DNA of 63,767 nt, from IMG/VR virus record IMGVR_UViG_3300010354_000086, positions 1-63,767 of that record; one strand, 5' to 3'. The stretch's first letter is position 1. Every line of letters starts with the position of its first letter. The DNA is from a virus (Duplodnaviria; Caudoviricetes). Both the position numbers and the translations under genes were made by a program. The notes beneath the pieces are model-generated. The model was not told where the DNA came from and ran no database searches. It saw only the letters and a list, made by a program, of their open reading frames with translations. This document shows positions 1 through 63,767 of the stretch, one piece after another.

Positions 1-1
1 A

Positions 2-718
2 ACAGTTGAAGCGAAAACTCGTAAGTTAAGCGCTCGCTGGACATTTGAGGCTGCACAAGATGCACAAGCCCAACAAGGCATTGACATCGAAGCAGAAATT
101 ATGGCTGCTCTAGCACAAGAAATCACAACTGAAATTGATCAAGAAATCTTAACAAGTCTTCGCACACTAGCAGGTAGTGCTGTTGAGACATATGATCAAG
201 CTTCTGTAAGTGGTACAGCTACATTCGTTGGTGATGAACATGCTGCTTTAGCTGTTCAAATCAATCGTGTTGCTAACTTGATTGCTCAGCGTACACGTCG
301 TGGCGCAGGTAACTACTGCGTAGTTAGCCCATTAGCATTGACAATTCTTCAAAGTGCTACAACTTCTGCATTCGCAAGAACTACAGAAGGCACATTTGAA
401 GCACCTACAAACACCAAGTTTGTTGGTACATTGAATAGCGCAATGCGTGTATATGTTGATACATATGCTCAAGATAGCACAGGTGTTCTAATTGGTTATA
501 AGGGTTCAAGTGAAGCAGATGCTCCTGCATTCTATTGCCCATATATTCCTTTAATGAGCAGTGGTGTTGTTCTTGATCCAGCAACATTTGAACCAGTAGT
601 TAGCTTCATGACTCGTTATGGTTATGTTGAGCTAACAAACACAGCATCATCTCTTGGTAATGCTGCTGACTATCTTGGTCTTGTTGCTATCACTAACGGA
701 AACGTTAAGTTTAGCTAA
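2..718 (+). CDS. gp23: Major capsid protein, T4 gp23-like (5'-truncated)
   Basis: Frame open from nt 2: TVEAKTRKLSARWTFEAAQDA..GIDIEAEIM..EIDQEI, IAQRTRRGAGN, GYKG..DA..FYCPYIPL, DPATFEP..FMTRYG; hallmark gp23 motifs. Confidence 0.95.
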   Translation, partial: TVEAKTRKLSARWTFEAAQDAQAQQGIDIEAEIMAALAQEITTEIDQEILTSLRTLAGSAVETYDQASVSGTATFVGDEHAALAVQINRVANLIAQRTRRGAGNYCVVSPLALTILQSATTSAFARTTEGTFEAPTNTKFVGTLNSAMRVYVDTYAQDSTGVLIGYKGSSEADAPAFYCPYIPLMSSGVVLDPATFEPVVSFMTRYGYVELTNTASSLGNAADYLGLVAITNGNVKFS

Positions 719-743
719 ACCAACCTTAAGGGATGGGAAGGTT

Positions 744-769
744 AAAGCCCTGCATTGCAGGGCTTTTTT
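744..769 (+). terminator. Intrinsic terminator after capsid gene
   Basis: AAAGCCCTGCA-T-TGCAGGGCTTTTTT inverted repeat with U-tract, 25 nt after the stop. Confidence 0.85.
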
Positions 770-781
770 ATGAGTTATAAT

Positions 782-1063
782 ATGGATAACAATGAATTCA
801 TAATTCAATTTAGACAAGACTGGGACCGTGTTGAAAGAAATATTAGAAAAAAGTTTTCAACGATTCCTGAATTTAAAAAAGATGTATCAACTCTTTGTAA
901 TAATATAAGCAAGTTAATGAGTAAGGCTAGCCAAGCAGAGGTTATGTATAGGCAAACTAAAAAACAAAAGTATCTAGATGAAATAGACCAGTATGTTAAA
1001 GATTCAAACAGCTACATTTTGAGATTCACTAAAATCTGGATGTTTTCAATATTGAGTCGGTGA
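782..1063 (+). CDS. Hypothetical helical protein
   Basis: ORF track 755..1063; upstream starts fall in or against the terminator, so ATG 782 is preferred. Confidence 0.6.
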   Translation: MDNNEFIIQFRQDWDRVERNIRKKFSTIPEFKKDVSTLCNNISKLMSKASQAEVMYRQTKKQKYLDEIDQYVKDSNSYILRFTKIWMFSILSR

Positions 1064-1069
1064 TAAATA
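1063..1069 (+). promoter_or_regulatory. T4-type late promoter (ATAAATA)
   Basis: ATAAATA overlapping the upstream stop, ahead of the structural operon. Confidence 0.7.
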
Positions 1070-1072
1070 CTT

Positions 1073-1141
1073 TGTCTAAGTTTAGTCGTAAGACTTTATG
1101 CTGTAACCCGCAGCGTAGACCTAGAACGTCTAATTAAGGAG
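1073..1141 (+). promoter_or_regulatory. Structured 5' leader (candidate cis-regulatory RNA)
   Basis: Hairpins AGTC-GTAA-GACT, TATGCTG-TAACCCG-CAGCGTA and TAGAC-CTAGAAC-GTCTA directly before SD AAGGAG. Confidence 0.5.
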
Positions 1142-1148
1142 AAAACAA

Positions 1149-1532
1149 ATGGGTCGTCCAGTAAGAAAAGATGTCGCTGGTACTGAGGTATTCGGCGATT
1201 ATGCAACAACAGCAACCGGTATTAAAGTAACTGCATACATTCCAACCGCAGATGGTGGATCAAGTGCAGTTGCAGGATATATTGTCAAGCAAGTAGGATC
1301 TCGTAGATACAAAGTAACTACAGCTCAAGGAACAGGTAAATGTGGACTTGTAGCATCAGCACCAGCAGCTGGTGAAATGGTTATGTTAGGTTACACTAAT
1401 CCAGGTGCTGACATTTCTGTAGCGATTAGAAAATTACACAAGAGAACAGCTATTGATTTTAGTGGTAATCGTTATACATGGATTTTAGTAAACGATTCTT
1501 CAGAAGATTATATCCAATTAACAGCAATTTAA
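1149..1532 (+). CDS. Putative virion structural protein
   Basis: Strong SD AAGGAG, beta-rich 127 aa, first gene after a late promoter near the capsid gene. Confidence 0.6.
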   Translation: MGRPVRKDVAGTEVFGDYATTATGIKVTAYIPTADGGSSAVAGYIVKQVGSRRYKVTTAQGTGKCGLVASAPAAGEMVMLGYTNPGADISVAIRKLHKRTAIDFSGNRYTWILVNDSSEDYIQLTAI

Positions 1533-1533
1533 T

Positions 1534-2517
1534 ATGGAAAAATTCTTAGTTGTTAATAATGGTAATTATACCATACAGGTACAACCTGGCGGATCTATTA
1601 CCTTAGATGCAGATGGTACTGGCGAAATTTTCGTTAACGGTGATTTAACTGTATCCGGTAGCACAACTACCTTAACAACTACTGAACTTACTGTCACCGA
1701 CAAGTTAATTGTTCTGAACAAAGATGAACCGAGTGTAACTGGTATTGGATCTAGTGGACCTGGAAGAATCTCTGGGCTAGAAATTTATAGAGGACCTACA
1801 GCAGGATATCCTGCTGCTAGATTAGTTTTTAATGAGACAATTTCATGGAATGATGTTTCAACATCTTCAACTAAGTTTGGATCATTTGAATTAGTTGATC
1901 TTGACGGTAACCATTTACCATTAAAACTATCAAACATTGTTGGTCATGCCGATCGTGATATTGTATTTGATCTACAAGGTACTGACAGCATAGTTAGAGT
2001 CGATGTTGATAACTATTCTACTAGAATTACTCAAGCTTTATCGAGAAGTGTAGATCCTGATTCAATTCTAGCATCAGTTAAGTATGTACAAGATACTGTA
2101 GCTGGAGAATTGTTCTTAGATGATACTAGAATTACCATTGATGATGATAGTTTAAATCCAGGTCGAGTTAGAATTATTGTCGACGATCATGATATGGTAC
2201 AGGTAACATATGGACCAAGTCCATTAGTTACATTTTTTGAAGAACCGAATCAGTTAAATTTTACTCATAACTTAATCGTAAATGAAAATAACTCTACTCC
2301 ATTAGTTATTACCAGTAACTTTAATGAAGTAAAAATAAATTCTATACTTGATTTACAAGAACAAGCGTCTACTCCAACGAACGAAGTTGGATACACAAAA
2401 CTTTATGCCGCAGCAGTAGGATCAGGAGGAACAGGTTTACATTTTGTTAATGAAAATAACGGTACTGACGAACTAATTAGTAAAACTAAAGCACTGGTAT
2501 TTTCAATAATACTTTAA
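1534..2517 (+). CDS. Putative virion structural/fibre-associated protein
   Basis: GDLTVSGSTTT..VTDKLIVLNKDE..SGLEIYRG fibre-type motif; lies in the structural operon. Confidence 0.65.
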   Translation: MEKFLVVNNGNYTIQVQPGGSITLDADGTGEIFVNGDLTVSGSTTTLTTTELTVTDKLIVLNKDEPSVTGIGSSGPGRISGLEIYRGPTAGYPAARLVFNETISWNDVSTSSTKFGSFELVDLDGNHLPLKLSNIVGHADRDIVFDLQGTDSIVRVDVDNYSTRITQALSRSVDPDSILASVKYVQDTVAGELFLDDTRITIDDDSLNPGRVRIIVDDHDMVQVTYGPSPLVTFFEEPNQLNFTHNLIVNENNSTPLVITSNFNEVKINSILDLQEQASTPTNEVGYTKLYAAAVGSGGTGLHFVNENNGTDELISKTKALVFSIIL

Positions 2518-2526
2518 GGAAAAACA

Positions 2527-2865
2527 ATGGCAGTTAGAAGCGTAACAATTGGAACAACATATACTCAGCTAACTCCCACCTTCACACAACCTACTGCCGT
2601 TACGCTGATGATTTTTTGTAATCTAGAAACACCAGATCCACTTGATGCAGATTACGGGTTACAATATGTTAGTATTAGAGTAGGTCCTGAAGGTGTAGCA
2701 GACGGTAGCGATACTTATACAATTTTAAATCAAGTACCTCTTGATGCAGGTGACACACTAACTTTGCAACAAGAAAGATTTATTTTAGACGCCGGTGATG
2801 CTATCTATGCATCAACTACTAGTCCTGCAAATTTAGCTGCTACCGTTAGTTATGTGAGTATTTAA
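2527..2865 (+). CDS. Small beta-sandwich virion protein (putative)
   Basis: SD AAGGA; 112 aa with ILDAGDAIYA..ATVSYV C-terminus typical of small phage structural proteins. Confidence 0.55.
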   Translation: MAVRSVTIGTTYTQLTPTFTQPTAVTLMIFCNLETPDPLDADYGLQYVSIRVGPEGVADGSDTYTILNQVPLDAGDTLTLQQERFILDAGDAIYASTTSPANLAATVSYVSI

Positions 2866-2867
2866 AT

Positions 2868-5800
2868 ATGGAATTTCTTAGAAGATCGAGCCTGGTCCAT
2901 AATAAAAACTTTAATGATGATAGTATTATTGTTAAAGCAAATGGTGAGGTAGAATTTAATCCTCGAAATGGTATTGTCCGAATTAACGGAGATCTTATTG
3001 CGTCAGGCGATGTTGCAGGTCCTACAGTTACTAATGTTTTGTATGTAACTCAAGACGGTGACGATAACAATACAGGAAATGGTGAAAGCTCTAGTCAAGC
3101 TAAGAGAACTTTAAAAGCAGCTCTTGCTATAGCGCAACAAGGAACAACAATCTATGTTCGTAGTGGAGAATACTACGAAGATAACCCTTTAGTTGTTCCA
3201 CCTAATGTTTCTATTATTGGAGACAATTTAAGAACTACAGTAATTAGACCATTAAACGGTCCTGTACAAAAGAATATTATATTTGTATCTCGACAAGATA
3301 ATATTGTAACTATAACAACAAGTACCGCACATGGATATGTTGAAAATGACCGTGTACGAATTCGTTGCTCAAATACTAGCTTCGATACTGAGATAGGTAA
3401 CATTATTTCAGTAACATCAACTACATTTACCTATCGACAACTTGGGGCAAATGTATCAACTACTGCTGCTACCGGGTATGCATGGAAAGGTGTAGATTTA
3501 TTTCATGTAAACAGTGCTTGCTATCTAAATGGCATGGTATTTAAAGGACTACGAGCTCCGGGGTATTGTGTTAATATAGATTTTAATGCTATCGTAGACA
3601 CATCTCCTTATGTTCAAAACTGTTCAAATATTAATGGTCCTTGGATGCGAAATGGAACCGAATGGATTCCATTTCAAACAGAACAACCTGATATTAACGG
3701 AAATATGGTTACAGGGCCACGACCATTATTAGACAGTGAAATTCAATTAGGTCAGACCAGTGTTTATGGTATAGATACTGAAGGTGCAGGAGGCGGCATG
3801 TTAATTGATGGGGACCGATACCATCCCCAAAGTCCTATTAAATCTATGGTAGGAGATGCATTCACTCAAGTTGCTCAAGGTGGCATTGGATTCCATATTA
3901 GTAACTTTGGATATATGCAGTTAGTATCATGCTTTGCTGTATTTTGTGACAAGGCCTTTTATACAACCAATGGTGGATATTTAAGCATTTCGAACTCAGT
4001 TGCTGATTTTGGAAACTATGCTTTTGTTGCAGATGGTTATTACCCCATTCCTTATGCTACTGGTGAAATTACACAAAATTACTATTCATCCTGCGGCAGC
4101 GTTACAGTTATCACCGAAGGCACAGGCTATACTTCAGCCCCAACAGCTATAATTGATCCACCGACTACTGTTGGCGGAGTTCAGGCTACTGCTACAGTTT
4201 CTATAGATCCAATCTTACAAAAAGTTAATGCAATCTCGATTGACAACCCAGGAAGCGGTTATACTAGTGAACCTACAATTACAATTAGTGGCGGTGGAGC
4301 AAGTTTAGATGCAACTGCTCAAGTTAACCTCGCAAAGAATCTAACAGTACAGGTTAATAACTTACCTGGTAAACCTCAAGTTGGTAGTGTAGTATTTTTT
4401 ACTGGGGATACTACTGCATATCTAGTCACTGATACTAGTGCTTCATCGTTTACTTTACAATATGACGAACAAAAATGTCGTAGAGATGTTGGATACATAC
4501 TTGAAGCAGTGCTATCAGATATGGTATTTGGTACTAATTTACGAACACTGCAAGCAGGGCAAAGTTATTTAAGATCGTACTCTAATAAAGTTATTAGCCA
4601 GCAAAAGACACAAACTATAGCTGGTATTGAAAAAGCTCGTGATGAAGCTTTAGCTTTAACCAGCAATCCTACAGCTCAAACTTCTATAACAAACTTGTTT
4701 CAAGAAATTGTTGATATTATTGATATTGGAATTAGCGAATACGGTCCAGTATCATATTCAAATCCAGCAGGAGTATCTTCGGGTATTATTAATGCTAGAG
4801 AAATTTTAATAGCAAATACTGAATTTATCAAAGATGAAATCGAAGCTTGGATCACTGAGAACTATCCTGCATTAACTTACAACAGTACAAAGTGTCGAAG
4901 AGACATTGGGTTAATAATAGATGCACTAGGACATGACTTAACTTATGGTGGAAATTTAGCTATAAATGTTGTAGCAAATTCCTACCTTGAAGGCAGTGTT
5001 ATTAAAGGTGAAATTCAGGAAACTTTAGAAGCTTATGTACATTGGAAAAACATTGTAAGCAGTATTGTTCAAAATATTTTAATTACAAAATCTGCAACAA
5101 ATACTAATTCTCAAAACACTAGTCTTAGTGCAGGGTCTGCATCAGCTGGATCTATTTTAGAAAATTTACTACAAATTGTAATAGATGTTCTTGACTATGG
5201 AACTGGATTTGTACCAACACCAGATACAGATCCTAGTTTTTCTTTAGGCGACTCGTCTCTTAATACTGAAAGATTAATAATTTTAGCTTCTACATCTGCC
5301 ATACAAGATAATGTTATAAACTATTTAAATGATAGTGCTATACCAGGTGGGTCAGCTACAATCACAGTATTCCCAGCTATTACTTCAGTGTCAAAAGACT
5401 CTGAAGCATTTTTCCATAATGTATCTACAGTATCAACTGGAGCTACAATTTTTGAATATGTAGGTGCAGGTGTAACATATAATGCATTACCATTCTTCGG
5501 TGGTGAACCTGACCCAACTAAAGAAACTTATGAAGTTAATAACGGTAAAGTATTTTTTGTAACTACTGACCAAATAGGTAACAGCAGAATTGGTTCATTT
5601 TTTAATGTAAATGCTCTAACTGGTGAGGTTACTATTAACGCTGAAAACTTAAACCTTAGCGGTTTAGCAACTATTGGTCCATTTAAACGAAGTGGTATTC
5701 CGGTTGGAGTAGCTTTAAAAGAAGTTAGTAATAATGCAGGACTAATTTCCAGTATTGGAACTCAAGATATATACACAGTTCCAACACAGTATGCGGTTAG

Positions 5801-7580
5801 TAATTATGTAGAAAATAGATACCTTAATAAAATCACAGGAGGTACAGTTCAAGGACCAATTACTGCTCAGCAAGGCATAACTGGAGACTTAACTGGATCT
5901 TTATTTAAAGACGATAGTTCAACAATTGTTGATGCTGTTACAGGAAATATTTTTGGTAATAATTTAGATCTTACCGGCACAGCACAAATTGATAGTGATA
6001 CAACTATCGACGGGAATTTAGAAGTAAATGGAGATAGTATTTTTGGAAACTTTAATACTACATTTACTATTAATGGTTCATTTGTAGCAAATCTTGCAGA
6101 TAATCTTCCTGCAGTCTCTGGAAATACACCTGCCGCCTTAGAATTTAAAGAAAACTCAAATGGCTATTTAAAAATTGAAACAACTAATAGCTACGAAAAA
6201 ATTACTTTTGGATCTCTACCGTATACTGAGTTTTTGAACACTGCTGATTCAACATTGAGTAGCAATGGAGCAGTTAAATTCTTAGGTGGAGTAGGAATAG
6301 CTAAAAATCTAAATGTCGGAGCAGACTTTAGTGCTAGTGATAATGTAACTTTAGGTACTTTAACATCTGACCAGATTACTATTACAGGAACTATAAATTT
6401 AAATGTGCCTGACAATTCATCTACTGCTTTCAATGTAGTACAAGGATTAGATAACTATATCACTACTGATACAACAAACGGTTCTGAGAAGATTGAGCTA
6501 GGAGATATCACGCTTTCAGGATTTAAGGTTATAGTAAGAGGTCTAACTAACGCTACTGATAAAGACACTGGTGCATTAGTTGTTGAAGATGGTGGTCTTG
6601 CTGTAGAATTAGATACATATATTGGTCAAAACTTAACCGTTGTTGGTACAGCACAGATTCTAGATAGTATAACTGTCGATGGATATATTAATGGAACACT
6701 AAAAGGAGATGTAGTTGCTGATGATTCAACAGTGTTAGTAGAATCATCAACCGGTGATTTTATTGGACGCAATTTAACTCTTAGCGGAAATCAAATAATT
6801 CAAGGAACTAGTCTATCTACTTCTAGTGGAGCCTTTAATCTTTTAAATTCTAATGCTACTACGGTAAACTTTGCAGGTGCAGCTACTACACTAGAAATTG
6901 GTGCAGCTACTGGTACAACTAATATTAATAACAATTTAGATGTAGATGGGGACCTTAATGTTGATGGGAACGATTTAACAACTAGTGTATCAACATTTAA
7001 TTTAGTTAACACTAATGCTACTACTGTAAACTTTGGTGGTGCAGCTACAGATCTACAAATTGGCTCAGCTACTGGCACAACTAATATTAATAATAACTTA
7101 GATGTAGACGGTAATATATCAACCGATGGAACTAGCTTTTCTACCAGCCAGACTAGTTTCGATCTATTAGCTAATAGTGTTACTAGTTTAAACTTTGGCA
7201 CTAGTACAAATTTTATTACAATTGGAGCAACTACAGGTTCAACTACTGTTAGAAACTTAGTTATTGGTGTTGGTGGATTTGAAGGAGACCTGACTGGATC
7301 AGTATTTACTGATAACTCAACTCAAGTTATTAACGGTCAGACAGGAGATATATACGGTAACAATCTTACTTTATTAAATGATTTGTTAGTAACGCATGGT
7401 GGAACAGGAGTAGGAACATTTACACAGAATGGTATTCTTTACGGAAATAGTACAAATGCTTTACAGGTTACTTCTGCTAGTAATCCTGGTAGTAATGCAA
7501 CGTCAAGTTATGGAATTTTAACAACTGACGGAAGTAATGTCCCAACATGGACTGATGTGATCGACGGAGGCTCGTATTAA
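2868..7580 (+). CDS. Large fibre/structural protein with pectin-lyase-like domain and repeats
   Basis: LYVTQDGDDNN..RTLKAAL..IYVRSGEYYEDNPL..SIIGDNLR and SPYVQNCS motifs; KCRRDVG/KCRRDIG repeats; GSGYTS.PT repeats; fibre repeats; C-terminal IDGGSY. Confidence 0.8.
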   Translation: MEFLRRSSLVHNKNFNDDSIIVKANGEVEFNPRNGIVRINGDLIASGDVAGPTVTNVLYVTQDGDDNNTGNGESSSQAKRTLKAALAIAQQGTTIYVRSGEYYEDNPLVVPPNVSIIGDNLRTTVIRPLNGPVQKNIIFVSRQDNIVTITTSTAHGYVENDRVRIRCSNTSFDTEIGNIISVTSTTFTYRQLGANVSTTAATGYAWKGVDLFHVNSACYLNGMVFKGLRAPGYCVNIDFNAIVDTSPYVQNCSNINGPWMRNGTEWIPFQTEQPDINGNMVTGPRPLLDSEIQLGQTSVYGIDTEGAGGGMLIDGDRYHPQSPIKSMVGDAFTQVAQGGIGFHISNFGYMQLVSCFAVFCDKAFYTTNGGYLSISNSVADFGNYAFVADGYYPIPYATGEITQNYYSSCGSVTVITEGTGYTSAPTAIIDPPTTVGGVQATATVSIDPILQKVNAISIDNPGSGYTSEPTITISGGGASLDATAQVNLAKNLTVQVNNLPGKPQVGSVVFFTGDTTAYLVTDTSASSFTLQYDEQKCRRDVGYILEAVLSDMVFGTNLRTLQAGQSYLRSYSNKVISQQKTQTIAGIEKARDEALALTSNPTAQTSITNLFQEIVDIIDIGISEYGPVSYSNPAGVSSGIINAREILIANTEFIKDEIEAWITENYPALTYNSTKCRRDIGLIIDALGHDLTYGGNLAINVVANSYLEGSVIKGEIQETLEAYVHWKNIVSSIVQNILITKSATNTNSQNTSLSAGSASAGSILENLLQIVIDVLDYGTGFVPTPDTDPSFSLGDSSLNTERLIILASTSAIQDNVINYLNDSAIPGGSATITVFPAITSVSKDSEAFFHNVSTVSTGATIFEYVGAGVTYNALPFFGGEPDPTKETYEVNNGKVFFVTTDQIGNSRIGSFFNVNALTGEVTINAENLNLSGLATIGPFKRSGIPVGVALKEVSNNAGLISSIGTQDIYTVPTQYAVSNYVENRYLNKITGGTVQGPITAQQGITGDLTGSLFKDDSSTIVDAVTGNIFGNNLDLTGTAQIDSDTTIDGNLEVNGDSIFGNFNTTFTINGSFVANLADNLPAVSGNTPAALEFKENSNGYLKIETTNSYEKITFGSLPYTEFLNTADSTLSSNGAVKFLGGVGIAKNLNVGADFSASDNVTLGTLTSDQITITGTINLNVPDNSSTAFNVVQGLDNYITTDTTNGSEKIELGDITLSGFKVIVRGLTNATDKDTGALVVEDGGLAVELDTYIGQNLTVVGTAQILDSITVDGYINGTLKGDVVADDSTVLVESSTGDFIGRNLTLSGNQIIQGTSLSTSSGAFNLLNSNATTVNFAGAATTLEIGAATGTTNINNNLDVDGDLNVDGNDLTTSVSTFNLVNTNATTVNFGGAATDLQIGSATGTTNINNNLDVDGNISTDGTSFSTSQTSFDLLANSVTSLNFGTSTNFITIGATTGSTTVRNLVIGVGGFEGDLTGSVFTDNSTQVINGQTGDIYGNNLTLLNDLLVTHGGTGVGTFTQNGILYGNSTNALQVTSASNPGSNATSSYGILTTDGSNVPTWTDVIDGGSY

Positions 7581-10500
7581 TGGCAACAAGAATTAAGCAT
7601 AAGAGAAGTTCTATTTCGGGGTCAATCCCTACGACTGGCGATCTTGAAGCAGGCGAAATAGCTCTTAATACCGCCGACGGTAAAGTTTTTTTAAAGCGTG
7701 ACGACAATGAAATTGTAGATGTTACACGACAGATTTTTGATAAAGATACAAGAATCGAAATCACTGACACAAGTGATGGTGTAATTACAGTTGTTGTAGA
7801 TACCGAAGAAAAGATCAGAGTAAGTGATACTTCTATTAATCTAAAAGAAGAAGTAGTAGTCGAAGATGCTAACGGAATCGAGTTTAAAGAACTTAGTGCC
7901 AACGGGGCTAGCGGTATAACACTTAAGGCTCCAAATAGTCTATCATCTTCTTACACTATGCGATTGCCAATCGCCTCAGGTACTGCTAATCAGATTTTAT
8001 CAACTGACGGATCAGGTCAATTAACTTTTATTGATTCGGATATCTATGGCGGAAATAGAATATATGTGTCTGAAACTAAAGGTGACGATAACAACGACGG
8101 AGTTAGTGCTCCTGTACAATCTATAAAGAAAGCTCTACAACTTGCTTCTGCTCTTGTTTATACAAGTGGAGGATCAGTAAATGGTACTAGAGTAGCTGTT
8201 ATGGTTGCAGCAGGTGATTATGTGGTTGATAATCCAGTTATCATTCCTGATAATGTCAGTGTTATCGGTGACGGATTAAGAACTACATTGCTAAGACCCT
8301 TAAATCCCGGACTTGATATGTTTCGAGTTCGAGGTGGTTGTTATTTTACTGAATTTACTTTCAGAGATGCTGTTGATACTAGCTTTGTTCCTACTTTTAC
8401 ATTTGACTACTCATTTAGCTTTGATAATCCGTTAGATTCTAACTGCGATCGTACTGGATATACCTACTTACCGAGTACTAAACCAGTAATTACACTGTCG
8501 CCATACATACAGAATTGTTCATTAATTAGTTTCTTAGGCGGCAATGGAGTAAAGATTGACGGTAATCTTGTACTAACTCCAAACGTATCACCTGGTAATC
8601 CACAAGAACAAGAAAGACCAGCTGTTGGCGATGTGCCCGAGCAAGGCAAGTCGATGGTTGCTAATGCATTTACCATGGTCAGCTTCGGTGGAACAGGTTG
8701 GCGTGTAATTAATGATGCCTACAGCCAATTAGTATCTTGTTTTCAGATTTTCATGCTCAACGGAGTTTATACCCAAAGTGGTGGTTATGTATCTATAACT
8801 AATTCTGCAACTAACTTTGGTATATACGCTCTACGCAGTTCTGGTTATAGCCCTAATTCTTTTGTTTTTGATCGAGCTACGATTGTTAGCACTGGTTCTA
8901 GTGGCGGCCAACAGACTTTGGAAATCATCGGACTAGTCCGAGACGAACCAGTTGAAGAATTTATCTTACGATTCTATGACGGATCTACTTTAGCAGATAT
9001 AACAAATACATTTAAACCAGCAGCGACCGAATTAACTTTTAATGCTGCAACAGACTTAAACACCACAACAAATATATTTTCTATTACATCTCACGGGTTT
9101 ACAAATGGACAAGCTGTGATTTATGATAGCAATGGAAATACTCCATTGGGTGGCCTTGACGACGAACAAACTTATTATATTGATTATATTAATAGTAACG
9201 AATTTAGATTATTGTTTGACGATAGTTTAAATACTGCCGTTGATATAACTAGTCTAAGCACAGGAACTCATAAGTTTATTATAGATCGACAAGAATTCTT
9301 TGTTGACGAGGTTGTTTCTAGACATAGCACATATCAAGAATTAACTCTGGCTTCTGGAACTTATAATTTTAATATTGGACAGATTATAGCTGGTACTACT
9401 GGAGGTAATCCTAACAGTGCTTATGTCTACAGCTGGAACCAATCTACTAGAAAACTCGTTGTTAGTGTAAACTTAGTTACAATTGGTGCAAGTGAGATAC
9501 GAAATACTTTCGATGCTAGTAGTGTGATTACTGCCGATCATAGTTCTCCTACTCCGGTGACAAATATTAATGTTGATTCAGTTGCTACTGTTACTGGTTA
9601 TAATAGTGCAAATTTTAAGATTTTAAGTACTACCGAAGGGGGACTCTTAACAAATCTAGTAAACTTACCAAAAAATAAAGTTTATTTTCATAGACCTAGT
9701 ATTGTAAACAGTTCAGCTCATACTTGGGAATATGCAGGATCTGGTATTGACTATAATGCATTACCTCAAAACGGTGGTAATACCGTGGCTCGATTTGAAC
9801 AATATGCAGAACTGCCTGGTCGAGTTTACACTTCTGGAACTAATGAGCTAGGAGACTTTAAGGTTGGTAGTTTTATTACTGCATATAACAGAACTGGTAA
9901 TATTACATTTAGAAATAAAGTCAGTGTTGACCAACTTGATGCTCTAAGAATCAGCTTATCTGATGTTGAAATTACAGCATTGTCAACAGATGTTGACCTT
10001 GGTGACAATGAGCCAGGTGGAGCAACAAACAGTAGATTAAGCACACAAGCAGCAGTTCGCGGGTTTTTAAATAACCGTCTTGGTAATTTTATTGACAAGT
10101 CGGTAGCAACTAGTGCTGTTCCAGGAGCAATTGTTCAACTAAATGCTAACGGTCAAATTAACGATGATCTAATTCCAGCCACTAGAGCTTTCCAGTCAAG
10201 TTTACTAAGCGGGTATAAATCAAGACTTAACATAGTTGAACAAATTCCAGCGGTAGACAGCTCCGCAGGTGATATTGCTACAGAAGAGTTTGAGCAAATA
10301 GAATTAACATTATCGGATCCTGTAACTGTAACAGATGGAATGACTATTAGTCAAACTAGCTCTGGTATTTCAGGAATTATTAGAGGTGATCAATCTAACT
10401 CTTCAACCATTGTTGTAGCATCTACCGGCAGATACTTTAAGAAAAGCCTTATAGACAGTGTGTCTCGAAACGGGTCAAACCTAGCTACAATTACCTTTAC

Positions 10501-13500
10501 TGCACCCCATACCTTTGTAGTAGGTGATAACATTGTCGTTGATTGTAATAATAGCGGATTTAACACACCAGCAGGCGGTAGTGAAATTACAGGAACTACC
10601 TATAATACTATTAGCTATAGTAATACTGGGACCTTTTTAGCTAATACTAGCGCCGAGGGGCATGTTTCTATTATATTTGACACTACAGGAAACTTAACAA
10701 TAGATGGAACTATCTATGCTGCTGATGACAGTTCAACAGTTCAACCAACTTTAGTTGGAGATCCAACCGACACAACAGTTAACTATTTTATGAGATCATC
10801 TAATAGTAGCCAGTATCTATTATTAGATCCGTCAGTCTCATCATATACTTTCACCAATACTACAATCGGATCAGTTGCTCGTAACGGCTCTAACATAGCT
10901 ACTATTGTTACAGAAAGTGCTCATAATCTAGTTTCTGGAAATCGTGTTCGAATTGAATGCGATATACCTAGTTTCGATGCGTCTAATGTAGAAGTATCTG
11001 TTACTAATTCAACCACATTCACTTATACTAATACCGGGGGAGTTGTTACTACTACTGGAACCTCAGGTACTGTTAGAAGTGTAGTATCAGCAGCTGATTC
11101 GGCAGCTCAAGGTGTAGTTACTGATTACAGAACAGGTGTGTTATCAGCAGTTGATAATGCTAATATTACTACAGGCAGTAGTTATAATCCTCCTAGTGGA
11201 ACGCACATATATGAAAATATTCCACTGACTAACGTCACAGGATCAGGCACTGGAGCTCGAGCTAATATCACTGTTACAAATGGTGAAGTAACTGATGTTG
11301 ATTTAATTCGTGGCGGAACTGGTTATGCTGTCGGCAGTATTGTATCAGCTAGCAATTCAAATCTAGGTGGTGCAGGCTCTGGATTTCAAATTGAAATTTT
11401 ATCTATAGAAAAAAGAGTCTATGTTGACATCTTAGGCGGAGAATTATTTGTTGCGTCAAGTAGTTCACCTGACTTTATTCAAGACAATACCGCAGATATT
11501 TTTACTATTGCTGATTTAGCTGCTTCAATACAAGAAACATTCGATGCAAATACTGATGTAGATTATACTCCAGTTACCGGTAATACAATCACAATTAATA
11601 GCCATAGTTTCGAAAATGGAGATCCTGTAAAGTATATTTCAAGTCCTAATCCACAGATAGGAGGATTGTTAAACGGGGAAGTATATTACACTAAAAAGAT
11701 TAATGCTAATACTATCGAGTTATATGAAGACTATTACCTACTTAACAAGGTAGAATTTACTAGTTCGAGCACCGGAACTCACAGTTTAACAATCTATACC
11801 ATTAACACCGTTGATAATAGTATCTATATACCTGATCATACTTTTCAAACTGGAGATGCTTTTAGATTTATAGGGTCAAATTTACCCGTCATTACTAGTG
11901 ATACAATTGAAAGTGACAGTGCATTCTTTGTTGGATCAGTGACTCAAAATAGTTTTACTATCCATTCTTTAAGATCTAATGCTCTAGCAAGCATTAATGG
12001 ATTAACAATCTCAGAGAGTGATTTAACTGATGACGGCTCAGGATCAGCAACCGTTGTAAAACAAAATGTTACTGTTGAAGATATTGTCAACACTAGCAGT
12101 CGACTTGAAGCTAATTGGAATTCATTAACAGCAACAAACATTGATGCTAGTAATATTATTTCAGGAGTTATTAATACTTCTAGACTAGCTTATGGTTCAG
12201 CTAATGACTTAACCTTCTTGAGAGGAGATAGTATTTGGGCAACTGCTGTTCAAAGTATCCAAGAAGGCAGCGGTAGTCCTATTTCATTAACTGGAAGTAC
12301 CGATAGCACCATATACTACGGTGATGTTATTATTGATATTGAGCGTACTGACAGTGCTCCTCTAGGTGCATTTACTAGCCTTGGTGTTGCTAAATTCTTA
12401 AAAACACAGTTTGATGTGGGAACTGGAGCTTCAGCTGGCGAAGTAACAATTAAATCTGGAGTAGTTGATGCTGGAACTTTAGACGGGTTTGACAGTACAT
12501 ATTATCTAAACCCTAGCAACCTAACATCAGCTGTACCTGTTAGCAAAGGTGGTACTAACCTTTCAACATATTCAGCTGGAGATTTAATCTACGCTCAAAG
12601 TTCAGGAGTTTTGACTCAACTAGCTATCGGTGCTCAAGATCAAGTTCTAGTGAGTGATGGCACTTATCCGGTTTACAGCCCATCATTAACACTAGGTAGA
12701 ACTGTAGGCATTTCAAGTGGAGAGCTTACTAGCACATCGTCAGGTAAAGCTAAACTCTTTGCAAGTAATGCTAATGGTCTAGAAATTGGTAGTGATAGTC
12801 ATCATATTGTTCTTGGTAACAGCTCTAATAATGACATTTCATCTAATGTTTTAAACTATACTACAGGAGGTGCACCAACTAATGTTGTTACAGTTAATTT
12901 AACTTCTGTTAGTACAACAACATCAACTACAATCGATAATGGTCAAACTGTTTTATTAGTCAGTAGCGCATCTGGTATTGTACCAGGTATGATTGTTACA
13001 GGATCAGCAAGCATTCCTTCTAACACTACAATTGTTGGAACGACTGGAACAAGACTTTACATAAGTTCAACTTTAACTGGATCAATCCCAGGGTCAACTA
13101 GTTTGACCTTCACTCATACTTCGTCAAGTCTAGGGTTATTCCAAGGAAATTATGTAACAATTAGCTCAAGTGGTATTACTAACTTAGATGGTACATGGCC
13201 TATTTCAGCTGCTACTTCAGTAGGAACTAGTTTTAGTATTACTACTAATGATAATGTTACAGCTTCATCAGTAGCAAGAGCCGGTAGTATTACTGCTCTA
13301 AGTAGCTTATTAGTAAGGAATAAAACTCTTATTGTAGGACAGAATGAAGCAGGAACAAGTCCTGCTTCTGTGACTATAAGAAGTGAAAATGCTATTGGAA
13401 CCAACATAGCCGCAGGTGATTTGGTTATTAGACCGGGTCTAAGTACTGGCAATGCTGCTGGCGGTAATTTTATTGTTCAAACAGGTGCTCAAGGTTCAAG

Positions 13501-14377
13501 CGGGAACACCTATCAGGTTGCTACTACAAGGTTAACGATTGATAATGCAGGACTAGCAACTTTTGCAAATAATGTTACTGTTACTGGAGATTTAGCAGTA
13601 AATGGTGCCGACATTACTACTACAAATACTGGCACTGCTACATTATTCAATGCCAATGCCACTGCACTTAATATTGGTGGTGCTGCTACAGCAGTTAGTA
13701 TTGGATCAAGTGCATCAGGTACTACTACCGTAAATCATAATCTAACAGTCACAGGTGACTTATTAGTTAACGGTAGTACAACTACAGTTAATTCAACTGT
13801 GGTTACTATTGATGATCCAATATTTACTTTAGGGGGTGACACAGCTCCATCAAGTGACGACAATAAGGATCGAGGAATTGTATTCCGTTACTTTGACTCA
13901 ACTGCTAAAACTGGATTTTTCGGGTTTGATGACTCGGATAATAGTTTTATGTATATTCCAGATGCAACAATCTCTGGAGAAGTTGCTACCGGAACACTAG
14001 GAACTGTTAAGTTAGGCGCAGTAAATATTGACGGAAAAACAGTTATCGACACATTTGAGTATACCGGCCTATCTTCAGGTGCAGGTTCAACGGTGATTGA
14101 TACATTCGATAAATTAACCTATCGATCTGCAAAGTTTTTGGTACAGATTACCTGTACTGCTGGAACTCACAGTGGAACCTATCAAGCATCAGAGGTACTA
14201 GTAATACATAACGGCACAGATGCGTTCATGACAGAATATGCAGTAATTAAAACTGGACTAGCAGAACTGGCTATTTTTACAGTAGGAGTTTCAGGTAATA
14301 ATGTTCAATTAAGTGCAACTGCTACATCAGGCGATACAATTACTGTTAGACTAACTAAAACACTGCAAACAATTTAA
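7580..14377 (+). CDS. Giant tail-fibre/structural protein (2265 aa)
   Basis: N-terminal MATRIKHKRS..P..L.AGEIALNTADGKVF (fibre-anchoring domain); paralogous beta-helix region (YVSETKGDD, SPYIQNCS); HGF.NG..V.Y repeats; C-terminal IDTFDKLTYRSAKFLVQ domain. Confidence 0.8.
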   Translation: MATRIKHKRSSISGSIPTTGDLEAGEIALNTADGKVFLKRDDNEIVDVTRQIFDKDTRIEITDTSDGVITVVVDTEEKIRVSDTSINLKEEVVVEDANGIEFKELSANGASGITLKAPNSLSSSYTMRLPIASGTANQILSTDGSGQLTFIDSDIYGGNRIYVSETKGDDNNDGVSAPVQSIKKALQLASALVYTSGGSVNGTRVAVMVAAGDYVVDNPVIIPDNVSVIGDGLRTTLLRPLNPGLDMFRVRGGCYFTEFTFRDAVDTSFVPTFTFDYSFSFDNPLDSNCDRTGYTYLPSTKPVITLSPYIQNCSLISFLGGNGVKIDGNLVLTPNVSPGNPQEQERPAVGDVPEQGKSMVANAFTMVSFGGTGWRVINDAYSQLVSCFQIFMLNGVYTQSGGYVSITNSATNFGIYALRSSGYSPNSFVFDRATIVSTGSSGGQQTLEIIGLVRDEPVEEFILRFYDGSTLADITNTFKPAATELTFNAATDLNTTTNIFSITSHGFTNGQAVIYDSNGNTPLGGLDDEQTYYIDYINSNEFRLLFDDSLNTAVDITSLSTGTHKFIIDRQEFFVDEVVSRHSTYQELTLASGTYNFNIGQIIAGTTGGNPNSAYVYSWNQSTRKLVVSVNLVTIGASEIRNTFDASSVITADHSSPTPVTNINVDSVATVTGYNSANFKILSTTEGGLLTNLVNLPKNKVYFHRPSIVNSSAHTWEYAGSGIDYNALPQNGGNTVARFEQYAELPGRVYTSGTNELGDFKVGSFITAYNRTGNITFRNKVSVDQLDALRISLSDVEITALSTDVDLGDNEPGGATNSRLSTQAAVRGFLNNRLGNFIDKSVATSAVPGAIVQLNANGQINDDLIPATRAFQSSLLSGYKSRLNIVEQIPAVDSSAGDIATEEFEQIELTLSDPVTVTDGMTISQTSSGISGIIRGDQSNSSTIVVASTGRYFKKSLIDSVSRNGSNLATITFTAPHTFVVGDNIVVDCNNSGFNTPAGGSEITGTTYNTISYSNTGTFLANTSAEGHVSIIFDTTGNLTIDGTIYAADDSSTVQPTLVGDPTDTTVNYFMRSSNSSQYLLLDPSVSSYTFTNTTIGSVARNGSNIATIVTESAHNLVSGNRVRIECDIPSFDASNVEVSVTNSTTFTYTNTGGVVTTTGTSGTVRSVVSAADSAAQGVVTDYRTGVLSAVDNANITTGSSYNPPSGTHIYENIPLTNVTGSGTGARANITVTNGEVTDVDLIRGGTGYAVGSIVSASNSNLGGAGSGFQIEILSIEKRVYVDILGGELFVASSSSPDFIQDNTADIFTIADLAASIQETFDANTDVDYTPVTGNTITINSHSFENGDPVKYISSPNPQIGGLLNGEVYYTKKINANTIELYEDYYLLNKVEFTSSSTGTHSLTIYTINTVDNSIYIPDHTFQTGDAFRFIGSNLPVITSDTIESDSAFFVGSVTQNSFTIHSLRSNALASINGLTISESDLTDDGSGSATVVKQNVTVEDIVNTSSRLEANWNSLTATNIDASNIISGVINTSRLAYGSANDLTFLRGDSIWATAVQSIQEGSGSPISLTGSTDSTIYYGDVIIDIERTDSAPLGAFTSLGVAKFLKTQFDVGTGASAGEVTIKSGVVDAGTLDGFDSTYYLNPSNLTSAVPVSKGGTNLSTYSAGDLIYAQSSGVLTQLAIGAQDQVLVSDGTYPVYSPSLTLGRTVGISSGELTSTSSGKAKLFASNANGLEIGSDSHHIVLGNSSNNDISSNVLNYTTGGAPTNVVTVNLTSVSTTTSTTIDNGQTVLLVSSASGIVPGMIVTGSASIPSNTTIVGTTGTRLYISSTLTGSIPGSTSLTFTHTSSSLGLFQGNYVTISSSGITNLDGTWPISAATSVGTSFSITTNDNVTASSVARAGSITALSSLLVRNKTLIVGQNEAGTSPASVTIRSENAIGTNIAAGDLVIRPGLSTGNAAGGNFIVQTGAQGSSGNTYQVATTRLTIDNAGLATFANNVTVTGDLAVNGADITTTNTGTATLFNANATALNIGGAATAVSIGSSASGTTTVNHNLTVTGDLLVNGSTTTVNSTVVTIDDPIFTLGGDTAPSSDDNKDRGIVFRYFDSTAKTGFFGFDDSDNSFMYIPDATISGEVATGTLGTVKLGAVNIDGKTVIDTFEYTGLSSGAGSTVIDTFDKLTYRSAKFLVQITCTAGTHSGTYQASEVLVIHNGTDAFMTEYAVIKTGLAELAIFTVGVSGNNVQLSATATSGDTITVRLTKTLQTI

Positions 14378-14378
14378 T

Positions 14379-14385
14379 GTAAATA
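14379..14385 (+). promoter_or_regulatory. Late promoter variant (GTAAATA)
   Basis: TAAATA core immediately after a stop codon, before ORF 14403. Confidence 0.5.
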
Positions 14386-14402
14386 CTGTGAGAGATTAAT
14401 AG

Positions 14403-15014
14403 ATGGCACATTCAGATAAAAATATTGTAATAACACCAAATATAGGATCAAGCTCAAGTGATCCTCAAATTGTGTTTAGTGGTGCTGATGCGTCAACTGG
14501 TCCGCAAAATATTACTTTAAAAGCTTATCCGACAAATTCAGGAACACTTAGTTTTGAAGGATCGGCAGGTCAGTTATTTTCAATTACAAACAGTTTAACT
14601 GGTACTCTTTTTTCAGTTAATGACATATCCGGTATTCCTAGTATTGAAGTTTTGAGTACAGGGGTTGTTAAACTAGCAGAATTCTCGGGATTTGTAGCTT
14701 ACGGTGTAAGCCCGAGTGTAAGCGCAGCTGGGACTACTCAAGGAACTGCTACGTCAATTACAAGACCTATTAGCGTAGTAAGCACAGTAACAGCCGCAGT
14801 TAGTGACGGAGTAATTATGCCTACAGCTACTGCCGGAACAAGGATCATCATTATTAACACTTCGGCTGCTACACTAAAAGTGTATCCTGCTACTAGCGGA
14901 CAGATTAATGCTCTTGGAACTAATGCTGCTTATAGCATGAGTGCAGGGTCAAGACTGGAATTCATTGCCACATCTACTACACAGTGGTATACTATTAACG
15001 CTACATTCGCCTAA
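14403..15014 (+). CDS. Fibre-associated structural protein
   Basis: DKNIVITPN..LSFEGSAGQLFSITN..LFSVNDISGIPSIEV motif; S/T/A-rich; lies between fibre genes. Confidence 0.65.
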   Translation: MAHSDKNIVITPNIGSSSSDPQIVFSGADASTGPQNITLKAYPTNSGTLSFEGSAGQLFSITNSLTGTLFSVNDISGIPSIEVLSTGVVKLAEFSGFVAYGVSPSVSAAGTTQGTATSITRPISVVSTVTAAVSDGVIMPTATAGTRIIIINTSAATLKVYPATSGQINALGTNAAYSMSAGSRLEFIATSTTQWYTINATFA

Positions 15015-15048
15015 TCCACCAAACCAATAAATACTTGATATTGGTGGA
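15015..15048 (+). promoter_or_regulatory. Late promoter (ATAAATA 15027-15033) enclosed in a hairpin
   Basis: TCCACCAA (15015-15022) pairs with TTGGTGGA (15041-15048) around ATAAATA. Confidence 0.6.
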
Positions 15049-15060
15049 AAGGGAAACCAA

Positions 15061-18000
15061 ATGTCAACTATTGATTTCGTCGTAAAGAACGGCCTTGTGG
15101 TCAATGAAGATGCATTGATCAAAGATACAACAGATAGCTCAAGCAAGGATACCGGTGCTCTCATTGTAGAGGGCGGCGTAGGTATTGAAAAGAAGTTATA
15201 TGTAGGAACTGATGCAGTTATTGAGTCCGACCTAGCGGTTAATGGCGGCGATATAACTTCGAGTGCTACAACTTTTAATCTTTTAAATTCAACGGTTACA
15301 ACCGGAAATTTATTTGGTGCAAGTACAACTGTAAGTATCGGATCGTCAACTGGAACTACAACAATTAATAACGCTAACACTGTAGTCACAGGAGATCTAG
15401 CAGTTAATGGTGGAGATCTAACCACTAGTCAAACTACTTTTAATTTAGTTAATACTACAGCAACTACTGTGAATCTTGCTGGAGCTGCTACAGATGTGCA
15501 GATAGGTGCTGCAACTGGCACCACTGAAATTAACAACAATCTCAATGTTGTAGGAGATGTTGATATTGATGGTGGAGATTTAACTGTTAGCACTGCGTCG
15601 TTTAATTTAGTTAATACTACAGCAACTACTGTGAACTTTGCTGGAGCTGCTACTACATTAAACATTGGGGCAGCTTCTGGAACTACAACAATTAATAATG
15701 CTGCAACTACTATATCAGGAACTTTAAATGCAAACGGCGGAGCAATTGTAACAGACGATACAACCTTTAATTTAATTAATACAAATGCAACTACAGTAAA
15801 TTTTGCTGGTGCAGGTACTACTATTAGCATTGGAGCATCTACTGGTACTACTACTGTTAATAATAACTTTGCTGTAAACGGAAATACCACTATCGGAAAT
15901 GCCAGCGCCGATACGATTACTTTTAACGCAAATTCAGGTTCGGTACCAAACACACTAACTCTAACTACTGATGATGCAGTAGCAGATAATTTAACTTATC
16001 CATTGAAATTAAGCCATACTACTTCAGGAACCCCAGCAATCGGAATCGGGACCGGTATTCAGTTTATAGCTGAAACTTCAGCTAATAATAACGAAATTGG
16101 CATGATTCTAGAAACAATTACTACAGATGTTACTGCAAACAGCGAAGATTTTGATTTCGTTCTTCGTTTAATGAAGGCTGGAAATACCGCAGCAGAAGCT
16201 TTTAGAGTAAGTAGCACAGGTAACATTAGTGCAATTGGGGATGTTCAAATTCAAGGTGGAGATCTAACTACAAACCAAACCACATTTAATTTATTAAATT
16301 CTACTGCAACTACTGTCAACTTTGCTGGTGCCGCTACAGATGTACAAATCGGTGCAGGGTCCGGAACTACTACTGTTAATAATAATTTAACAGTTGATTT
16401 AAATTTAACAGTCACAGGTGATGCAACAATCGACGGAGACTTATTACCAAATGCTGATGATACTGGTGCTGTTGGGACAGCCGCTAAAACATGGAATGAT
16501 GGAAGGTTCACTAACTTAACTATTGATGGAACCTTAAATGTTAGAACTAAGTTAGATTTAGAAGACAGTGATATTATTGAATTTGGTACAGGCGGTGATG
16601 CTACTTTTAACTATGACGGAACAGCAAATACTTTTAGTCTAAGTTTAGGAACTGATGCTCTTAGTTTTATTATAGCTGATGGTGCAACTACAAAAGTTAC
16701 CATAGAAAAAGATGGTGATATTATTACCGCAGGTGATTTAGCGGTTAATGGTGGTGATTTAACTACTAGTGCATCAACCTTTAATCTAGTTAATACAAAT
16801 GCAACTACAGTAAGTCTAGCTGGAGCAGCTACTACACTTAATATCGGTAACGCTACAGCAGCTCAAACAGTTTATGTAGGCGGAACTAGCTCTGGTGCAT
16901 CAACTTACTATTTTGGTACAGGTGGAACTACTACTGGTCTAACTAAAACTGTAAACCTTGGTACAGGCGGCGGCGCCGGAAGTACAACTAATGTTAATCT
17001 AGGAAGTACTAGCGGTGGCACAATAACCTTAAATGCTAATGCTGTACTCGAGGGTGATATTCAAGTTAAAGGTGGTGATATTACCACCAATCAAACTACA
17101 TTTAATCTTTTAAACACAACTGCTACCACTGTTAATTTTGCTGGTGCAGCTACAGCTATAGAGATTGGATCGAGCACAGGAACTACTAATGTTAATAATA
17201 ACTTAGATGTAGACGGTGATATTAACATTGACGGTGGTGATATTACAACAAGTGTTACAACATTTAACTTACTTAATACTACTGCTACAACTATTAACTT
17301 TTCTGGAGATGCTACTACATTAAATATAGGTAATGCTACAGCAGCACAGACAATAAGTATTGGTAATTCCAGTACTGGAGCAAGCACATATAACTTTGGT
17401 ACTGCTCCTTCTGCTAATACATTAACAAAGACTGTTAACCTTGGTACTGGTGGAGCCGCTGGAACCACCACAAATGTTAATATCGGTAGCAGTGTTGGTG
17501 GTACAACTACTATCAATAGTCCAGCTTTTAGCATTGGCGGACAAATGACGTTCCCAACTGCTATAGCTAATCGACCTATTTTAGGAGGTGGATTTATTTC
17601 TCAAGAAACAGGTGACAGTGACCACGATATTTGGGGAATTTCAGAAGACTATTATCCATCTCATGCAACTGCTGCTAATGCCTGGGGTATTCGTTGGGAC
17701 AGTACAAATAATGAAATAGAGTATGTAGGCGGAGGAACTAATCGATTTGTATTTGATTTAGACAACGGTGATTTAACTATGACCGGCAATTTAAATTTAA
17801 ATGCTACATCAATGATTACTAATCAGACAGCGTTTAATCTTTTAAACACAACTGCTACAACAATTAACTTCGGAGGTGCAGCAACTACTGTTGAAATTGG
17901 TGCTGCTACAGGAACTACAAATGTTAATAATAATCTTGATGTTGATGGAGATATTAACATTGACGGTGGTGACCTAACATCTAGTGCAACTACTTTTAAT

Positions 18001-18642
18001 CTATTTGGTTCTACAGTGACTACACTGAATGCTGGTTCGGCAACATCCGGCACACTTAGTATTTTATATAATACAGCGTCGACTACTACTAGTACCGGTG
18101 CTCTAGTAGTCAGTGGGGGAGTTGGTGTGAGTGGTGCTATTCGAGCAGGTAGTATTCAAAATACGCCTATAGGGTCTACTACAGCATCTACAGGAGCATT
18201 TACCAGTTTAACTGCAAATGGAGCAGTGACATTTACTGCTGGCACAGCATCAACATCAACTAGCACAGGAACATTGGTAGTCACTGGTGGTGTAGGTATC
18301 AGCGGAGCACTTTACGCTACTAGCAAATCGTTTGACATCGAACATCCGACAAAATCTAATATGAGGCTACGACATGGTAGTCTTGAAGGTCCGGAATTTG
18401 GTGTGTATGTGAGAGGACACCTAGTAGACTCACATGTAATTGAATTACCCGACTATTGGATTGGACTAGTTGATCCTGAAACTATCACAGTTAATGTTAC
18501 ACCAAAAGGTCGTCCACAAGAGATCTTTGTCAAGTACATTAGTAATAACAGAATACACCTCGCAGGTGATGATATCGACTGTTATTTTATTGTCTATGCA
18601 GAACGCAAAGATATTAATAAGATTGAGGTAGAAGGTGAATAA
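15061..18642 (+). CDS. Tail fibre with tandem repeats and C-terminal chaperone-like domain
   Basis: N-terminal DFVVKNGL; many G.L.V.GGD.T...TFNL.NT.ATT.NF.GAAT repeats; GAL.V.GGVG motifs; C-terminal KSFDIEHP..LRHGSLEGPE..VYVRG resembling intramolecular chaperone domains. Confidence 0.8.
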   Translation: MSTIDFVVKNGLVVNEDALIKDTTDSSSKDTGALIVEGGVGIEKKLYVGTDAVIESDLAVNGGDITSSATTFNLLNSTVTTGNLFGASTTVSIGSSTGTTTINNANTVVTGDLAVNGGDLTTSQTTFNLVNTTATTVNLAGAATDVQIGAATGTTEINNNLNVVGDVDIDGGDLTVSTASFNLVNTTATTVNFAGAATTLNIGAASGTTTINNAATTISGTLNANGGAIVTDDTTFNLINTNATTVNFAGAGTTISIGASTGTTTVNNNFAVNGNTTIGNASADTITFNANSGSVPNTLTLTTDDAVADNLTYPLKLSHTTSGTPAIGIGTGIQFIAETSANNNEIGMILETITTDVTANSEDFDFVLRLMKAGNTAAEAFRVSSTGNISAIGDVQIQGGDLTTNQTTFNLLNSTATTVNFAGAATDVQIGAGSGTTTVNNNLTVDLNLTVTGDATIDGDLLPNADDTGAVGTAAKTWNDGRFTNLTIDGTLNVRTKLDLEDSDIIEFGTGGDATFNYDGTANTFSLSLGTDALSFIIADGATTKVTIEKDGDIITAGDLAVNGGDLTTSASTFNLVNTNATTVSLAGAATTLNIGNATAAQTVYVGGTSSGASTYYFGTGGTTTGLTKTVNLGTGGGAGSTTNVNLGSTSGGTITLNANAVLEGDIQVKGGDITTNQTTFNLLNTTATTVNFAGAATAIEIGSSTGTTNVNNNLDVDGDINIDGGDITTSVTTFNLLNTTATTINFSGDATTLNIGNATAAQTISIGNSSTGASTYNFGTAPSANTLTKTVNLGTGGAAGTTTNVNIGSSVGGTTTINSPAFSIGGQMTFPTAIANRPILGGGFISQETGDSDHDIWGISEDYYPSHATAANAWGIRWDSTNNEIEYVGGGTNRFVFDLDNGDLTMTGNLNLNATSMITNQTAFNLLNTTATTINFGGAATTVEIGAATGTTNVNNNLDVDGDINIDGGDLTSSATTFNLFGSTVTTLNAGSATSGTLSILYNTASTTTSTGALVVSGGVGVSGAIRAGSIQNTPIGSTTASTGAFTSLTANGAVTFTAGTASTSTSTGTLVVTGGVGISGALYATSKSFDIEHPTKSNMRLRHGSLEGPEFGVYVRGHLVDSHVIELPDYWIGLVDPETITVNVTPKGRPQEIFVKYISNNRIHLAGDDIDCYFIVYAERKDINKIEVEGE
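15439..15653 (+). repeat. Near-identical 53-nt direct repeat within fibre gene
   Basis: 15439-15491 vs 15601-15653 (TTTAATTTAGTTAATACTACAGCAACTACTGTGAA..GCTGGAGCTGCTAC), 2 mismatches. Confidence 0.85.
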
Positions 18643-19316
18643 TGAGCATTGCTTATAACCCTAAGATAGTTACTAATGGATTAGTAGCTGCAATCGATGC
18701 TTCAAATCCTAGATCATATCCTGGGACCGGTACAACTGTCTATGATATTAGTGGAAACGGAAATCATTCTACTATCAATGGTACTGTATCATTTGTAAGC
18801 AACGGTTCCGCAAGTTATTTTGACTGGGCAACACAGGGTAATTCAAATTATATCTATAGCAATACATCTTTTGCATATGTAGATATTACTATAGTTTTCC
18901 TTCCAGATTTTACACTTTCTGTGTCGGATCTTTCTACCTTAGTTGGGATAGTATCATCTGGTGCTCCTAATAGTGATAAAAGTCTAAGATTTGTCGGAGC
19001 TAACGGTACTGGTCCATGGAATGTAACTGGAAGGAATCCAGGGGATGCGAATGATTGGGCATATCCTACTGCTACATCATATTATGTAAACGGAACTGTA
19101 ACAAGTACATTAGTTAGTGGGTGGAATGTATTCGGCGGCTATAGGACAAACCAATCTTCGTATCCATTAACTTCTGCATACTATCTCGGAAGTTCGGGGT
19201 ATTCTCAACGAGGGTTCAGAGGAAGAATTGCTGCCTGTTACTTATATAATAGACAATTAACTGCAACTGAACAAAAAGAAAACTTTAATGCACTCCGTGG
19301 GAGGTTTGGATTATAA
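18642..19316 (+). CDS. LamG/concanavalin A-like lectin domain protein
   Basis: IVTNGLV..IDASNPRSYPGTGT..DISGNGN..YNRQLT..E..NFNALRGRFGL. Confidence 0.8.
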   Translation: MSIAYNPKIVTNGLVAAIDASNPRSYPGTGTTVYDISGNGNHSTINGTVSFVSNGSASYFDWATQGNSNYIYSNTSFAYVDITIVFLPDFTLSVSDLSTLVGIVSSGAPNSDKSLRFVGANGTGPWNVTGRNPGDANDWAYPTATSYYVNGTVTSTLVSGWNVFGGYRTNQSSYPLTSAYYLGSSGYSQRGFRGRIAACYLYNRQLTATEQKENFNALRGRFGL

Positions 19317-19978
19317 TGGCACTACAACATTCCCCTTCTATAGCAACTTCTGGACTTGTTTTATATTTAGACGCTGCTAACAGTAAAAGTTATTCAGGTT
19401 CTGGAACTACTTGGACCGACCTAAGCGGTAATAATAATAACGCAACTTCTACAGGTAGTCCTTCTTATACTAGCGGGAGTAACGGATACTTTAGTTTTTC
19501 AGGTACACAGTATTTTAGCTGTGCTTCTAGTTCATCATTTGCATTCGGAACTGGAGATTTTACTATTGAATGTTGGTATTATCCGACTAGCTTTTCTACT
19601 TATAGTCATCTAGTTGCACTTCCAGATCAAAATACTTTCGGGCTCAAAGCTAACATCTCTAATGGAGAGCTGTATTTTTATAGTGCAGCATTTAATAATT
19701 ATCCTACTACAGGGTGGACACTAACTCTCAATGCTTGGAACCATGTGGTTTTTGTAAGATCGTCATCAGTAGCATATCCTTACTTAAACGGTACCGCATA
19801 TGCATCAAAATCCGGATTCACTAACAATTTTACTGCTCAAATTTGTAACATTCATAATGGGTATGCTAGTGAATTTGCTAACGCTAGGATGAGTGTAGTT
19901 AAAATATATAATACTGCACTAACAGCTACACAGGTAAAGAACAATTATAATGCTCTTAGAGGACGGTATAGTGTATGA
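19316..19978 (+). CDS. LamG/concanavalin A-like lectin domain protein
   Basis: GLVLYLDAANSKSY..DFTIECW..WNHVVFVR..IYNTALT..NYNALRGRY. Confidence 0.85.
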   Translation: MALQHSPSIATSGLVLYLDAANSKSYSGSGTTWTDLSGNNNNATSTGSPSYTSGSNGYFSFSGTQYFSCASSSSFAFGTGDFTIECWYYPTSFSTYSHLVALPDQNTFGLKANISNGELYFYSAAFNNYPTTGWTLTLNAWNHVVFVRSSSVAYPYLNGTAYASKSGFTNNFTAQICNIHNGYASEFANARMSVVKIYNTALTATQVKNNYNALRGRYSV

Positions 19979-20616
19979 GCGGCATCGTAGGACCAGATAT
20001 CGTTGAATCTGGCTTAGTTTTAATACTTGATGCAGCTAATAGTAAAAGCTATTTAGGGAGTGGAACTACCTGGTCAGATCTTAGCGGAAATAACTATAAT
20101 GGAACTCTGATTAACTCACCTTCATATAGCAGTAGCAGCGGAGGCTACTTTCAAATGACTGGAAGTAGTTACATAAGTTTCTCGTCGTACGCCCAGCCAG
20201 CATACGATACCACAACATCTTTTACTTGGAATGTGTGGGTTTATCCTTTTGCAAATGCTGTCGGACAAATAATTATGGGTAATAGAGGTAGTGATTTAAA
20301 TTTTACTAAATTAACTACAAGTAATTTTGAATACTATTCTACAATTTTACTCACTTCGATGCCTTTAAATATATGGCAAAATGTGTGTGTTGTTAAAGAC
20401 CAAACAACCCTTTCATATTATAGAAATTCCGAGTTAATAACAAGCACAACATCTTCAATTACTAAACCTTCTAGACCGTTTTATATAGGGGGTGACCCAG
20501 CACCTTTGGAATATAGCACAGCTCGTATATCGCATGTATCGGTGTATAATCGAGCATTAACTACTTCAGAAATAAGACAGAATTTTAATGCAGTTAAAGG
20601 CAGGTATAGTCTATGA
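19975..20616 (+). CDS. LamG/concanavalin A-like lectin domain protein
   Basis: GLVLILDAANSKSY..FTWNVWV..WQNVCVV..YNRALT..EI.QNFNA.KGRY. Confidence 0.85.
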   Translation: MSGIVGPDIVESGLVLILDAANSKSYLGSGTTWSDLSGNNYNGTLINSPSYSSSSGGYFQMTGSSYISFSSYAQPAYDTTTSFTWNVWVYPFANAVGQIIMGNRGSDLNFTKLTTSNFEYYSTILLTSMPLNIWQNVCVVKDQTTLSYYRNSELITSTTSSITKPSRPFYIGGDPAPLEYSTARISHVSVYNRALTTSEIRQNFNAVKGRYSL

Positions 20617-21386
20617 GCTCTTTCCTTGGTCCTGATTACGGCACTGTGAAAGGTCTGGCACGAACAGCGAAAGATCTGTTAACTTTATACCCGGAAACTG
20701 CTGGTAAAGATGGATATTATCAACTATATCCTCAAGGTAGATCTAGTACCGGTCAATTAGTATATTGCGATATGACCACCGACGGAGGTGGGTGGATGTT
20801 ATTTGCTCGAAGCCATCCTAGCACTGTAAATTATGCTGGACAAAACTGGGGTTGGAGAGGTGGTCCTATTGGAAAAGTTAATGATTTTTCACAGGCTTAT
20901 CAATTAGGATGGTGGACCTATTGGGAAGGGAACTCGACCTTTACTGAATACGCTTTTGGTAATCGATCTAATATTAATAATAACAGTTGGGGTTATTTTA
21001 TTTACAAAGTAGCAATACCTGGATATTCTACTTTTATGACTAGTAACACTCAGCAAAGTCCTAGCAGTACCTCTACACTCAAGTCTGATACTAGTGTCTA
21101 CGGATCTACAGCTTTTCCAGGCATGCAAGGAGCAATCGGATATGCTTCATCAGGTACAAGTAGTAACTTTTATTACATGCGTGACTGCTGTGGATTTGCC
21201 GGGTACGGTGCATATGCAACTAACATGACTACAACCTATTGTGGTAGCACATCAGTAGTTCATTATTCTGGACCGTGGTGTGGCGGAAGCTCAAGAGATG
21301 GCAGCGGAAATTTTCTTAGCGGAAGCTATACAGCTGGAGGATATGTTTATGGTGGGACAAATCAATACATGATTATGGTTAGATAA
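20613..21386 (+). CDS. Fibrinogen-C-like domain protein (putative receptor binding)
   Basis: DGYY..VYCDMTTDGGGWML signature; rich in aromatic residues, Gly and Cys. Confidence 0.75.
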   Translation: MSSFLGPDYGTVKGLARTAKDLLTLYPETAGKDGYYQLYPQGRSSTGQLVYCDMTTDGGGWMLFARSHPSTVNYAGQNWGWRGGPIGKVNDFSQAYQLGWWTYWEGNSTFTEYAFGNRSNINNNSWGYFIYKVAIPGYSTFMTSNTQQSPSSTSTLKSDTSVYGSTAFPGMQGAIGYASSGTSSNFYYMRDCCGFAGYGAYATNMTTTYCGSTSVVHYSGPWCGGSSRDGSGNFLSGSYTAGGYVYGGTNQYMIMVR

Positions 21387-21387
21387 T

Positions 21388-21807
21388 TCAACCTAGTAGA
21401 TCATAAAGAGTAGTTAATTTAGCTCGATTAATCTTATTTCCTAAACTGCTTTTTAATCCCGGATGTAATGATCTAGGCCAGCACCCGATATCAACCCATG
21501 CATACCCCTGATGTTCTTCAGATAATACAGGTATAAACTCTTCGCTAACTAAACAAACAAACGTAGTGTATTCAAACCTATCGTCAGTACTTTTAAATTT
21601 TTCTAAAGGTATGGTTTTTTCTATTTGAACGTTTGTTCCGATTTCTTCTTGTATTTCTCGCACTAGTCCTTGATAAGTTGTTTCACCAATTTCGTGGCTC
21701 CCGCCAACTAGTACCCAACAATTTTCAAATTTACCTGTAGCTTTCTGTAAAAATAAAAATCTTCTAGTATTTTTAGCTAAAAATAAAGCACCGCTTGACT
21801 GAATCAC
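21388..21807 (-). CDS. NUDIX hydrolase
   Basis: Nudix box GGSHEIGET..GLVREIQEEIG and EHQGYAW; GTG 21807 overlaps the gp15 stop (GTGA). ORF track start is 21822. Confidence 0.85.
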   Translation of the reverse strand: MIQSSGALFLAKNTRRFLFLQKATGKFENCWVLVGGSHEIGETTYQGLVREIQEEIGTNVQIEKTIPLEKFKSTDDRFEYTTFVCLVSEEFIPVLSEEHQGYAWVDIGCWPRSLHPGLKSSLGNKINRAKLTTLYDLLG

Positions 21808-23210
21808 AGAACTAGTCTCCAATAGCCCGCTCTATAGATACCTTCAAAAGCCTTAGACCATTGGTGACCATCCCATTTATACTGTATGTTTGTTCGTAAA
21901 TTTGTTTGATAGCTAACATCTGTTATGTTTGTAGCATCAAAAACAATACTCCAACTCGACCCATTCCATTCTACAATATCGTTAACTGAAGCTACAAAAT
22001 CTGATGCATCTAAGTTCTTCCAAGATTCTGCTCCGTCTGTATTTCCTTGGTCTCCAATATCTCCAACTAACAGATATCGTGTACCAGCTACAGGCGTACC
22101 AGGATTAAAGCTTTCTGGATTAATAATAGCATCAAATGTTCCACGACCACCAGGATAGTAACCGCTATTAATTGCAGTGTTAGTATGGAAGCTATCTGGA
22201 TCCCAGTTAACAGTAAGAAGACTAGGATCTAATGGGTGTTCAGCAAGTGTACCAACCACTTCTGTACTATCTTCTTGTTGTAAAAATACTCTACTACTAC
22301 CAGCAATAAACTTTCCGGGGTACTGATCTAAAATTATACGCCAATCAAACTTATCGCCTGTTGGTATAGGTTGTCCATCAAATGGATTGATTACAGGAGT
22401 ATTTTGTTCTAGAATTCTAATAGTGTTATCGAGCACTAAAATCCCAAATCCACCAATATTAACTCTTAACTGAGAATCCGGAGCACCGTCGGGGAAATAG
22501 TATAAATCTCCATACAAGTCTTTTTCTGATAATGCACCTTGTCCTTCACCGTAGATGTTCATAATGATATCAGTGATAACTCCGAGCTTTTTAACCTTAG
22601 CAGGCGGACTAATGTATATAGGAGTTTCAAAAGTTAATGTAGCAATGTCTATTTCTGATTCATTGCCCATAGGTATGCTACGACTAGAAAAGATCATGTC
22701 TGTTAGTTCTACTCTAGTTAAACTAGTCCAGTCAATATAATTGTCAGTTGTTTGTAATTCCATACTTGGATTAAACAACACTAGTATTTGTTCTAGAATT
22801 TGTAATTTTTGATCATTATTAGTTGACCAAATATCTGCCTTAACTGTAAGATTATACGGAGTTGGCATCAGGCGTTCTACAGTATAATTTTTTCCCTGTA
22901 CTGTAGTATATTGTTGTGTAACAGGATTAAAATCTCGTTCTCTAATATGTACCTTGCTAATAAAACTAGCGTCACTGAGTCTATTTCGGTCCAGTTGTAA
23001 ATCAGTAATATACAGTGCTATCCTAGGGGCACTCGGAATCTTATTACTGCTGTTATCTCGGATAATATGAGCAACTTGTCGAGTTAAGTCACCGTACTGT
23101 ACTGGGATGGTGATTTGTTCACCGTCTCCAGTTTGATACTTAAAACCGCTTAACATTCGAATCATCTGACTCAAATACCTTCGTATTTGTCCGTCATAAA
23201 AAAATTTCAT
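21804..23210 (-). CDS. gp15: Tail terminator / sheath stabiliser, gp15-like, with C-terminal extension
   Basis: FFYDGQIRRY..IPVQYG..P.IA..PTPYNL..QILEQILVLFNP; next to neck genes. Confidence 0.75.
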   Translation of the reverse strand: MKFFYDGQIRRYLSQMIRMLSGFKYQTGDGEQITIPVQYGDLTRQVAHIIRDNSSNKIPSAPRIALYITDLQLDRNRLSDASFISKVHIRERDFNPVTQQYTTVQGKNYTVERLMPTPYNLTVKADIWSTNNDQKLQILEQILVLFNPSMELQTTDNYIDWTSLTRVELTDMIFSSRSIPMGNESEIDIATLTFETPIYISPPAKVKKLGVITDIIMNIYGEGQGALSEKDLYGDLYYFPDGAPDSQLRVNIGGFGILVLDNTIRILEQNTPVINPFDGQPIPTGDKFDWRIILDQYPGKFIAGSSRVFLQQEDSTEVVGTLAEHPLDPSLLTVNWDPDSFHTNTAINSGYYPGGRGTFDAIINPESFNPGTPVAGTRYLLVGDIGDQGNTDGAESWKNLDASDFVASVNDIVEWNGSSWSIVFDATNITDVSYQTNLRTNIQYKWDGHQWSKAFEGIYRAGYWRLVL

Positions 23211-23218
23211 TCTATTCC

Positions 23219-24358
23219 CTAATTATCTGCTTTGGGCTTAAGTGCTTGAGAAAGACTCTGTCTTTCAACAACCTGTTCACCACTAATGTTGCTTACAGTA
23301 TCATTATTAATAAAGTTATATTTTTGTCTATTTCTTAGATCAGTATTAGTGATTTGATGTCTAACTTTATCTTCATATTTAACCCATCTACGACCATCAT
23401 ATCTAAATAACCTGTTAGGCTGATAATCAACTCTTAGGAAGAAGTCTCCAACTGCTGGACCAGCTGGAAATTGAATTCCAAATCCATACGGTGATCCGTT
23501 AGGCGGCACTCCGTCACCAAGTAAGTAACCAGAATAGCCGTCTTTAACAGGAGTTCTATATTCCGGTCTAGTACTATCTTCTGATATAACTCCGCCCTGT
23601 TCTAGTGCAGGTCTTCCTTTTTCGTCTACAGCTAGAGTATAGAAGTGTTTAGTATTATATCCACTCTGAGGATTATCGAGTTCAGCTTGAGTTACTATAG
23701 CATCATTAATCATCATATCTTTATTATAAGAAGAAAGCACATCTCTAAGAGAATCACTCGATCCTTCATCTGCGGGTAAATCTAATATATCTTTAAATTC
23801 TTGACTGTCGCTGATCGGTTTTAATTTTATTCGATATAAATGTGGATACCATGTAGCTGAGAATCCCTCACTAGCACGATCTATTTCTTCGACTACATAA
23901 AATCTTTTTAACGCTACATCAAAATTATTTAAGGCATGATAATCTTTTAAATGGGGTAATTCAAACACATCACCTGGCATGATCTTACGACCGATAGTGT
24001 CAACACTATTATTAATATGAAGGGTCATAAAAATAGTATCATTTTGTAAAAATAACCCAAATTGACTTAGATTAAAATCAATATCTTGTACATTGTATAC
24101 ACCCCTAAGTACATAGATATCAGGATCATATTTACGGTCTCTATTTTCTAAAAATAAAAGATCTTGAATATTAGTTTCTGAAATAGCATTATATGTTGGT
24201 TGCGTAGCTGACGACTCAGTTGAGCTTGGGTTTCGAGGACCTAGATACTTATGAACATGTACATCAGTGCCGCCAACTTGAAACATTTCATAGATAGTTT
24301 TATCTATAAATTTATAATCATTACCTCTTTCTGGACGATATAGACTTAGTCTTGGCAT
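23219..24358 (-). CDS. gp14: Neck protein, gp14-like
   Basis: LSQFGLFL..GDVFELPHL motifs; positioned between gp13 and gp15. Confidence 0.65.
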   Translation of the reverse strand: MPRLSLYRPERGNDYKFIDKTIYEMFQVGGTDVHVHKYLGPRNPSSTESSATQPTYNAISETNIQDLLFLENRDRKYDPDIYVLRGVYNVQDIDFNLSQFGLFLQNDTIFMTLHINNSVDTIGRKIMPGDVFELPHLKDYHALNNFDVALKRFYVVEEIDRASEGFSATWYPHLYRIKLKPISDSQEFKDILDLPADEGSSDSLRDVLSSYNKDMMINDAIVTQAELDNPQSGYNTKHFYTLAVDEKGRPALEQGGVISEDSTRPEYRTPVKDGYSGYLLGDGVPPNGSPYGFGIQFPAGPAVGDFFLRVDYQPNRLFRYDGRRWVKYEDKVRHQITNTDLRNRQKYNFINNDTVSNISGEQVVERQSLSQALKPKADN

Positions 24359-24362
24359 AGTG

Positions 24363-24379
24363 TATTTATCTGATAAATA
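24363..24379. promoter_or_regulatory. Back-to-back divergent late promoters
   Basis: TATTTATC-T-GATAAATA palindrome: ATAAATA on - (24363-24369) and on + (24373-24379). Confidence 0.75.
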
Positions 24380-24395
24380 TGCTAGGAGATCTTGT

Positions 24396-25163
24396 ATGTC
24401 AGAAACCGTAACTTTAAGCCAAAAAAGACAGGAAGTATACGACTATGTCAAGTTAATGCTCGGTGATGGCATGATTGATGTTGAACTAGATCCTGGACAT
24501 TATAAAATTGCTTTAGATAAATCTCTAGCTCGTTATCGACAACGATCGGATCATAGTACTGAAGAATCTTGGAGTTTTTTAACTCTAAGAGAAGATATTA
24601 ATACCTATACATTACCCCCTGAGATTATCGAAGTAAGACAGATTTTTCGTCGATCTATCGGAAGTCGAACTGGTGGCGGTGATGGTGGTACTTTGTTTGA
24701 ACCTTTTAACTTAGCCTACACTAACACTTACTTATTAAGTAGCTCAAATATGGGTGGATTAGCAACTTATGATTTCTTTGCTCAATATCAGGAAATGGTC
24801 GGGCGTATGTTTGGTAGTTTTATTGAATTTAAGTGGTACCCTCAATCACATAAATTAACCATTTTACAACGACCAAGGACTAGTGAAGAAGTTCTAATAC
24901 ACTGCTACAATTTTAGACCAGACCTTGCTATACTCGACGATGTATACGCTAAACAATGGATTAGAGATTACACTCTAGCTAATTGCAAAATGATATTAGG
25001 ACAAGCTCGAGAAAAATTTACCCAGATAGCTGGACCACAAGGAGGTACTAGTTTAAACGGTCAGTCTTTAAAGGCAGAAGCACAATCCGAATTAGAAAAA
25101 TTAGATCTAGAATTAACAACTCAGGTAAGCGGCGGTAGAGGATACACCTTTATTATAGGGTAA
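24396..25163 (+). CDS. gp13: Neck protein, gp13-like
   Basis: LGDGMIDVELD..WIRDYTLA..K.ILGQAR.KF..GG..LNG..L..EA..E.EKL; SD AGGAG before ATG 24396. Confidence 0.85.
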   Translation: MSETVTLSQKRQEVYDYVKLMLGDGMIDVELDPGHYKIALDKSLARYRQRSDHSTEESWSFLTLREDINTYTLPPEIIEVRQIFRRSIGSRTGGGDGGTLFEPFNLAYTNTYLLSSSNMGGLATYDFFAQYQEMVGRMFGSFIEFKWYPQSHKLTILQRPRTSEEVLIHCYNFRPDLAILDDVYAKQWIRDYTLANCKMILGQAREKFTQIAGPQGGTSLNGQSLKAEAQSELEKLDLELTTQVSGGRGYTFIIG

Positions 25164-25167
25164 CGAT

Positions 25168-25524
25168 ATGAAAATTCGAGAGATTCTAACAGAAAAATCA
25201 GAAAGAAAGCTTGGTAAAAATATTCGTCAATCAGGGACTCATGCTAAACAATATCAAGGAATTGATCAGTACTATGACATGTACCGACTAGGCATAGCTA
25301 TGGCTGGCGCCCCAGATATTCCTATAGACTCTGAAGGTCCTGCAAAAGATATACCTGCGGTATGGATGTACAGCAAAGGTGAAGAAGATATAGTTAATCG
25401 AGCAGCAAAGAATCAAGGGATCAAAGGCAAAACTATAGTCGGAAAAGGACAAAGTGAAGAGCTTCCACAAATTAATACTTCAAGTCCAGTTGCTCAGCCA
25501 AAACGAAACAAATACGGCATTTAA
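25168..25524 (+). CDS. Hypothetical protein with capsid-targeting-like N-terminus
   Basis: Starts MKIREILTE; YDMYRLG motif shared with a module of ORF 61766. Confidence 0.6.
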   Translation: MKIREILTEKSERKLGKNIRQSGTHAKQYQGIDQYYDMYRLGIAMAGAPDIPIDSEGPAKDIPAVWMYSKGEEDIVNRAAKNQGIKGKTIVGKGQSEELPQINTSSPVAQPKRNKYGI

Positions 25525-25527
25525 ATA

Positions 25528-25556
25528 TTGACAAAACTGATTAAATCGTATAAAGT
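25528..25556 (+). promoter_or_regulatory. Sigma70-type promoter
   Basis: TTGACA-N17-TAAAGT upstream of the dNMP kinase. Confidence 0.65.
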
Positions 25557-25577
25557 ATAGTATCACGGAGAGATACT

Positions 25578-26255
25578 ATGATTATTGGCTTTGTAGGATT
25601 TATCGGTTCTGGGAAAGATACCGCAGCAGATTATCTTGTAAATTTTCACGGATTCCGTAGAGATAGTTTTGCTAATACACTTAAAGATGCTGTTGCTGCT
25701 GTATTTGGATGGGATCGAACGCTACTCGAAGGTAGAACTGCTGAAGCTAGAGCATGGCGTGAACAACGAGATGAATGGTGGAGTGATCGTCTAGGCAAAG
25801 ATATTACACCTCGATGGGTCTTACAGTATTGGGGAACTGAAGTTTGCCGTCAAGGCTTTCACGATGATATTTGGATTGCTAGTTTAGAAAATAAAATTAG
25901 AAAAACTAAAGATAATATTGTTATTAGCGATGTTAGATTTCCGAACGAAATTAAAGCAATACATAATGCCGGCGGATTAGTTGTAAGAGTTAAAAGAGGT
26001 CCAGAACCAGACTGGTTTCAAGATGCAGCTAATGTTAATTCAGGACCTACAAATATGAGTTGGGCAATCAGTAAACAACGAATGCTTGAATTAAAAATTC
26101 ATGCTAGTGAAACTAGTTGGATTGGAAATCAAATAGATTATACCATTGATAACGATCATACTATTGATCATCTTTTTACTGAACTTAGAAGTCTGGTTGA
26201 AGGTCACCTTGGCGCCATGTTATACCTTCAAGATGGAGCAGCCGTTGGCAGTTAG
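25578..26255 (+). CDS. Deoxynucleoside monophosphate kinase, T4 gp1-like
   Basis: MIIGFVGFIGSGKDT P-loop, FA..LKD, TPRWVLQYWGTE, ISDVRFPNE, HASE. Confidence 0.9.
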   Translation: MIIGFVGFIGSGKDTAADYLVNFHGFRRDSFANTLKDAVAAVFGWDRTLLEGRTAEARAWREQRDEWWSDRLGKDITPRWVLQYWGTEVCRQGFHDDIWIASLENKIRKTKDNIVISDVRFPNEIKAIHNAGGLVVRVKRGPEPDWFQDAANVNSGPTNMSWAISKQRMLELKIHASETSWIGNQIDYTIDNDHTIDHLFTELRSLVEGHLGAMLYLQDGAAVGS

Positions 26256-26526
26256 CACAAACTGTTTTTAAATTTGTAATTTTACAATTTGATAAATTAC
26301 CATCAAGGTGGAACACATCAAATTGTTGGTGATGTTTACTCTTGTAACCGCATTTCTCACACTGAGACTTTTTACGGTATCCTTGTTGATACCATAGTGG
26401 TAACCCTTTAATACCAACACCGTATCTCAAACAGACATCGCACTTACTACGATAGTACGGTCTTTTTTCTTTATAATAGTTAATAGCTACGGGTCTATTC
26501 CCACATTTACATAATGGTCTTTTCAT
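26185..26526 (-). CDS. Zn-finger plus HNH-like protein
   Basis: CKC..CDVC, then CEKCG..HLDGN..N..NL..VCANCQ; ATAAATA 7 nt upstream (26534-26540, -). Confidence 0.7.
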   Translation of the reverse strand: MKRPLCKCGNRPVAINYYKEKRPYYRSKCDVCLRYGVGIKGLPLWYQQGYRKKSQCEKCGYKSKHHQQFDVFHLDGNLSNCKITNLKTVCANCQRLLHLEGITWRQGDLQPDF

Positions 26527-26597
26527 AACTAATTATTTATTCTGCCCTTTTTGACCCCTTTTCATCGTTTATAACCTCTTATTTTTATTTAAAACCA

Positions 26598-26604
26598 ATA
26601 AATA
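26598..26604 (+). promoter_or_regulatory. Late promoter for sheath/tube
   Basis: ATAAATA followed by SD AAGGAG and ATG 26632. Confidence 0.7.
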
Positions 26605-26631
26605 AGTTATGATGGTATTAAGGAGACCAAT

Positions 26632-29600
26632 ATGGCACTAACATCACCAGGCGTAGAGGTAACAGTAATCGACGAGAGTTTTTATACTCCTGCCGAACCA
26701 GGTACTGTACCTTTAATTATTGTAGCCTCAAGACAAAACAAAACTAGTTCTAGCGGTGCTTCTAGTGCCCAGGGAACTCTAAAAGCAAACGCAGGTAAAA
26801 TTTATACAGTTACAAGCCAGCGTGAGTTAGCTGATTTATTTGGCGATCCAACATTTGTAACTGACACAAACAACAATCCAATTCACGCTAGTGAATTAAA
26901 TGAATATGGTTTACAAGCAGCATATAGTTTCTTAGGTGTAAGCTCAAGAGCATATGTTGTTCGTGCTGATGTTGATCTAGGAGAGTTAGAAGGTTCAGCA
27001 AATCCACCAGATGGTGCTCCTTCAAATGGTCAACTGTGGTTAGACACAGCGACTACAGAATGGGGTATTTTTGAATGGAACGGAGACCTAGTGACCGCAA
27101 CTAACGGTCAGACCTTTGTTAGCAAAACACCTACATATGTACTAACATCAGCAGATCAATTAACTGGCGGAGAACCAAAACCAAGTATTGGTCGTTATGG
27201 TGATTATGCTGTAGTAGCGTACATTGACCAGGATGTTGCTACAACTAGAACTAACATGGTCAGCTACTGGTACAAGAATCGTTCAGGTTCATGGGTACAG
27301 ATAGGCAGCAAAGACTGGGCTGCTAGTTGGGCTGCTGCTAAGTCAAGTGCTAACCCAGTTGTTGGCGCTGGAAATATCAAAATTAACGATCAAATGATTG
27401 CTACTGGAAGTTCATTAGCTACACTTGCAAGTAATATTAACGCTAATGCTTCTTTATCAGCTCAAGGTATTACTGCTGCTGTAGTTGACACAAGACTAGA
27501 AATTTATTCTAATGCAGATAACGATGCAGTTGGTGATTCTGAATTAGCAAATGCTGTAGTAATCGCTGCCGGTACATTGAATCCTACTACACTAGGTATT
27601 CCACCAGGAACTTACTACGGTCCAAAGATGACTATTAGTAAGCATACACAGGTTCCCGAGTACAAGAGTACAGATACTCGTCCACGACCAAGTGGTTCAG
27701 TATGGATTAAAACAACTAGTTTTAACCTAGGTGCTGATTATAAAGTTAGACAATTTAGCACAGCATTAAGTGCTTGGTCAGCTGTTCCGGCTCCAATGTA
27801 TTCAACTGCATCTGAAGCATTATACTACTTAGATCAAGCTGGTGGCGGATTAAATGTTGCTGTTGGTTCTACTTTTGTACAAACAAATGCTAAAGAGCAC
27901 AGCGGATATGATGCAACTCCTGCAGATGCCAGTTTCCACATTTATCGTAGAGCAGTTAAAGGTATTACATCAGCAACTTCCGAAAAGATTCAAACAGGAA
28001 CTTTAAGTGCAGGCGCATATTCAGTAACCATTAGAGAGTCAGTTGCAGGATCAATGACAATGAGTTCAGACTTTACTTGGACCATTACCTGTGCAGGCAC
28101 TACTGGTGATGCTGCTACTATTGCTGCTGCTCTAAGTGGTCCTGATGACAGCAATAATGTTCCTTCAGCACTGCTAGTAGAAGTCGATCTAGCTACAAAC
28201 AAAGTAGTAGTTAAGCACAAAGAGGGCGGAGAATTACATATCAAAGATACAGACAGTCTTTTTGCTGATATGGGATTTGCAGCGTTTGACTTTGAAACAA
28301 ATGAAGGTACCGCTAATTTTTATGATGCTCCTGCAGGTGATACTGGACATGATTATAGAATCAGCAATTGGAAATTATCAGCAGTTACATCAAGCGCAGC
28401 AGCACCAACTACACTAGTCGAAGATGGAAGACTATGGTACGATACTGACTTAGATGATGTAGATATCATGGTTCATGACGGTACTACTTGGGTTGGCTAT
28501 CAAAACTACAGCGGGTTTACAGGCACAGATCCAAACGGACCGATTGTAGCTGCTAGTGAGCCGTTAGAACAGAGTGACGGAACAGCACTAGTTACTGGTG
28601 ATATCTGGATTGATACTAGCGATGTTCCAAATTATCCGGTGGTAAAGCGTTATAACTCTGCACTACAGATTTGGACTACTATTGATACTTCAGATCAAAC
28701 TACAGAGAACGGTATTGTATTTGCAGATGCTCGTTGGGCAGTTGATGGCGAAACAGCTGAAGGTAGCACAATTGTTGACCTACTAACAAGTGATCATTTG
28801 GATCCAGATGCTCCAGATCCTGACTTATACCCAAGAGGCATGATGCTCTTTAATACTCGTCGTAGTGGGTTTAATGTCAAGCGTTTTGTAAAGAATCATA
28901 TCGATACAGGACCTAATTCAGAAAATCCTAGAATGGGCGATGCTTCAATGGTTAGCTACTACCCACATCGTTGGGTTACAGAATCAGCTAACGACCTAGA
29001 CGGTTCAGGAAGTTTTGGTAGTAAGGCACAAAGAAAGGTAGTTGTGCAAGCTCTACAAGCTCTAGTTAATAGCAACGAGAACTTAAGAGATGATAACCAG
29101 TACCAGTTTAACTTAATGGCTTGCCCATCATATCCAGAATTAATTGGTGAGATGCAAACACTTAATGTTGACAGAGGAATTACATCATTTATTATTGGTG
29201 ATACACCAATGACACTAGCTAATGATGCAACTACACTCTTATCATACTTAACTAATGCTGAAAACCGTGCTCAGGACGATCAGAAAGCTATTGTTACTAG
29301 AGACGAGTACTTGGGTGTTTTCTACCCAAGCGGATTTACTAGTGACAACTTCGGAAATGACGTTGTTGTTCCAGCAAGTCATATGATTTTAAGACAGTTT
29401 GCTCTTAGCGATCAAGTAAGTCGTCCATGGTTTGCACCAGCAGGTACACGTCGTGGTAATATTACTAATGCTACTAGCGTAGGTTATGTAAATGGTGAAG
29501 GTGAATTTGTTCCAGTAAGTTTAAATGAAGGACAGCGTGATACACTGTATATAAACAATGTAAACCCAATCGTTGTTGTTCCAGGTTCAGGACCTGTGAC

Positions 29601-29961
29601 ATTTGGTCAGAAAACTAGAGCAGCTACAGCTAGTGCTTTAGACAGAATCAATGTTGCAAGACTTGTTATTTACTTACGCAGTCAGTTGAATAAACTTGCT
29701 AAGCCATATATCTTTGAACCTAATGACAAGATTACTAGAGATGAGATTAAGAATCAAGTTGAAGGTTTATTGTTAGAACTCGTCGGTCTGAGAGGTATTT
29801 ACGACTTCTTAGTTGTTTGTGATGAAACTAACAACACACCAACAAGGATTGATCGTAATGAGCTCTATGTTGATGTAGCAATCGAACCAGTTAAAGCAGT
29901 TGAATTTATTTACATACCAATTCGACTAAAGAATACTGGTGAACTTGCTAATTTGGGCTAA
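26632..29961 (+). CDS. gp18: Tail sheath protein, gp18-like (1109 aa)
   Basis: LTSPGVEVTVIDES, PWFAPAGTRRG, RDTLY..VNPI, GQKT, LDRINVARL, FEPND..TR, VCDETNNTP..ID.NEL..IEPVKAVEFI. Confidence 0.95.
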   Translation: MALTSPGVEVTVIDESFYTPAEPGTVPLIIVASRQNKTSSSGASSAQGTLKANAGKIYTVTSQRELADLFGDPTFVTDTNNNPIHASELNEYGLQAAYSFLGVSSRAYVVRADVDLGELEGSANPPDGAPSNGQLWLDTATTEWGIFEWNGDLVTATNGQTFVSKTPTYVLTSADQLTGGEPKPSIGRYGDYAVVAYIDQDVATTRTNMVSYWYKNRSGSWVQIGSKDWAASWAAAKSSANPVVGAGNIKINDQMIATGSSLATLASNINANASLSAQGITAAVVDTRLEIYSNADNDAVGDSELANAVVIAAGTLNPTTLGIPPGTYYGPKMTISKHTQVPEYKSTDTRPRPSGSVWIKTTSFNLGADYKVRQFSTALSAWSAVPAPMYSTASEALYYLDQAGGGLNVAVGSTFVQTNAKEHSGYDATPADASFHIYRRAVKGITSATSEKIQTGTLSAGAYSVTIRESVAGSMTMSSDFTWTITCAGTTGDAATIAAALSGPDDSNNVPSALLVEVDLATNKVVVKHKEGGELHIKDTDSLFADMGFAAFDFETNEGTANFYDAPAGDTGHDYRISNWKLSAVTSSAAAPTTLVEDGRLWYDTDLDDVDIMVHDGTTWVGYQNYSGFTGTDPNGPIVAASEPLEQSDGTALVTGDIWIDTSDVPNYPVVKRYNSALQIWTTIDTSDQTTENGIVFADARWAVDGETAEGSTIVDLLTSDHLDPDAPDPDLYPRGMMLFNTRRSGFNVKRFVKNHIDTGPNSENPRMGDASMVSYYPHRWVTESANDLDGSGSFGSKAQRKVVVQALQALVNSNENLRDDNQYQFNLMACPSYPELIGEMQTLNVDRGITSFIIGDTPMTLANDATTLLSYLTNAENRAQDDQKAIVTRDEYLGVFYPSGFTSDNFGNDVVVPASHMILRQFALSDQVSRPWFAPAGTRRGNITNATSVGYVNGEGEFVPVSLNEGQRDTLYINNVNPIVVVPGSGPVTFGQKTRAATASALDRINVARLVIYLRSQLNKLAKPYIFEPNDKITRDEIKNQVEGLLLELVGLRGIYDFLVVCDETNNTPTRIDRNELYVDVAIEPVKAVEFIYIPIRLKNTGELANLG

Positions 29962-29978
29962 ACATTAGGAGAAACTAA

Positions 29979-30608
29979 ATGGCTATTTCAACACTTTCAA
30001 GATTATCAATTCCACTAGCCAGTGACCAAACGGCCAGCAATCAGGGTCTCCTGATGCCCAAACTAAAGTATCGCTTTCGCGTTACTTTAGAAGGCTTTGG
30101 AGTTAGTGATACAATTGAATTAACAAAACAGGTTGTAGATGTAACTCGTCCAAATGTAAGTTTTGAACCAATTACACTTGATGCTTATAACAGTAAAGTA
30201 TTTTTGGCAGGTAAGCATACATGGCAGACAATTACTCTAAACATTAGAGACGAAGTTACTGGTCAAGTACAGCGACTAGTTGGCGAACAGCTACAGAAGC
30301 AGTTCGACTTCTACGAGCAAGCCAGTGCTGCTGCTGGTAATTCATACAAGTTCTTAACTCGTATTGAAATACTAGATGGCGGTAACGGAACATTTGATCC
30401 AGTGATATTAGAGACATGGGAATGTGCAGGGTGTTTCCTAACTCAAGTTGACTATGGTAACTTAGCATACAATGCTAACGAAGCTGTGCAAATTGCGTTA
30501 ACTATCCAGCCAGACAACTGTATCCAGATTCCACCAGCAACTGGTGTCGGTGCAGATGTTGGACGCTTGGATGGTCTACAAGTTGTCAACTCAACTGGTC
30601 AGAGCTAA
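29979..30608 (+). CDS. gp19: Tail tube protein, gp19-like
   Basis: Follows the sheath gene; RFRV, RPNVSF, AGKHTWQTITL, GCF..VDYG.L.Y motifs. Confidence 0.85.
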   Translation: MAISTLSRLSIPLASDQTASNQGLLMPKLKYRFRVTLEGFGVSDTIELTKQVVDVTRPNVSFEPITLDAYNSKVFLAGKHTWQTITLNIRDEVTGQVQRLVGEQLQKQFDFYEQASAAAGNSYKFLTRIEILDGGNGTFDPVILETWECAGCFLTQVDYGNLAYNANEAVQIALTIQPDNCIQIPPATGVGADVGRLDGLQVVNSTGQS

Positions 30609-30621
30609 TCTACAGCTATAC

Positions 30622-30655
30622 AGTAAAAAAAGGTACCTTAGGTACCTTTTTTACT
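30622..30655. terminator. Bidirectional intrinsic terminator
   Basis: AGTAAAAAAAGGTACC-TTA-GGTACCTTTTTTACT. Confidence 0.85.
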
Positions 30656-30691
30656 TTATATGCCCATATTATTTTTCTATAAATATAATAT

Positions 30692-32341
30692 ATGGCTTCA
30701 CCTAATAAATTTTTAAACAACTTATATCTAGCATCGGGCACTAAGGGAAATCTTGGAGATTTCCAGCATGCCGCGCGATTATATAATGATGCTAATTTTC
30801 GACTAGCACCGAAAACAAAGTTTTTATATTATGTCGTTTTTAATATAAACCCAGCAGCTCTTTCAGAAGATCCAGAATTCAAAGAAAAGCATATTACAGA
30901 GATTAATCTACTGGTAAAAAATGTACAACTTCCTAAATTTACCGTAGATATAACAAAAGAAAAACAGTATAACAGAAATAAAATAATACAGAAGAAAATT
31001 ACTTACGACGATATAAGTTTAGATTTTCATGACGACATGTCGGGTGTAACTACTCGATTATGGAAGATATACTATCAATGGTATTTCTTTGATCATAGAC
31101 ATAACAATAACAAAGATAACAATCCTAACTCAGGAGTTCCACCTCAATACGATCGAAAAGTAAAAAGACTAGCAGCAGATGAGAGAATTTTTCGTTACGG
31201 ATTAGATCCAAAAAAAGGGTTAAATCATCTTGATATTGACGGTCAATTTTTCGACTCGATTCATATCTATCAGCTTTACCAGCAAAAGTATACGCAAATC
31301 ACTTTAGTTAACCCAATGGTAAAATCATGGCAGCACGACCAGATGGATTATAGCCTAAGCGAAGTTACTCGTAGTTCTATGACTTTGTCATATGAAACTG
31401 TGTTTTATAATGTAGGTGATGTTGAAGAAGATAACCCTCGAGGGTTCGCAACTACACATTACGATAAAATTCCAAGTCCGTTAAGTCTTCCTGGAGGGAA
31501 CCCTTTAGGTCCTGCAGGCGGGTCTTCGGGTAATGGCTTCGGAGGACCGAAATCAAAAGGAATTCAAAGTCCTATATCTAACAACATACTTGGAAATACT
31601 AAATCAGGAACTGGACCTATACCTGGATTAGATTTAAAATCAGGAACTTTAGGGGTGAATAATGTTGCATCATTAGGTGGAATGAACAATTATAATTTTC
31701 CAAAAGTTGGTGGTAAAGGTGGTAATTTCGATGTAACTAAGGCGGTTCCGGCTTTGACTAATGTTGCTAAAATGCCACAGATGAATTCCACTCAGATGTA
31801 CAAAACTTATAATAGTAATGACAACTCTTTAGGTCGGTTAGCATCAGCTACTACTTATCGAGCGCAGACAAGAGGACAACCGTTTGGTGGGAATGTTAAT
31901 GTTCTTAATCAACGATGGGGAAATTTACCGGGTAACGAGCAGCAGATATTTAAAAATATAGCGTTAACAGCGTTAAGGAACGCTGATCCATTTGTAAAAA
32001 CTATAGCAACAGCAGCTCTTAATACAATAACAAATACTAGAAAAACAACTAATAGATATGCTAATCCTGTGACTAACAGACCAGTAACTGGTATAGGTGG
32101 GGTTAACTTAACTCCATTTGGTGGTGATGTTGCGGCAGCTAATGGAAGGTATGCACAAACTGGATTTGTGAGAGATGAGGCTACAGGATTGAACAGAAAC
32201 CAAGCAAATCAAATTTTTAATAGAGGGGGAGAAGTTTTAGCAAATCCTAATCAAAATTATGCAAGACCTAGTGCATATTCAAGTTTTGAGAAACTTGATC
32301 TAAACGAAGATGGATTCGCTAATGACTTTGGTGGTGAATGA
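30692..32341 (+). CDS. Tube-fold baseplate/tail-tube initiator-like protein (gp54/gp48-like) with G/N-rich tail
   Basis: LVKNVQLPKF..QYNR..ITYDDISLDFHDD..LVNPMVKSW..MDYS..MTLSYE tube-type motifs; TATAAATA at 30678-30685. Confidence 0.6.
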   Translation: MASPNKFLNNLYLASGTKGNLGDFQHAARLYNDANFRLAPKTKFLYYVVFNINPAALSEDPEFKEKHITEINLLVKNVQLPKFTVDITKEKQYNRNKIIQKKITYDDISLDFHDDMSGVTTRLWKIYYQWYFFDHRHNNNKDNNPNSGVPPQYDRKVKRLAADERIFRYGLDPKKGLNHLDIDGQFFDSIHIYQLYQQKYTQITLVNPMVKSWQHDQMDYSLSEVTRSSMTLSYETVFYNVGDVEEDNPRGFATTHYDKIPSPLSLPGGNPLGPAGGSSGNGFGGPKSKGIQSPISNNILGNTKSGTGPIPGLDLKSGTLGVNNVASLGGMNNYNFPKVGGKGGNFDVTKAVPALTNVAKMPQMNSTQMYKTYNSNDNSLGRLASATTYRAQTRGQPFGGNVNVLNQRWGNLPGNEQQIFKNIALTALRNADPFVKTIATAALNTITNTRKTTNRYANPVTNRPVTGIGGVNLTPFGGDVAAANGRYAQTGFVRDEATGLNRNQANQIFNRGGEVLANPNQNYARPSAYSSFEKLDLNEDGFANDFGGE

Positions 32342-32679
32342 TGGACAGTGCTGAAAGAGTTAGAAATTTTTTCGATAAATTTTATGGGGAACCTGTAAGT
32401 TTTAATGCTTCAGAATTTGACAGTGTCAAGGGATATTTTGAAAAAAGAGGTTTTGACGAAAGTTCTTCACAAAGCATCACAGGTATACTTTTAACTCAAG
32501 CTAAAAAAGAAAATATACCTGCATTTCAACTTATTAATACCCTTAAAGGTATTGACGATGTTCAATTAAGTTTTGTTGTAAATCAAATTCTTAATTATAG
32601 TAGACAAAAAAACACAGTTCTAGGGTATAAGAGAGAACAGCCACCTGAAATGTTCGAAAGCAGAAATATTGTCTACTAA
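32338..32679 (+). CDS. Hypothetical protein
   Basis: 113-aa ORF translationally coupled to both neighbours. Confidence 0.6.
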   Translation: MMDSAERVRNFFDKFYGEPVSFNASEFDSVKGYFEKRGFDESSSQSITGILLTQAKKENIPAFQLINTLKGIDDVQLSFVVNQILNYSRQKNTVLGYKREQPPEMFESRNIVY

Positions 32680-33113
32680 TGCCAAAGTTTGCTCAAGGAA
32701 AATTTAATCTCAAAAACCCTGACAAATATATGGGTCTCAAAACGCCCACTTATAGGTCAAGCTGGGAATGGGCATTTATGCAATTTTGTGACACTCACCC
32801 TGCTGTTCTAAAATGGGCCAGTGAAAGTATAAGGATCCCCTATAAGGATCCATTTACTGGTCGATATACAGTATATGTTCCTGATTTTTTTATTCAATAT
32901 ATGGATAAAGATAGTAAAACATTTGCCGAAGTAGTTGAAATTAAACCTAGCAATCAAACTTTAAAAGAGGCTGTGGGTAAAAATCCATATAATCAAGCTC
33001 ATTATGTAAAAAATATGGCCAAGTGGGAAGCAGCAAATGCGTGGTGTCGACAGCAAGGTATTCGATTTCGAGTTATTAATGAACAAGATATATTCGGTTT
33101 GAAAAAGAAATAA
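32679..33113 (+). CDS. gp4: Head completion nuclease, gp4-like
   Basis: KNPDKY.G..YRSSWE..FM.FCD..W.SE..IPY..YVPDF..EIKP..KWEAA..F.VI.E. Confidence 0.9.
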   Translation: MPKFAQGKFNLKNPDKYMGLKTPTYRSSWEWAFMQFCDTHPAVLKWASESIRIPYKDPFTGRYTVYVPDFFIQYMDKDSKTFAEVVEIKPSNQTLKEAVGKNPYNQAHYVKNMAKWEAANAWCRQQGIRFRVINEQDIFGLKKK

Positions 33114-33135
33114 TTTCAAACTGATTAAATACCTT

Positions 33136-33615
33136 ATGACTAAAAAACTAGAAGAACTACTTAACCTCCCTGAATCTAAAAAATTACAGGATGCCATGCT
33201 TGATGAACAAGAACATCAAGAAGTTGTACATCAAGAAAACCTTTTTAAAGATATCGTCGAATTTGACAAGATAAATGCAGCACTGCCAGTAGTAAAAGGG
33301 CTAGGTGAACAAAGCGATAAAGAACTAGACGAGCTAGCAGCAAAGGCCTTGCAAAGTTATCAAGATCTTATGGATCTTGGTATGAATGTTGAACTACGAT
33401 ATGCTAGTAGAGTAATGGAAGTTGCTAGTACTATGCTTAAGAATGCCATAGATGCAAAAGCACATAAGATTGATAAAAAGATTAAGATGGTACAGCTTCA
33501 ACTACAAAAAGAAAAACAAGATAAGAAATCTGCCCCTGAAACGCCGATTGAAGGTGAAGGTTTTATTGTTACTGATCGCAATAGTCTACTTGAAAAATTA
33601 AAGAATATGAAATAA
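33136..33615 (+). CDS. Putative terminase small subunit
   Basis: Helical 159 aa upstream of terL; EVA..ML..A..K and C-terminal TDRNSLL resemble gp16-type proteins; inference from context. Confidence 0.45.
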   Translation: MTKKLEELLNLPESKKLQDAMLDEQEHQEVVHQENLFKDIVEFDKINAALPVVKGLGEQSDKELDELAAKALQSYQDLMDLGMNVELRYASRVMEVASTMLKNAIDAKAHKIDKKIKMVQLQLQKEKQDKKSAPETPIEGEGFIVTDRNSLLEKLKNMK

Positions 33616-33635
33616 ATACACTATAGGATCTACAT

Positions 33636-34202
33636 ATGAAATCATTCCACGAATATCTTACAGAATCTAAAAAAACCTATAGTTTTAAGGTTAAAGTAGC
33701 AGGAGATTTACCTGAAGGGTTTAAACCATCAGTCGAGTCTGCTATGCAGAAATACGGACTAGTCAAAATGTCAGGTCCAAAAAGAACACCTATAAAAGAA
33801 GTAGTTATGGACTTCCCTCACCTATCTAACGAGTCAGTTAGCGTATTTGAAATTGAAGTAAACTATCCTACTACTCCAGATGTTTTACAAGATTATCTTT
33901 CAAGAAGCTTGAAATTTCCCGGCTCTCATATTGTAGTTAGAACTCCGACATTTGAAGTAGATCAACCAGAAGTTAAAGATGTGTATCAGACAAATTTAAC
34001 TAGTGAATATCCAAAAGGCGACGACGCACAAAAAGAAGTTGGATCTACTAAAGTTGCTAGCTTTCTAAAAGAACTTGAAAAAGATCGTAAAGACCGAGCG
34101 TGCAAAGACCAGCCTTTAGATAAAGATACTAAGCATATGTCTATGGATGAAGCAGAAGAGTCTACTAGTCCTATTGGCTCTACTAAAAGGAAACAAAAAT
34201 GA
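33636..34202 (+). CDS. Hypothetical, probable internal head protein
   Basis: N-terminus MKSFHEYLTE resembles the T4 internal-protein capsid-targeting sequence; ATAAATA at 33612-33618. Confidence 0.55.
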   Translation: MKSFHEYLTESKKTYSFKVKVAGDLPEGFKPSVESAMQKYGLVKMSGPKRTPIKEVVMDFPHLSNESVSVFEIEVNYPTTPDVLQDYLSRSLKFPGSHIVVRTPTFEVDQPEVKDVYQTNLTSEYPKGDDAQKEVGSTKVASFLKELEKDRKDRACKDQPLDKDTKHMSMDEAEESTSPIGSTKRKQK

Positions 34203-34552
34203 ACTTTGTAGATATTCTTAAAAAATTAGAAGAACTAGAAAAATCTTCTGTTAAGGAAGCAGTGCATGTAACAACTGATACTCCGGAAGAGGCAGCAGCT
34301 ATTCGTGAGTTACTTAATGCTGCTGGAATGCAAGAACAAGGTGAAGAAACGCTCGACGACGATTACGCTAATCGCCCAGAAGAAGAAGTCCATCCACTCG
34401 ATGCTATGATGTCTCAAGGTAGCGATCTTAACAAGCCTAAAAAGATGTTCCGTAAAGAATTCCCAGGTGATAACCCTATGGCAGTACCTAGTCAGTTTGA
34501 AAGTGTTAAACATCAATTAACAAAGGCTTACCAAAACTTTAAGACAAGGTAA
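34199..34552 (+). CDS. Hypothetical acidic protein (possible prohead core/internal protein)
   Basis: Glu-rich 117 aa in a late operon; coupled start/stop. Confidence 0.5.
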   Translation: MNFVDILKKLEELEKSSVKEAVHVTTDTPEEAAAIRELLNAAGMQEQGEETLDDDYANRPEEEVHPLDAMMSQGSDLNKPKKMFRKEFPGDNPMAVPSQFESVKHQLTKAYQNFKTR

Positions 34553-34554
34553 TC

Positions 34555-36147
34555 ATGGGATCAAAAAGTCTTGATGGTGTCCTAGTTAAAAAGGCACACA
34601 AACAAGAAACTTATACTGAAAAACAGTTAGCAGATTTAGCTAAATGTCTTGATCCCGAAACTGGGTATTTGTATTTTTGTGAAAATTTCTTTTACATACA
34701 GCATCCTGTAAAAGGTAAGATCAAGATGGACCCTTACGAATACCAAAAGGGACTCCTATCTAGCTATCATAATTACAGATTTAATATTAACATGTTACCA
34801 CGGCAAAGTGGTAAAACAACCTGTGCTGCTGGCTATTTGCTATGGCATGCAATGTTTCATCCAGATCAAACAGTGTTAATTGCTGCTCATAAGTACACAG
34901 GCTCTCAAGAAATCATGCAGCGTATTAGATACGCATATGAATTATGCCCTGACTATATTCGATGCGGTGTTATTAATTATAACAAAGGTAGTATAGAATT
35001 TGACAACGGTAGTCGTATTGTCAGTGCTACAACTACTGGTAACACTGGTCGTGGTATGTCAATATCCTTACTATATTGTGATGAGTTTGCATTTGTGCAA
35101 CCTAATATAGCGGATGAGTTTTGGACATCAATTTCTCCAACATTGGCAACTGGTGGTCGTGCTATTATTACTAGCACACCAAATAGTGACGAGGATACAT
35201 TTGCCATCATATGGAAAGAGGCGAATAAGAAATTCGATGAACACGGTAATGAAACTGATGTCGGTGTTAATGGATTTAAAGCATTTACAGCACATTGGAA
35301 TGAACATCCAGACAGAGACGATCTGTGGGCTAAACAAGAAATGGGTCGCATCGGTGAAGAAAGATTCCGTCGTGAATACGGTTGTGAATTTTTAATCTAT
35401 GACGAAACACTAATTAGTAGTCTTAAGTTAGTCGACATGGTTGGCAGAGAACCTATTTTTAAAATGGGTCAGACAAGGTGGTACAAAAAACCGTCGTCAG
35501 AAAATTTATATGTTGTAACATTAGATCCTTCTATGGGAACTGGAGGAGATAATGCTGCAATACAGGTATTTGAGCTACCTAGCTTTGAGCAGGTTGCTGA
35601 ATGGTACCATAATACTACCCCAGTGCAAGGTCAGATTCGAATACTAAAAGAAATATTACAGTATATTGCTGACTGTATGGGTAATGGTCTTCCTGGCAGT
35701 ATCTATTGGAGTGTAGAGAACAATACTCTCGGAGAAGCTGCATTGATAGTTATTAAAGACATAGGGGAAGAAAATTTTCAAGGTATGCTAGTATCTGAGC
35801 CTATAAGAAAAGGACATATTCGTAAATTTAAAAAAGGTTTCAATACTACTCATAAGAGTAAAATTTCAGCTTGTAGTCGGGCTAAGTTTATGATTGAAAC
35901 TAATAAAATGATCATACATAGCAAGCCATTAATAAGTGAGTTAAAAGCGTTTACGGCGCAAGGAATAACCTATAAAGCAAAGCAAGGCGAAACTGACGAC
36001 CTTGTTAGTGCTCTTTTACTCACTATACGGGTAAGTCAAACTCTAGCTGATTGGGATACTAGAGTCTACGATAGTCTAAGTGATAAGCTCGAAGATGACG
36101 AGGATTTTGAACCTCCAATGCCTATTTATATATCAACCACATTTTAA
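34555..36147 (+). CDS. gp17: Terminase large subunit
   Basis: YQK, PRQSGKT Walker A, LLYCDEFAF Walker B, ITSTPN, F.REY.CEF, LDPSMG.G.D, ENN..G, DDLV. Confidence 0.97.
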   Translation: MGSKSLDGVLVKKAHKQETYTEKQLADLAKCLDPETGYLYFCENFFYIQHPVKGKIKMDPYEYQKGLLSSYHNYRFNINMLPRQSGKTTCAAGYLLWHAMFHPDQTVLIAAHKYTGSQEIMQRIRYAYELCPDYIRCGVINYNKGSIEFDNGSRIVSATTTGNTGRGMSISLLYCDEFAFVQPNIADEFWTSISPTLATGGRAIITSTPNSDEDTFAIIWKEANKKFDEHGNETDVGVNGFKAFTAHWNEHPDRDDLWAKQEMGRIGEERFRREYGCEFLIYDETLISSLKLVDMVGREPIFKMGQTRWYKKPSSENLYVVTLDPSMGTGGDNAAIQVFELPSFEQVAEWYHNTTPVQGQIRILKEILQYIADCMGNGLPGSIYWSVENNTLGEAALIVIKDIGEENFQGMLVSEPIRKGHIRKFKKGFNTTHKSKISACSRAKFMIETNKMIIHSKPLISELKAFTAQGITYKAKQGETDDLVSALLLTIRVSQTLADWDTRVYDSLSDKLEDDEDFEPPMPIYISTTF

Positions 36148-36157
36148 TAAATAATAG

Positions 36158-38209
36158 ATGACTCCTAATCTAGATTATACAGCTAAAGAACTTTTTAACA
36201 AGTTAAGAACTAGATTCTCTAATGTTAAGTTAGGCGATGAAGCTAGTAATGTAACTAAAGTTCCATCTAAGGCAAGATTTTTTGATTTTGCTTACAATGA
36301 CAATGGTGCAGACCTCGGTCGTGTGACAATTAGCTTAGAAGACAGTAACCCAGATGAAGATAGCAGTAAACCTAGTTTAAATGTTATTTACGGATCAGAT
36401 CTTATAGCAGATCTTGATCCAGCTACAAAAAATCAATGGTACAGCTTCTTAAGAAGCCTAAGAGAATTCGCAAGAACCCATTGGTTAATGTTTGACATAC
36501 GAGATATTGAAAAATCACAACTAACTAAACGAGACTATGCATTCCTGTCAGGAAGCAAGGGAGAAAAACAAATGTCTGAAAGTAAACTATATGGTACCAA
36601 CCGAACAAGTTGGCAAGATATAGGTAATGCTAAAATTGTAATTAAACATAGCCGGCCTATTAATATTGATCTACCTCAAGGGCGTAGTCTAAATATTGAA
36701 AGTATCTATATTGAAAACATCGAAGGTGAAAGATTTAAATTTAATGGATCGCTGACTGCTGCTCGTGCAATGGCTCGACATGTTAGTGAAGGTGGTGCTA
36801 CATATGATGAAATCGGTAAACATATTACAGGTCTTAATGAAGAATTAGGAAAGTTAAGGCACTTTAAAAATTATGTTCAACGACATGGTGCATTGAGTGA
36901 AAACTTTTCAGATCTAACAACTCGTGTGTTAACAAGAATAGAAGATATTAAATCTGAATTACATACCTTACAACGAGAAAGTGGATACCTATCGTATAAA
37001 GAACAATTCCAACCACCAACATCTAAAGATGTACCAGAAGATTTAATGAATGATTGGGTCGATAAGTTAACTTTAAGATCATTTAACGAAGAACTTAAAG
37101 ATGTATTTCCGTACTTGTATAATCTAGTTGAAGCCCCTGTAGCTGATATTGAATTTTCTGATATTGTCGGGGAAGACGCTATAGAAAATAATATAGAAGA
37201 TCAGGAAAAAGAACTACCGGAATCTACGGAATTTGAAAATTTAGTTTCTTCTATCAGCCCAGAACACGAAGTTATTGAAGCTGATCCTTACGAAGGAAAC
37301 GAATTTGCACAAATAGTTCGTGAACTACAAGCTAAAGGTGCAACACCACTAACATCATTTACTACTGCTGAAGGTCAAGAATATACCTTAGCTGATGTTA
37401 TGGAACGAGCAGGACTAGCTGTAGAAGATTTTTTTAGTGAACAATCATTTCAAAAAAACAGATTTGATGATTTAGAGAATAAGTTTAAAAACAAATATCA
37501 TGATTTAGAAGATAAACTTGGATTTAAGGATAGAAATAACGCTACTAACGCAGCTTGGCTTGCCGATATTGAAAGACGGCAAAAAGAGAAAGACCAAAAT
37601 TCACAAAGAGACCAAGATAAATTGGATTATGAGTTCCAATTCAAGCAACAGCGAGACCGAGACTGGGCTGATCAGGACAATGCTTTACAAGGACAATACC
37701 TCCAATGGAAGAAAGACTATGATGATCATTCCAATGCTTTACAAGGACAACACCTCCAATGGAGGAAAGAGAAAGATCAACTTGATAACGAGATAAGAGT
37801 TTTACGAGCTAAATTTGATATGGATCAAGATGCTAAAACATTTGATTTGTTGCGTAACCGTATTGACCGTTATAATCGTTTGAGTCAAAATCCTGAATGG
37901 CAATCCGCCATGGTTCAACAGGTTGGTAAAGAAGGTGTAGCGGAAGGTGAAGACCAAGTAGTAAAGAGTAAAGGAAAGGTTCTTCCAAATACCGGAAATC
38001 CTGTAAAAGATGTTAAAGAGTTTGTAGAAAGTTTTTTTGATGCAGAAACTGGAAAGTTTCCTAAAGGAGAAACTGGAGTAATGGTAGCAGTAGATAAAAA
38101 ATTTGGCGAAGGTGCAGTACCGGTAGCTAAAAAAGTTATAGAAATGCTAAAAGTAAAAAGTGAGCAGATGCGTATTCGTGAATTAGCAGGTATGGTAAAA
38201 AAATACTAG
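36158..38209 (+). CDS. Large modular late protein (possible head polyprotein)
   Basis: ATAAATA 4 nt upstream; acidic, Glu-ending segments, internal SD+ATG at 36572, C-terminal RIRELAG. Confidence 0.6.
   Translation: MTPNLDYTAKELFNKLRTRFSNVKLGDEASNVTKVPSKARFFDFAYNDNGADLGRVTISLEDSNPDEDSSKPSLNVIYGSDLIADLDPATKNQWYSFLRSLREFARTHWLMFDIRDIEKSQLTKRDYAFLSGSKGEKQMSESKLYGTNRTSWQDIGNAKIVIKHSRPINIDLPQGRSLNIESIYIENIEGERFKFNGSLTAARAMARHVSEGGATYDEIGKHITGLNEELGKLRHFKNYVQRHGALSENFSDLTTRVLTRIEDIKSELHTLQRESGYLSYKEQFQPPTSKDVPEDLMNDWVDKLTLRSFNEELKDVFPYLYNLVEAPVADIEFSDIVGEDAIENNIEDQEKELPESTEFENLVSSISPEHEVIEADPYEGNEFAQIVRELQAKGATPLTSFTTAEGQEYTLADVMERAGLAVEDFFSEQSFQKNRFDDLENKFKNKYHDLEDKLGFKDRNNATNAAWLADIERRQKEKDQNSQRDQDKLDYEFQFKQQRDRDWADQDNALQGQYLQWKKDYDDHSNALQGQHLQWRKEKDQLDNEIRVLRAKFDMDQDAKTFDLLRNRIDRYNRLSQNPEWQSAMVQQVGKEGVAEGEDQVVKSKGKVLPNTGNPVKDVKEFVESFFDAETGKFPKGETGVMVAVDKKFGEGAVPVAKKVIEMLKVKSEQMRIRELAGMVKKY
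37678..37770 (+). repeat. 39-nt direct repeat (54-nt period) in coding sequence
   Basis: CAATGCTTTACAAGGACAA(T/C)ACCTCCAATGGA(A/G)GAAAGA at 37678-37716 and 37732-37770. Confidence 0.9.
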
Positions 38210-38217
38210 ATTACCTC

Positions 38218-38246
38218 TTGCAATATAAATACAATCAGCATATACT
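38218..38246 (+). promoter_or_regulatory. Sigma70 promoter with nested late promoter
   Basis: TTGCAA-N17-TATACT with TATAAATA at 38224-38231 inside the spacer. Confidence 0.65.
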
Positions 38247-38268
38247 AGAGTATGTGCTGATTTTTTTT
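38233..38268 (+). terminator. Intrinsic terminator overlapping the ssb promoter
   Basis: AATCAGCATATACT-AG-AGTATGTGCTGATT running into a T8 tract. Confidence 0.75.
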
Positions 38269-38313
38269 AGGCACAGCACCATATAAGGCATATACATTTA
38301 AAGGAGGCATATT

Positions 38314-39270
38314 ATGGCAACATTGGCAGAAATTAGAGCAAAATTAATGGCACAAGAAAACCGTTCAAATGGAAACACTTCGAGCGGAGACAACGGAATT
38401 TATCCTTTTTGGAATCTAGAGCAAGGTAAAGAAAGCACTGTACGATTCCTTCCAGATGCAAATACTAATAATACCTTTTTCTGGGTCGAACGAGCAATGA
38501 TTAAATTGCCGTTTTCTGGAATTAAAGATGAAACAGATAGTAGACCAGTTCAAGTGCAAGTTCCTTGTATGGAGATGTATAACGAAACTTGTCCTATTCT
38601 TAGCGAAGTTCGAGCATGGTTTAAAGACAAAAGCCTCGAAGATCTTGGTCGAAAATACTGGAAGAAGCGTTCGTATGTATTTCAAGGATTTGTAGTTGAG
38701 GATGGTCTTAAAGAAGATAATCATCCAGAAAATCCTATTCGTAGATTCATTATCGGACCTCAAATTTTTCAACTTATTCGTTCAGCATTAATGGATCCAG
38801 AAATGGAAGATCTGCCTACTGATACTGTTAATGGAGTTGACTTTAAACTAATCAAATCAAGCAAAGGTGGCTATGCTGACTATAGCACTAGTAAATGGAG
38901 TCGTCGCAGCCGTCCATTGTCTGATAAAGAAACAGAAGCTGTTAAGCAGTTTGGATTGTTTAATTTAAGTGATTATCTTCCTAAAAAGCCAGGTGAAGTC
39001 GAGCTTCGTGTTATTTCGGAGATGTTCAGAGCTAGTGTAGACGGTGAACCCTTTGATAAAGATGCATGGGGTCAGTATTTCCGACCAGCAGGCATGGGCG
39101 GAACTGGAGATCCTAACTCAGCAGGTGATGATGACGCTCCTGCTCCTGTTCGATCTGCTCCGGTAAGACAAGAAGCTCCAAGAGTCGAGACACCTCCGGC
39201 TTCAAAAAGCGGCGAATCTAAAGCTGATGATATTTTAGCAATGATTCGTTCCCGTCAAAATAAACAATAA
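38314..39270 (+). CDS. gp32: Single-stranded DNA-binding protein, gp32-like
   Basis: VRFLPD, CP, YWKKRSY, GPQIF, DF...K..KGGYADYSTSKW; SD AAGGAGG; precedes uvsX. Confidence 0.88.
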   Translation: MATLAEIRAKLMAQENRSNGNTSSGDNGIYPFWNLEQGKESTVRFLPDANTNNTFFWVERAMIKLPFSGIKDETDSRPVQVQVPCMEMYNETCPILSEVRAWFKDKSLEDLGRKYWKKRSYVFQGFVVEDGLKEDNHPENPIRRFIIGPQIFQLIRSALMDPEMEDLPTDTVNGVDFKLIKSSKGGYADYSTSKWSRRSRPLSDKETEAVKQFGLFNLSDYLPKKPGEVELRVISEMFRASVDGEPFDKDAWGQYFRPAGMGGTGDPNSAGDDDAPAPVRSAPVRQEAPRVETPPASKSGESKADDILAMIRSRQNKQ

Positions 39271-39275
39271 AAATA

Positions 39276-39303
39276 ATGGCTTGAGGCAAGAACCTCAAGC
39301 CAT
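39276..39303 (+). terminator. Stem-loop between ssb and uvsX (weak terminator or stabiliser)
   Basis: ATGGCTTGAGG-CAAGAA-CCTCAAGCCAT perfect 11-bp stem with only a short U-tract. Confidence 0.65.
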
Positions 39304-39320
39304 CTTTACGGAGAATACTA

Positions 39321-40379
39321 ATGGCAACAAAACCTTTTGATCTTACTAAATTTCGTAAGACTTTAACAAAAAGCATTGACGGGCTAGGAGTAGGGTTTAA
39401 CGACCCTACTGATTGGATATCGACTGGAAATTATGCTTTAAATTATCTTATTAGCAGTGATTTTAACAAAGGAATACCTTTAGGTAAGGTAACTGTGTTT
39501 GCAGGAGAAAGTGGTGCAGGAAAGAGTTATATTTGTTCCGGAAATGTAATTAAAAATGCACAACAACAGGGAATCTTTGTAGTTCTCGTTGATTCGGAAA
39601 ATGCACTAGACAAAGAATGGTTAGAAAATCTTGGTGTTGATACTAGTGAAGAAAAACTTCTTAAACTCAATATGGCTATGATTGACGATGTGGCGAAAAC
39701 AATTAGCGAGTTTATGAAAGAATACAAGGCCATGCCAGAAGATGCTAAACCTAAAGTTCTATTCGTAATTGACAGTTTAGGTATGTTAATGACACCGACC
39801 GATGTTGACCAATTCGATAAAGGTGACCTAAAAGGTGACATGGGTCGTAAGCCCAAGGCACTGACAGCATTGGTTCGTAATTGTGTTAATATGTTTGGCA
39901 GTCACAATGTTGGTCTGGTCTGCACCAATCATACCTATGCCAGTCAAGACATGTTTGATCCAGATGATAAAATTTCAGGTGGTCAAGGTTTTATCTATGC
40001 GTCATCAATTGTTGTGGCAATGAAAAAACTCAAACTCAAAGAGGATGAGGATGGTAATAAGACTTCTGATGTACTAGGTATTCGTTCAGCCTGTAAAATC
40101 ATGAAAACTCGCTATGCTAAACCTTTTGAAAGTGTTCAGGTCAAGATTCCCTATTCAACAGGCATGAATCCTTATAGCGGTCTAGTAGATATGTTTGAAA
40201 AGCAAGGTCTACTAGTTCAACAAGGTAATCGATTAAAATTTGTTGATAGTTCAGGCCAAGAGCATTTATATTATCGAAAAGAATGGAAAGATGATAAATT
40301 AGATATGATAATGAAAGACTATGGTAATCATAACTTGAATGTCATTCCGATAGATCAGGAGGAAATTGTAAATGAATGA
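39321..40379 (+). CDS. uvsX: RecA-like recombinase UvsX
   Basis: STG..LN..G.P.GK..FAGESGAGKS, DSENA, VIDSLG, TNHTY, SGG.GF.YASS. Confidence 0.93.
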   Translation: MATKPFDLTKFRKTLTKSIDGLGVGFNDPTDWISTGNYALNYLISSDFNKGIPLGKVTVFAGESGAGKSYICSGNVIKNAQQQGIFVVLVDSENALDKEWLENLGVDTSEEKLLKLNMAMIDDVAKTISEFMKEYKAMPEDAKPKVLFVIDSLGMLMTPTDVDQFDKGDLKGDMGRKPKALTALVRNCVNMFGSHNVGLVCTNHTYASQDMFDPDDKISGGQGFIYASSIVVAMKKLKLKEDEDGNKTSDVLGIRSACKIMKTRYAKPFESVQVKIPYSTGMNPYSGLVDMFEKQGLLVQQGNRLKFVDSSGQEHLYYRKEWKDDKLDMIMKDYGNHNLNVIPIDQEEIVNE

Positions 40380-40617
40380 AGAGATGATTGTTGACATCTG
40401 GAACGGTGTTAAAGAGTATATTGATAAAAAACAAATTGAAACTGCTGCTAGTCGATTTGTCGATGTGCTAGTTGACAATGGTGTTGATGATGATACTTTA
40501 AACGGATTAGTTGGTAGTTGTGAATTCTTAGATGAAGCTATTGAATATTATCTTGAAGAAAATGAAGATGAGCTCGATGACGAAGATGACGATGACTGGG
40601 ACTATGAAGAAGAATAA
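40372..40617 (+). CDS. Small very acidic hypothetical protein
   Basis: 81 aa, D/E-rich C-terminus, SD AGGAGG. Confidence 0.7.
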   Translation: MNEEMIVDIWNGVKEYIDKKQIETAASRFVDVLVDNGVDDDTLNGLVGSCEFLDEAIEYYLEENEDELDDEDDDDWDYEEE

Positions 40618-40620
40618 ACA

Positions 40621-41076
40621 ATGAATTGGTACTCTAAGATTGCTAATGATATTTCTTATATACCTGATGCTATAAGCTACTATGAAAATGAACTTATTTC
40701 AGCAAGGGGTGAGGTTAAAATTACTGGAAGTATCGAAAAAGCAGCAGCTACTATGCCAGGTGTTGTTGAACACCGATACGGACAATTACAGGAAATAGAA
40801 GCAATTTTAGAGTACCTTAACATTGAGTTTAGGCGATTAAAAAGTCAATATTTCAAAAAATATCTAGAGAATTATCAAAGAGCTCTTAGTAGTAGAGACT
40901 GCGAACGATATGTCGAGGGCGAATCAGATGTAGTTGATATGGAAAAGATTATCAATGATTTTGCCTTACTAAGAAATAAGTGGCTTGGAATTACTAAAGC
41001 ATTAGATCAAAAACAATGGATGATCACTAATATTGTTAAACTCAGAGTTGCAGGCATGGAGGATGCAACTTTGTAA
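40621..41076 (+). CDS. uvsY: Recombination mediator UvsY-like
   Basis: Helical 151 aa after uvsX; Y..YV.GE.DV..K.LD.K.W...N..KLR pattern. Confidence 0.7.
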   Translation: MNWYSKIANDISYIPDAISYYENELISARGEVKITGSIEKAAATMPGVVEHRYGQLQEIEAILEYLNIEFRRLKSQYFKKYLENYQRALSSRDCERYVEGESDVVDMEKIINDFALLRNKWLGITKALDQKQWMITNIVKLRVAGMEDATL

Positions 41077-41084
41077 ATAAGACT

Positions 41085-41831
41085 ATGAAAATAGTCTTAG
41101 CTACAGGCGGATTCGATCCATTACATTCAGGGCACATTAAATATCTACAAGATGCCCGTAAACTCGGTGATAGGTTAATTATAGGGTTAAACTCAGATGC
41201 ATGGCTTGAGCGAAAAAAAGGTCGAGCCTTTATGCCATTTGCTGAGCGACAATCAGTTCTCTCTGCGTTAGACTGCACAGGTTATGTTGTTTCTTTTGAC
41301 GACAGTGATGGAAGCGCAATTAAGTTTTTAGAAGATATTAAAAAAAGCTATCCTTATGCAGAAATTATTTTTGCTAATGGTGGTGACAGAAATGCTACAA
41401 ATATTCCTGAAATGAGCGTGGAAGGAATTAAGTTTGAGTTCGGTGTTGGCGGAAACACTAAGGTAAATTCTAGTAGCTGGATCTTAGATGACTGGAAAAC
41501 ATCGAAAACTAATCGAACATGGGGTTATTGGAGAGTTCTTAATAACAATTCTAACTATAAAATAAAAGAACTAGTAATAAATCCAAAAGAAAGCATATCT
41601 TTTCAACGACATCAACATCGAAATGAGCACTGGTATATTTTAAAAGGATCCTGCCTAATTAAAACAGAGTATTTAAATGTCGAGTCAACTGTTCATAAAG
41701 AACCTCATTCAACTTATGTTATAGGACGAGGAGTTTGGCACCAAATACAGAATAACTCTAATGAACCCTGTCACATTTTAGAAGTCCAATACGGTGACCA
41801 ATGTGTAGAAGAGGATATTGAACGAAGATGA
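41085..41831 (+). CDS. Cytidylyltransferase-like domain fused to cupin (mannose-6-P isomerase type)
   Basis: GGFDPLHSGH (HxGH), GLNSD.WL.RKKG, FANGGDR, SSS; C-terminal R.WG..SFQRH.HR.EHW..H.I.N..ILEVQYG..EEDIER. Confidence 0.88.
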   Translation: MKIVLATGGFDPLHSGHIKYLQDARKLGDRLIIGLNSDAWLERKKGRAFMPFAERQSVLSALDCTGYVVSFDDSDGSAIKFLEDIKKSYPYAEIIFANGGDRNATNIPEMSVEGIKFEFGVGGNTKVNSSSWILDDWKTSKTNRTWGYWRVLNNNSNYKIKELVINPKESISFQRHQHRNEHWYILKGSCLIKTEYLNVESTVHKEPHSTYVIGRGVWHQIQNNSNEPCHILEVQYGDQCVEEDIERR

Positions 41832-43732
41832 AAATCTTTATCGGATGGGATTCAAGAGAAGATATAGCGTATCAAGTCTGCAAGTACAGTATCGAAAAAA
41901 ACGCATCTATTCCTGTTGAAGTAATTCCCTTAAAACAATCGGATCTTAGAAAGCAGAATCTTTATTGGAGAGAAGTTGATCAGCTAGCATCTACTGAATT
42001 CACATTTACAAGATTTTTAGTTCCTTATCTTAGTAACTATACAGGTTGGGTTGTATTTGCTGATTGCGATTTTTTATGGGTCGACGATATTAAGAAATTA
42101 CTAGATCTAGCCGATCCTAAGTATGCAGTAATGGTAGTACAGCATAACTATCAACCAACTGAATCTTTAAAAATGGATGGTCAGAAGCAGCTACCTTATC
42201 CAAGAAAAAACTGGAGCTCGATGATACTATGGAATTGTGATCATCCTAGTAACAAGACATTAACTCTAGAAAAAGTTAACACAGAATCAGGATCTTATTT
42301 ACATAGATTTCAATGGTTAAAAGACGAAGAAATCGGTAATTTATCTTATGAATGGAATTGGTTAGTTAATTGGTATCATGAGAACCCTAAGCAATGGATA
42401 GACTTTTCTGTAGTTGACAAGAATGTTGAACGAATCTTAAGAAGATACGGTTTTAACTTTGATCTTGAAAGAAACAGATTCTTAGTATCGTCGTCAGATT
42501 ATCAAAATATACTTAATATAGTTAAAACAAAACAATTTATTAAAGTTTACGGCAAAGAGTTTATTAAAGATAAAAAAATCATCTTAGATGATACTGGAAT
42601 AATTAAACCTAAAGCGATACACTATACTGAAGGAGGTCCATGGTTTAACAACTATGAATTTTGCGATTATTCTGGTGAATGGAAACAGTATATGAGAGAA
42701 TACAAAGCTAAGGATTTAGATATAACTGCCATTATAAGATCTAAGCAACCTCTTGATTTTGACCAAATTGAAAAAGAATTCAAAAAGAAAGCTTATAATC
42801 TTTTTGTTGAAGTTTGTAAAAATGAAGCAATTGTTAACAAAAAAGAAAATGATCCTGAACTTGTAAAAAATGATATCTGGGACTACAAACGATTTGTTAA
42901 AAAAACTATGAACATGATGTTAGAAACTGATTATCCTGCAATGGTGGTTGCCGCAGCTAGAAATAGTAAATTAGTTCACGCCAAACGATTTCAATACGAA
43001 AAAGAAAACATTCCAGGACCATATGTTATTAGAGGTATTGCTAGTAAAGATCTTATTGAATACGCTGTAGAAACAAAGCAAGATTACTATTTTATCGAAA
43101 CAGGCTACTTTGGAAATTATGCCAATCATTATAACATTGGTGCTAAAAAATTATTTCACAGATTAGCAAAAAATAATATGCAACAGGAATACATCTTAGA
43201 TGTACCTGATGACCGATGGAAGCTTCTTAGTTATCTAGAACCTAAATTAGAATGGACAGGATGGAAAAAAAATGGAAGGAAAGTATTATTAATAGCACCA
43301 AGTCAAAAACCCTGCCAATTCTATAACATTGATAAAGACAAGTGGATTAGTGACACTATCGACAAAATTAAAGAAAATACTGATAGGCCGATTGAAGTGA
43401 GAGAAAAGGCTCTTCGAAGAGAAAGAACAGATAGCAGTATATACGAAGCATTTGACGATGATGTATTTTGTATAGTAACTTATAACAGCATTGCAGCCGT
43501 AGAAGCTATTGCATATGGCATACCTGCATTTGCTCTTGCTCCAACTGCTGCTAAACATCTTGCATCTGATGACCTTACTAAAATAGAATCTCCCTACTAC
43601 CCCGACTCAGGACTTGTACAAAAATGGTGTCATAGTTTAGCCTACGGTCAATTTCATGTTAATGAATTGATTAACGGGACTGCGTTACAAACATTATTAA
43701 ATCACGACAAATATAAGAAAATTTACCAATGA
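41828..43732 (+). CDS. GT-A glycosyltransferase fused to capsule-synthesis-like (GT-B) domain
   Basis: IFIGWDSRE, STEFTFTRFLVP, DCD, YPRKNWSS, HYTEGGPW; C-terminal W..G.KVL..TDRPI.VR.K..VTYNS.AAVEA..GIP.F. Confidence 0.8.
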   Translation: MKIFIGWDSREDIAYQVCKYSIEKNASIPVEVIPLKQSDLRKQNLYWREVDQLASTEFTFTRFLVPYLSNYTGWVVFADCDFLWVDDIKKLLDLADPKYAVMVVQHNYQPTESLKMDGQKQLPYPRKNWSSMILWNCDHPSNKTLTLEKVNTESGSYLHRFQWLKDEEIGNLSYEWNWLVNWYHENPKQWIDFSVVDKNVERILRRYGFNFDLERNRFLVSSSDYQNILNIVKTKQFIKVYGKEFIKDKKIILDDTGIIKPKAIHYTEGGPWFNNYEFCDYSGEWKQYMREYKAKDLDITAIIRSKQPLDFDQIEKEFKKKAYNLFVEVCKNEAIVNKKENDPELVKNDIWDYKRFVKKTMNMMLETDYPAMVVAAARNSKLVHAKRFQYEKENIPGPYVIRGIASKDLIEYAVETKQDYYFIETGYFGNYANHYNIGAKKLFHRLAKNNMQQEYILDVPDDRWKLLSYLEPKLEWTGWKKNGRKVLLIAPSQKPCQFYNIDKDKWISDTIDKIKENTDRPIEVREKALRRERTDSSIYEAFDDDVFCIVTYNSIAAVEAIAYGIPAFALAPTAAKHLASDDLTKIESPYYPDSGLVQKWCHSLAYGQFHVNELINGTALQTLLNHDKYKKIYQ

Positions 43733-44493
43733 ATCTTATATACCAAGTATATGTTGGGGATCGGAATCCTTTATATGATATTTGTTGTAAATCAGTTAAT
43801 GATTATGCACAAAGGATTGGAGCCGAACATATTATACAGCGAGAACCAATTCTTAAAATACGACCAATAGAAAGCCATCGAAGTCTTGAAGCTGTAGAAA
43901 GACTAGGGTACTTACCGATTTACGAAAAAGAAAATGCATTTGATCTGTTAAAAGCCTTTGAAAAAATTCTTATACTTGATAGTGATATTTTTGTTAAACC
44001 TACTGCTCCTGACATTTTTAATGAGATAGAATCTTATGATTTTGCAGGTGTAGTTGAAAGAGAGATGCCGATTACAAAAAAATATGCCCATAAAATCAAG
44101 AAATATAGCGAAGGACAATATCGTCCTTTAGTGAATGAAGCTGATTTCTTATGGAATGGACTAGGTGCTGAATTTTTTAATATGGGACTAATGCTTTGTA
44201 ATAAATCTTTACGAAACTATCTTAATAATGAAACTGCTAAACAATTTATAACAAGAAAAGAATTTGAAAGATTTGTTAACGGAGAGGGAGCTTGGAAGTG
44301 GAGTACTGATCAAACTTTGTTAAATTTTTGGATTAAAAAGTATAAGATTAATTCAAAACATCTAAACTGGAAGTGGAACGCATTGTATAGGGGAATTGAA
44401 GATAGTCTACTAAAAGATGCTTACTTCGTACACTTTTTTCTTAGCAGTTATATTGAAGACCCAATCGATCAAATTATTAAAGAAATTTTATGA
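43729..44493 (+). CDS. Glycosyltransferase (GT8-like)
   Basis: ILILDSDI (DxD), FFNMG, DQTLLN, WKWN, FVHFF. Confidence 0.8.
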   Translation: MNLIYQVYVGDRNPLYDICCKSVNDYAQRIGAEHIIQREPILKIRPIESHRSLEAVERLGYLPIYEKENAFDLLKAFEKILILDSDIFVKPTAPDIFNEIESYDFAGVVEREMPITKKYAHKIKKYSEGQYRPLVNEADFLWNGLGAEFFNMGLMLCNKSLRNYLNNETAKQFITRKEFERFVNGEGAWKWSTDQTLLNFWIKKYKINSKHLNWKWNALYRGIEDSLLKDAYFVHFFLSSYIEDPIDQIIKEIL

Positions 44494-45182
44494 AAGCATT
44501 TGTCATTACTATTCGTAATCATGAATACTCAGAATTATGTGCAGATAGATGCGTGCTTAGTGCAAAATCTCATAACATTGAAGTAGAAAAATTCTATGGA
44601 GTGAATAAACATAACGCCTATGTTTATCTCGATGATTATCAGTTATCATGGGGTTGGGCTGATAATAACACTAAAAAACGAATCTGTAATCATACAGGAT
44701 TACAACAGTTTCCATATACCACAAATGATCTAAGATCTAAAATAGCTTGTAGCCTAAGTCACTTCCTTTTATGGAAAAAATGTGTAGATCTTAATGAATC
44801 AATATTAATTTTAGAACATGATGCAGTTTTTATTCGGGAATTACCTGAAATTAATTTTTATGGCGCTATTCAGATTAATGATCCTAATAAGGGCGGATAT
44901 AAAGGAAAATGGCATAGTAATTTTATGATTAAGAGAGGGACTACAGGAGTGCATCCACTAACAAGGAAGCGTGAAGAAGCTAGCTTAATCCCTGACGGAT
45001 TTAGTGGAGCAAGTGCATATATAATAAAACCTTGGGCAGCTAAAGAATTTATCAATGCATTTCATAAATACGGTGTGTGGCCGAATGACGCAACAATTTG
45101 TCTACAACTATTTCCATGGCTAGAAGAATATTACCCTTTTATTACTCAAGTGCAACAAACACAGTCAACAAGTAAACAATAA
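44490..45182 (+). CDS. Glycosyltransferase family 25-like
   Basis: AFVITI, ACSLSH..LWKKC, ILILEHDA, GASAYII.P.AAK. Confidence 0.85.
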   Translation: MKAFVITIRNHEYSELCADRCVLSAKSHNIEVEKFYGVNKHNAYVYLDDYQLSWGWADNNTKKRICNHTGLQQFPYTTNDLRSKIACSLSHFLLWKKCVDLNESILILEHDAVFIRELPEINFYGAIQINDPNKGGYKGKWHSNFMIKRGTTGVHPLTRKREEASLIPDGFSGASAYIIKPWAAKEFINAFHKYGVWPNDATICLQLFPWLEEYYPFITQVQQTQSTSKQ

Positions 45183-45183
45183 T

Positions 45184-45756
45184 ATGATGTACGGAAAAAA
45201 TCTAGATTCGGAAGAAACCTGGAAACGAATTCCAGAAAACAGCACAGGTGTAGAAATAGGTGTTTGGAAGGGGCGATCTTCTGAAAAATTTTTAAAGAAA
45301 GCAAAATTCTTACATTTAGTAGACAGTTGGAGCGTTATTCCGTATACAAATAACGACGAGCATGGAAGTTATGAAAATTATCTCTCAAGGTATGAGACAC
45401 TTGTTGGGTCAAAAAATCCAACAGATTTTCAAAAATTCTATGATAACATTTATCTTAGTGTCCAGACAAAATTTAAAAATAAGCCAGTAAAAATACATCG
45501 AATGACCAGCAAAGAGTTCTTTGATTCATTTAATGAACAAGTAGATTGGGTGTATGTTGACGCAGACCATAGTTATGAAGGGTGTTTATTTGATTTAAAC
45601 AACAGTTTAAAAATTATAAGGTCTGGGGGATATATTTTTGGGGATGATTATACAAATAAGCCTGGTGTTAAAAAAGCAGTTGATCAATTTATACTAGAAA
45701 CAGGCCTAATACTTAATAAGTTCTACGGTAGTCAATACGAAATAAAGGTTAACTAA
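45184..45756 (+). CDS. Class I SAM-dependent methyltransferase
   Basis: VEIGVWKG.S, LVDSW, DWVYVDADHSYE, GG...GDDY, PGVKKAV. Confidence 0.88.
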   Translation: MMYGKNLDSEETWKRIPENSTGVEIGVWKGRSSEKFLKKAKFLHLVDSWSVIPYTNNDEHGSYENYLSRYETLVGSKNPTDFQKFYDNIYLSVQTKFKNKPVKIHRMTSKEFFDSFNEQVDWVYVDADHSYEGCLFDLNNSLKIIRSGGYIFGDDYTNKPGVKKAVDQFILETGLILNKFYGSQYEIKVN

Positions 45757-46280
45757 TGCATCCAAGCAGTCTACAGAACATGTTAGCAGTAAGATCTAAT
45801 TATCTTTTTAATCTTAAAGAAAATTTAACAATATTAGACGTCGGTGGGAGAGGTCTTGACAATGATCGGTCATACAAAATCGTGTTCGAAGACTTACGAC
45901 CGAAATACTTCATAGCTGATATTGTAGATGGACTAGGTGTTACACATGTTATGCCTGGACCTTATTCTATACCATTACCAGATGCTTCTGTTGACCTTGT
46001 AGTATCAGGGCAAATGTTAGAACATTGTTCTAATCCATTTAAAAGTGTTAATGAGATGAAACGGGTTCTTAAAAAAGGTTCCTTTATAGTTCTAATTGCA
46101 CCAAGTTCAGGACCAAAGCATGACGATCAAGACTGTTGGAGATTCGTAGACGACGCATTTAAAGCTATTGCTGAGGACATTGGCGGAATTGATATTATAG
46201 CAGATTGGATCACTAAAGATGCAACTGATGATCGAAGTCGAAAATGGCAAGATCATGTATTTGTGGGTCGAAAAAGATGA
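45756..46280 (+). CDS. Class I SAM-dependent methyltransferase
   Basis: ILDVGG, DLVVSGQMLEH..PF..EMKRVLK.G..IAP. Confidence 0.88.
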   Translation: MHPSSLQNMLAVRSNYLFNLKENLTILDVGGRGLDNDRSYKIVFEDLRPKYFIADIVDGLGVTHVMPGPYSIPLPDASVDLVVSGQMLEHCSNPFKSVNEMKRVLKKGSFIVLIAPSSGPKHDDQDCWRFVDDAFKAIAEDIGGIDIIADWITKDATDDRSRKWQDHVFVGRKR

Positions 46281-47218
46281 AAGTTTATTGTTTTCGTAGT
46301 AGTATACCACCAAATATTAACACTAAAGAAAAAACAGACATTATTAACTTTTTTCATGAAGGTGTTATTGCTGTAGGCGATCAAAGTAAAGTAATATCTG
46401 AACAAACTTATGATAATTGTGATGTAGGTCTGATTATTGGAAGTTATAACAGTCAAAATCCCACAAAAACTCGACTACCGCACTATCATGTGAGAAAATC
46501 AGTAGTTGAACAGCAATTATCTAGAGGTCAGTATTATGTTTCTGCTGATAGTAATGTGTTCATTTACCTTAACAAAGAAAATCCTAAGCATTATCTTCGG
46601 TATAGTTTCAACGGGGTAAATCCTGCTGAAGGAATTTATTGTAACAATCGATGGACTGATGACAATTGGAACAATATTCAAAGAGATTACGGAATTAATT
46701 TAAAACCTTGGAGAAAAAATGGTAATCATATACTAGTATGCTGTCAAAGACCTTTGGGATGGAGTATGAGAGGTTTAAATTTAGAGACATGGCTCGATCG
46801 AACTATTCGAAAAATTAAAAAAAATACCGATCGACCGATTTTAGTTAGATGGCACCCAGGCGACCCGAAAAGTTTTCCAGAATGGCAGAAAAAAATAGCC
46901 AAATTTGGAGTTATAATTAGTCCTACTAGTAGGCATATCACAGAAGATCTTAAAAAGGCTCATGCAGTGGTTTGCCATAACAGCACACCGAGTTCTGTAG
47001 CTGCAATTGAAGGAGTTCCGTCATTTATTACTGATGAACCGAGGTTCAGCATGGCAGGAGATGTTGTAAACACAGATTTTACTCAATTAGAAACTCCAAT
47101 TTTTCCAGACCGAGAGCAATGGATTCGAAAACTAAGTCAGTGCCACTGGAGTTTCGATGATCTAAGGTCGGGGAGATGCTGGGCTTGGATGCGGCAATGG
47201 GTTACTGCTGCTCACTAA
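46277..47218 (+). CDS. Capsule-synthesis-like (GT-B) protein
   Basis: PWRKNG.HIL.CCQ, TDRPILVRWHP, VVCHNS..V.AAIEGVPSF; ATG 46277 overlaps the previous stop. Confidence 0.65.
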   Translation: MKVYCFRSSIPPNINTKEKTDIINFFHEGVIAVGDQSKVISEQTYDNCDVGLIIGSYNSQNPTKTRLPHYHVRKSVVEQQLSRGQYYVSADSNVFIYLNKENPKHYLRYSFNGVNPAEGIYCNNRWTDDNWNNIQRDYGINLKPWRKNGNHILVCCQRPLGWSMRGLNLETWLDRTIRKIKKNTDRPILVRWHPGDPKSFPEWQKKIAKFGVIISPTSRHITEDLKKAHAVVCHNSTPSSVAAIEGVPSFITDEPRFSMAGDVVNTDFTQLETPIFPDREQWIRKLSQCHWSFDDLRSGRCWAWMRQWVTAAH

Positions 47219-47816
47219 GGTTCCAAGTAAAACTATCTTTATGTTTTTCCCATTTAGTTTTATTCTCGTTTTGTTGTCTAACAAAACTATGAGTATCGCA
47301 GGTAATATCTAGAACTTTATCACCAAGAATTACATCAGCTGGCAATGCCCCATTCATCTCAATCCAGGATAAAATTTTTCGAGCTCCTCGAGGCTTTAAT
47401 ATGTAAGCTCTTGCTCCCTCATACCAGTGTCCTGCAGGGCGGCTTTTCTTTAATTCAAATCCTTCAAGTCTTAAAATATCGTCAAACTTCGCAAACTCTT
47501 CAGCTTCCCTTATAAATTCAATATCGTGTTCAAATATACCGATAGGATCATTTCCTTTAGCACACATTTTCCATAACTGATAATGGCTTAAGAAGCAACC
47601 TCGAACTCCTGGTCTTTCCATCATTTCTCTAGTTTTACGATCTTCCTCACAGATTTTTATATTATAATCGTCAAGACCATGATTACCGAGTAAATTTCCA
47701 TTAATACCCGGAAATAACTCAACAGCCCACCCATATTTTGCTGCTGATCTAACTGCTCGTTCAGCATAGTCTTGACTCGTTCGAAAATCACTAAGGTAAA
47801 TTATAAAATTACGCAT
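47202..47816 (-). CDS. Glycosyltransferase family 25-like
   Basis: FIIYL, GCFLSHY.LW..C, IFEHD, GARAYIL.P.GA.K, PAD; start taken at MRNF. Confidence 0.82.
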   Translation of the reverse strand: MRNFIIYLSDFRTSQDYAERAVRSAAKYGWAVELFPGINGNLLGNHGLDDYNIKICEEDRKTREMMERPGVRGCFLSHYQLWKMCAKGNDPIGIFEHDIEFIREAEEFAKFDDILRLEGFELKKSRPAGHWYEGARAYILKPRGARKILSWIEMNGALPADVILGDKVLDITCDTHSFVRQQNENKTKWEKHKDSFTWNLSEQQ

Positions 47817-48636
47817 ACTTTTTAATTTCAGACATGAATATAGGTAAGTGTTTCCTTTTACCTTTAGCGCTCCATATAGCACTCTCTGGTCTCATTTGCC
47901 AATCGATATAGGTTATAGGTAATATTCCTTTTTTATATGACGGAATCGCAGAATCTAGGCATTCTTGATCAAGAAACCAGTAGATGTTATTATTTTCAAT
48001 TTGAATTTTGATTCTTTCAGCTAAATCTCTAATAAAATTTAGTGATCCGACCTTGTCAGTATATAAGATAGCACCAGCTAAATGACCATTTTTATTCATT
48101 TGACCGGTTTTTGGGTCTTTTTTCTCTTTTTCATAAAGATAAAAATCTCGTTTTTCGTCGTCAGGAAAATCTACTTGGAAGTTTTTTCTTACAACACCAT
48201 CAACATCAATTTCTAAAAATCTTCTTGGTTCTCTAATTATCTCAGCTAGCCTTACAAACCGCATACAAGCATAATAGGTCTTAAAAATCCATGCAGTAAT
48301 GTCAGCACTATCAGAATATTGCTTTAACCCTATAGTTCTTTTTCTTCTACTTAGGAAAGGCTCAATTAAGTCTGGCTTATTCCAAAAATCAATTGCTTCT
48401 TTAAATAAATTTTTATCAAAGATTTCGTAGGTATAGCTGACTCGATCAGTCTTTTCTAAAAATTTTATTTGTTTATCAGTTGGATTGTATATGTGAAGGT
48501 GAATTCCAAACTTGGTATTTCGTAAAGTGCTGTTAATTAAAGGAATCCCGTACTGCTCGAAGTAAATAGAGTCAGCAGCGGCATAGATAAAAAATCCTTT
48601 TTGATCTAGAGATCCTTGTATTTTAGGTAGTATCAT
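47809..48636 (-). CDS. Putative nucleotide-sugar transferase-like protein
   Basis: YYACMRF, IDVDG (DxD), WFLDQ..L, W..KGKRK; TATAAATA at 48657-48664 on -. Confidence 0.55.
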   Translation of the reverse strand: MILPKIQGSLDQKGFFIYAAADSIYFEQYGIPLINSTLRNTKFGIHLHIYNPTDKQIKFLEKTDRVSYTYEIFDKNLFKEAIDFWNKPDLIEPFLSRRKRTIGLKQYSDSADITAWIFKTYYACMRFVRLAEIIREPRRFLEIDVDGVVRKNFQVDFPDDEKRDFYLYEKEKKDPKTGQMNKNGHLAGAILYTDKVGSLNFIRDLAERIKIQIENNNIYWFLDQECLDSAIPSYKKGILPITYIDWQMRPESAIWSAKGKRKHLPIFMSEIKKYA

Positions 48637-48666
48637 GGTTTATCTTTTAAGTCGAATATTTATAGT

Positions 48667-49536
48667 ATGAAAATCAGTATTTTTACAAAAAATGGAGCAC
48701 TAGGCAGTGATGTAGTTTTTAAATCTTTTGCCGAAGGGGCAAAAAAATTAAAATTCAAAGTCACGGAAAATGATATGAATGCTGATGCTGCCGTTATTTG
48801 GTCTGTACTGTGGCAAGGACGCATGAAAGACAACAAAACAGTATTTCATCATTATAAAAATCAAAAAAAACCAGTTTTTATTTTAGAAACAGGTCATTTT
48901 TTTAGAAGTCGAACTTGGAAATTTAGTTTGAACGGCACTAGTTATGATAATTTCCCTCATTTTAATTCCTCTGATATTAGTAGACTTAACCGATTAGGAA
49001 TAAAATTCAAAGAATGGCAGAAAAATGGTGAAAAAATCATCATTTGTCCTCAAAATCCTAATAGTCTTCAATGGTCTAAACAAGGAACTCCTGAAGACTG
49101 GGTTAATGAAGTTATAAAAGATATTAGAAAAGTTTCTGATCGATCAATAGTCATACGACCTCATCCGAGAGTAAACTTTAACTCATTAAAAATTACCGAA
49201 AAAACCGGTATTTTTTACGAAAAAGCTGAAAAAATACCAGGGACCATTGATTCAGTTGATTTCGAAAATTCAATTAAAAATGCTCATGCTGTAGTAAACT
49301 ATAACAGTGGACCTAGTGTAGTTTCTGCCTTGCATGGGATTCCGGTATTTTGTGATATTTCAAGCCCAGCAAGACCTATATCACACCAAAATTTAGAAAA
49401 AATCGAAGATCGACAATGGGTTGACAGAAAAGAATGGCTAAGCTGGATTAGCCACACTGAATGGCTCAAAGAAGAGATTGCTGAAGGTTTGCCGTTATCT
49501 CATTTTATCAAACACGGGTTAATACTTGACAATTAG
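48667..49536 (+). CDS. Capsule-synthesis-like (GT-B) protein
   Basis: ILETG, W..NG..I.ICPQ, SDRSIVIRPHP, VVNYNS..V...L.GIPVF; paralog of 46277 and of the C-domain of 41828. Confidence 0.65.
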   Translation: MKISIFTKNGALGSDVVFKSFAEGAKKLKFKVTENDMNADAAVIWSVLWQGRMKDNKTVFHHYKNQKKPVFILETGHFFRSRTWKFSLNGTSYDNFPHFNSSDISRLNRLGIKFKEWQKNGEKIIICPQNPNSLQWSKQGTPEDWVNEVIKDIRKVSDRSIVIRPHPRVNFNSLKITEKTGIFYEKAEKIPGTIDSVDFENSIKNAHAVVNYNSGPSVVSALHGIPVFCDISSPARPISHQNLEKIEDRQWVDRKEWLSWISHTEWLKEEIAEGLPLSHFIKHGLILDN

Positions 49537-49553
49537 ATTTTCTATGTTATAAT
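49526..49553 (+). promoter_or_regulatory. Consensus sigma70 promoter
   Basis: TTGACA-N16-TATAAT with extended TGn. Confidence 0.85.
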
Positions 49554-49570
49554 AGAAAAAAAGGCATTAT

Positions 49571-51034
49571 GTGACTAATTGTAGACTTATTATTAAAGAC
49601 GAAGTTAATATTAAATTTGAAGGCTTATCGGTCGAGATAAGAAGAAAAATAGCCAATCGATTAAAATATGAGGTACCATATGCAAGACACATGCCTCACT
49701 ATAAGTTAGGTAGATGGGACGGTACTGTAAGCTTTTTCGGGACTGGCGGTACCGGGTATCTAAACCATCTAGATATCATTATAAAAATTTTAGAAGATCA
49801 TGATATTGACATTGATGATATTGCAGATTTAAGAGAATCGCATAACTTTAATTTTCAGACTATTACAGAAAATTACTGGGCAGATCAAGGAAAAGTATGG
49901 CCTGAAGGTCATAGATTTGCTGGGGATCCAATAATACTTAGAGATTATCAATTAGAGGCTATTAATCAATTTATGACAAACCCGCAAGGGTTACAAGAAC
50001 TAGCTACCGGTGCTGGGAAGACTATCATTACTGCTACATTAAGTGCATTATGCGAACCATATGGAAGGACAATAGTTGTAGTTCCTAATAAAAGCCTTGT
50101 AGTTCAAACTGAAGAAGATTATAAAAATGTCGGACTCGATGTTGGAGTATATTTCGGAGATAGAAAAGAGCTTGGGCACACACATACTATTGTTACTTGG
50201 CAGAGTCTTAACGTACTAGACAAGAAAAGACTAGACCAGAATGATGAAGCTCTAATCGATTTAATTAATGATGTTGTATGTGTTATAATTGACGAAGTTC
50301 ATCAAGCGAAGGCAGAAGTTTTAAAGAAATTACTCACTCAGAATTTTTCTCGAGTTCCTATTCGCTGGGGACTTACAGGTACTGTACCTAAGCAAGACTT
50401 TGAATACCAAAGTTTGTTGTCAAGTATCGGTCCTGTAATAAATAGAATCGCTGCACACGAGTTACAGGAAAAAGGAATATTAAGCCAATGTCATGTAAAC
50501 ATTGTTCAACTATTAGACACTAGAGAATTTAAAAATTATCAAGAAGAATTAAAGTATCTAGTCAGTGACAAAGACCGGCTCAATTACATCAGTAATTTGT
50601 GTAATCAAATCAAAGAAAGTGGTAATACTCTTATACTAGTAGATAGAATAGCAGCAGGAGAATTACTAACTGAAGCTATCCCTGACAGTGTTTTTATATC
50701 AGGTGAAATCAAACTTAACGAGCGAAAAGAGCATTACGATGAAATTAAAACTAGTGATAAGAAGGTTATTGTGGCGACTTACGGTGTGGCCGCTGTGGGT
50801 ATTAATATCCCTAGGATTTTTAATTTGGTTCTTTTGGAACCCGGAAAAAGCTTTGTTAGAGTTATACAATCTATTGGACGAGGCATTAGAAAAGCTGAAG
50901 ATAAAGACTTCGTCCAAATCTGGGATATTACATCAACATGTAAATATGCCAAACGGCACTTGGGAGAACGAAAGAAGTTCTACAAAGATGCCAAATATCC
51001 ATTTTCAATCGAGAAAGCAAACTGGCAAACATGA
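49571..51034 (+). CDS. uvsW: SF2 helicase UvsW
   Basis: WDG, LRDYQ, ATGAGKT, DEVH, GLTGT, ATYG..GINI, QSIGRG.R, WDI. Confidence 0.93.
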   Translation: MTNCRLIIKDEVNIKFEGLSVEIRRKIANRLKYEVPYARHMPHYKLGRWDGTVSFFGTGGTGYLNHLDIIIKILEDHDIDIDDIADLRESHNFNFQTITENYWADQGKVWPEGHRFAGDPIILRDYQLEAINQFMTNPQGLQELATGAGKTIITATLSALCEPYGRTIVVVPNKSLVVQTEEDYKNVGLDVGVYFGDRKELGHTHTIVTWQSLNVLDKKRLDQNDEALIDLINDVVCVIIDEVHQAKAEVLKKLLTQNFSRVPIRWGLTGTVPKQDFEYQSLLSSIGPVINRIAAHELQEKGILSQCHVNIVQLLDTREFKNYQEELKYLVSDKDRLNYISNLCNQIKESGNTLILVDRIAAGELLTEAIPDSVFISGEIKLNERKEHYDEIKTSDKKVIVATYGVAAVGINIPRIFNLVLLEPGKSFVRVIQSIGRGIRKAEDKDFVQIWDITSTCKYAKRHLGERKKFYKDAKYPFSIEKANWQT

Positions 51035-51053
51035 AAATATTAACATTAGATGA
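50739..51053 (+). CDS. Candidate overprinted single-pass membrane protein inside uvsW
   Basis: Alternate frame gives MKLKLVIRRLLWRLTVWPLWVLISLGFLIWFFWNPEK..; the uvsW frame uses atypical G/C-ending codons here. Confidence 0.45.
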   Translation: MKLKLVIRRLLWRLTVWPLWVLISLGFLIWFFWNPEKALLELYNLLDEALEKLKIKTSSKSGILHQHVNMPNGTWENERSSTKMPNIHFQSRKQTGKHENINIR

Positions 51054-51537
51054 TCAAGCGTTTGATCTAGATAGGCTACCTAATTCATTTGAAGATGATA
51101 TTAGATTTTCTGTATTAGACAACAGTGATCCACATAATCCTGATTTCTTTTTTATACCATTAATCTTTTTAGAATCATTTAACAGTCCTGGTATAGAATT
51201 AAAGATCGGTAATGAAACAATTATTATGCCAGTTGACTGGCATATTGCTATAGGGTGTGCAGACACTGGAATTGATGTTGAAATTATCCCAATTACAAGT
51301 CTAAACGATCGCGGATTTGAAGCATTCTGTTATAATCCATTATCAGGATTTAAACATGAATTTAAATCAATAGAAATTACTAATGTTTACAATGACTTAA
51401 AGTGGTATTTTCCACGAACAAAGAGTAACCAACTTATAACAACCCCCCTCGATAACAGTAAAAAACCAAGCTGTGCTTTTTTTATTAAAGAAGTATCGAG
51501 GCAATGCGAACTTATTAATTATTCAAAACTGTTATAG
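51031..51537 (+). CDS. Hypothetical protein, possible degenerate Hint-fold
   Basis: Beta-rich 168 aa coupled to the uvsW stop. Confidence 0.6.
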   Translation: MKILTLDDQAFDLDRLPNSFEDDIRFSVLDNSDPHNPDFFFIPLIFLESFNSPGIELKIGNETIIMPVDWHIAIGCADTGIDVEIIPITSLNDRGFEAFCYNPLSGFKHEFKSIEITNVYNDLKWYFPRTKSNQLITTPLDNSKKPSCAFFIKEVSRQCELINYSKLL

Positions 51538-51546
51538 AGATTTATT

Positions 51547-51891
51547 ATGATATCAGGCAAAGTATGGGGCAATACAGAACTTGTAGAAGCCAATAGTGTA
51601 TTAGAGTTTCATCGCATTAATATTAAAGAAGGAGGTGTTTGTAGCAAACACAAACACAAACACAAATGGAATGGATTCTTTGTGGAACGAGGTAGTTTAC
51701 TTATAAGAGTATGGAAGAACAACTATGACTTAATAGATGAAACTATATTACGAGATGGTATGTATACTAAGGTAGCTCCAGGTGAATATCATCAATTTGA
51801 AGCACTTAAAGATACAGTGGCCTATGAACTTTATTGGGCTCAATTTGACCATGACGACATTGAAAGAGAAACGGTAGGTTATAGTAAATGA
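51547..51891 (+). CDS. Cupin protein (sugar isomerase/epimerase-like)
   Basis: KVWG, CSKH.H..K.N.F.V..G, V.PGEYHQF.A. Confidence 0.8.
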   Translation: MISGKVWGNTELVEANSVLEFHRINIKEGGVCSKHKHKHKWNGFFVERGSLLIRVWKNNYDLIDETILRDGMYTKVAPGEYHQFEALKDTVAYELYWAQFDHDDIERETVGYSK

Positions 51892-52667
51892 AGGTAGGAA
51901 TAGTTGGATACGGATGGATTGGAAAAGCAACTCACAAGCTATTTCCAAATGCTCAAATCTACGATAAATTTATTGAAGAATACAATCGCCCATTAGTTAA
52001 TTGTGATATTGCGTTTTTAGCAGTGCCGACACCATGCAACGATAACTTTGATCTCGATTGCAGCGCAGTAGAGGATGCCATTAGACATTGTGGATGTAAT
52101 TTTATCGTTATTAGATCTGCAACTCAGCCTGGGTTTGCAGATAGTATGGCTAAAAAATATCCTGATAAGAAGATTGTAGTCCAACCAGAATATCTAGGTG
52201 AAACTCCAAATCATCCATTCTTACAAATGGAATCTCGACAATTTATGATTATCGGTGGAGATCCTGAAGATCGACGAAGAGTTATTGAGTGTTATCAACA
52301 GGCATATAATGCCACTGTGTCTATACGACAAGTATCTAGGTATGAAGCTGAAATAATTAAAATTACAGAAAATAGAGCAGCATTTTATAAAATAATTCAA
52401 TGTCAAGAACTGTATGATACTTGTGAAGCTGCTGGTATAGACTACTATACTGTTCGAGATGCTGTTTACGGGGACGACCCTCGATTAAACCTTTGGTGGA
52501 CTTTTATATATCCTAAAAATAGAGGTGCTAATAGTAAATGTATTCCAAAAGATGTCTATGCTTGGTGTGCCTGGGCTGAAAGCCTCGGTATCAATCCCGA
52601 AGCGACTAGATCATTACTAAATTATAATCAAACCCTTATTAAGAGAAGCATTCATGGGCTCTCTTAA
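51888..52667 (+). CDS. UDP-glucose/GDP-mannose dehydrogenase family (short form)
   Basis: VGIVGYGWIG, FLAVPTP, IRS, PEYL.E, AE..K..EN, D.R, CIPKD. Confidence 0.85.
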   Translation: MKVGIVGYGWIGKATHKLFPNAQIYDKFIEEYNRPLVNCDIAFLAVPTPCNDNFDLDCSAVEDAIRHCGCNFIVIRSATQPGFADSMAKKYPDKKIVVQPEYLGETPNHPFLQMESRQFMIIGGDPEDRRRVIECYQQAYNATVSIRQVSRYEAEIIKITENRAAFYKIIQCQELYDTCEAAGIDYYTVRDAVYGDDPRLNLWWTFIYPKNRGANSKCIPKDVYAWCAWAESLGINPEATRSLLNYNQTLIKRSIHGLS

Positions 52668-52896
52668 ACCAGGTGCAACCTATATCTATGAAGAAGCCGA
52701 TGGGGTTACCTATGCAAGAGAATTTGGGTCGCCTTCGTCGGAAAGATTTGAAATAGGTCGATCTATTGGAAGATTAGATCTAGATGAACAGAAATTATGG
52801 AATGAGATAAGATTAGCCAGCAAGACTGATCCAGTCTTGCGAAAGTATGTAGAGCGTGTTATACTAATATATCAACTAGGCAAAAATCATGAGTGA
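52654..52896 (+). CDS. Hypothetical protein
   Basis: 80-aa ORF overlapping both neighbours. Confidence 0.6.
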   Translation: MGSLKPGATYIYEEADGVTYAREFGSPSSERFEIGRSIGRLDLDEQKLWNEIRLASKTDPVLRKYVERVILIYQLGKNHE

Positions 52897-53350
52897 TAAA
52901 TTAACATTAAGAGAAATTATAGCAGCAACAGACTTTAAAGCATTTGATCTTTGGGATGAAGTGACACCAGAACAAAGAAAGTCGATTCCTATGTACCTAC
53001 TAGTAAGATATTGCAGTTTAAAAAAAGGTACTAAAGAAGAACAGATTAAAAATATTAAAAGGGTTAATGAACGATTGAATAAGAACTTTTTTAACTTATC
53101 TAAGCATCCGAAACTTCAGTGGCAATTGGCATGCGCCAGCTCAATTTCACCTAAGAAAGAACGAGGGTTCGAATGGGTAGGATACAAGAAATCGGAAGGC
53201 AATAAAAGACAAAAATTTATCGAAGCACTATTTCCCTACTATAAGCAAGACGAACTAGATCTTATGAATAAAATATTATCCGATGAAGATCTAAAAAATA
53301 GAGCAAGAGACCTAGGATATGAAGAGTCAGAAATCAAGAAACTCTTATGA
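52889..53350 (+). CDS. Putative clamp-loader small subunit, gp62-like
   Basis: Y...R..S..N..N..HPKLQW..W pattern and size; replication context. Confidence 0.5.
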   Translation: MSDKLTLREIIAATDFKAFDLWDEVTPEQRKSIPMYLLVRYCSLKKGTKEEQIKNIKRVNERLNKNFFNLSKHPKLQWQLACASSISPKKERGFEWVGYKKSEGNKRQKFIEALFPYYKQDELDLMNKILSDEDLKNRARDLGYEESEIKKLL

Positions 53351-54081
53351 TGGACTTAACAGTCTTTAAAAAAAACAAGGTAAAATTTAAATTGACTCCT
53401 GTTGATGCTCCATATGTTTGCCAGTTTTGTAATAAAAAATTTGTTAAAGAAAAAACATTAACAGTGCATGTCTGCGAGAAAAAACGACGTCATTTAAGTA
53501 AACATGAGAAACATGTACAGATTGGCTATGATGTCTATAATAAATTTTTTCAATTAAATCAAAACACTAAAGGCAATAAAACATATGACGAATTTGCCGA
53601 AAGTCAGTATTATAATGCTTTTGTAAAATTCGGAAGCTTTATTAACAATGTAAACCCATTATATCCAGATAATTATACTAGTTGGATTGTCAGAAGTGGA
53701 ATTAAGCTTGATCATTGGTGTAGAGAAGAGCACTATTATCTATATTTAGAAGATCTAGTTTTTAAGGAATCTGCCGAAACAGCACTTGAGAGAGCAATAA
53801 AAACCATGGTGACATGGTCTGAAGAAAATAATAGTCAATGGAATCATTATTTTAAGTATGTTAGCCCAACTAGAGCGGCATATGATATAAAAGAAGGCAA
53901 GATTACAGGATGGCTTATTTTTAATTGCAATACTGGCAAAAACATGCTTGCGAGGCTTAACGATGAACAACTTTCTATGGTTGAAAATATTTTAGATCCA
54001 AAAAAATGGATTAAAAAGTTTAGTGTTCAACCAGCTGATATCATCTTAATTAAAGATATTGTAAACTCAAGTAATTTATAA
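53347..54081 (+). CDS. Hypothetical protein with N-terminal zinc finger
   Basis: YVCQFCNKKF..L.VHVC motif. Confidence 0.65.
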   Translation: MMDLTVFKKNKVKFKLTPVDAPYVCQFCNKKFVKEKTLTVHVCEKKRRHLSKHEKHVQIGYDVYNKFFQLNQNTKGNKTYDEFAESQYYNAFVKFGSFINNVNPLYPDNYTSWIVRSGIKLDHWCREEHYYLYLEDLVFKESAETALERAIKTMVTWSEENNSQWNHYFKYVSPTRAAYDIKEGKITGWLIFNCNTGKNMLARLNDEQLSMVENILDPKKWIKKFSVQPADIILIKDIVNSSNL

Positions 54082-54665
54082 TGGATATTGATATTGATTT
54101 TGTTGATCGTGCATCAGCTCTAAAAATTTTTAAGCATGTAATAGCTTCAAGACTTGATGCTTCAGGAAAACTAACACCGCATAATACTGGGATATATGTA
54201 CAAGAGATTCCTAGAGATCTCTTAAATAATCTATCCACTATTGATTATAAAACAGCCGAAGACCGAGGGTATTTTAAAATTGATTTTCTTAATGCCAGTG
54301 TATACTCAGGAATAAAAGATAAAAAGCATTTAAAAAAACTAATGGAAGAGGAACCTTTATGGACTTTATTACTAAAAGACGAGTTTACGGATCTACTATT
54401 TCATTTGAACGGGCACGGGGATATTCTGAGGAAGACCTGCCCTACTTCCGTGGAACAATTAGCTGCCGTCCTAGCTATGATACGCCCGGCCAAGCGACAT
54501 TTGATTGGGAAGAACTGGCCGGAGATTATGAAGGAAGTTTGGACGAAACCGGCTACTAACGAGTACTATTTCAAAAAGTCACATGCTATTGCATATGCTC
54601 AAGCAATTATTGTGCAAATGAATCTAATAGTAGAAACAGCTACAATAGAAAATAGTTCTAGTTAA
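54081..54665 (+). CDS. Miniature DNA polymerase III alpha (DnaE)-like protein
   Basis: DIDIDF, HNTGIYV, GYFKIDFL, LAMIRP and YYFKKSHAIAYA in DnaE order within 194 aa. Confidence 0.8.
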   Translation: MDIDIDFVDRASALKIFKHVIASRLDASGKLTPHNTGIYVQEIPRDLLNNLSTIDYKTAEDRGYFKIDFLNASVYSGIKDKKHLKKLMEEEPLWTLLLKDEFTDLLFHLNGHGDILRKTCPTSVEQLAAVLAMIRPAKRHLIGKNWPEIMKEVWTKPATNEYYFKKSHAIAYAQAIIVQMNLIVETATIENSSS

Positions 54666-55027
54666 GATTTACGAACTAACTGTACTATTTTTCTTTTAAT
54701 TCTTCTATTAGCAAGATTTGTAAGACTTGTAGTAGGGCCAAAAACCACTTGTACATCTTTAGTATTAAATGTCTTTTGGCAGTACCTAAAGGGCTCGATA
54801 TCTATTCTTAGAAATATATTGATAGGAATATATCTATTACTTTCCCACCACCATATTTCTCCTAGCTCAAGGAATCTTCTTTTCTCGTCGTCGGTTTTTA
54901 TAATACCGTAGTCGTAGAAACTAGTGATTGCATGATCTTGATTGATAATGATACCTATATACTCAATATCACCATAGTTAACTACGGAGATGAACGGAAA
55001 ATTTTCTTTAATGTCGCTTAATTTCAT
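54662..55027 (-). CDS. Hypothetical protein
   Basis: 121 aa with FPF..Y.GII.N.D..WWWESNR.IPINIFL; fills the gap between convergent and divergent genes. Confidence 0.7.
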   Translation of the reverse strand: MKLSDIKENFPFISVVNYGDIEYIGIIINQDHAITSFYDYGIIKTDDEKRRFLELGEIWWWESNRYIPINIFLRIDIEPFRYCQKTFNTKDVQVVFGPTTSLTNLANRRIKRKIVQLVRKS

Positions 55028-55044
55028 TTAAAAATAAATACTCT

Positions 55045-55803
55045 ATGCTCAAAATACCAATTTATTTATTACCTAACCGGATCAAGGTTGTAGCTTCTTT
55101 GAGCGAATCACGAACGGAGTTTCGTCAAGTGTATCAACGAAAAATTAAACTTTATAAAGGTATTGATAATAACCTTGAATTTCAAGTCAAAAACAACGAT
55201 CAAAAACCAGTCGATATCAGTGTCTATACTGCTACTTTAGTCTTGCTTGATCAAGATCAAAATCTTATTTTACAAAAAGACGGAACTGGTGATAGTACTT
55301 TAGGTACTCTTAACTTTGTTGTTACTGCTAGCGAACTAGAGCAAATTGATCAACAGTACCTTCTGAATACTGTTTATCTAACTCACAATTCAACTAATGA
55401 GTCTATTCTTGTTTATACTGACACACAATACAACGCTAGCGGAACTGTGGAGATTATAGATTCGAGTTTTCCTAGACCAAGAGCTGCACAAGTAGTATCT
55501 GTGTTTAATTCTGATTTGAACAATGTTTTTACCAGTGAAGCTGTTGAATTGCAGAATTCCATTGGTGGAAATGATGCTACTACAACTATTGCATTTTATG
55601 CAGACTTAGATGACAATGTTGAAATATGGGCAACGATTGATCCTAGTTCTAACGATAGTTCTACAGTATGGAGCAAGATTTCCGAAATCAATCTACTAGG
55701 AAGTACACTTACCTATACTAACATAACTGGAAATTATACTTTTATTCGTTTCAAGTATAACGGGGATTACGGAACTATTGAAAAAGTTCTGGTTAGAAAT
55801 TAA
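55045..55803 (+). CDS. Putative virion structural protein (Ig-like N-terminus)
   Basis: LYKGIDN.L.F..KN.DQKPVD motif, beta-rich; ATAAATA 55034-55040 lies 4 nt before the ATG. Confidence 0.6.
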   Translation: MLKIPIYLLPNRIKVVASLSESRTEFRQVYQRKIKLYKGIDNNLEFQVKNNDQKPVDISVYTATLVLLDQDQNLILQKDGTGDSTLGTLNFVVTASELEQIDQQYLLNTVYLTHNSTNESILVYTDTQYNASGTVEIIDSSFPRPRAAQVVSVFNSDLNNVFTSEAVELQNSIGGNDATTTIAFYADLDDNVEIWATIDPSSNDSSTVWSKISEINLLGSTLTYTNITGNYTFIRFKYNGDYGTIEKVLVRN

Positions 55804-55804
55804 T

Positions 55805-55833
55805 TTGATATCTGTATAAATTCATGTTATAAT
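55805..55833 (+). promoter_or_regulatory. Sigma70 promoter for primase
   Basis: TTGATA-N17-TATAAT with extended TGn; ATG 5 nt downstream. Confidence 0.75.
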
Positions 55834-55838
55834 AGTGC

Positions 55839-56819
55839 ATGAGTTTAATTGTCGAGACAGTTAGTAGTTTTCTACCTCCTAAGAGAAAATCTACTCCAAG
55901 TGGCTGGATCAGCTTTGATGCTGTATGCTGTCATCACAATGGACAATCTCCCGACAAAAGAAAGAGGGGAGGGCTGATGATAACTGAAGGAGTTAGTTAT
56001 CACTGCTTTAATTGCGGATTTAAGTCAAGTTGGCATCCAGGAAGGACTGTATCAGCTAAATTTAAAAAACTATTAACATGGCTGTCAGTTCCAGATGATC
56101 TAGTTAATAGATGCATATTCGACGCTCTACGATCTAAAGAAGAACAAGAGAGTCAACCTAATAATATAATTCCACAGTTTTTTGAAAATGCTTTACCAAT
56201 TGGTAGCTTTCCTCTATTAGAATGGATAAAAGATCCGCCAAATGAACTAGCACCAATTCTTGAATATCTCCTTGCTAGAAAATTAGAACTTGATGATTTT
56301 AACTGGCATTGGACTAACGAAGAAGGATTTAACGATCGGTTAATTATACCATTTTATAATCAAGGGAAGATTGTAGGATACACTGCTCGAAAAATAGTAG
56401 AAGGGAAGCCTAAATATATTGCTAGTCAACAACCTCATTATGTGTTTAACTTAGATAATCAAGTTAACAGTAAAAAGATTTTATTCTTAACTGAAGGACC
56501 TATTGATGCAATTTTTCTCGACGGAGTTAGTGTTAACAGCAATGAAATTAGCAGTCAGCAAGCTTGGCAAATTAATAGATTAAATAAGTCAGTAGTAGTT
56601 GTACCTGATAGAGATCGTGCTAGTTTAACTCTAATCGAGCAGGCGCTAAAACAAAATTGGTCAGTAAGTTTACCGGATTGGTATGATGAAGGAATTAAAG
56701 ATGTAAATGATGCGGTGTTAAAATATGGAAGATTATTTACCTACACGCATATATACAAATCTATCGAGCACAATCCTACAAAAATCAAAATAAGGATCAA
56801 ATCATGGTTAAAAAAATAA
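55839..56819 (+). CDS. gp61: DNA primase, gp61-like
   Basis: Zn-binding CC..YHCFNCG, RLIIPF, GYTAR, PKY, TOPRIM EGPIDA, PD.D, KDVNDA. Confidence 0.9.
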   Translation: MSLIVETVSSFLPPKRKSTPSGWISFDAVCCHHNGQSPDKRKRGGLMITEGVSYHCFNCGFKSSWHPGRTVSAKFKKLLTWLSVPDDLVNRCIFDALRSKEEQESQPNNIIPQFFENALPIGSFPLLEWIKDPPNELAPILEYLLARKLELDDFNWHWTNEEGFNDRLIIPFYNQGKIVGYTARKIVEGKPKYIASQQPHYVFNLDNQVNSKKILFLTEGPIDAIFLDGVSVNSNEISSQQAWQINRLNKSVVVVPDRDRASLTLIEQALKQNWSVSLPDWYDEGIKDVNDAVLKYGRLFTYTHIYKSIEHNPTKIKIRIKSWLKK

Positions 56820-56920
56820 TAGATATAATACTTCGCCCCTATTACCGATGGAAGAAAAAACAAGAATATAAAAAGAGAATTGAAGAGTTGAAAAAACGAG
56901 ATCCTTTTATTTACAAATGA
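56804..56920 (+). CDS. Small basic 38-aa protein (below ORF-track cutoff)
   Basis: SD TAAGGA; MVKKIIDIILRPYYRWKKKQEYKKRIEELKKRDPFIYK; ATGA-coupled to the next gene. Confidence 0.7.
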   Translation: MVKKIIDIILRPYYRWKKKQEYKKRIEELKKRDPFIYK

Positions 56921-58389
56921 TTATTTGGGGAATTTCGGCTAACAGCCACGATGCTGCTCTTTCTGTCTGGCACGATAAAACAATTAAGTTTGCTGCTCAT
57001 AGTGAACGCTACAGCAAGATAAAAAATGACGGCAACCTGCATCCTGATCTAATCCGTGAAGCAGAGTATTGGGGTAAACCAGATCTTATAGTCTGGTATG
57101 AAAATCCTTTACTGAAAACATTTAGACAATTTACAGCAGGCCAAGGTTGGAACTGGAAAGAAAATAATATTAAACAGTATCTAAAAAAATATAATATAGA
57201 TGCTCCAGTTTGTACAGGTTCTCATCACCAAAGCCATGCTGCTGCTGGATATTATACTAGTAAATTTAATAATGCTACAATAATTTGTATAGATAGTATC
57301 GGAGAGTATGAAACACTGACTATATGGAAGGGAATAGGATCAAATCTTAACAAGTGGTACAGTCAAAGTTATCCGCATAGCATCGGTCTGTGGTACAGTG
57401 CTATGACACAGCGCATAGGTCTCAAACCTAATGAAGAAGAATATATTCTTATGGGAATGGCTGCATACGGCAAGCCTTATAGGCTATATAATTCAATATT
57501 AGAAGATTTTTTCAAAAGTCTAACCGCTCCAGAAATTAAATTTAAACATAACTTACATAAAGGTTGCAAATGGTGGCGTCCTGATCTAACCACTGAACAG
57601 GATATGTTCGATATAGCAGCCGCTACACAAACTGTGTATACTGATATATTAAAATCTATAACTACTTACGCACGAATAAATCTATCAAGTGAGAATCTAA
57701 TCCTTATGGGAGGATGTGCCCTTAACTGTTCTGCTAACAGCGAAATTACCAAAGACTGGAACAATGTTTGGATCATGCCTAACCCTGGAGACGCAGGTAG
57801 TTCATTAGGAAGCGTCTGTGGATATTTTCAAGAAAAGGTTAATTGGCCAGGACCTTACTTAGGATCAGACTTAGGTGGACCGTATCCTTCGGAAGAAGTT
57901 ATAAAAGAACTAATAAGATCTAAGATAACAGGCGTAGCCAATGGGCGGGCTGAGTTTGGACCAAGAGCACTAGGGCACCGTAGTCTTTTAGCAGATCCAC
58001 GGGGATCAGATATTAAAGACCGTGTAAATGCTATTAAACAAAGACAAAAATTTAGACCTTTTGCGCCTGCTATTTTAGAAGAACATGTTGAAGATTATTT
58101 TTATATGCCCGAAAATATAACACATAGTCCTTACATGCAGTTTGTGGCGAGATGTAGACAACCTGATCAGTTTCCTGCTATAATTCATGCAGATGGTACT
58201 AGTAGAGTGCAGACTGTGGGCAAACAGGATAGTCCGGGTTTTAGATATCTATTAGAGCAATGGTATGAAGAAACTGGTTGCCCTATGTTATTAAACACTA
58301 GTCTAAACATTAAAGGACAACCAATGGTTAATGATAAAAACGATGCTGATCAATTTGAAAAATATTACAATGTAAAGGTATTCACATAA
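56917..58389 (+). CDS. Carbamoyltransferase (NodU/CmcH/TobZ family)
   Basis: HDAA, ERYS..K, HH.SHAA, D.IGE, E..LMG.A.YG, GGCALN, GDAG, EFGPRALG.RS, KQRQ.FRPFAP, H.DGT.RVQT, LLNTSLN..G.P. Confidence 0.95.
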   Translation: MIIWGISANSHDAALSVWHDKTIKFAAHSERYSKIKNDGNLHPDLIREAEYWGKPDLIVWYENPLLKTFRQFTAGQGWNWKENNIKQYLKKYNIDAPVCTGSHHQSHAAAGYYTSKFNNATIICIDSIGEYETLTIWKGIGSNLNKWYSQSYPHSIGLWYSAMTQRIGLKPNEEEYILMGMAAYGKPYRLYNSILEDFFKSLTAPEIKFKHNLHKGCKWWRPDLTTEQDMFDIAAATQTVYTDILKSITTYARINLSSENLILMGGCALNCSANSEITKDWNNVWIMPNPGDAGSSLGSVCGYFQEKVNWPGPYLGSDLGGPYPSEEVIKELIRSKITGVANGRAEFGPRALGHRSLLADPRGSDIKDRVNAIKQRQKFRPFAPAILEEHVEDYFYMPENITHSPYMQFVARCRQPDQFPAIIHADGTSRVQTVGKQDSPGFRYLLEQWYEETGCPMLLNTSLNIKGQPMVNDKNDADQFEKYYNVKVFT

Positions 58390-58392
58390 TTT

Positions 58393-59802
58393 ATGGACTA
58401 TAATTTAGATGTTCAAACTTTGTATCTTGAAATGGTACTAAGTGATGCTACCACATTCGTCCGATGCCAGGCTATCTGGGACAGTGAACTATTTGATACT
58501 AGGTTACGACCTGCTGCTAAATTTATTAACGAGTATGTTAGCAAGCACAATATTTTGCCTACATATGAAATAGTAAACTCGACAAACGATGTTAATCTTA
58601 GAAAACCAGAAAATCTTGAAGAAGCTCATTACGACTGGTTATTAGAAGAATTTGAAAAATTTACTAGACATAAGAGTTTAGAAAGAGCTATTATCGAAAG
58701 TGCTGATCTACTTGAAGAAGGCAACTACGGACCAGTAGAAGAAAAAATTAAGAAAGCAGTTCAAATCGGTCTACAAAAAGACATGGGAATAAACTACTTT
58801 GAAGATCCTAGAGCTAGACTAATGGGACTCAAAGACAAAAATGGACAAGTTAAAACTGGTTGGGAGACCTTTGATAAAAAATTGTTCGGTGGAATGAATC
58901 GAGGAGAACTTAATATATTTGCTGGTGGCTCGGGTGCAGGGAAAAGTTTATTTTTGGCAAATCTTGGACTAAATTGGGCGTTAGAAGGTCTAAATGTTGT
59001 ATACCTTACCTTAGAACTAAGTGAGCAACTAGTTGCTATGCGTATAGATTCTATGACAACTGGAATCTCGACTCGGGATATCTTTAAAGACCTTGACAAT
59101 GTAGAAATGAAAGTAAAAATGATTGGCAAGAAATCAGGACATTTTCAAATCAAGTACATGCCTAGTGGAAAAACTGTAAACGACATACGAAGTTATCTTA
59201 AAGAGCATGAAATCAAATTAGGGACAAAAGTTGATGTCCTTTTGGTAGATTATTTAGATTTGCTAATGCCGATTAGCCAAAAGATCTCTGCCGAAAATTT
59301 GTTTATTAAAGATAAGTTTGTTTCAGAAGAATTAAGAAACTTAGCTATGGAGCGAAAGATTATCCTAGTCACTGCTAGTCAGTTAAATCGTGCTAGTGTT
59401 GAAGAAGTTGAGTTTGATCATAGTCATATCTCAGGAGGGCTAAGTAAAATTCAGACCGCAGATAATGTAATAGGTATCTTTACTAGCCGAGCTATGAGAG
59501 AAAGAGGAAAGTATCAAATACAGCTAATGAAAACTAGATCTTCGAGTGGAGTTGGGCAAAAAATTGATTTAGACTTTAACATTGATACTCTAAGGATTAC
59601 AGATCCAGGAGAAGATGAAAGCTATAGTTCACAAGCTACAGCAAAAACATCTTCAATACTAGACGACATTAAGCGTAAAAGTCAAGTTGAAAAAATAGAC
59701 CCTGATACTGGAGAAATAACAGTCGAACAAAAAGTTAAGGCAACTTCAAATAATAAACTTCGAGAGTTTATTAATAATATGAACGCCAACTCGGACGACT
59801 AA
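58393..59802 (+). CDS. gp41: Replicative DnaB-like helicase, gp41-like
   Basis: GGSGAGKS, TLELSE, LVDYLDL, TASQLNR, AD, K.R. Confidence 0.93.
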   Translation: MDYNLDVQTLYLEMVLSDATTFVRCQAIWDSELFDTRLRPAAKFINEYVSKHNILPTYEIVNSTNDVNLRKPENLEEAHYDWLLEEFEKFTRHKSLERAIIESADLLEEGNYGPVEEKIKKAVQIGLQKDMGINYFEDPRARLMGLKDKNGQVKTGWETFDKKLFGGMNRGELNIFAGGSGAGKSLFLANLGLNWALEGLNVVYLTLELSEQLVAMRIDSMTTGISTRDIFKDLDNVEMKVKMIGKKSGHFQIKYMPSGKTVNDIRSYLKEHEIKLGTKVDVLLVDYLDLLMPISQKISAENLFIKDKFVSEELRNLAMERKIILVTASQLNRASVEEVEFDHSHISGGLSKIQTADNVIGIFTSRAMRERGKYQIQLMKTRSSSGVGQKIDLDFNIDTLRITDPGEDESYSSQATAKTSSILDDIKRKSQVEKIDPDTGEITVEQKVKATSNNKLREFINNMNANSDD

Positions 59803-60023
59803 TGAATAGTCGGCGGACTATATTCTTTGAAGCTGTTTATAGCATGTCGTAAAAGAACTTTAAATTCTTGAATTTCATTTCTGGATTCCATTCTAGTAGC
59901 AAGTACTCCTAGTAAAATTCCATCAATTAATTCTGAATCATGCCCTTGTTCCTCTAACTCACGACAGGTTTCTATAAAAAACTCATATACTTCGTCAGCA
60001 CTTTCGGTCTCTTCTTTTGACAT
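59799..60023 (-). CDS. Small acidic hypothetical protein
   Basis: 74 aa with SD GAGGA upstream on -; fills the gap. Confidence 0.6.
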   Translation of the reverse strand: MSKEETESADEVYEFFIETCRELEEQGHDSELIDGILLGVLATRMESRNEIQEFKVLLRHAINSFKEYSPPTIH

Positions 60024-60036
60024 ATGTTGTCCTCGC

Positions 60037-60047
60037 TAAATATTTAT
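60037..60047. promoter_or_regulatory. Overlapping divergent late promoters
   Basis: TAAATATTTAT: TAAATA on + (60037-60042) and ATAAATA on - (60041-60047), between divergent genes. Confidence 0.5.
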
Positions 60048-60067
60048 TCTTATTAGCAGGCAGAAAA

Positions 60068-61069
60068 ATGAAGATCTTTATTACTGGAGTAGCTGGGTTT
60101 TTAGGAAGTCATCTAGCTGATAGAATGCTAGACCTTGGACACTATGTAGTAGGCGTTGACAATCTTATCGGCGGATACTTATCTAATGTTGATGAAAGAG
60201 TAGAATTCTATCAAGTAGATTGTCTAGACCTTGACAATATGGTCACAGTCATGAAAGGTGCAGACATTGTCTATCATTGTGCTGCAACTGCTCATGAAGG
60301 GTTATCAGTTTTTAGTCCAAATTTTATTACTAAAAATATTTTTCAAGCTAGTGTTTCGACTATATCTGCTGCTATACAAAGTAAGGTAAGGAAATTTGTC
60401 TACTGTTCTAGTATGGCTAGATACGGAAATCAAGACTTTCCTTATAAAGAAACACAGGCTCCATCTCCTGTTGATCCTTATGCTATTGCCAAAGTTGCTG
60501 GGGAAGATGTACTTAAATCGCTAGCACCTATGAACCGTATGGACTGGATTGTCGCTGTACCTCATAATATTGTAGGACCAAGACAGAGATATGATGATCC
60601 ATTTCGGAATGTTATGAGCATAATGATTAATCGTGTACTACAAGGCAAGCCTCCGATTGTATATGGAAATGGATTACAGAAAAGGTGCTTTAGCTTTATT
60701 GATGATTGTATTTACTGCTTAGAAAAACTAGCGCTCGATCCTAATATCAAAAACGATACATTCAATATAGGACCGGATGAAGAGTTTGTTACTATTAAGT
60801 ATCTAGCTGAATTAATCATGCAAGAACTTAAGTTTCAAGGAGAAATTGAGTACCTACCAGAAAGGCCAAAAGAAATAAAATTTGCAACCTGCTCTGCTGA
60901 TAAAGCTAGGCAAGTACTTGGTTACCAAACGAGAACTAGTCTTATAGAAGGCGTTAGACAGACAATAGATTACATCAGACAACAAGGTCCTAGACCCTTT
61001 GACTATAGTTACCCGTTAGAAATAGTCAATGACCTAACTCCTAAAACATGGAGTAGGAGATTAATGTGA
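60068..61069 (+). CDS. NAD-dependent epimerase/dehydratase (extended SDR)
   Basis: ITGVAGFLGSH, DNL, H.AA, SS, PYAIAK (YxxxK), N.VGP, G.G.Q.R.F. Confidence 0.92.
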   Translation: MKIFITGVAGFLGSHLADRMLDLGHYVVGVDNLIGGYLSNVDERVEFYQVDCLDLDNMVTVMKGADIVYHCAATAHEGLSVFSPNFITKNIFQASVSTISAAIQSKVRKFVYCSSMARYGNQDFPYKETQAPSPVDPYAIAKVAGEDVLKSLAPMNRMDWIVAVPHNIVGPRQRYDDPFRNVMSIMINRVLQGKPPIVYGNGLQKRCFSFIDDCIYCLEKLALDPNIKNDTFNIGPDEEFVTIKYLAELIMQELKFQGEIEYLPERPKEIKFATCSADKARQVLGYQTRTSLIEGVRQTIDYIRQQGPRPFDYSYPLEIVNDLTPKTWSRRLM

Positions 61070-61779
61070 ACATTATCATAGACGGGTTTGTTTGCCCTGC
61101 CTGGGAAAGGGCCAAGAGAAGTAATTTTTTGTCTTCTGACTCTAGAGAAGTTTTTAATCAACGACAAAAAGAAGAGCCGCATGATTGGTACTACCTTACA
61201 CATCCTATAGAGTATCATATTAATAGGTATGGGCATAGATCTCCCAACCCGTTCACATTTGAAAAGCATAGCGATTACATACTAGTAACAGGGTGCTCAA
61301 TTACCGCAGGTATTGGGCTGGAATATAGCACAATGTGGGCAACAATAGTGTCTAAAAAGTTAAATCTCCCCTACTACAACCTTGCGTTAGGCGGGTCAGA
61401 TCAATATACTATGATGCATAATCTTATTAACTGGTTATGGAAGTATCCTAAGCCTAGATACTTAGTTATACAATGGCCAGACACTAACAGAATTCTTACA
61501 GGTTCATTATTAGAATTTCATAACGTTAATACTAGAAACCTAGATGTTAGAGATACTATGATAAAGATGGAAAGTATAGGAGCTCCTCAAATATATAGGA
61601 AAGTTAGTCAATCACTGTTTCGAGAAGACAATGATATGATAGTTACAGACCTCATATATAATCATACAGAATTTCTAATAGACAAAGCTAGAGACTATCA
61701 TCCGGGAATACTTAGTAATCAACTCATGGCTAAAGCAGTGTTAGCAGACATAGATAAATATACAAATGAGAGCTCGTGA
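61066..61779 (+). CDS. SGNH/GDSL-like protein (putative sugar acylation/deacylation)
   Basis: N.YG.R, GCS.T.G.G, YNLA.GG, ARD.HPG (DxHP) motifs. Confidence 0.6.
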   Translation: MNIIIDGFVCPAWERAKRSNFLSSDSREVFNQRQKEEPHDWYYLTHPIEYHINRYGHRSPNPFTFEKHSDYILVTGCSITAGIGLEYSTMWATIVSKKLNLPYYNLALGGSDQYTMMHNLINWLWKYPKPRYLVIQWPDTNRILTGSLLEFHNVNTRNLDVRDTMIKMESIGAPQIYRKVSQSLFREDNDMIVTDLIYNHTEFLIDKARDYHPGILSNQLMAKAVLADIDKYTNESS

Positions 61780-63304
61780 ATTTGTTAAAAAAGAAATGAT
61801 GGCACCTCCTAGCCGTCCTGAATATCGAGATGGGCAACACAGTCTTGACTTTGAAGATACAGTCACAGAGCTTAATCTAAATCAAACTCTAGATTTTATT
61901 AAACAAGCTCACGGAGATCAACTCTACGGAAAATTGCCCTATTGGCGTCATCCTCGTGCTGTAGCAATGACAGGTAAAAAGATCTTTGGTTCTAAATTTA
62001 CCAGCGATGCAGTAAAAGTTGCCTTCTTACATGATGTAGTAGAAGATACAGATATTGGACTCGATCAACTGGCTAAGCTGGACTTCAGTCCAGAAGTAAT
62101 TAAGGCTGTAGGATTACTGACCAAAGACAAATCTATAAACTATAACCAAAACATCGATCGTATTATTAATAGCGGTAGTATGCTGGCTATGATGGTCAAG
62201 TTTGCCGATAACTGGGAAAACTTTCATGGTGATAAGTCAGATTGGGATCCTAAACGAGCCAGCTCTAGCCAAAAGAAATATCTAGCTAGCTTGACTAGAC
62301 TAGGACAGGTTTTAGGAGTAGAACCTCCTACTACAGAAAACCTAATACCATATCCTAAGGGCACAGTAAAAGTAGATGTAGATGATGTCTATGACTGGTA
62401 TAAGCTAGGTCAAAATATAGCAGATCTTGACGATGCCGATCCTAAAGAATTCGGCAAAGGACCACCACAGACAGTGCTATCTTTTGGGTCAGAACCTATA
62501 GAACACAAGTATCTTAAACAGCTAAAACGCCTAAGGATGCCTACACACGATATTGACGAGGGATGGCGTGATTGGCTAGGCGGCGCCGCTATTGGAGCAG
62601 CAGTAGGTCTAGGCGGTGCGCATGGTACTGTTAAGGATATTACAAAGTCTCAGACCCAAATTCAGCAACCAGCAGAAAAACCATCAGCAGCACCTGTAAT
62701 GCAAAACGCTCAACCCGAAGTTAAACCTAGTGCTGTGCCTAAGAAATCTGTAACTGGTAGCCCTCACGAAAAGATTCTAACTAAGGCAGCTGTGGATGCA
62801 GGAATTACTGGACAAGAATTAGCAGCATTTCTAGCACAGACTGCTCACGAAACTGGTAACTTTGAATACATGAAAGAACTTGGCGGTCGCCTAGATTTCA
62901 AAAAATATGAACCAGTTTTTAAGAAAGACAAGCATAAGAAAATCATTATAGATCCCTCTACAGGAAAACCCAAGAACTTTAACGCCAAAGCAGCACGATT
63001 AGGTAATGATCAGCTAGGAGATGGTGTTCGCTATCGAGGTCGCGGTTATATACAGCTCACTGGAAAGTACAACTATCAAAAAGCGGGCCGAGCTCTGGGG
63101 CTCGATCTAGTTAACAAACCAGAATTAGTAGAACGACCAGAAATAGCAGCTAAGGTAGCTGTTTGGTTTTGGCAAAACAGAGTACAGCCCAAGGTCAACG
63201 ATTTTGACAATACTCGTGCTGTAACTAAGCCTATTAATTCAGGGTTAAAGGGTCTCGCAGACCGAGAAGAAAAATTCAAAAGCTTCAAAGTAGCTATGAA
63301 ATGA
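61766..63304 (+). CDS. Multi-module protein: RelA/SpoT-type HD hydrolase + unknown module + hydrophobic segment + GH19 muramidase
   Basis: AHGDQ..PY..HP..VA..FLHDVVEDT..LLTK..VKFADN; LAAFLAQTAHETG..YRGRGYIQLTGKYNY..AVWFW..IN.G..G..R; ATAAATA 5 nt upstream. Confidence 0.85.
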   Translation: MRAREFVKKEMMAPPSRPEYRDGQHSLDFEDTVTELNLNQTLDFIKQAHGDQLYGKLPYWRHPRAVAMTGKKIFGSKFTSDAVKVAFLHDVVEDTDIGLDQLAKLDFSPEVIKAVGLLTKDKSINYNQNIDRIINSGSMLAMMVKFADNWENFHGDKSDWDPKRASSSQKKYLASLTRLGQVLGVEPPTTENLIPYPKGTVKVDVDDVYDWYKLGQNIADLDDADPKEFGKGPPQTVLSFGSEPIEHKYLKQLKRLRMPTHDIDEGWRDWLGGAAIGAAVGLGGAHGTVKDITKSQTQIQQPAEKPSAAPVMQNAQPEVKPSAVPKKSVTGSPHEKILTKAAVDAGITGQELAAFLAQTAHETGNFEYMKELGGRLDFKKYEPVFKKDKHKKIIIDPSTGKPKNFNAKAARLGNDQLGDGVRYRGRGYIQLTGKYNYQKAGRALGLDLVNKPELVERPEIAAKVAVWFWQNRVQPKVNDFDNTRAVTKPINSGLKGLADREEKFKSFKVAMK

Positions 63305-63328
63305 TCTTAGAAGCCAGGAAAATATAGT

Positions 63329-63767
63329 ATGAGATTACGAGAAATAATTACAGAACTTTTCGACCCTAAATTGGCTGTTGATCTTGAATGGGCAGAGGGT
63401 AGTGACTATATTGCAGCCAGAGGTTATGTCACAGTGACAAATCCTGATGGCTTCGGTGGTGAATATGGCAACGAAGAAGAAGTTGAACTAGAAGTAGAAT
63501 TCGGGGAATTTCCACACAGAAATCGTAAAGAATACGAAGTTCAATTTAAAGTAGGCGAAAGTTATGATATAACGGGTGGTGGCAACGCTAATGTGATTTT
63601 TGCCACGGTTATACAGGCCTGTAAAGATTTCGTGGAAATGTATCACCCAGATCGATTATTCTTCACAGCAAAAGAGCAGTCCAGAGCAAGAATGTATGAT
63701 ACACTGGCTAAACGTGTGGCCAAGCAGGTAGGGTGGCACGTTATACCATTTGATGAAATACAAAAGG
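63329..63767 (+). CDS. Hypothetical protein with capsid-targeting-like N-terminus (3'-truncated)
   Basis: Open frame MRLREIITELFDPK..ITGGGNANVIFATV..SRARMY.. running off the window end. Confidence 0.7.
   Translation, partial: MRLREIITELFDPKLAVDLEWAEGSDYIAARGYVTVTNPDGFGGEYGNEEEVELEVEFGEFPHRNRKEYEVQFKVGESYDITGGGNANVIFATVIQACKDFVEMYHPDRLFFTAKEQSRARMYDTLAKRVAKQVGWHVIPFDEIQK

Follow-up and report, generated by a model that had tools for sequence, protein, structure and literature searches.

A candidate overprinted membrane-protein gene in the +1 frame of a UvsW-like helicase gene of uncultured jumbo phages

Synonymous sites in a short part of a UvsW-like helicase gene, those under the first ~45 codons of an open reading frame in its +1 frame, are under purifying selection in a large and old group of jumbo phages. 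The explanation toward which we lean, with modest confidence, is that the +1 frame holds an overprinted gene, whose predicted product is a membrane protein of about 64 residues with a single transmembrane pass. The window, meaning the whole stretch of DNA analyzed, is the 63,767 nucleotides of IMG/VR virus record IMGVR_UViG_3300010354_000086 (Caudoviricetes), and the genome it comes from is estimated at ~375 kb (63.8 kb at 17% completeness). The helicase gene and the +1 reading frame are placed in the window as follows.

49571..51034, + strand: UvsW-like SF2 DNA helicase gene, 487 aa, host gene of the +1 ORF
50739..51053, + strand: +1-frame ORF, ATG at 50739, stop codon at 51051-51053, 104 codons plus stop
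50739..50930, + strand: conserved core of the +1 ORF, first 64 codons, wholly within the helicase CDS
50931..51053, + strand: tail of the window's +1 ORF, unconstrained, ~40 codons

The helicase matched Pfam ResIII, DEAD, and Helicase_C (the last at residues 340-440) as well as PHROG 16 (DNA helicase), and its best solved-structure match was T4 UvsW (2oca_A; E 1.8e-21, residues 34-470). With two RecA-like domains and T4 UvsW as the nearest solved structure, the product is predicted to be a UvsW/A18-type SF2 helicase. In the cultured phage collection, no member had more than 54% protein identity to it. The neighboring genes encode a member of a PHROG of unknown function, a cupin-like protein, and a UDP-glucose dehydrogenase-like protein. 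The +1 ORF lies under the stretch that presumably holds SF2 helicase motifs V-VI.

An initial annotation, made from the window's letters, had pointed to an alternate frame open for 104 codons from the ATG at 50739, and both the ORF listing and the translation contain it. Starting from a GTG at 50688, the same frame would give 121 aa, and it spans 127 codons from stop to stop. It overruns the helicase stop by 19 nt, lies otherwise within the helicase CDS, and no other +1 run in the window stays open for longer. Along the helicase gene, the first 366 codons contain 36 +1 stops and the last 121 contain none, where ~7.0 would be expected given the helicase protein and the window's codon usage. The exact probability of zero stops there is 5.5e-5, or 3.5e-4 when counted from the ATG. 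As a calibration of this null, 1538 +1 stops were observed window-wide versus 1551 expected. When all 58 window ORFs were resampled synonymously, a +1 run of at least 121 codons arose in 6.5% of 400 resamplings, and an equally improbable open run in either sense frame arose in 11% of 300. At a window-wide probability of 0.065-0.11, the ORF taken from the window alone is suggestive but not significant; the evidence that it is more than a chance run comes from relatives. Upstream of the ATG, we read one possible ribosome-binding element from the sequence.

50727..50731, + strand: weak Shine-Dalgarno-like AAGAG, 7 nt upstream of the ATG

This motif is a poor Shine-Dalgarno match. It is found upstream of only 2 of the 58 window ORFs, and GGAG is found upstream of 10.

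For the comparison with relatives, 227 distinct helicase genes were grouped by a tree built from the N-terminal part alone (helicase residues 1-375). The expanded set comprised a group A of 133 genes, including that of the window, and a sister clade B of 94; the first set comprised 90 clade B sequences (support 99) and 62 others. Over 63 codons from the aligned ATG, the frame was closed in 89 of the 90 clade B sequences of the first set and open in 47 of the 62 others. In the expanded set, the frame ran without a stop from the aligned ATG to residue 452, inclusive, in 88/133 group A genes versus 1/94 in clade B. After thinning to lineages, the frame was open over residues 390-452 in 43/61 versus 0/20. 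Group A genes carried +1 stops at residue 380 (73 of 133), 382 (27), and 384 (1) and none at 385-400; stops stayed scarce up to 448 and were frequent again at 453 (65) and 464 (49). The position aligned to 50928-50930 of the window was a stop in 65 of the 133.

An ATG was found within the open stretch in 131/133 group A genes, with a median of 67 codons from ATG to stop (40 in clade B) and at least 60 codons in 101 of the 131. The position of the first ATG varied among relatives. An ATG at residues 389/390 was present in 115/133 group A genes versus 86/94 clade B genes, and so was not enriched in group A; usual codon choice for Tyr and Asp accounts for its presence. In 45 of the 133 group A genes, the frame met a +1 stop ahead of residue 453, and in 11 it did so ahead of residue 429. 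Two genes, L252 and L253, carried four +1 stops each, yet had 0.81 identity to the consensus elsewhere. Since all four stops in L252 were TAG and fell at consensus Trp/Leu positions (406, 409, 419, and 422), we considered TAG recoding; however, three main genes are intact under table 11, one of them ending in TAG, so there is no sign of it.

We then measured synonymous constraint as the ratio of observed to expected codon identity in 15-codon windows, and a single element stood out.

50744..50875, strand not assigned: synonymous-constraint element, helicase residues about 392-435, ~130 nt

Among the 133 group A genes, the ratio peaked at 1.56 and exceeded 1.25 for window starts 389-418, against a baseline of 1.01 (SD 0.05-0.06) and a maximum elsewhere of 1.13. 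The peak was 1.66 in the first set (62 sequences), while clade B gave 0.80-1.00 over the same residues with no peak. Near-duplicate sequences were ruled out as the cause by thinning group A to 61 lineages with saturated synonymous sites in the N-terminal part (mean pairwise codon identity there, 0.45). The signal persisted in this thinned set, with codon identity of 0.62 at residues 392-435 and 0.45 at residues 453-486. A subclade of higher GC content was also ruled out, as N-terminal GC3 was 0.286 in the open group versus 0.267 in the closed group. Conservation followed the state of the frame. Identity to the consensus at synonymous codons was 0.80 where the frame was intact, 0.57-0.61 where it was broken, and 0.42 in clade B. 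In group A, synonymous-site conservation, of the kind that the initial annotation had proposed to look for, was seen across lineages that are otherwise saturated.

The codons that had first drawn attention to this stretch (GTG GCG, GTG GCC GCT GTG, TTG, and CCC) are present and are minority codons in the helicase family. In group A outside the region, GTG accounts for 15% of Val codons, CCC for 11% of Pro codons, and TTG for 13% of Leu codons, and Ala is encoded by GCG in 7% and by GCC in 20% of cases. Within it, Ala407 was GCC in 56/62 and Ala408 was GCT in 57/62, while Arg430 and Gly436 were at background diversity. This alternation of conserved and saturated columns points to site-specific selection and disfavors a recent sweep. 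Frequent +1 stops together with normal synonymous variability, the pattern named at the outset as contrary to a hidden gene, were found in clade B (94 genes) and in six cultured jumbo phages; they were absent from the window's group A (133 genes), where the frame is mostly open and the noted codons are conserved. Clade B thus shows neither synonymous constraint nor an open frame. It may have lost them, with gain in group A as the alternative, given that rooting with the six cultured phages was weak (support 82 and 27).

The constraint is confined to about the first 45-64 codons of the +1 ORF. It was weaker over residues 423-435, which underlie part of the second predicted helix of the +1 peptide (ratios of 1.16-1.68 by stratum). 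At residues 453-463, the ratio was 0.85-0.92 in every stratum, including relatives with a longer ORF, which rules out that a longer ORF carries constraint further downstream. Because there is no constraint past helicase residue 453, the 104-codon length in the window is not a selected feature.

To ask which frame the selection concerns, we counted codons that would create a stop in only one alternate frame. Over residues 392-435 in group A, 36 +1-only stop codons were observed versus 441.9 expected (0.08; 12-fold depletion), and 43 stop codons specific to the antisense -0 frame were observed versus 127.9 expected (0.34; 3-fold depletion). Control regions gave 0.69-0.84 for +1-only stops and 0.85-1.43 for -0-only stops, and clade B gave 0.52 and 1.19, respectively. 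Ile and Val codons ending in TA made up 32 of 1237 where a +1 stop would arise versus 124 of 612 elsewhere (odds ratio 0.10); the same odds ratio was 0.51 in residues 1-379 and 0.84 in clade B. A-ending codons were depleted in the helix-coding part, to 0.063 where they make a +1 stop and to 0.18 where they do not. A BLOSUM-based test of how well each frame tolerates the observed variants gave p 0.016 for +1 and p 0.10 for -0, driven wholly by stop variants. Non-stop variants showed no preference for conservative replacement in the +1 peptide (permutation p 0.93), and neither frame gave a signal from them. Clade B shows a milder version of the group A depletion of third-position A (15.7% versus 36.9% expected). 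The mostly open frame and the conserved codons of group A support selection on something beyond the helicase protein, and by these stop counts the +1 frame is the best candidate.

The strongest competitor, which we still regard as unlikely, is that the constraint acts on the nucleic acid itself, as a DNA or mRNA binding site, a regulatory stretch, or a codon pattern setting translation speed, with the +1 frame open only passively. It would fit the non-stop +1 variants, which carry no amino acid-level selection, as well as the start codon, which is not specifically conserved. It would also fit L252 and L253, which retain most of the consensus despite their +1 stops, and clade B, which has its milder third-position bias without an ORF. 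At ~130 nt, however, the element is longer than expected of a protein binding site or a promoter, and it has neither a conserved fold nor an Rfam family (no Rfam matches at E values up to 1). RNA structure was rejected as the cause after RNAalifold, run on 83 distinct intact sequences, returned only tiny helices (-6.1 kcal/mol over 210 nt); the z scores of the consensus fold were -1.45 (column shuffles) and -1.76, with five control regions at about 0. Selection at the level of tRNAs fails to explain why adjacent Ala codons are fixed to different synonyms. Within the stretch, the depletion of codons that create a stop exceeds that of other A-ending codons by a factor of 3 to 5, and helicase motifs I and II, equally conserved as protein, have no such signal, falling within the 1.13 maximum seen elsewhere.

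We consider it improbable that the selected feature is instead an antisense gene in the -0 frame, in register with the helicase codons.

50699..50917, - strand: antisense -0 ORF (rival), 72 aa from TTG

Such a gene would constrain the same sites, because helicase third positions are -0 first positions. The -0 frame is open over residues 392-435 in 45/62 group A sequences and in 23/90 of clade B, and the depletion of -0-specific stops described above is restricted to group A. The Gln433 codon is CAA, which reads as TTG on the opposite strand, in 49/62 group A sequences, and the minus strand has a promoter-like site at 50952-50925, although the scan that found it gave 3 sites in total versus 3.5 (SD 2.1) in shuffles. 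Against this, the -0 stop depletion is 4 times weaker than that in the +1 frame, and the -0 frame has no conserved ATG. Stops at residues 434, 453, 455, and 456 (in 27, 10, 22, and 4 of 133 genes) break its upper part, with the frequency at 434 matching background Ser codon usage. Substitutions silent in +1 and not in -0 comprised 4 types in 39 sequences, whereas the reverse comprised 2 types in 8 sequences. The -0 peptide is Asn/Thr/His-rich and of low complexity, and the genes of the window are nearly all on the + strand.

Three public runs contained small shares, as unstranded contigs. Contigs from relatives matched the window only at about 50750-50930 and diverged on both sides. One 253-nt contig, at least 99% identical to 50931-51183, came from an RNA library; it carries no strand information and does not prove transcription. 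More improbable still is concerted evolution, in which recombination or gene conversion between coinfecting relatives homogenizes their most alike stretch without a second function: the contigs that diverge on both sides and the coincidence of the island with the most conserved protein segment would agree with it, but saturated and near-invariant synonymous columns alternate and the same columns vary in all subclades, clade B is equally conserved as protein and has no island, and conversion predicts no extra avoidance of +1 stops.

Returning to the overprinted +1 gene, we inspected the peptide it would encode. The basic N terminus, the Trp-rich hydrophobic stretch, and the charged helix described in the initial annotation are all in the translated peptide.

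50766..50837, + strand: predicted transmembrane helix of the +1 peptide, peptide residues about 10-33, from hydropathy
50841..50900, + strand: predicted charged, amphipathic second helix of the +1 peptide, from the peptide sequence and AlphaFold2 (helix 35-58)

Over the first helix, mean Kyte-Doolittle hydropathy was 1.66 for the window's peptide and 1.77 for group A, compared to 0.18 (SD 0.63) under synonymous resampling. Weaker hydrophobicity was also found in clade B, which has no ORF (1.34 versus 0.02 expected), so the "membrane helix" is partly a by-product of the helicase sequence. In an alignment of 46 peptides (A1), mean column identity was 72%, and AlphaFold2 run on it gave helices at residues 2-33 and 35-58 (mean pLDDT 77.5, pTM 0.38). 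We did not count these helices as evidence, because any hydrophobic helix would yield them.

Searches of Pfam and PHROGs with the +1 peptide returned no families, and the ESM Atlas gave a best score of 0.80 and a recognition value of 1711, both at chance level. A word-based protein search returned one match, itself a +1 reading of the helicase locus. A profile search of 1.84 billion proteins returned 14 matches, of which 13 read as this part of the helicase translated in its +1 frame; the weakest match, P0015 (E 2.4e-4), appears unrelated. Neither the word-based nor the profile search thus found a relative of the peptide outside the helicase locus. As for known classes, there was no holin match in Pfam or PHROGs and the locus is not in a lysis cassette, and the 104-aa translation has no Cys and hence no o-spanin or u-spanin lipobox.

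With an ORF in another frame of a CDS, reduced synonymous change beneath it, and a frame kept open, the locus appears to have the marks of an embedded, or overprinted, gene. In our model, the gene would have arisen de novo within the codons for the best-conserved segment of the C-terminal domain of the helicase. Ribosomes would initiate inside the helicase mRNA, at an ATG located at 50739 in the window and at the same or the preceding codon in most relatives. The product would be ~64 aa long. Its short basic N terminus, cytoplasmic according to the positive-inside rule, would lead into a single transmembrane helix rich in Trp and Leu, followed by a charged helix. In the window copy, an extra unconstrained tail of ~40 residues would bring the total to 104 aa. 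We infer +1 coding as the cause of the constraint, and likewise the membrane location and the topology, from these sequence comparisons. The initial claim of a hidden membrane protein under selection is thus sustained in part: conservation of the frame and of its synonymous sites in group A bears it out, while the hydrophobicity is partly a by-product, the length of 104 codons is not selected, and the antisense frame is often open too.

As to function, we would guess that the product is a small effector in the inner membrane, coexpressed with the recombination helicase, that acts, for instance, to exclude superinfecting phages or to time lysis in the manner of a holin or antiholin. More broadly, and tentatively, a de novo gene may have settled over the most conserved codons of a recombination helicase and been kept, along with the helicase, while other synonymous sites became saturated in at least 61 uncultured jumbo-phage lineages, and then been lost in the sister clade. 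Since the helicase mRNA would also be the template for the membrane protein, its synthesis would keep pace with recombination-dependent replication, and the protein could tie this phase of infection to a membrane event, such as the exclusion of other phages or lysis timing. As part of that reading, the depletion of third-position A in clade B and its +1-only stops at 0.52 of expectation could, with similar reserve, be the fading imprint of a lost gene.

Gene callers systematically miss embedded genes, and large phage genomes are presumed not to need them. In a genome several hundred kilobases long, the candidate overlies the portion of an essential-type enzyme that can change least; should it prove real, new phage membrane proteins arise by overprinting even without a shortage of coding space. 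The intact, truncated, and lost copies would form a natural series for studying two proteins that share one sequence. The element also marks ~130 nt of a helicase gene where "silent" changes are not neutral, which bears on recoding, on primer and probe design, and on dN/dS work with this marker gene.

Among known systems, the closest in architecture is the embedded two-component spanin of lambda, with Rz1 in the +1 frame of Rz (PMC6139136). Like Rz1, the candidate is a small phage gene (almost) wholly inside another in its +1 frame, of a kind usually missed by gene callers, and would encode an envelope-associated protein. Unlike the +1 peptide, which has no Cys, Rz1 is a lipoprotein of the outer membrane that carries a lipobox Cys. 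The gene that hosts Rz1 also encodes its functional partner in a lysis cassette, whereas here the host is a DNA helicase. We saw no partner and no lysis context among the annotated neighbors of the +1 ORF. Also unlike Rz1, the +1 ORF overlaps the most conserved part of its host protein and not a variable part. The predicted product resembles holins and other small phage membrane proteins in general form only (small, with one hydrophobic helix and a charged C-terminal part); unlike holins, it has no family match and is not beside an endolysin.

T4 uvsW.1 is presumably a separate gene adjoining uvsW. Its product is described, in the text cited, as a trihelical, potential DNA-binding partner of UvsW (PMC7824862). 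The candidate shares with it the form of a small protein genetically tied to the uvsW locus; however, UvsW.1 is not a membrane protein in another frame, and the +1 peptide showed no similarity to it, with no families found in Pfam or PHROGs. Across the main texts of a limited literature collection, no description turned up of a gene that overlaps uvsW or the helicase gene of a jumbo phage. De novo overprinted genes are documented mostly from small RNA or single-stranded DNA viruses with tight coding space, a pressure that a ~375-kb genome does not have. The candidate resembles the de novo overprinted virus genes that have been reviewed (PMC8227390 and PMC3494269) in being restricted to a clade, in having no homolog elsewhere, in lying over an older and widespread gene, and in the reduced synonymous variation beneath it.

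The window record (63,767 bases; G+C content, 36.6%) has an estimated completeness of 17%, which implies a jumbo-phage genome of roughly 375 kb, of which the record covers a part. T4 UvsW (2oca_A) was the best solved relative of its helicase (E 1.8e-21, residues 34-470). The cultured phages nearest by this protein share only 47-54% identity with it (Sinorhizobium phage Phosso, Agrobacterium phage Atu_ph07, the PA5oct group, and the GAP32/PBECO4 group). The gene and the open frame that overlaps it are as follows.

49571-51034, + strand: SF2 helicase, 487 aa (Pfam ResIII, DEAD, and Helicase_C; PHROGs family 16)
50670-51053, + strand: open +1 frame of the helicase, with GTG at 50688 and ATG at 50739, the latter giving 104 codons

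Four bases (ATGA, 51031-51034) are shared by the helicase stop and the start of the following gene, which encodes a 168-aa protein (PHROG 11279, function unknown); judged from read-through tails, relatives keep this order. Downstream (51547-52667), the PHROG matches are cupin or cysteine-dioxygenase-like and UDP-glucose dehydrogenase-like; these sugar or metabolic genes are neighbors of the recombination helicase.

The initial annotation had proposed an overprinted membrane-protein gene here. Reading of the ORF confirmed the 104 codons from ATG 50739, and the peptide features and unusual helicase codons both match its description. Across the first 366 helicase codons the +1 frame carries 36 stops, and over the last 121 it is free of them. 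We resampled synonymous codons by the window's own usage, a null that was calibrated (1538 +1 stops observed window-wide, 1551 expected). It predicts 7.0 stops in the last 121 codons, and the exact probability of zero is 5.5e-5. With 58 ORFs in the window, a +1 run this long arose somewhere in 6.5% of resampled windows and an equally improbable run in either sense frame in 11%. Taken alone, the +1 ORF is unremarkable for a scan across many windows. Antisense frame -1 supplies the two longest open alternative runs in the window (15061-18642, 188 codons, and 2868-7580, 173 codons); among the five alternative frames, it also has the fewest stops per codon (0.044).

Four collection scans yielded 320 loci. 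After removal of three with incomplete matches or N and collapsing of identical copies, 227 distinct helicase genes remained, including that of the window, whose closest relative was not above 76% protein identity. Frequent stops in homologs, which would have spoken against the proposed gene, were at first sight what we found: each of the first 80 loci had 2 to 12 stops across the aligned 121 codons, and only 1/151 homologs was stop-free from the aligned ATG to the helicase end. However, alignment of the +1 translations revealed a subset with a nearly identical peptide of ~64 codons, starting at an ATG that aligns with 50736/50739. To avoid circularity, groups were taken from a tree of helicase residues 1 to 375 only. 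Group A, which includes the window, comprised 62 and later 133 genes and is mostly open in +1 (47/62, then 88/133). Clade B (90, later 94 genes) is well supported and almost wholly closed.

Synonymous constraint was measured as codon identity at columns where two genes share the same degenerate amino acid, divided by the identity expected for it from the rest of the gene. The group A ratio was 1.01 along the gene (standard deviation, 0.05), with a maximum of 1.13 outside an island where it exceeded 1.25 (15-codon windows starting at residues 389 to 418). It peaked at 1.56 with 133 genes (1.66 with the first 62), while clade B gave 0.80 to 1.00 in the same windows. Normal synonymous variability, the other sign of a spurious gene, thus holds in clade B and fails in group A. 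The minority codons first singled out in the window are among those held fixed across group A: GTG at Val401 (45/62) and Val406 (46/62), GCG at Ala402 (44/62), GCC at Ala407 (56/62), GCT at Ala408 (57/62), and CCC at Pro424 (46/62). After thinning to 61 group A lineages with saturated N-terminal synonymous sites (mean identity, 0.45), codon identity was 0.62 at residues 392 to 435 and 0.45 downstream, and the +1 frame was open through residue 452 in 43/61 versus 0/20 thinned B lineages. Contigs of further relatives from public runs match the window only at ~50750-50930, which agrees with the island but is no independent test of it. Constraint is absent past residue 453 in every stratum, and codons 65 to 104 of the window's +1 ORF are a chance extension.

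Several observations weaken the reading as a gene. No good ribosome-binding site was found for the +1 ATG, whose frequency in clade B equals that in group A. One third of group A genes have some +1 stop ahead of residue 453. Two group A relatives, L252 and L253, have four +1 stops apiece, all TAG at consensus Trp/Leu positions 406, 409, 419, and 422 (L252 locus, ~1757-2032), and are otherwise near the group consensus (0.81 identical). At residues 399 to 435, 7/10 of their differences from consensus exchange a codon for one ending in A, a pattern that resembles recent release from constraint but can also be read as counting against an ORF-based constraint. The 2.6 kb of L252 examined gave no indication that TAG is recoded. 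Among variants that make no stop, there was no sign of amino acid-level selection.

A non-coding constraint could also produce such an island, and we consider this rather unlikely. A conserved RNA fold was unsupported (consensus, -6.1 kcal/mol over 210 nt; z -1.45 against column shuffles), and an Rfam search of the region gave zero matches. An antisense ORF (50699-50917, - strand, 72 aa) in register with the helicase codons, the -0 frame, would account for the island too. The third position of helicase codons is where nearly any change alters the +1 or the -0 protein, so both frames predict it. Over the island, +1 is open in 55/62 group A genes, -0 in 45/62, and the other three in 0 to 2. However, group A codons that make a stop only in +1 numbered 36 versus 441.9 expected (0.08; control regions, 0.69 to 0.84), whereas those that do so only in -0 were depleted only to 0.34 (43 versus 127.9; control regions, 0.85 to 1.43). 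In 27/133 genes, -0 is interrupted by a stop at residue 434, and this frame lacks a conserved ATG. In the group A island, Ile/Val codons ending in TA were used in 2.6% of cases where the next base completes a +1 stop versus 20% otherwise (odds ratio, 0.10, compared with 0.51 elsewhere in the gene and 0.84 in clade B). In the helix-coding part, A-ending codons were depleted to 0.063 where they make a +1 stop and to 0.18 where they do not. The ORF outline is also consistent. Group A +1 stops crowd residues 380 and 382, occur in just 1/133 genes between 383 and 400 (at 384), stay rare up to 448, and then crowd at 453 and 464. An ATG lies within the open stretch in 131/133, and the median ATG-to-stop length is 67 codons versus 40 in clade B. 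Stop depletion, codon context, and this outline favor +1 over -0, and we regard the antisense ORF as improbable. Concerted evolution is more improbable still, as conserved island columns are interleaved with columns of background diversity and it is the same columns that vary in every subclade, a pattern more in keeping with selection at particular sites than with a recent sweep or gene conversion.

At residues 1 to 379 of the 227 genes, TA-ending Ile/Val codons are about half as frequent before codons starting with A/G as before those starting with C/T (odds ratio, 0.51 in A and 0.44 in B), a general effect of codon context that reduces off-frame stops along the whole helicase gene.

Six cultured jumbo phages (~50% identity) have 1 to 5 stops in +1, and the peptide read in that frame is unrelated. 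Rooting on them placed a five-member A lineage first and B as sister to the other A genes; support was weak (82 and 27). If this rooting holds, the feature would be older than the A/B split and lost in B, and the mild depletion in B of +1-only stops (0.52 of expectation) and of third-position A (15.7% versus 36.9% expected; group A, 4.3% versus 32.6%) would be a fading imprint. The clade B +1 peptide is likewise hydrophobic; together with the A depletion, this indicates that part of the "membrane helix" is inherent to one-base-off translation of the helicase segment. Residues 392 to 452 of the 94 B loci may hold a relic of a lost gene or else an intrinsic property of the segment.

The putative protein has a core of ~64 aa with a basic start, a hydrophobic segment, and a charged segment. 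Mean column identity was 72% across 46 aligned +1 peptides. AlphaFold2 predicted helices at residues 2 to 33 and 35 to 58 (mean pLDDT, 77.5), which we did not count as evidence. The lack of cysteine means that it is not a lipoprotein spanin. The peptide matched no family in Pfam or PHROGs, and an Atlas search gave no convincing look-alike. Its relatives in the databases are this helicase region read in +1, except that the weakest profile match (P0015) looks unrelated; this confinement fits a gene born de novo by overprinting, or the absence of any gene. Two of the proteins (P0011 and P0012) switch part-way between the helicase and +1 frames, which implies that their contigs contain single-base indels, be they sequencing errors or real frameshifts. 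Three 122-aa versions from more distant relatives (P0005, P0007, and P0009) carry ~28 extra N-terminal residues, the +1 frame there being open further upstream.

Taken together, the hidden membrane-protein interpretation gains from the group A island and +1-stop avoidance and loses where the helix is partly inherent and codons 65 to 104 are unconstrained. From these sequence comparisons, an overprinted small membrane-protein gene is the best explanation, which we hold with moderate confidence; the remaining probability lies with causes other than the four readings weighed here. In the literature collection that we searched, no paper dealt with an overlapping gene in uvsW or a jumbo-phage helicase. 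In T4, the gene for UvsW.1 is a separate one, adjoining uvsW. PMC7824862 describes UvsW.1 as a trihelical potential DNA-binding partner of UvsW. Viral overprinting (PMC8227390 and PMC3494269) is the nearest concept. The nearest architecture to the helicase +1 ORF is that of lambda Rz1, which PMC6139136 places within the +1 frame of Rz.

Follow-up and report, generated by a model that had tools for sequence, protein, structure and literature searches.

Why would a giant phage join, in a single open reading frame, a leader resembling the capsid-targeting tag of T4, a domain of the alarmone hydrolase type and a muramidase? The ORF in question starts with an ATG, spans 61766..63304 on the plus strand and encodes 512 aa, in the order leader, spacer, HD domain, middle module, hydrophobic segment, linker and GH19 domain. 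It lies in a 63,767-nt stretch of DNA (the window), a fragment of the ~350-kb genome of an uncultured, giant T4-type phage from freshwater, the nearest isolated relative of which is Pseudomonas phage PA5oct. Judging from sequence features and predicted structure, we lean slightly towards the view that the product is capsid-targeted cargo whose modules are jointed by protease sites.

Integrity of the fusion and its N-terminal half

A sequence-only reading had proposed this ORF with the parts just named, and both the ORF and its parts are real. The boundary residues and their coordinates were exact (VKKE10 at 61795, TVTE35 at 61870, PTTE191 at 62338 and DIDE265 at 62560), and the domain boundaries as it drew them are matched by an AlphaFold2 model of the 512-aa protein (mean pLDDT 77.9), in which the HD domain (38-183) and the GH19 domain (about 320-512) are confident, residues 192-262 are of moderate confidence, and residues 1-36 and 264-314 are disordered. 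Since the fusion is carried whole by independent metagenome contigs, misassembly, a concern raised at the outset, is excluded: one contig from another study is identical over 61755-63325 (0 differences), a second independent metagenome contig of 4008 nt spans 61500-63414, and a third spans 62021-63370. At least 15 DNA runs contain the stretch, and in RNA runs just 5-16% of its sampled words are present. A tblastn search of isolated phages with the whole protein returned 1333 records, all via GH19 and none with coverage of 80% or more; the N-terminal half as query returned 259 records, again none with such coverage, and the matches listed fall in the HD region. In these 259 isolated-phage records the HD relatives stand alone, under the annotations HD_4, GTP pyrophosphokinase or phosphohydrolase.

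The RelA/SpoT-type HD hydrolase domain, of the small-alarmone-hydrolase type, occupies residues 36-186 (61871..62323, plus strand). It does not reach the gathering score of Pfam HD_4 (E 0.055, 13.6 bits vs 27.2; homologs score at most 21 bits), and yet the claim of such a domain holds, by virtue of its match to phrog_990 (6.8e-27), its PDB matches and its aligned motifs. By phmmer against the PDB it matches Mesh1 (3nqw, 3.6e-6) and Rel (1vj7, 3.7e-6) as well as 3nr1, 5vxa, 6z3n and 7smg, a set that includes small alarmone hydrolases and one (p)ppApp hydrolase, and the metal-binding or catalytic motifs HP, LHDVVEDT and K.AD..N align with these structures. The closest solved relatives are thus Rel, SpoT, Mesh1 and small alarmone hydrolases with conserved His, HD and ED motifs, and the AlphaFold2 domain is helical with a pLDDT of 80-96. 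By homology, the domain is a member of the RelA/SpoT-type hydrolase family, with alarmone hydrolysis as its predicted activity. It is preceded by a disordered spacer (residues 11-35, 61796..61870, plus strand), which it has in common with the homolog P0012 and which ends in V-T-E35, the first predicted head-protease site, and it is followed by the link PPTTE (residues 187-191, 62324..62338, plus strand), which ends in Glu but does not fit [LIV]xE.

The middle module (residues 192-265, 62339..62560, plus strand) ends in I-D-E265, the second predicted protease site. It is about 74 aa long and is predicted to adopt a small beta-alpha-beta-alpha-beta fold (AlphaFold2 mean pLDDT 66.4). A Foldseek search against the PDB gave nothing at E of 0.001 or below, the best match being an ACT domain at E 0.35, and there was no Pfam match and no usable ESM Atlas match. 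The module is found in 285 representative clusters; the proteins that carry it range from 99 to 1856 aa, and it can stand anywhere in the chain.

Leader, head protease and glutamate junctions

The T4 late promoter consensus is TATAAATA. A motif resembling it, GATAAATA (61753..61760, plus strand), lies 5 nt 5' of the ATG and is a candidate for the late promoter behind which the gene was said to stand. All five [TG]ATAAATA sites on the plus strand of the window fall within 90 nt 5' of ORF starts, including those of the structural genes at 24372 and 30678, and in related loci a motif of this type is located 5-6 nt ahead of the ATG of leader-bearing genes. However, TATAAATA itself is not enriched, with two sites seen vs about seven per strand estimated by chance from base composition, so that placement alone, and not abundance, suggests a promoter.

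The leader MRAREFVKKE (residues 1-10, 61766..61795, plus strand) resembles the capsid-targeting sequence (CTS) of T4, MKTYQEFIAE (PMC8442874), a tag described as the sole feature that T4 internal proteins have in common (PMC3012670). A CTS-like tag of this kind, with the pattern M[RKL]xx[ED][FILV], opens 116 of the 119 Met-started homologs (e.g. MKAYEFIIE) and is kept at the amino-acid level despite varied codons and varied upstream DNA. The pattern is loose, matching 6/392 ORFs in the related genome G006 vs 1/259 ORFs in a reversed-sequence control, and the leader of the protein under study is slightly atypical in having one extra residue and a K at P3, hence no hydrophobic P3 before Glu10. 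Leader-bearing genes follow one another in tandem on one strand, and the stop codon of one often overlaps the start codon of the next; G006 has four of them in tandem, and there are three on the plus strand of the window. The one that follows the fusion (63329..63766, plus strand) is truncated by the window end and is a single-module family member, consisting of the leader MRLREIITE and a DUF6934-like module, which in P0026, P0068 and P0019 is fused 5' of the hydrophobic-GH19 unit. The third (25168..25524, plus strand; MKIREILTE, 118 aa) adjoins a head-tail adaptor gene and has relatives in G006 (184335) and L008 but no PHROG match. The capsid protein of G006 contains ...YLSE|SATAGATSAGNVATL, a small leader gene of that genome encodes MKIKEILE|SATAGATSAGSIATV, and the corresponding position of T4 gp23 is ...FLTE|AEIGG; the leader Glu thus aligns with the presumed maturation Glu of the capsid protein.

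A protease that would act at such sites is encoded by the relatives. Peptidase_S77, the T4-type head protease, adjoins the capsid gene in every one of the five large relatives (MCP identity 84-91%); PA5oct, G002 and G003 have it there too. None was found in the window, which is uninformative because the first base of the window falls within the capsid gene. A close capsid gene is present in at least 600 viral contigs. T4 gp21 cleaves after L/I-x-E (PMC9026906). In PA5oct, three of five leader-bearing genes looked up, which were hand-picked from 11 pattern matches, carry the RefSeq note 'ESI-MS/MS' that marks virion proteins, vs 93/461 for virion proteins overall (p ~0.06); these PA5oct genes have no detectable homolog among the modules of the protein studied here. 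The PA5oct virion protein gp104, which combines a leader with HExxH, was compared with the family's metallopeptidase-like modules, and at BLASTP E values of 0.087 to 4 we claim no homology. Genomic position counts against head cargo, since the neighbours of the gene are replication and sugar-metabolism genes and the head module lies elsewhere.

The family is a large mosaic, with 30 module orders in 120 homologs, including both HD followed by the middle module and the reverse, and with metallopeptidase-like, ParB_N, HAD and NT5C modules among its architectures. Against a background of 1.24%, [LIV]xE stands directly before the HD module in 27/27 homologs and before the hydrophobic/GH19 module in 70/92, the preceding residue being Glu in 92/92. 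The NFADG module is preceded by Glu in 17/17 cases and by [LIV]xE in 14/17 (background likewise 1.24%), and in a second, separately retrieved set by Glu in 52/52 and by [LIV]xE in 39/52; for the Cys module, [LIV]xE ends one residue upstream (9/9). Depending on the protein, one and the same module may directly follow the Glu of a leader or that of a junction. The boundary before the middle module, on the other hand, is Glu-ended in only 4/13 homologs. The expectation that homologs shuffle their modules at these Glu sites therefore holds at two sites, ahead of HD and ahead of hydrophobic/GH19, and fails at PTTE191. Similarly, the proposal that every boundary is a Glu cleavage site stands as far as the residue is concerned, since Glu is present at all four, but only Glu35 and Glu265 fit [LIV]xE. 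Because VKKE10 has no hydrophobic P3 and the Glu of PTTE191 is not conserved, two cuts are predicted and not four. A caveat is that Glu makes up 27 of the 512 residues. [LIV]xE outside the folded cores is found only at 35/36 and 265/266, in or beside stretches with a pLDDT below 50 (8-36 and 264-314).

Two considerations argue against reading these junctions as cleavage sites. The conserved Glu could just be the first residue of each module, and the total [LIV]xE density of long family members equals background (P0144: 23 observed vs 23.0 expected). The latter would also fit an uncut soluble multi-domain enzyme that grew by accretion of neighbouring genes, the leader and the Glu joints being footprints of recombination among the starts of paralogs in a cluster that evolves fast. 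The tandem leader genes with overlapping stop and start codons would favour read-through or recombinational fusion, and the module borders are the places where metagenome contigs and assembly graphs break and sequencing depth jumps, which equally speaks for the shuffling of modules. We regard this explanation as improbable nonetheless. It does not account for a leader conserved as amino acids over changing codons and upstream DNA, for a junction Glu and hydrophobic P3 that are retained even where the preceding module differs, or for the alignment of the leader Glu with the capsid propeptide end in the same genome; moreover, a hydrolase of cytoplasmic nucleotides shares no compartment with one of the cell wall if the protein is neither cut nor exported.

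The hydrophobic segment and the muramidase

The C-terminal part begins with GWRDW and a Gly/Ala-rich hydrophobic segment (residues 266-287, 62561..62626, plus strand) that resembles a signal-arrest-release (SAR) domain or a glycine zipper; in 92 homologs it has a median uncharged run of 19 aa, 67% Gly+Ala and a mean hydropathy of 1.1. A disordered linker rich in P, Q, K and A follows (residues 288-319, 62627..62722, plus strand; pLDDT 30-39), at the site of which 4/120 homologs hold a LysM domain. The GH19 muramidase domain (residues 320-512, 62723..63301, plus strand) had been described as intact and is so: it scores above the Pfam PF00182 gathering cut-off (E 1.7e-17, 64.5 bits vs 25.5, residues 342-478), has a confident AlphaFold2 fold, and matches phrog_181 endolysin (4.7e-47) and the PDB entries 7r6s (1.3e-26) and 4ok7, the SPN1S endolysin (1.4e-18). 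An alignment of 78 homologs shows conservation of at least 90% for H361, E362 and E371, and E362/E371 align with the Glu pair of 4ok7, which we take to be its catalytic residues. The fused GH19 shares only 38% identity with the endolysin that a close relative encodes separately. Since G006 has an ordinary lysis cassette, with a stand-alone GH19 (phrog_181, 5.5e-77) next to an Rz-like spanin, the fused domain is probably a second enzyme and not the lysis one. GH19 cannot at present be counted as a core gene: it is absent from G002 (83% complete), G003, PA5oct and two of the five close relatives, which are themselves fragments.

The order of hydrophobic segment, linker, LysM and GH19 has the look of an exported enzyme, which speaks against the cargo reading, and the main alternative is that the protein is never packaged but is a bitopic inner-membrane protein with residues 1-265 in the cytoplasm, the segment as signal anchor or SAR domain, and the linker and GH19 in the periplasm. 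It would then be a second, tethered wall hydrolase acting late, in lysis timing, wall remodelling or superinfection effects, and the leader and junction Glu would mean something else; it would also be the first endolysin-type enzyme tethered through the membrane to a cytoplasmic nucleotide hydrolase. Several features are as one would expect of such a topology. In the first set LysM, where present, always sits after the segment and before GH19, the nucleotide-directed modules (HD, NT5C and HAD) all precede the segment, and GH19 is the last module in 92/92. Basic stretches upstream of the segment fit a positive-inside orientation, the internal segment of a neighbouring family member reads like a cleavable Sec signal (KSK-hydrophobic-SPAQA), and the best PHROG match is 'endolysin'. 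Two of the three GH19-bearing proteins in the middle-module set are ordered differently, however: P0134 carries its middle module behind GH19, and P0192, which lacks a hydrophobic segment, has LysM-GH19 in the middle of the chain with metallopeptidase-like and NFADG modules downstream. Neither order is compatible with a fixed membrane topology. The segment fits a SAR domain in composition but begins at residue 266, whereas SAR domains are to our knowledge N-terminal, and a canonical GH19 endolysin and spanin are already present in a close relative. Membrane insertion also leaves unexplained why members without any hydrophobic segment carry the leader, and why [LIV]xE is found at joints between soluble modules. 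On balance we find the membrane protein unlikely.

If, as we tend to think, the protein is head cargo, its late-made precursor would enter the prohead via the N-terminal leader, acting like the CTS of T4, and the T4-type head protease of the phage would cleave at the exposed [LIV]-x-Glu sites, after Glu35 and after Glu265. The products in the capsid would be a 230-residue alarmone hydrolase with the middle module and a 247-residue GH19 muramidase that would now start with the SAR-like segment, weakly hydrophobic and rich in Gly and Ala. When the phage next infects a cell, both products would be ejected together with its DNA. Once there, the HD domain may degrade (p)ppGpp or (p)ppApp, or undo a defence of the alarmone-synthetase type, and the muramidase may digest the wall locally. 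In this account the domain identities, the leader, the junction motif with its statistics, the shuffling, the protease of close relatives and the separate lysis cassette of one of them are observed, while packaging, cleavage, ejection and the roles of the enzymes in the new host are inferred. It counts against the reading that a muramidase delivered into the cytoplasm would be without an obvious substrate.

A bolder version, which we entertain only as a doubtful extension, is that the cut at Glu265 would give the muramidase a newly exposed N-terminus of the SAR or signal type, so that the capsid would carry proteins addressed to the envelope of the next host along with an alarmone hydrolase that acts ahead of all phage gene expression, in cassettes shuffled at the cut sites. 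Other members have textbook signal-peptide-like segments right after the junction Glu, and the head protease might then be more than a trimmer of tags. Possible targets of the alarmone hydrolase on the same reading are the stringent response or toxin defences of the RelA/SpoT-homolog type.

Relation to known systems

The locus had been put forward as a candidate for an undescribed system. In part this has to be tempered, since the proposed arrangement is near to the published concepts of T4 internal proteins, the ejection proteins of phiKZ and SPN3US, and polyvalent proteins; what stands is that a search of the literature outside subscription journals found no paper on shuffled polyproteins with such a leader, be it in PA5oct-like phages or in uncultured ones of the T4 type. 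If the cargo reading is true, very common uncultured giant phages of freshwater and estuaries have turned the T4 internal-protein system into a cassette system, with the rule that an enzyme flanked by the leader and a head-protease site can be delivered as an effector of the first minute. Packaged proteins for anti-defence and takeover could then be sought in metagenomes by a sequence rule, T4-like capsids could be loaded with several cargos after a natural design, and the delivery of two enzymes as proteins, one degrading alarmones and the other the wall, would have a case open to testing.

Taken singly, the two enzymes have familiar counterparts. The HD domain shares its best PDB matches and the HP, HDxxED and K.AD..N motifs with small alarmone hydrolases, Mesh1 and RSH proteins, but differs from these and from stand-alone phage HD_4 proteins in standing behind a leader and ahead of other modules, and in missing the HD_4 threshold. 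With GH19 endolysins of the SAR type and the SPN1S type (4ok7), the C-terminal part shares the GH19 fold, the Glu pair and an upstream Gly/Ala-rich, weakly hydrophobic segment, which is here internal, behind 265 residues of other modules.

The closest parallel for the leader is offered by T4 IPI, IPII, IPIII and Alt, where the tag is likewise N-terminal, about 10 residues long and Glu-ended (here MRAxEF[IV]xE and MKAYEFIIE). Diverse, fast-evolving cargo behind the tag, an S77 protease (here that of the relatives) and a late-promoter-like motif upstream are further likenesses. However, T4 cargo is single-module and cut once, whereas a chain of the present family may string together and permute as many as ten or more types of module. 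This family, known from its sequences, has a protease-type site at each joint, and its putative cargo includes both an alarmone hydrolase and a muramidase that bears a hydrophobic segment.

In the giant phages phiKZ, 201phi2-1 and SPN3US, ejection or inner-body proteins are cut after Glu at a three-residue motif by a gp21-like protease (PMC5694885, PMC9026906); as is proposed here, the head-internal proteins are many and N-terminal propeptides are common to paralogs. Once cut by the protease, mature SPN3US gp47 has a transmembrane helix at its N-terminus (PMC5694885), which is a precedent for the proposed protease-exposed hydrophobic N-terminus on the muramidase. Their motif differs (S/A/G-x-E or A-x-E), the propeptides are often longer than 100 residues, the phage lineage is another one, and the sections of these papers available to us describe no shuffled enzyme polyproteins.

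Polyvalent proteins (Iyer, Burroughs, Anand, de Souza, Aravind 2017, PMC5512222) are chains of unrelated effector domains from phages and conjugative elements, proposed to be packaged and delivered, and their domains include lysozyme, with a proposed part in breaching the wall, zincin-like metallopeptidase, ParB and nucleotide-signalling enzymes. The family studied here likewise has variable architectures with at least two unrelated effector-type domains per chain, as in HD, the middle module and GH19. The processing of polyvalent proteins is ascribed, as a proposal, to a metallopeptidase domain of their own, and they are without a T4-type leader; in the available parts of that paper their RelA/SpoT domains are synthetases, while ours is of the hydrolase type, and the joints of our family match the head-protease motif. 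The cargo reading would be a variation on T4 internal proteins and polyvalent proteins.

Domain make-up and genomic setting of the fusion gene

The 61766..63304 (+) frame is a genuine ORF of 512 residues, and its interpretation from sequence alone as a RelA/SpoT-type HD hydrolase fused to a GH19 domain agrees with PHROGs and structure matches and, for GH19, with Pfam. Pfam recognizes GH19 at residues 342-478 (E 1.7e-17, 64.5 bits, cut-off 25.5) and gives HD_4 only at E 0.055, under the cut-off, while PHROGs match residues 35-185 to phrog_990 'metal-dependent phosphohydrolase' (6.8e-27) and residues 294-507 to phrog_181 'endolysin' (4.7e-47). Since the N-terminal domain matches the solved structures of Drosophila Mesh1 (3nqw, 3.6e-6), Rel (1vj7, 3.7e-6), human MESH1, small alarmone hydrolases and one (p)ppApp hydrolase, with its HP, LHDVVEDT and K.AD..N motifs aligned, the RelA/SpoT-type assignment holds despite the unreached Pfam threshold. 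For the GH19 domain the structure matches are 7r6s at 1.3e-26 and, from the SPN1S endolysin, 4ok7 at 1.4e-18; across 78 aligned homologs, H361, E362 and E371 show conservation of 90% or more. An AlphaFold2 model with a 78-homolog alignment as input (mean pLDDT 77.9) has confident HD (38-183) and GH19 (~320-512) domains, a 192-262 module of moderate confidence, and disordered residues 1-36 and 264-314.

The possibility that the fusion is a misassembly was examined in metagenomes. At least half of the sampled words of the target stretch were found in 15 DNA runs from freshwater, estuary, aquatic and aquaculture metagenomes, and contigs were compared from four runs of four studies, excluding the best-matching run as a possible source. 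A 1571-nt independent contig spans 61755-63325 with 0 differences, and contigs of 4008 and 1350 nt span 61500-63414 and 62021-63370; the fusion is thus not an artefact. Depth in these runs climbs roughly five-fold across the middle module (62352-62422) and the next gene (from 63346 on); over 62352-62493 and 63346-63600 the increase in contig depth ranges from 3- to 25-fold in the four independent metagenomes, and contigs stop at gene or module borders, where loose ends run into other sequence, so that both modules also occupy other contexts in the same communities. Assemblers break at such shared cassettes, and fusion genes of this family would therefore often be fragmented or mis-joined in public assemblies.

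The window is the entire public record (estimated completeness 17%) and carries T4-type genes for a capsid fragment, sheath, tube, large terminase, gp32-like SSB, UvsX, UvsY, helicases and primase. Two adjoining giant fibre-like genes (2868-7580, 1570 aa; 7580-14377, 2265 aa) have repeated tail-fibre PHROG matches. Sugar-nucleotide or modification genes are scattered among the replication genes and may serve modification of DNA or surface glycans: heptose kinase/adenylyltransferase-like (41085-41831), UDP-glucose dehydrogenase-like (51888-52667), Nol-like carbamoyltransferase (56917-58389) and nucleotide-sugar epimerase (60017-61069). A 237-aa ORF without assignment lies at 61066-61779. By terminase the nearest isolate is Pseudomonas phage PA5oct (287 kb, 57.6% identity), and capsid proteins similar to the window's occur on 600 or more viral contigs, the best 80 being 83-92% identical. 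Peptidase_S77, the gp21-type prohead protease, adjoins the capsid gene in all five large relatives searched (135-210 kb) and is also found in PA5oct and two more distant relatives (two of five records); from gene order in relatives, we infer that the protease gene of the window phage must lie just upstream of the first base.

A mosaic family with a common leader and glutamate joints

Of 8000 candidates scored from 5.8 billion proteins, 714 matched at E <=0.001, and the 120 listed ones were analysed. They are mosaics with 30 module orders by motif count, in keeping with the module shuffling anticipated by the sequence-only reading, and the anatomy and statistics are solid. Recurring modules are the HD hydrolase, the 74-aa middle module, a basic Gly/Tyr-rich stretch, a small Cys motif, the basic 'NFADG' module, HAD/DUF2608 and NT5C nucleotidases, DUF5661, DUF6934 (also carried by the gene that follows in the window, 63329, +), a ParB_N-like piece, an HExxH metallopeptidase-like module, LysM and the hydrophobic-linker-GH19 unit. 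HD and middle modules occur in both orders, and the target's own order, HD-middle-hydrophobic-GH19, is seen in 1 of the 120. With the middle module alone as query, 1.84 billion representatives scanned in full yielded 285 clusters, in which it occupies any position in proteins of 99 to 1856 residues. Three polyproteins of other lineages (P0126, P0142 and P0144; 1440-1856 aa) share middle and metallopeptidase-like modules with the family, placed behind an N-terminal nucleotidyltransferase-like domain and a differing start, MD[LI][RK]EL...

A leader, M[RKL]xx[ED][FILV], opens 116 of the 119 Met-started listed homologs (e.g. MRAHEFIIE, MKAYEFIIE, MLLRELFSE); MKAYEFIIE resembles the T4 capsid-targeting sequence (CTS), given as MKTYQEFIAE (PMC8442874), a tag described as the only conserved part of the diverse T4 internal proteins (PMC3012670). 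Across related loci the leader is kept as amino acids while codons and upstream DNA vary, and leader genes form same-strand tandem runs, with four consecutive in the close relative G006; the window has three on the + strand (25168, 61766 and 63329). The pattern matches 6 of 392 ORFs in G006 against 1 of 259 in a reversed-sequence control; because it is loose, single matches mean little and clusters carry the weight. In several genes of the window and related loci, [TAG]ATAAATA stands just 5-6 nt ahead of the ATG (window sites: 61753-61760 (+), 30678-30685 (+), 24372-24379 (+) and 24370 (-)); if this is a T4-type late promoter, the messages of those genes would be leaderless or nearly so.

According to PMC9026906 and PMC5694885, T4 gp21 cleaves after L/I-x-E and the phiKZ and SPN3US proteases at S/A-x-E and A-x-E. 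Among the 120 listed homologs, Glu precedes the HD module in 27/27 cases (all [LIV]xE), the hydrophobic segment in 92/92 ([LIV]xE in 70) and NFADG in 17/17 ([LIV]xE in 14), and the Cys motif has [LIV]xE one residue upstream in 9/9, against per-position backgrounds of 6.3% for Glu and 1.24% for [LIV]xE. In a separately retrieved middle-module set, NFADG follows Glu in 52/52 and [LIV]xE in 39/52 (background 1.4%). No conserved Glu was found ahead of the middle module (Glu in 4 of 13 homologs), so that the proposed shuffling at Glu joints stands for the HD module and hydrophobic segment and is not supported there; past its D-I-D, a Pro-led extension is present in 67 of 96, ending ...NVGE where followed in homologs. 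The four boundary Glu residues assigned to the target from sequence are exact in position and coordinates. Its [LIV]xE motifs number only four, and since HDVVE93 and PELVE456 lie inside folded cores, two cuts are predicted rather than the four first proposed: 35/36 and 265/266, which fall within or next to the low-confidence regions 8-36 and 264-314. Such processing would yield a propeptide of 35 residues, an HD-middle protein of 230 and a hydrophobic-linker-GH19 protein of 247.

The strongest internal argument for a head-protease site at the leader Glu comes from an alignment with the capsid protein. We take the maturation cut of T4 gp23 to fall after Glu65. The T4 record, which annotates gp23 as cleaved by gp21 and nothing more, reads ...GSFLTE|AEIGG... 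ahead of the homologous ...VRRAIP core; the G006 capsid protein starts ...TRKYLSE|SATAGATSAGNVATLNRVILPVIRRVMP, and the matching place reads YLSE|SASTGATSAGN in the related genome G002 and FLVE|NASAGATQAGN in PA5oct. A small leader gene of G006 (31018-31281, from locus L160; ~85 aa) reads MKIKEILE|SATAGATSAGSIATV..., and the residue after the leader Glu thus aligns with that after the capsid's presumed maturation Glu. Genes like it come after GH19 in many related loci. Further small leader genes of this kind lie at L001:11107-11367, L003:10942-11199, L006:11269-11529 and L012:11189-11446, with an internal copy at L002:11415-11840. In these small genes the post-Glu SATAGATSAGSIATV... nearly copies the capsid segment SATAGATSAGNVATL... 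and a basic tail comes next; they might encode a capsid-arm mimic, an internal protein or a decoy.

Packaging, membrane insertion or lysis

Past the junction Glu come GW[KR]D[WT], an uncharged run, a P/Q/K-rich linker, sometimes LysM, and GH19. The run (in 92 homologs: median 19 residues, 67% Gly+Ala, mean hydropathy 1.1) together with the linker and LysM/GH19 resembles an exported wall enzyme, and since in the 120 listed homologs GH19 invariably ends the chain and every nucleotide-directed module stands ahead of the hydrophobic segment, the target taken alone can fairly be read as a bitopic protein, its HD domain inside and its GH19 outside. As a rule for the family this reading is opposed by members that share leader and joints without any hydrophobic segment, by P0134, with its middle module after GH19, and by P0192, where LysM-GH19 sits mid-chain without a hydrophobic segment and has middle, metallopeptidase-like and NFADG modules behind it. 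The packaged reading has a published precedent in the SPN3US ejection protein gp47, whose mature form, once cut by the protease, is described as having a transmembrane helix at its start (PMC5694885). Packaging and cleavage are a plausible mechanism. In two related loci (L002:7413-8573 and L156:1947-2594), a Sec-signal-like segment (KSK, hydrophobic run, SPAQA) directly follows a junction Glu (VGE| or VDE|) and precedes a small domain; the carriers are a leader-bearing NMNAT-like nucleotidyltransferase (FGR.NPP..GH motif) and a Cys-motif protein.

The target GH19 is probably not simply the endolysin, because G006, whose capsid is 91% identical to the window's, has an ordinary lysis cassette elsewhere (locus L158, G006:16122-19355). 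Within the locus lie a stand-alone 209-aa GH19 endolysin without leader or hydrophobic segment (1222-1851; phrog_181, 5.5e-77), a coiled-coil-containing membrane protein (1854-2318), an overlapping lipobox Rz-like spanin (2315-2578; phrog_456, 1.9e-10) and, at the end, a small two-helix membrane protein (2590-2823). The window stops short of the region matching this cassette. The two GH19 enzymes are 38% identical, and second, weak GH19 matches in the related genomes G001 and G007 are similar in size to the 209-aa enzyme. Large virion proteins harbour the best GH19 matches of T4-like cyanophages, so that GH19 serves as a virion enzyme in the wider T4-like group; an S-CREM2 GH19 pair is annotated 'endolysin (virion protein)' and the S-B68 GH19 gene lies near a baseplate gene.

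In PA5oct, 11 ORFs carry the leader pattern, and the five starting MK[IL]x[ED] were looked up: gp333 (between the portal and protease genes), gp279 and gp104 bear an 'ESI-MS/MS' note, gp103 (64 aa) and gp213 do not. Three of five against a reported 93 virion-associated proteins among 461 is suggestive only (p ~0.06), and no homology of these leader proteins to target modules was detected. Divergently beside gp213 (NC_071039.1 179881-180267) lies gp212 (180349-181020, locus L063), annotated 'head maturation protease' and present in virions; the Peptidase_S77 search did not pick it up, and, like a case reported for SPN3US, it may be a paralog of the protease that has diverged.

Relation to known systems

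In the literature covered, which lay outside subscription journals, we found no description of a tag combined with protease-site joints and shuffled cassettes. The nearest known system is the T4 CTS/internal-protein system, and the nearest published concept for multi-effector chains is that of 'polyvalent proteins', which PMC5512222 presents as thought to be packaged and self-processed by a metallopeptidase domain. The present family differs from these two in combining the T4-type tag with a head-protease-type site at every well-defined joint, the free permutation of cassettes, and a cargo comprising a putative alarmone hydrolase as well as a muramidase whose hydrophobic N-terminus would be maskable.
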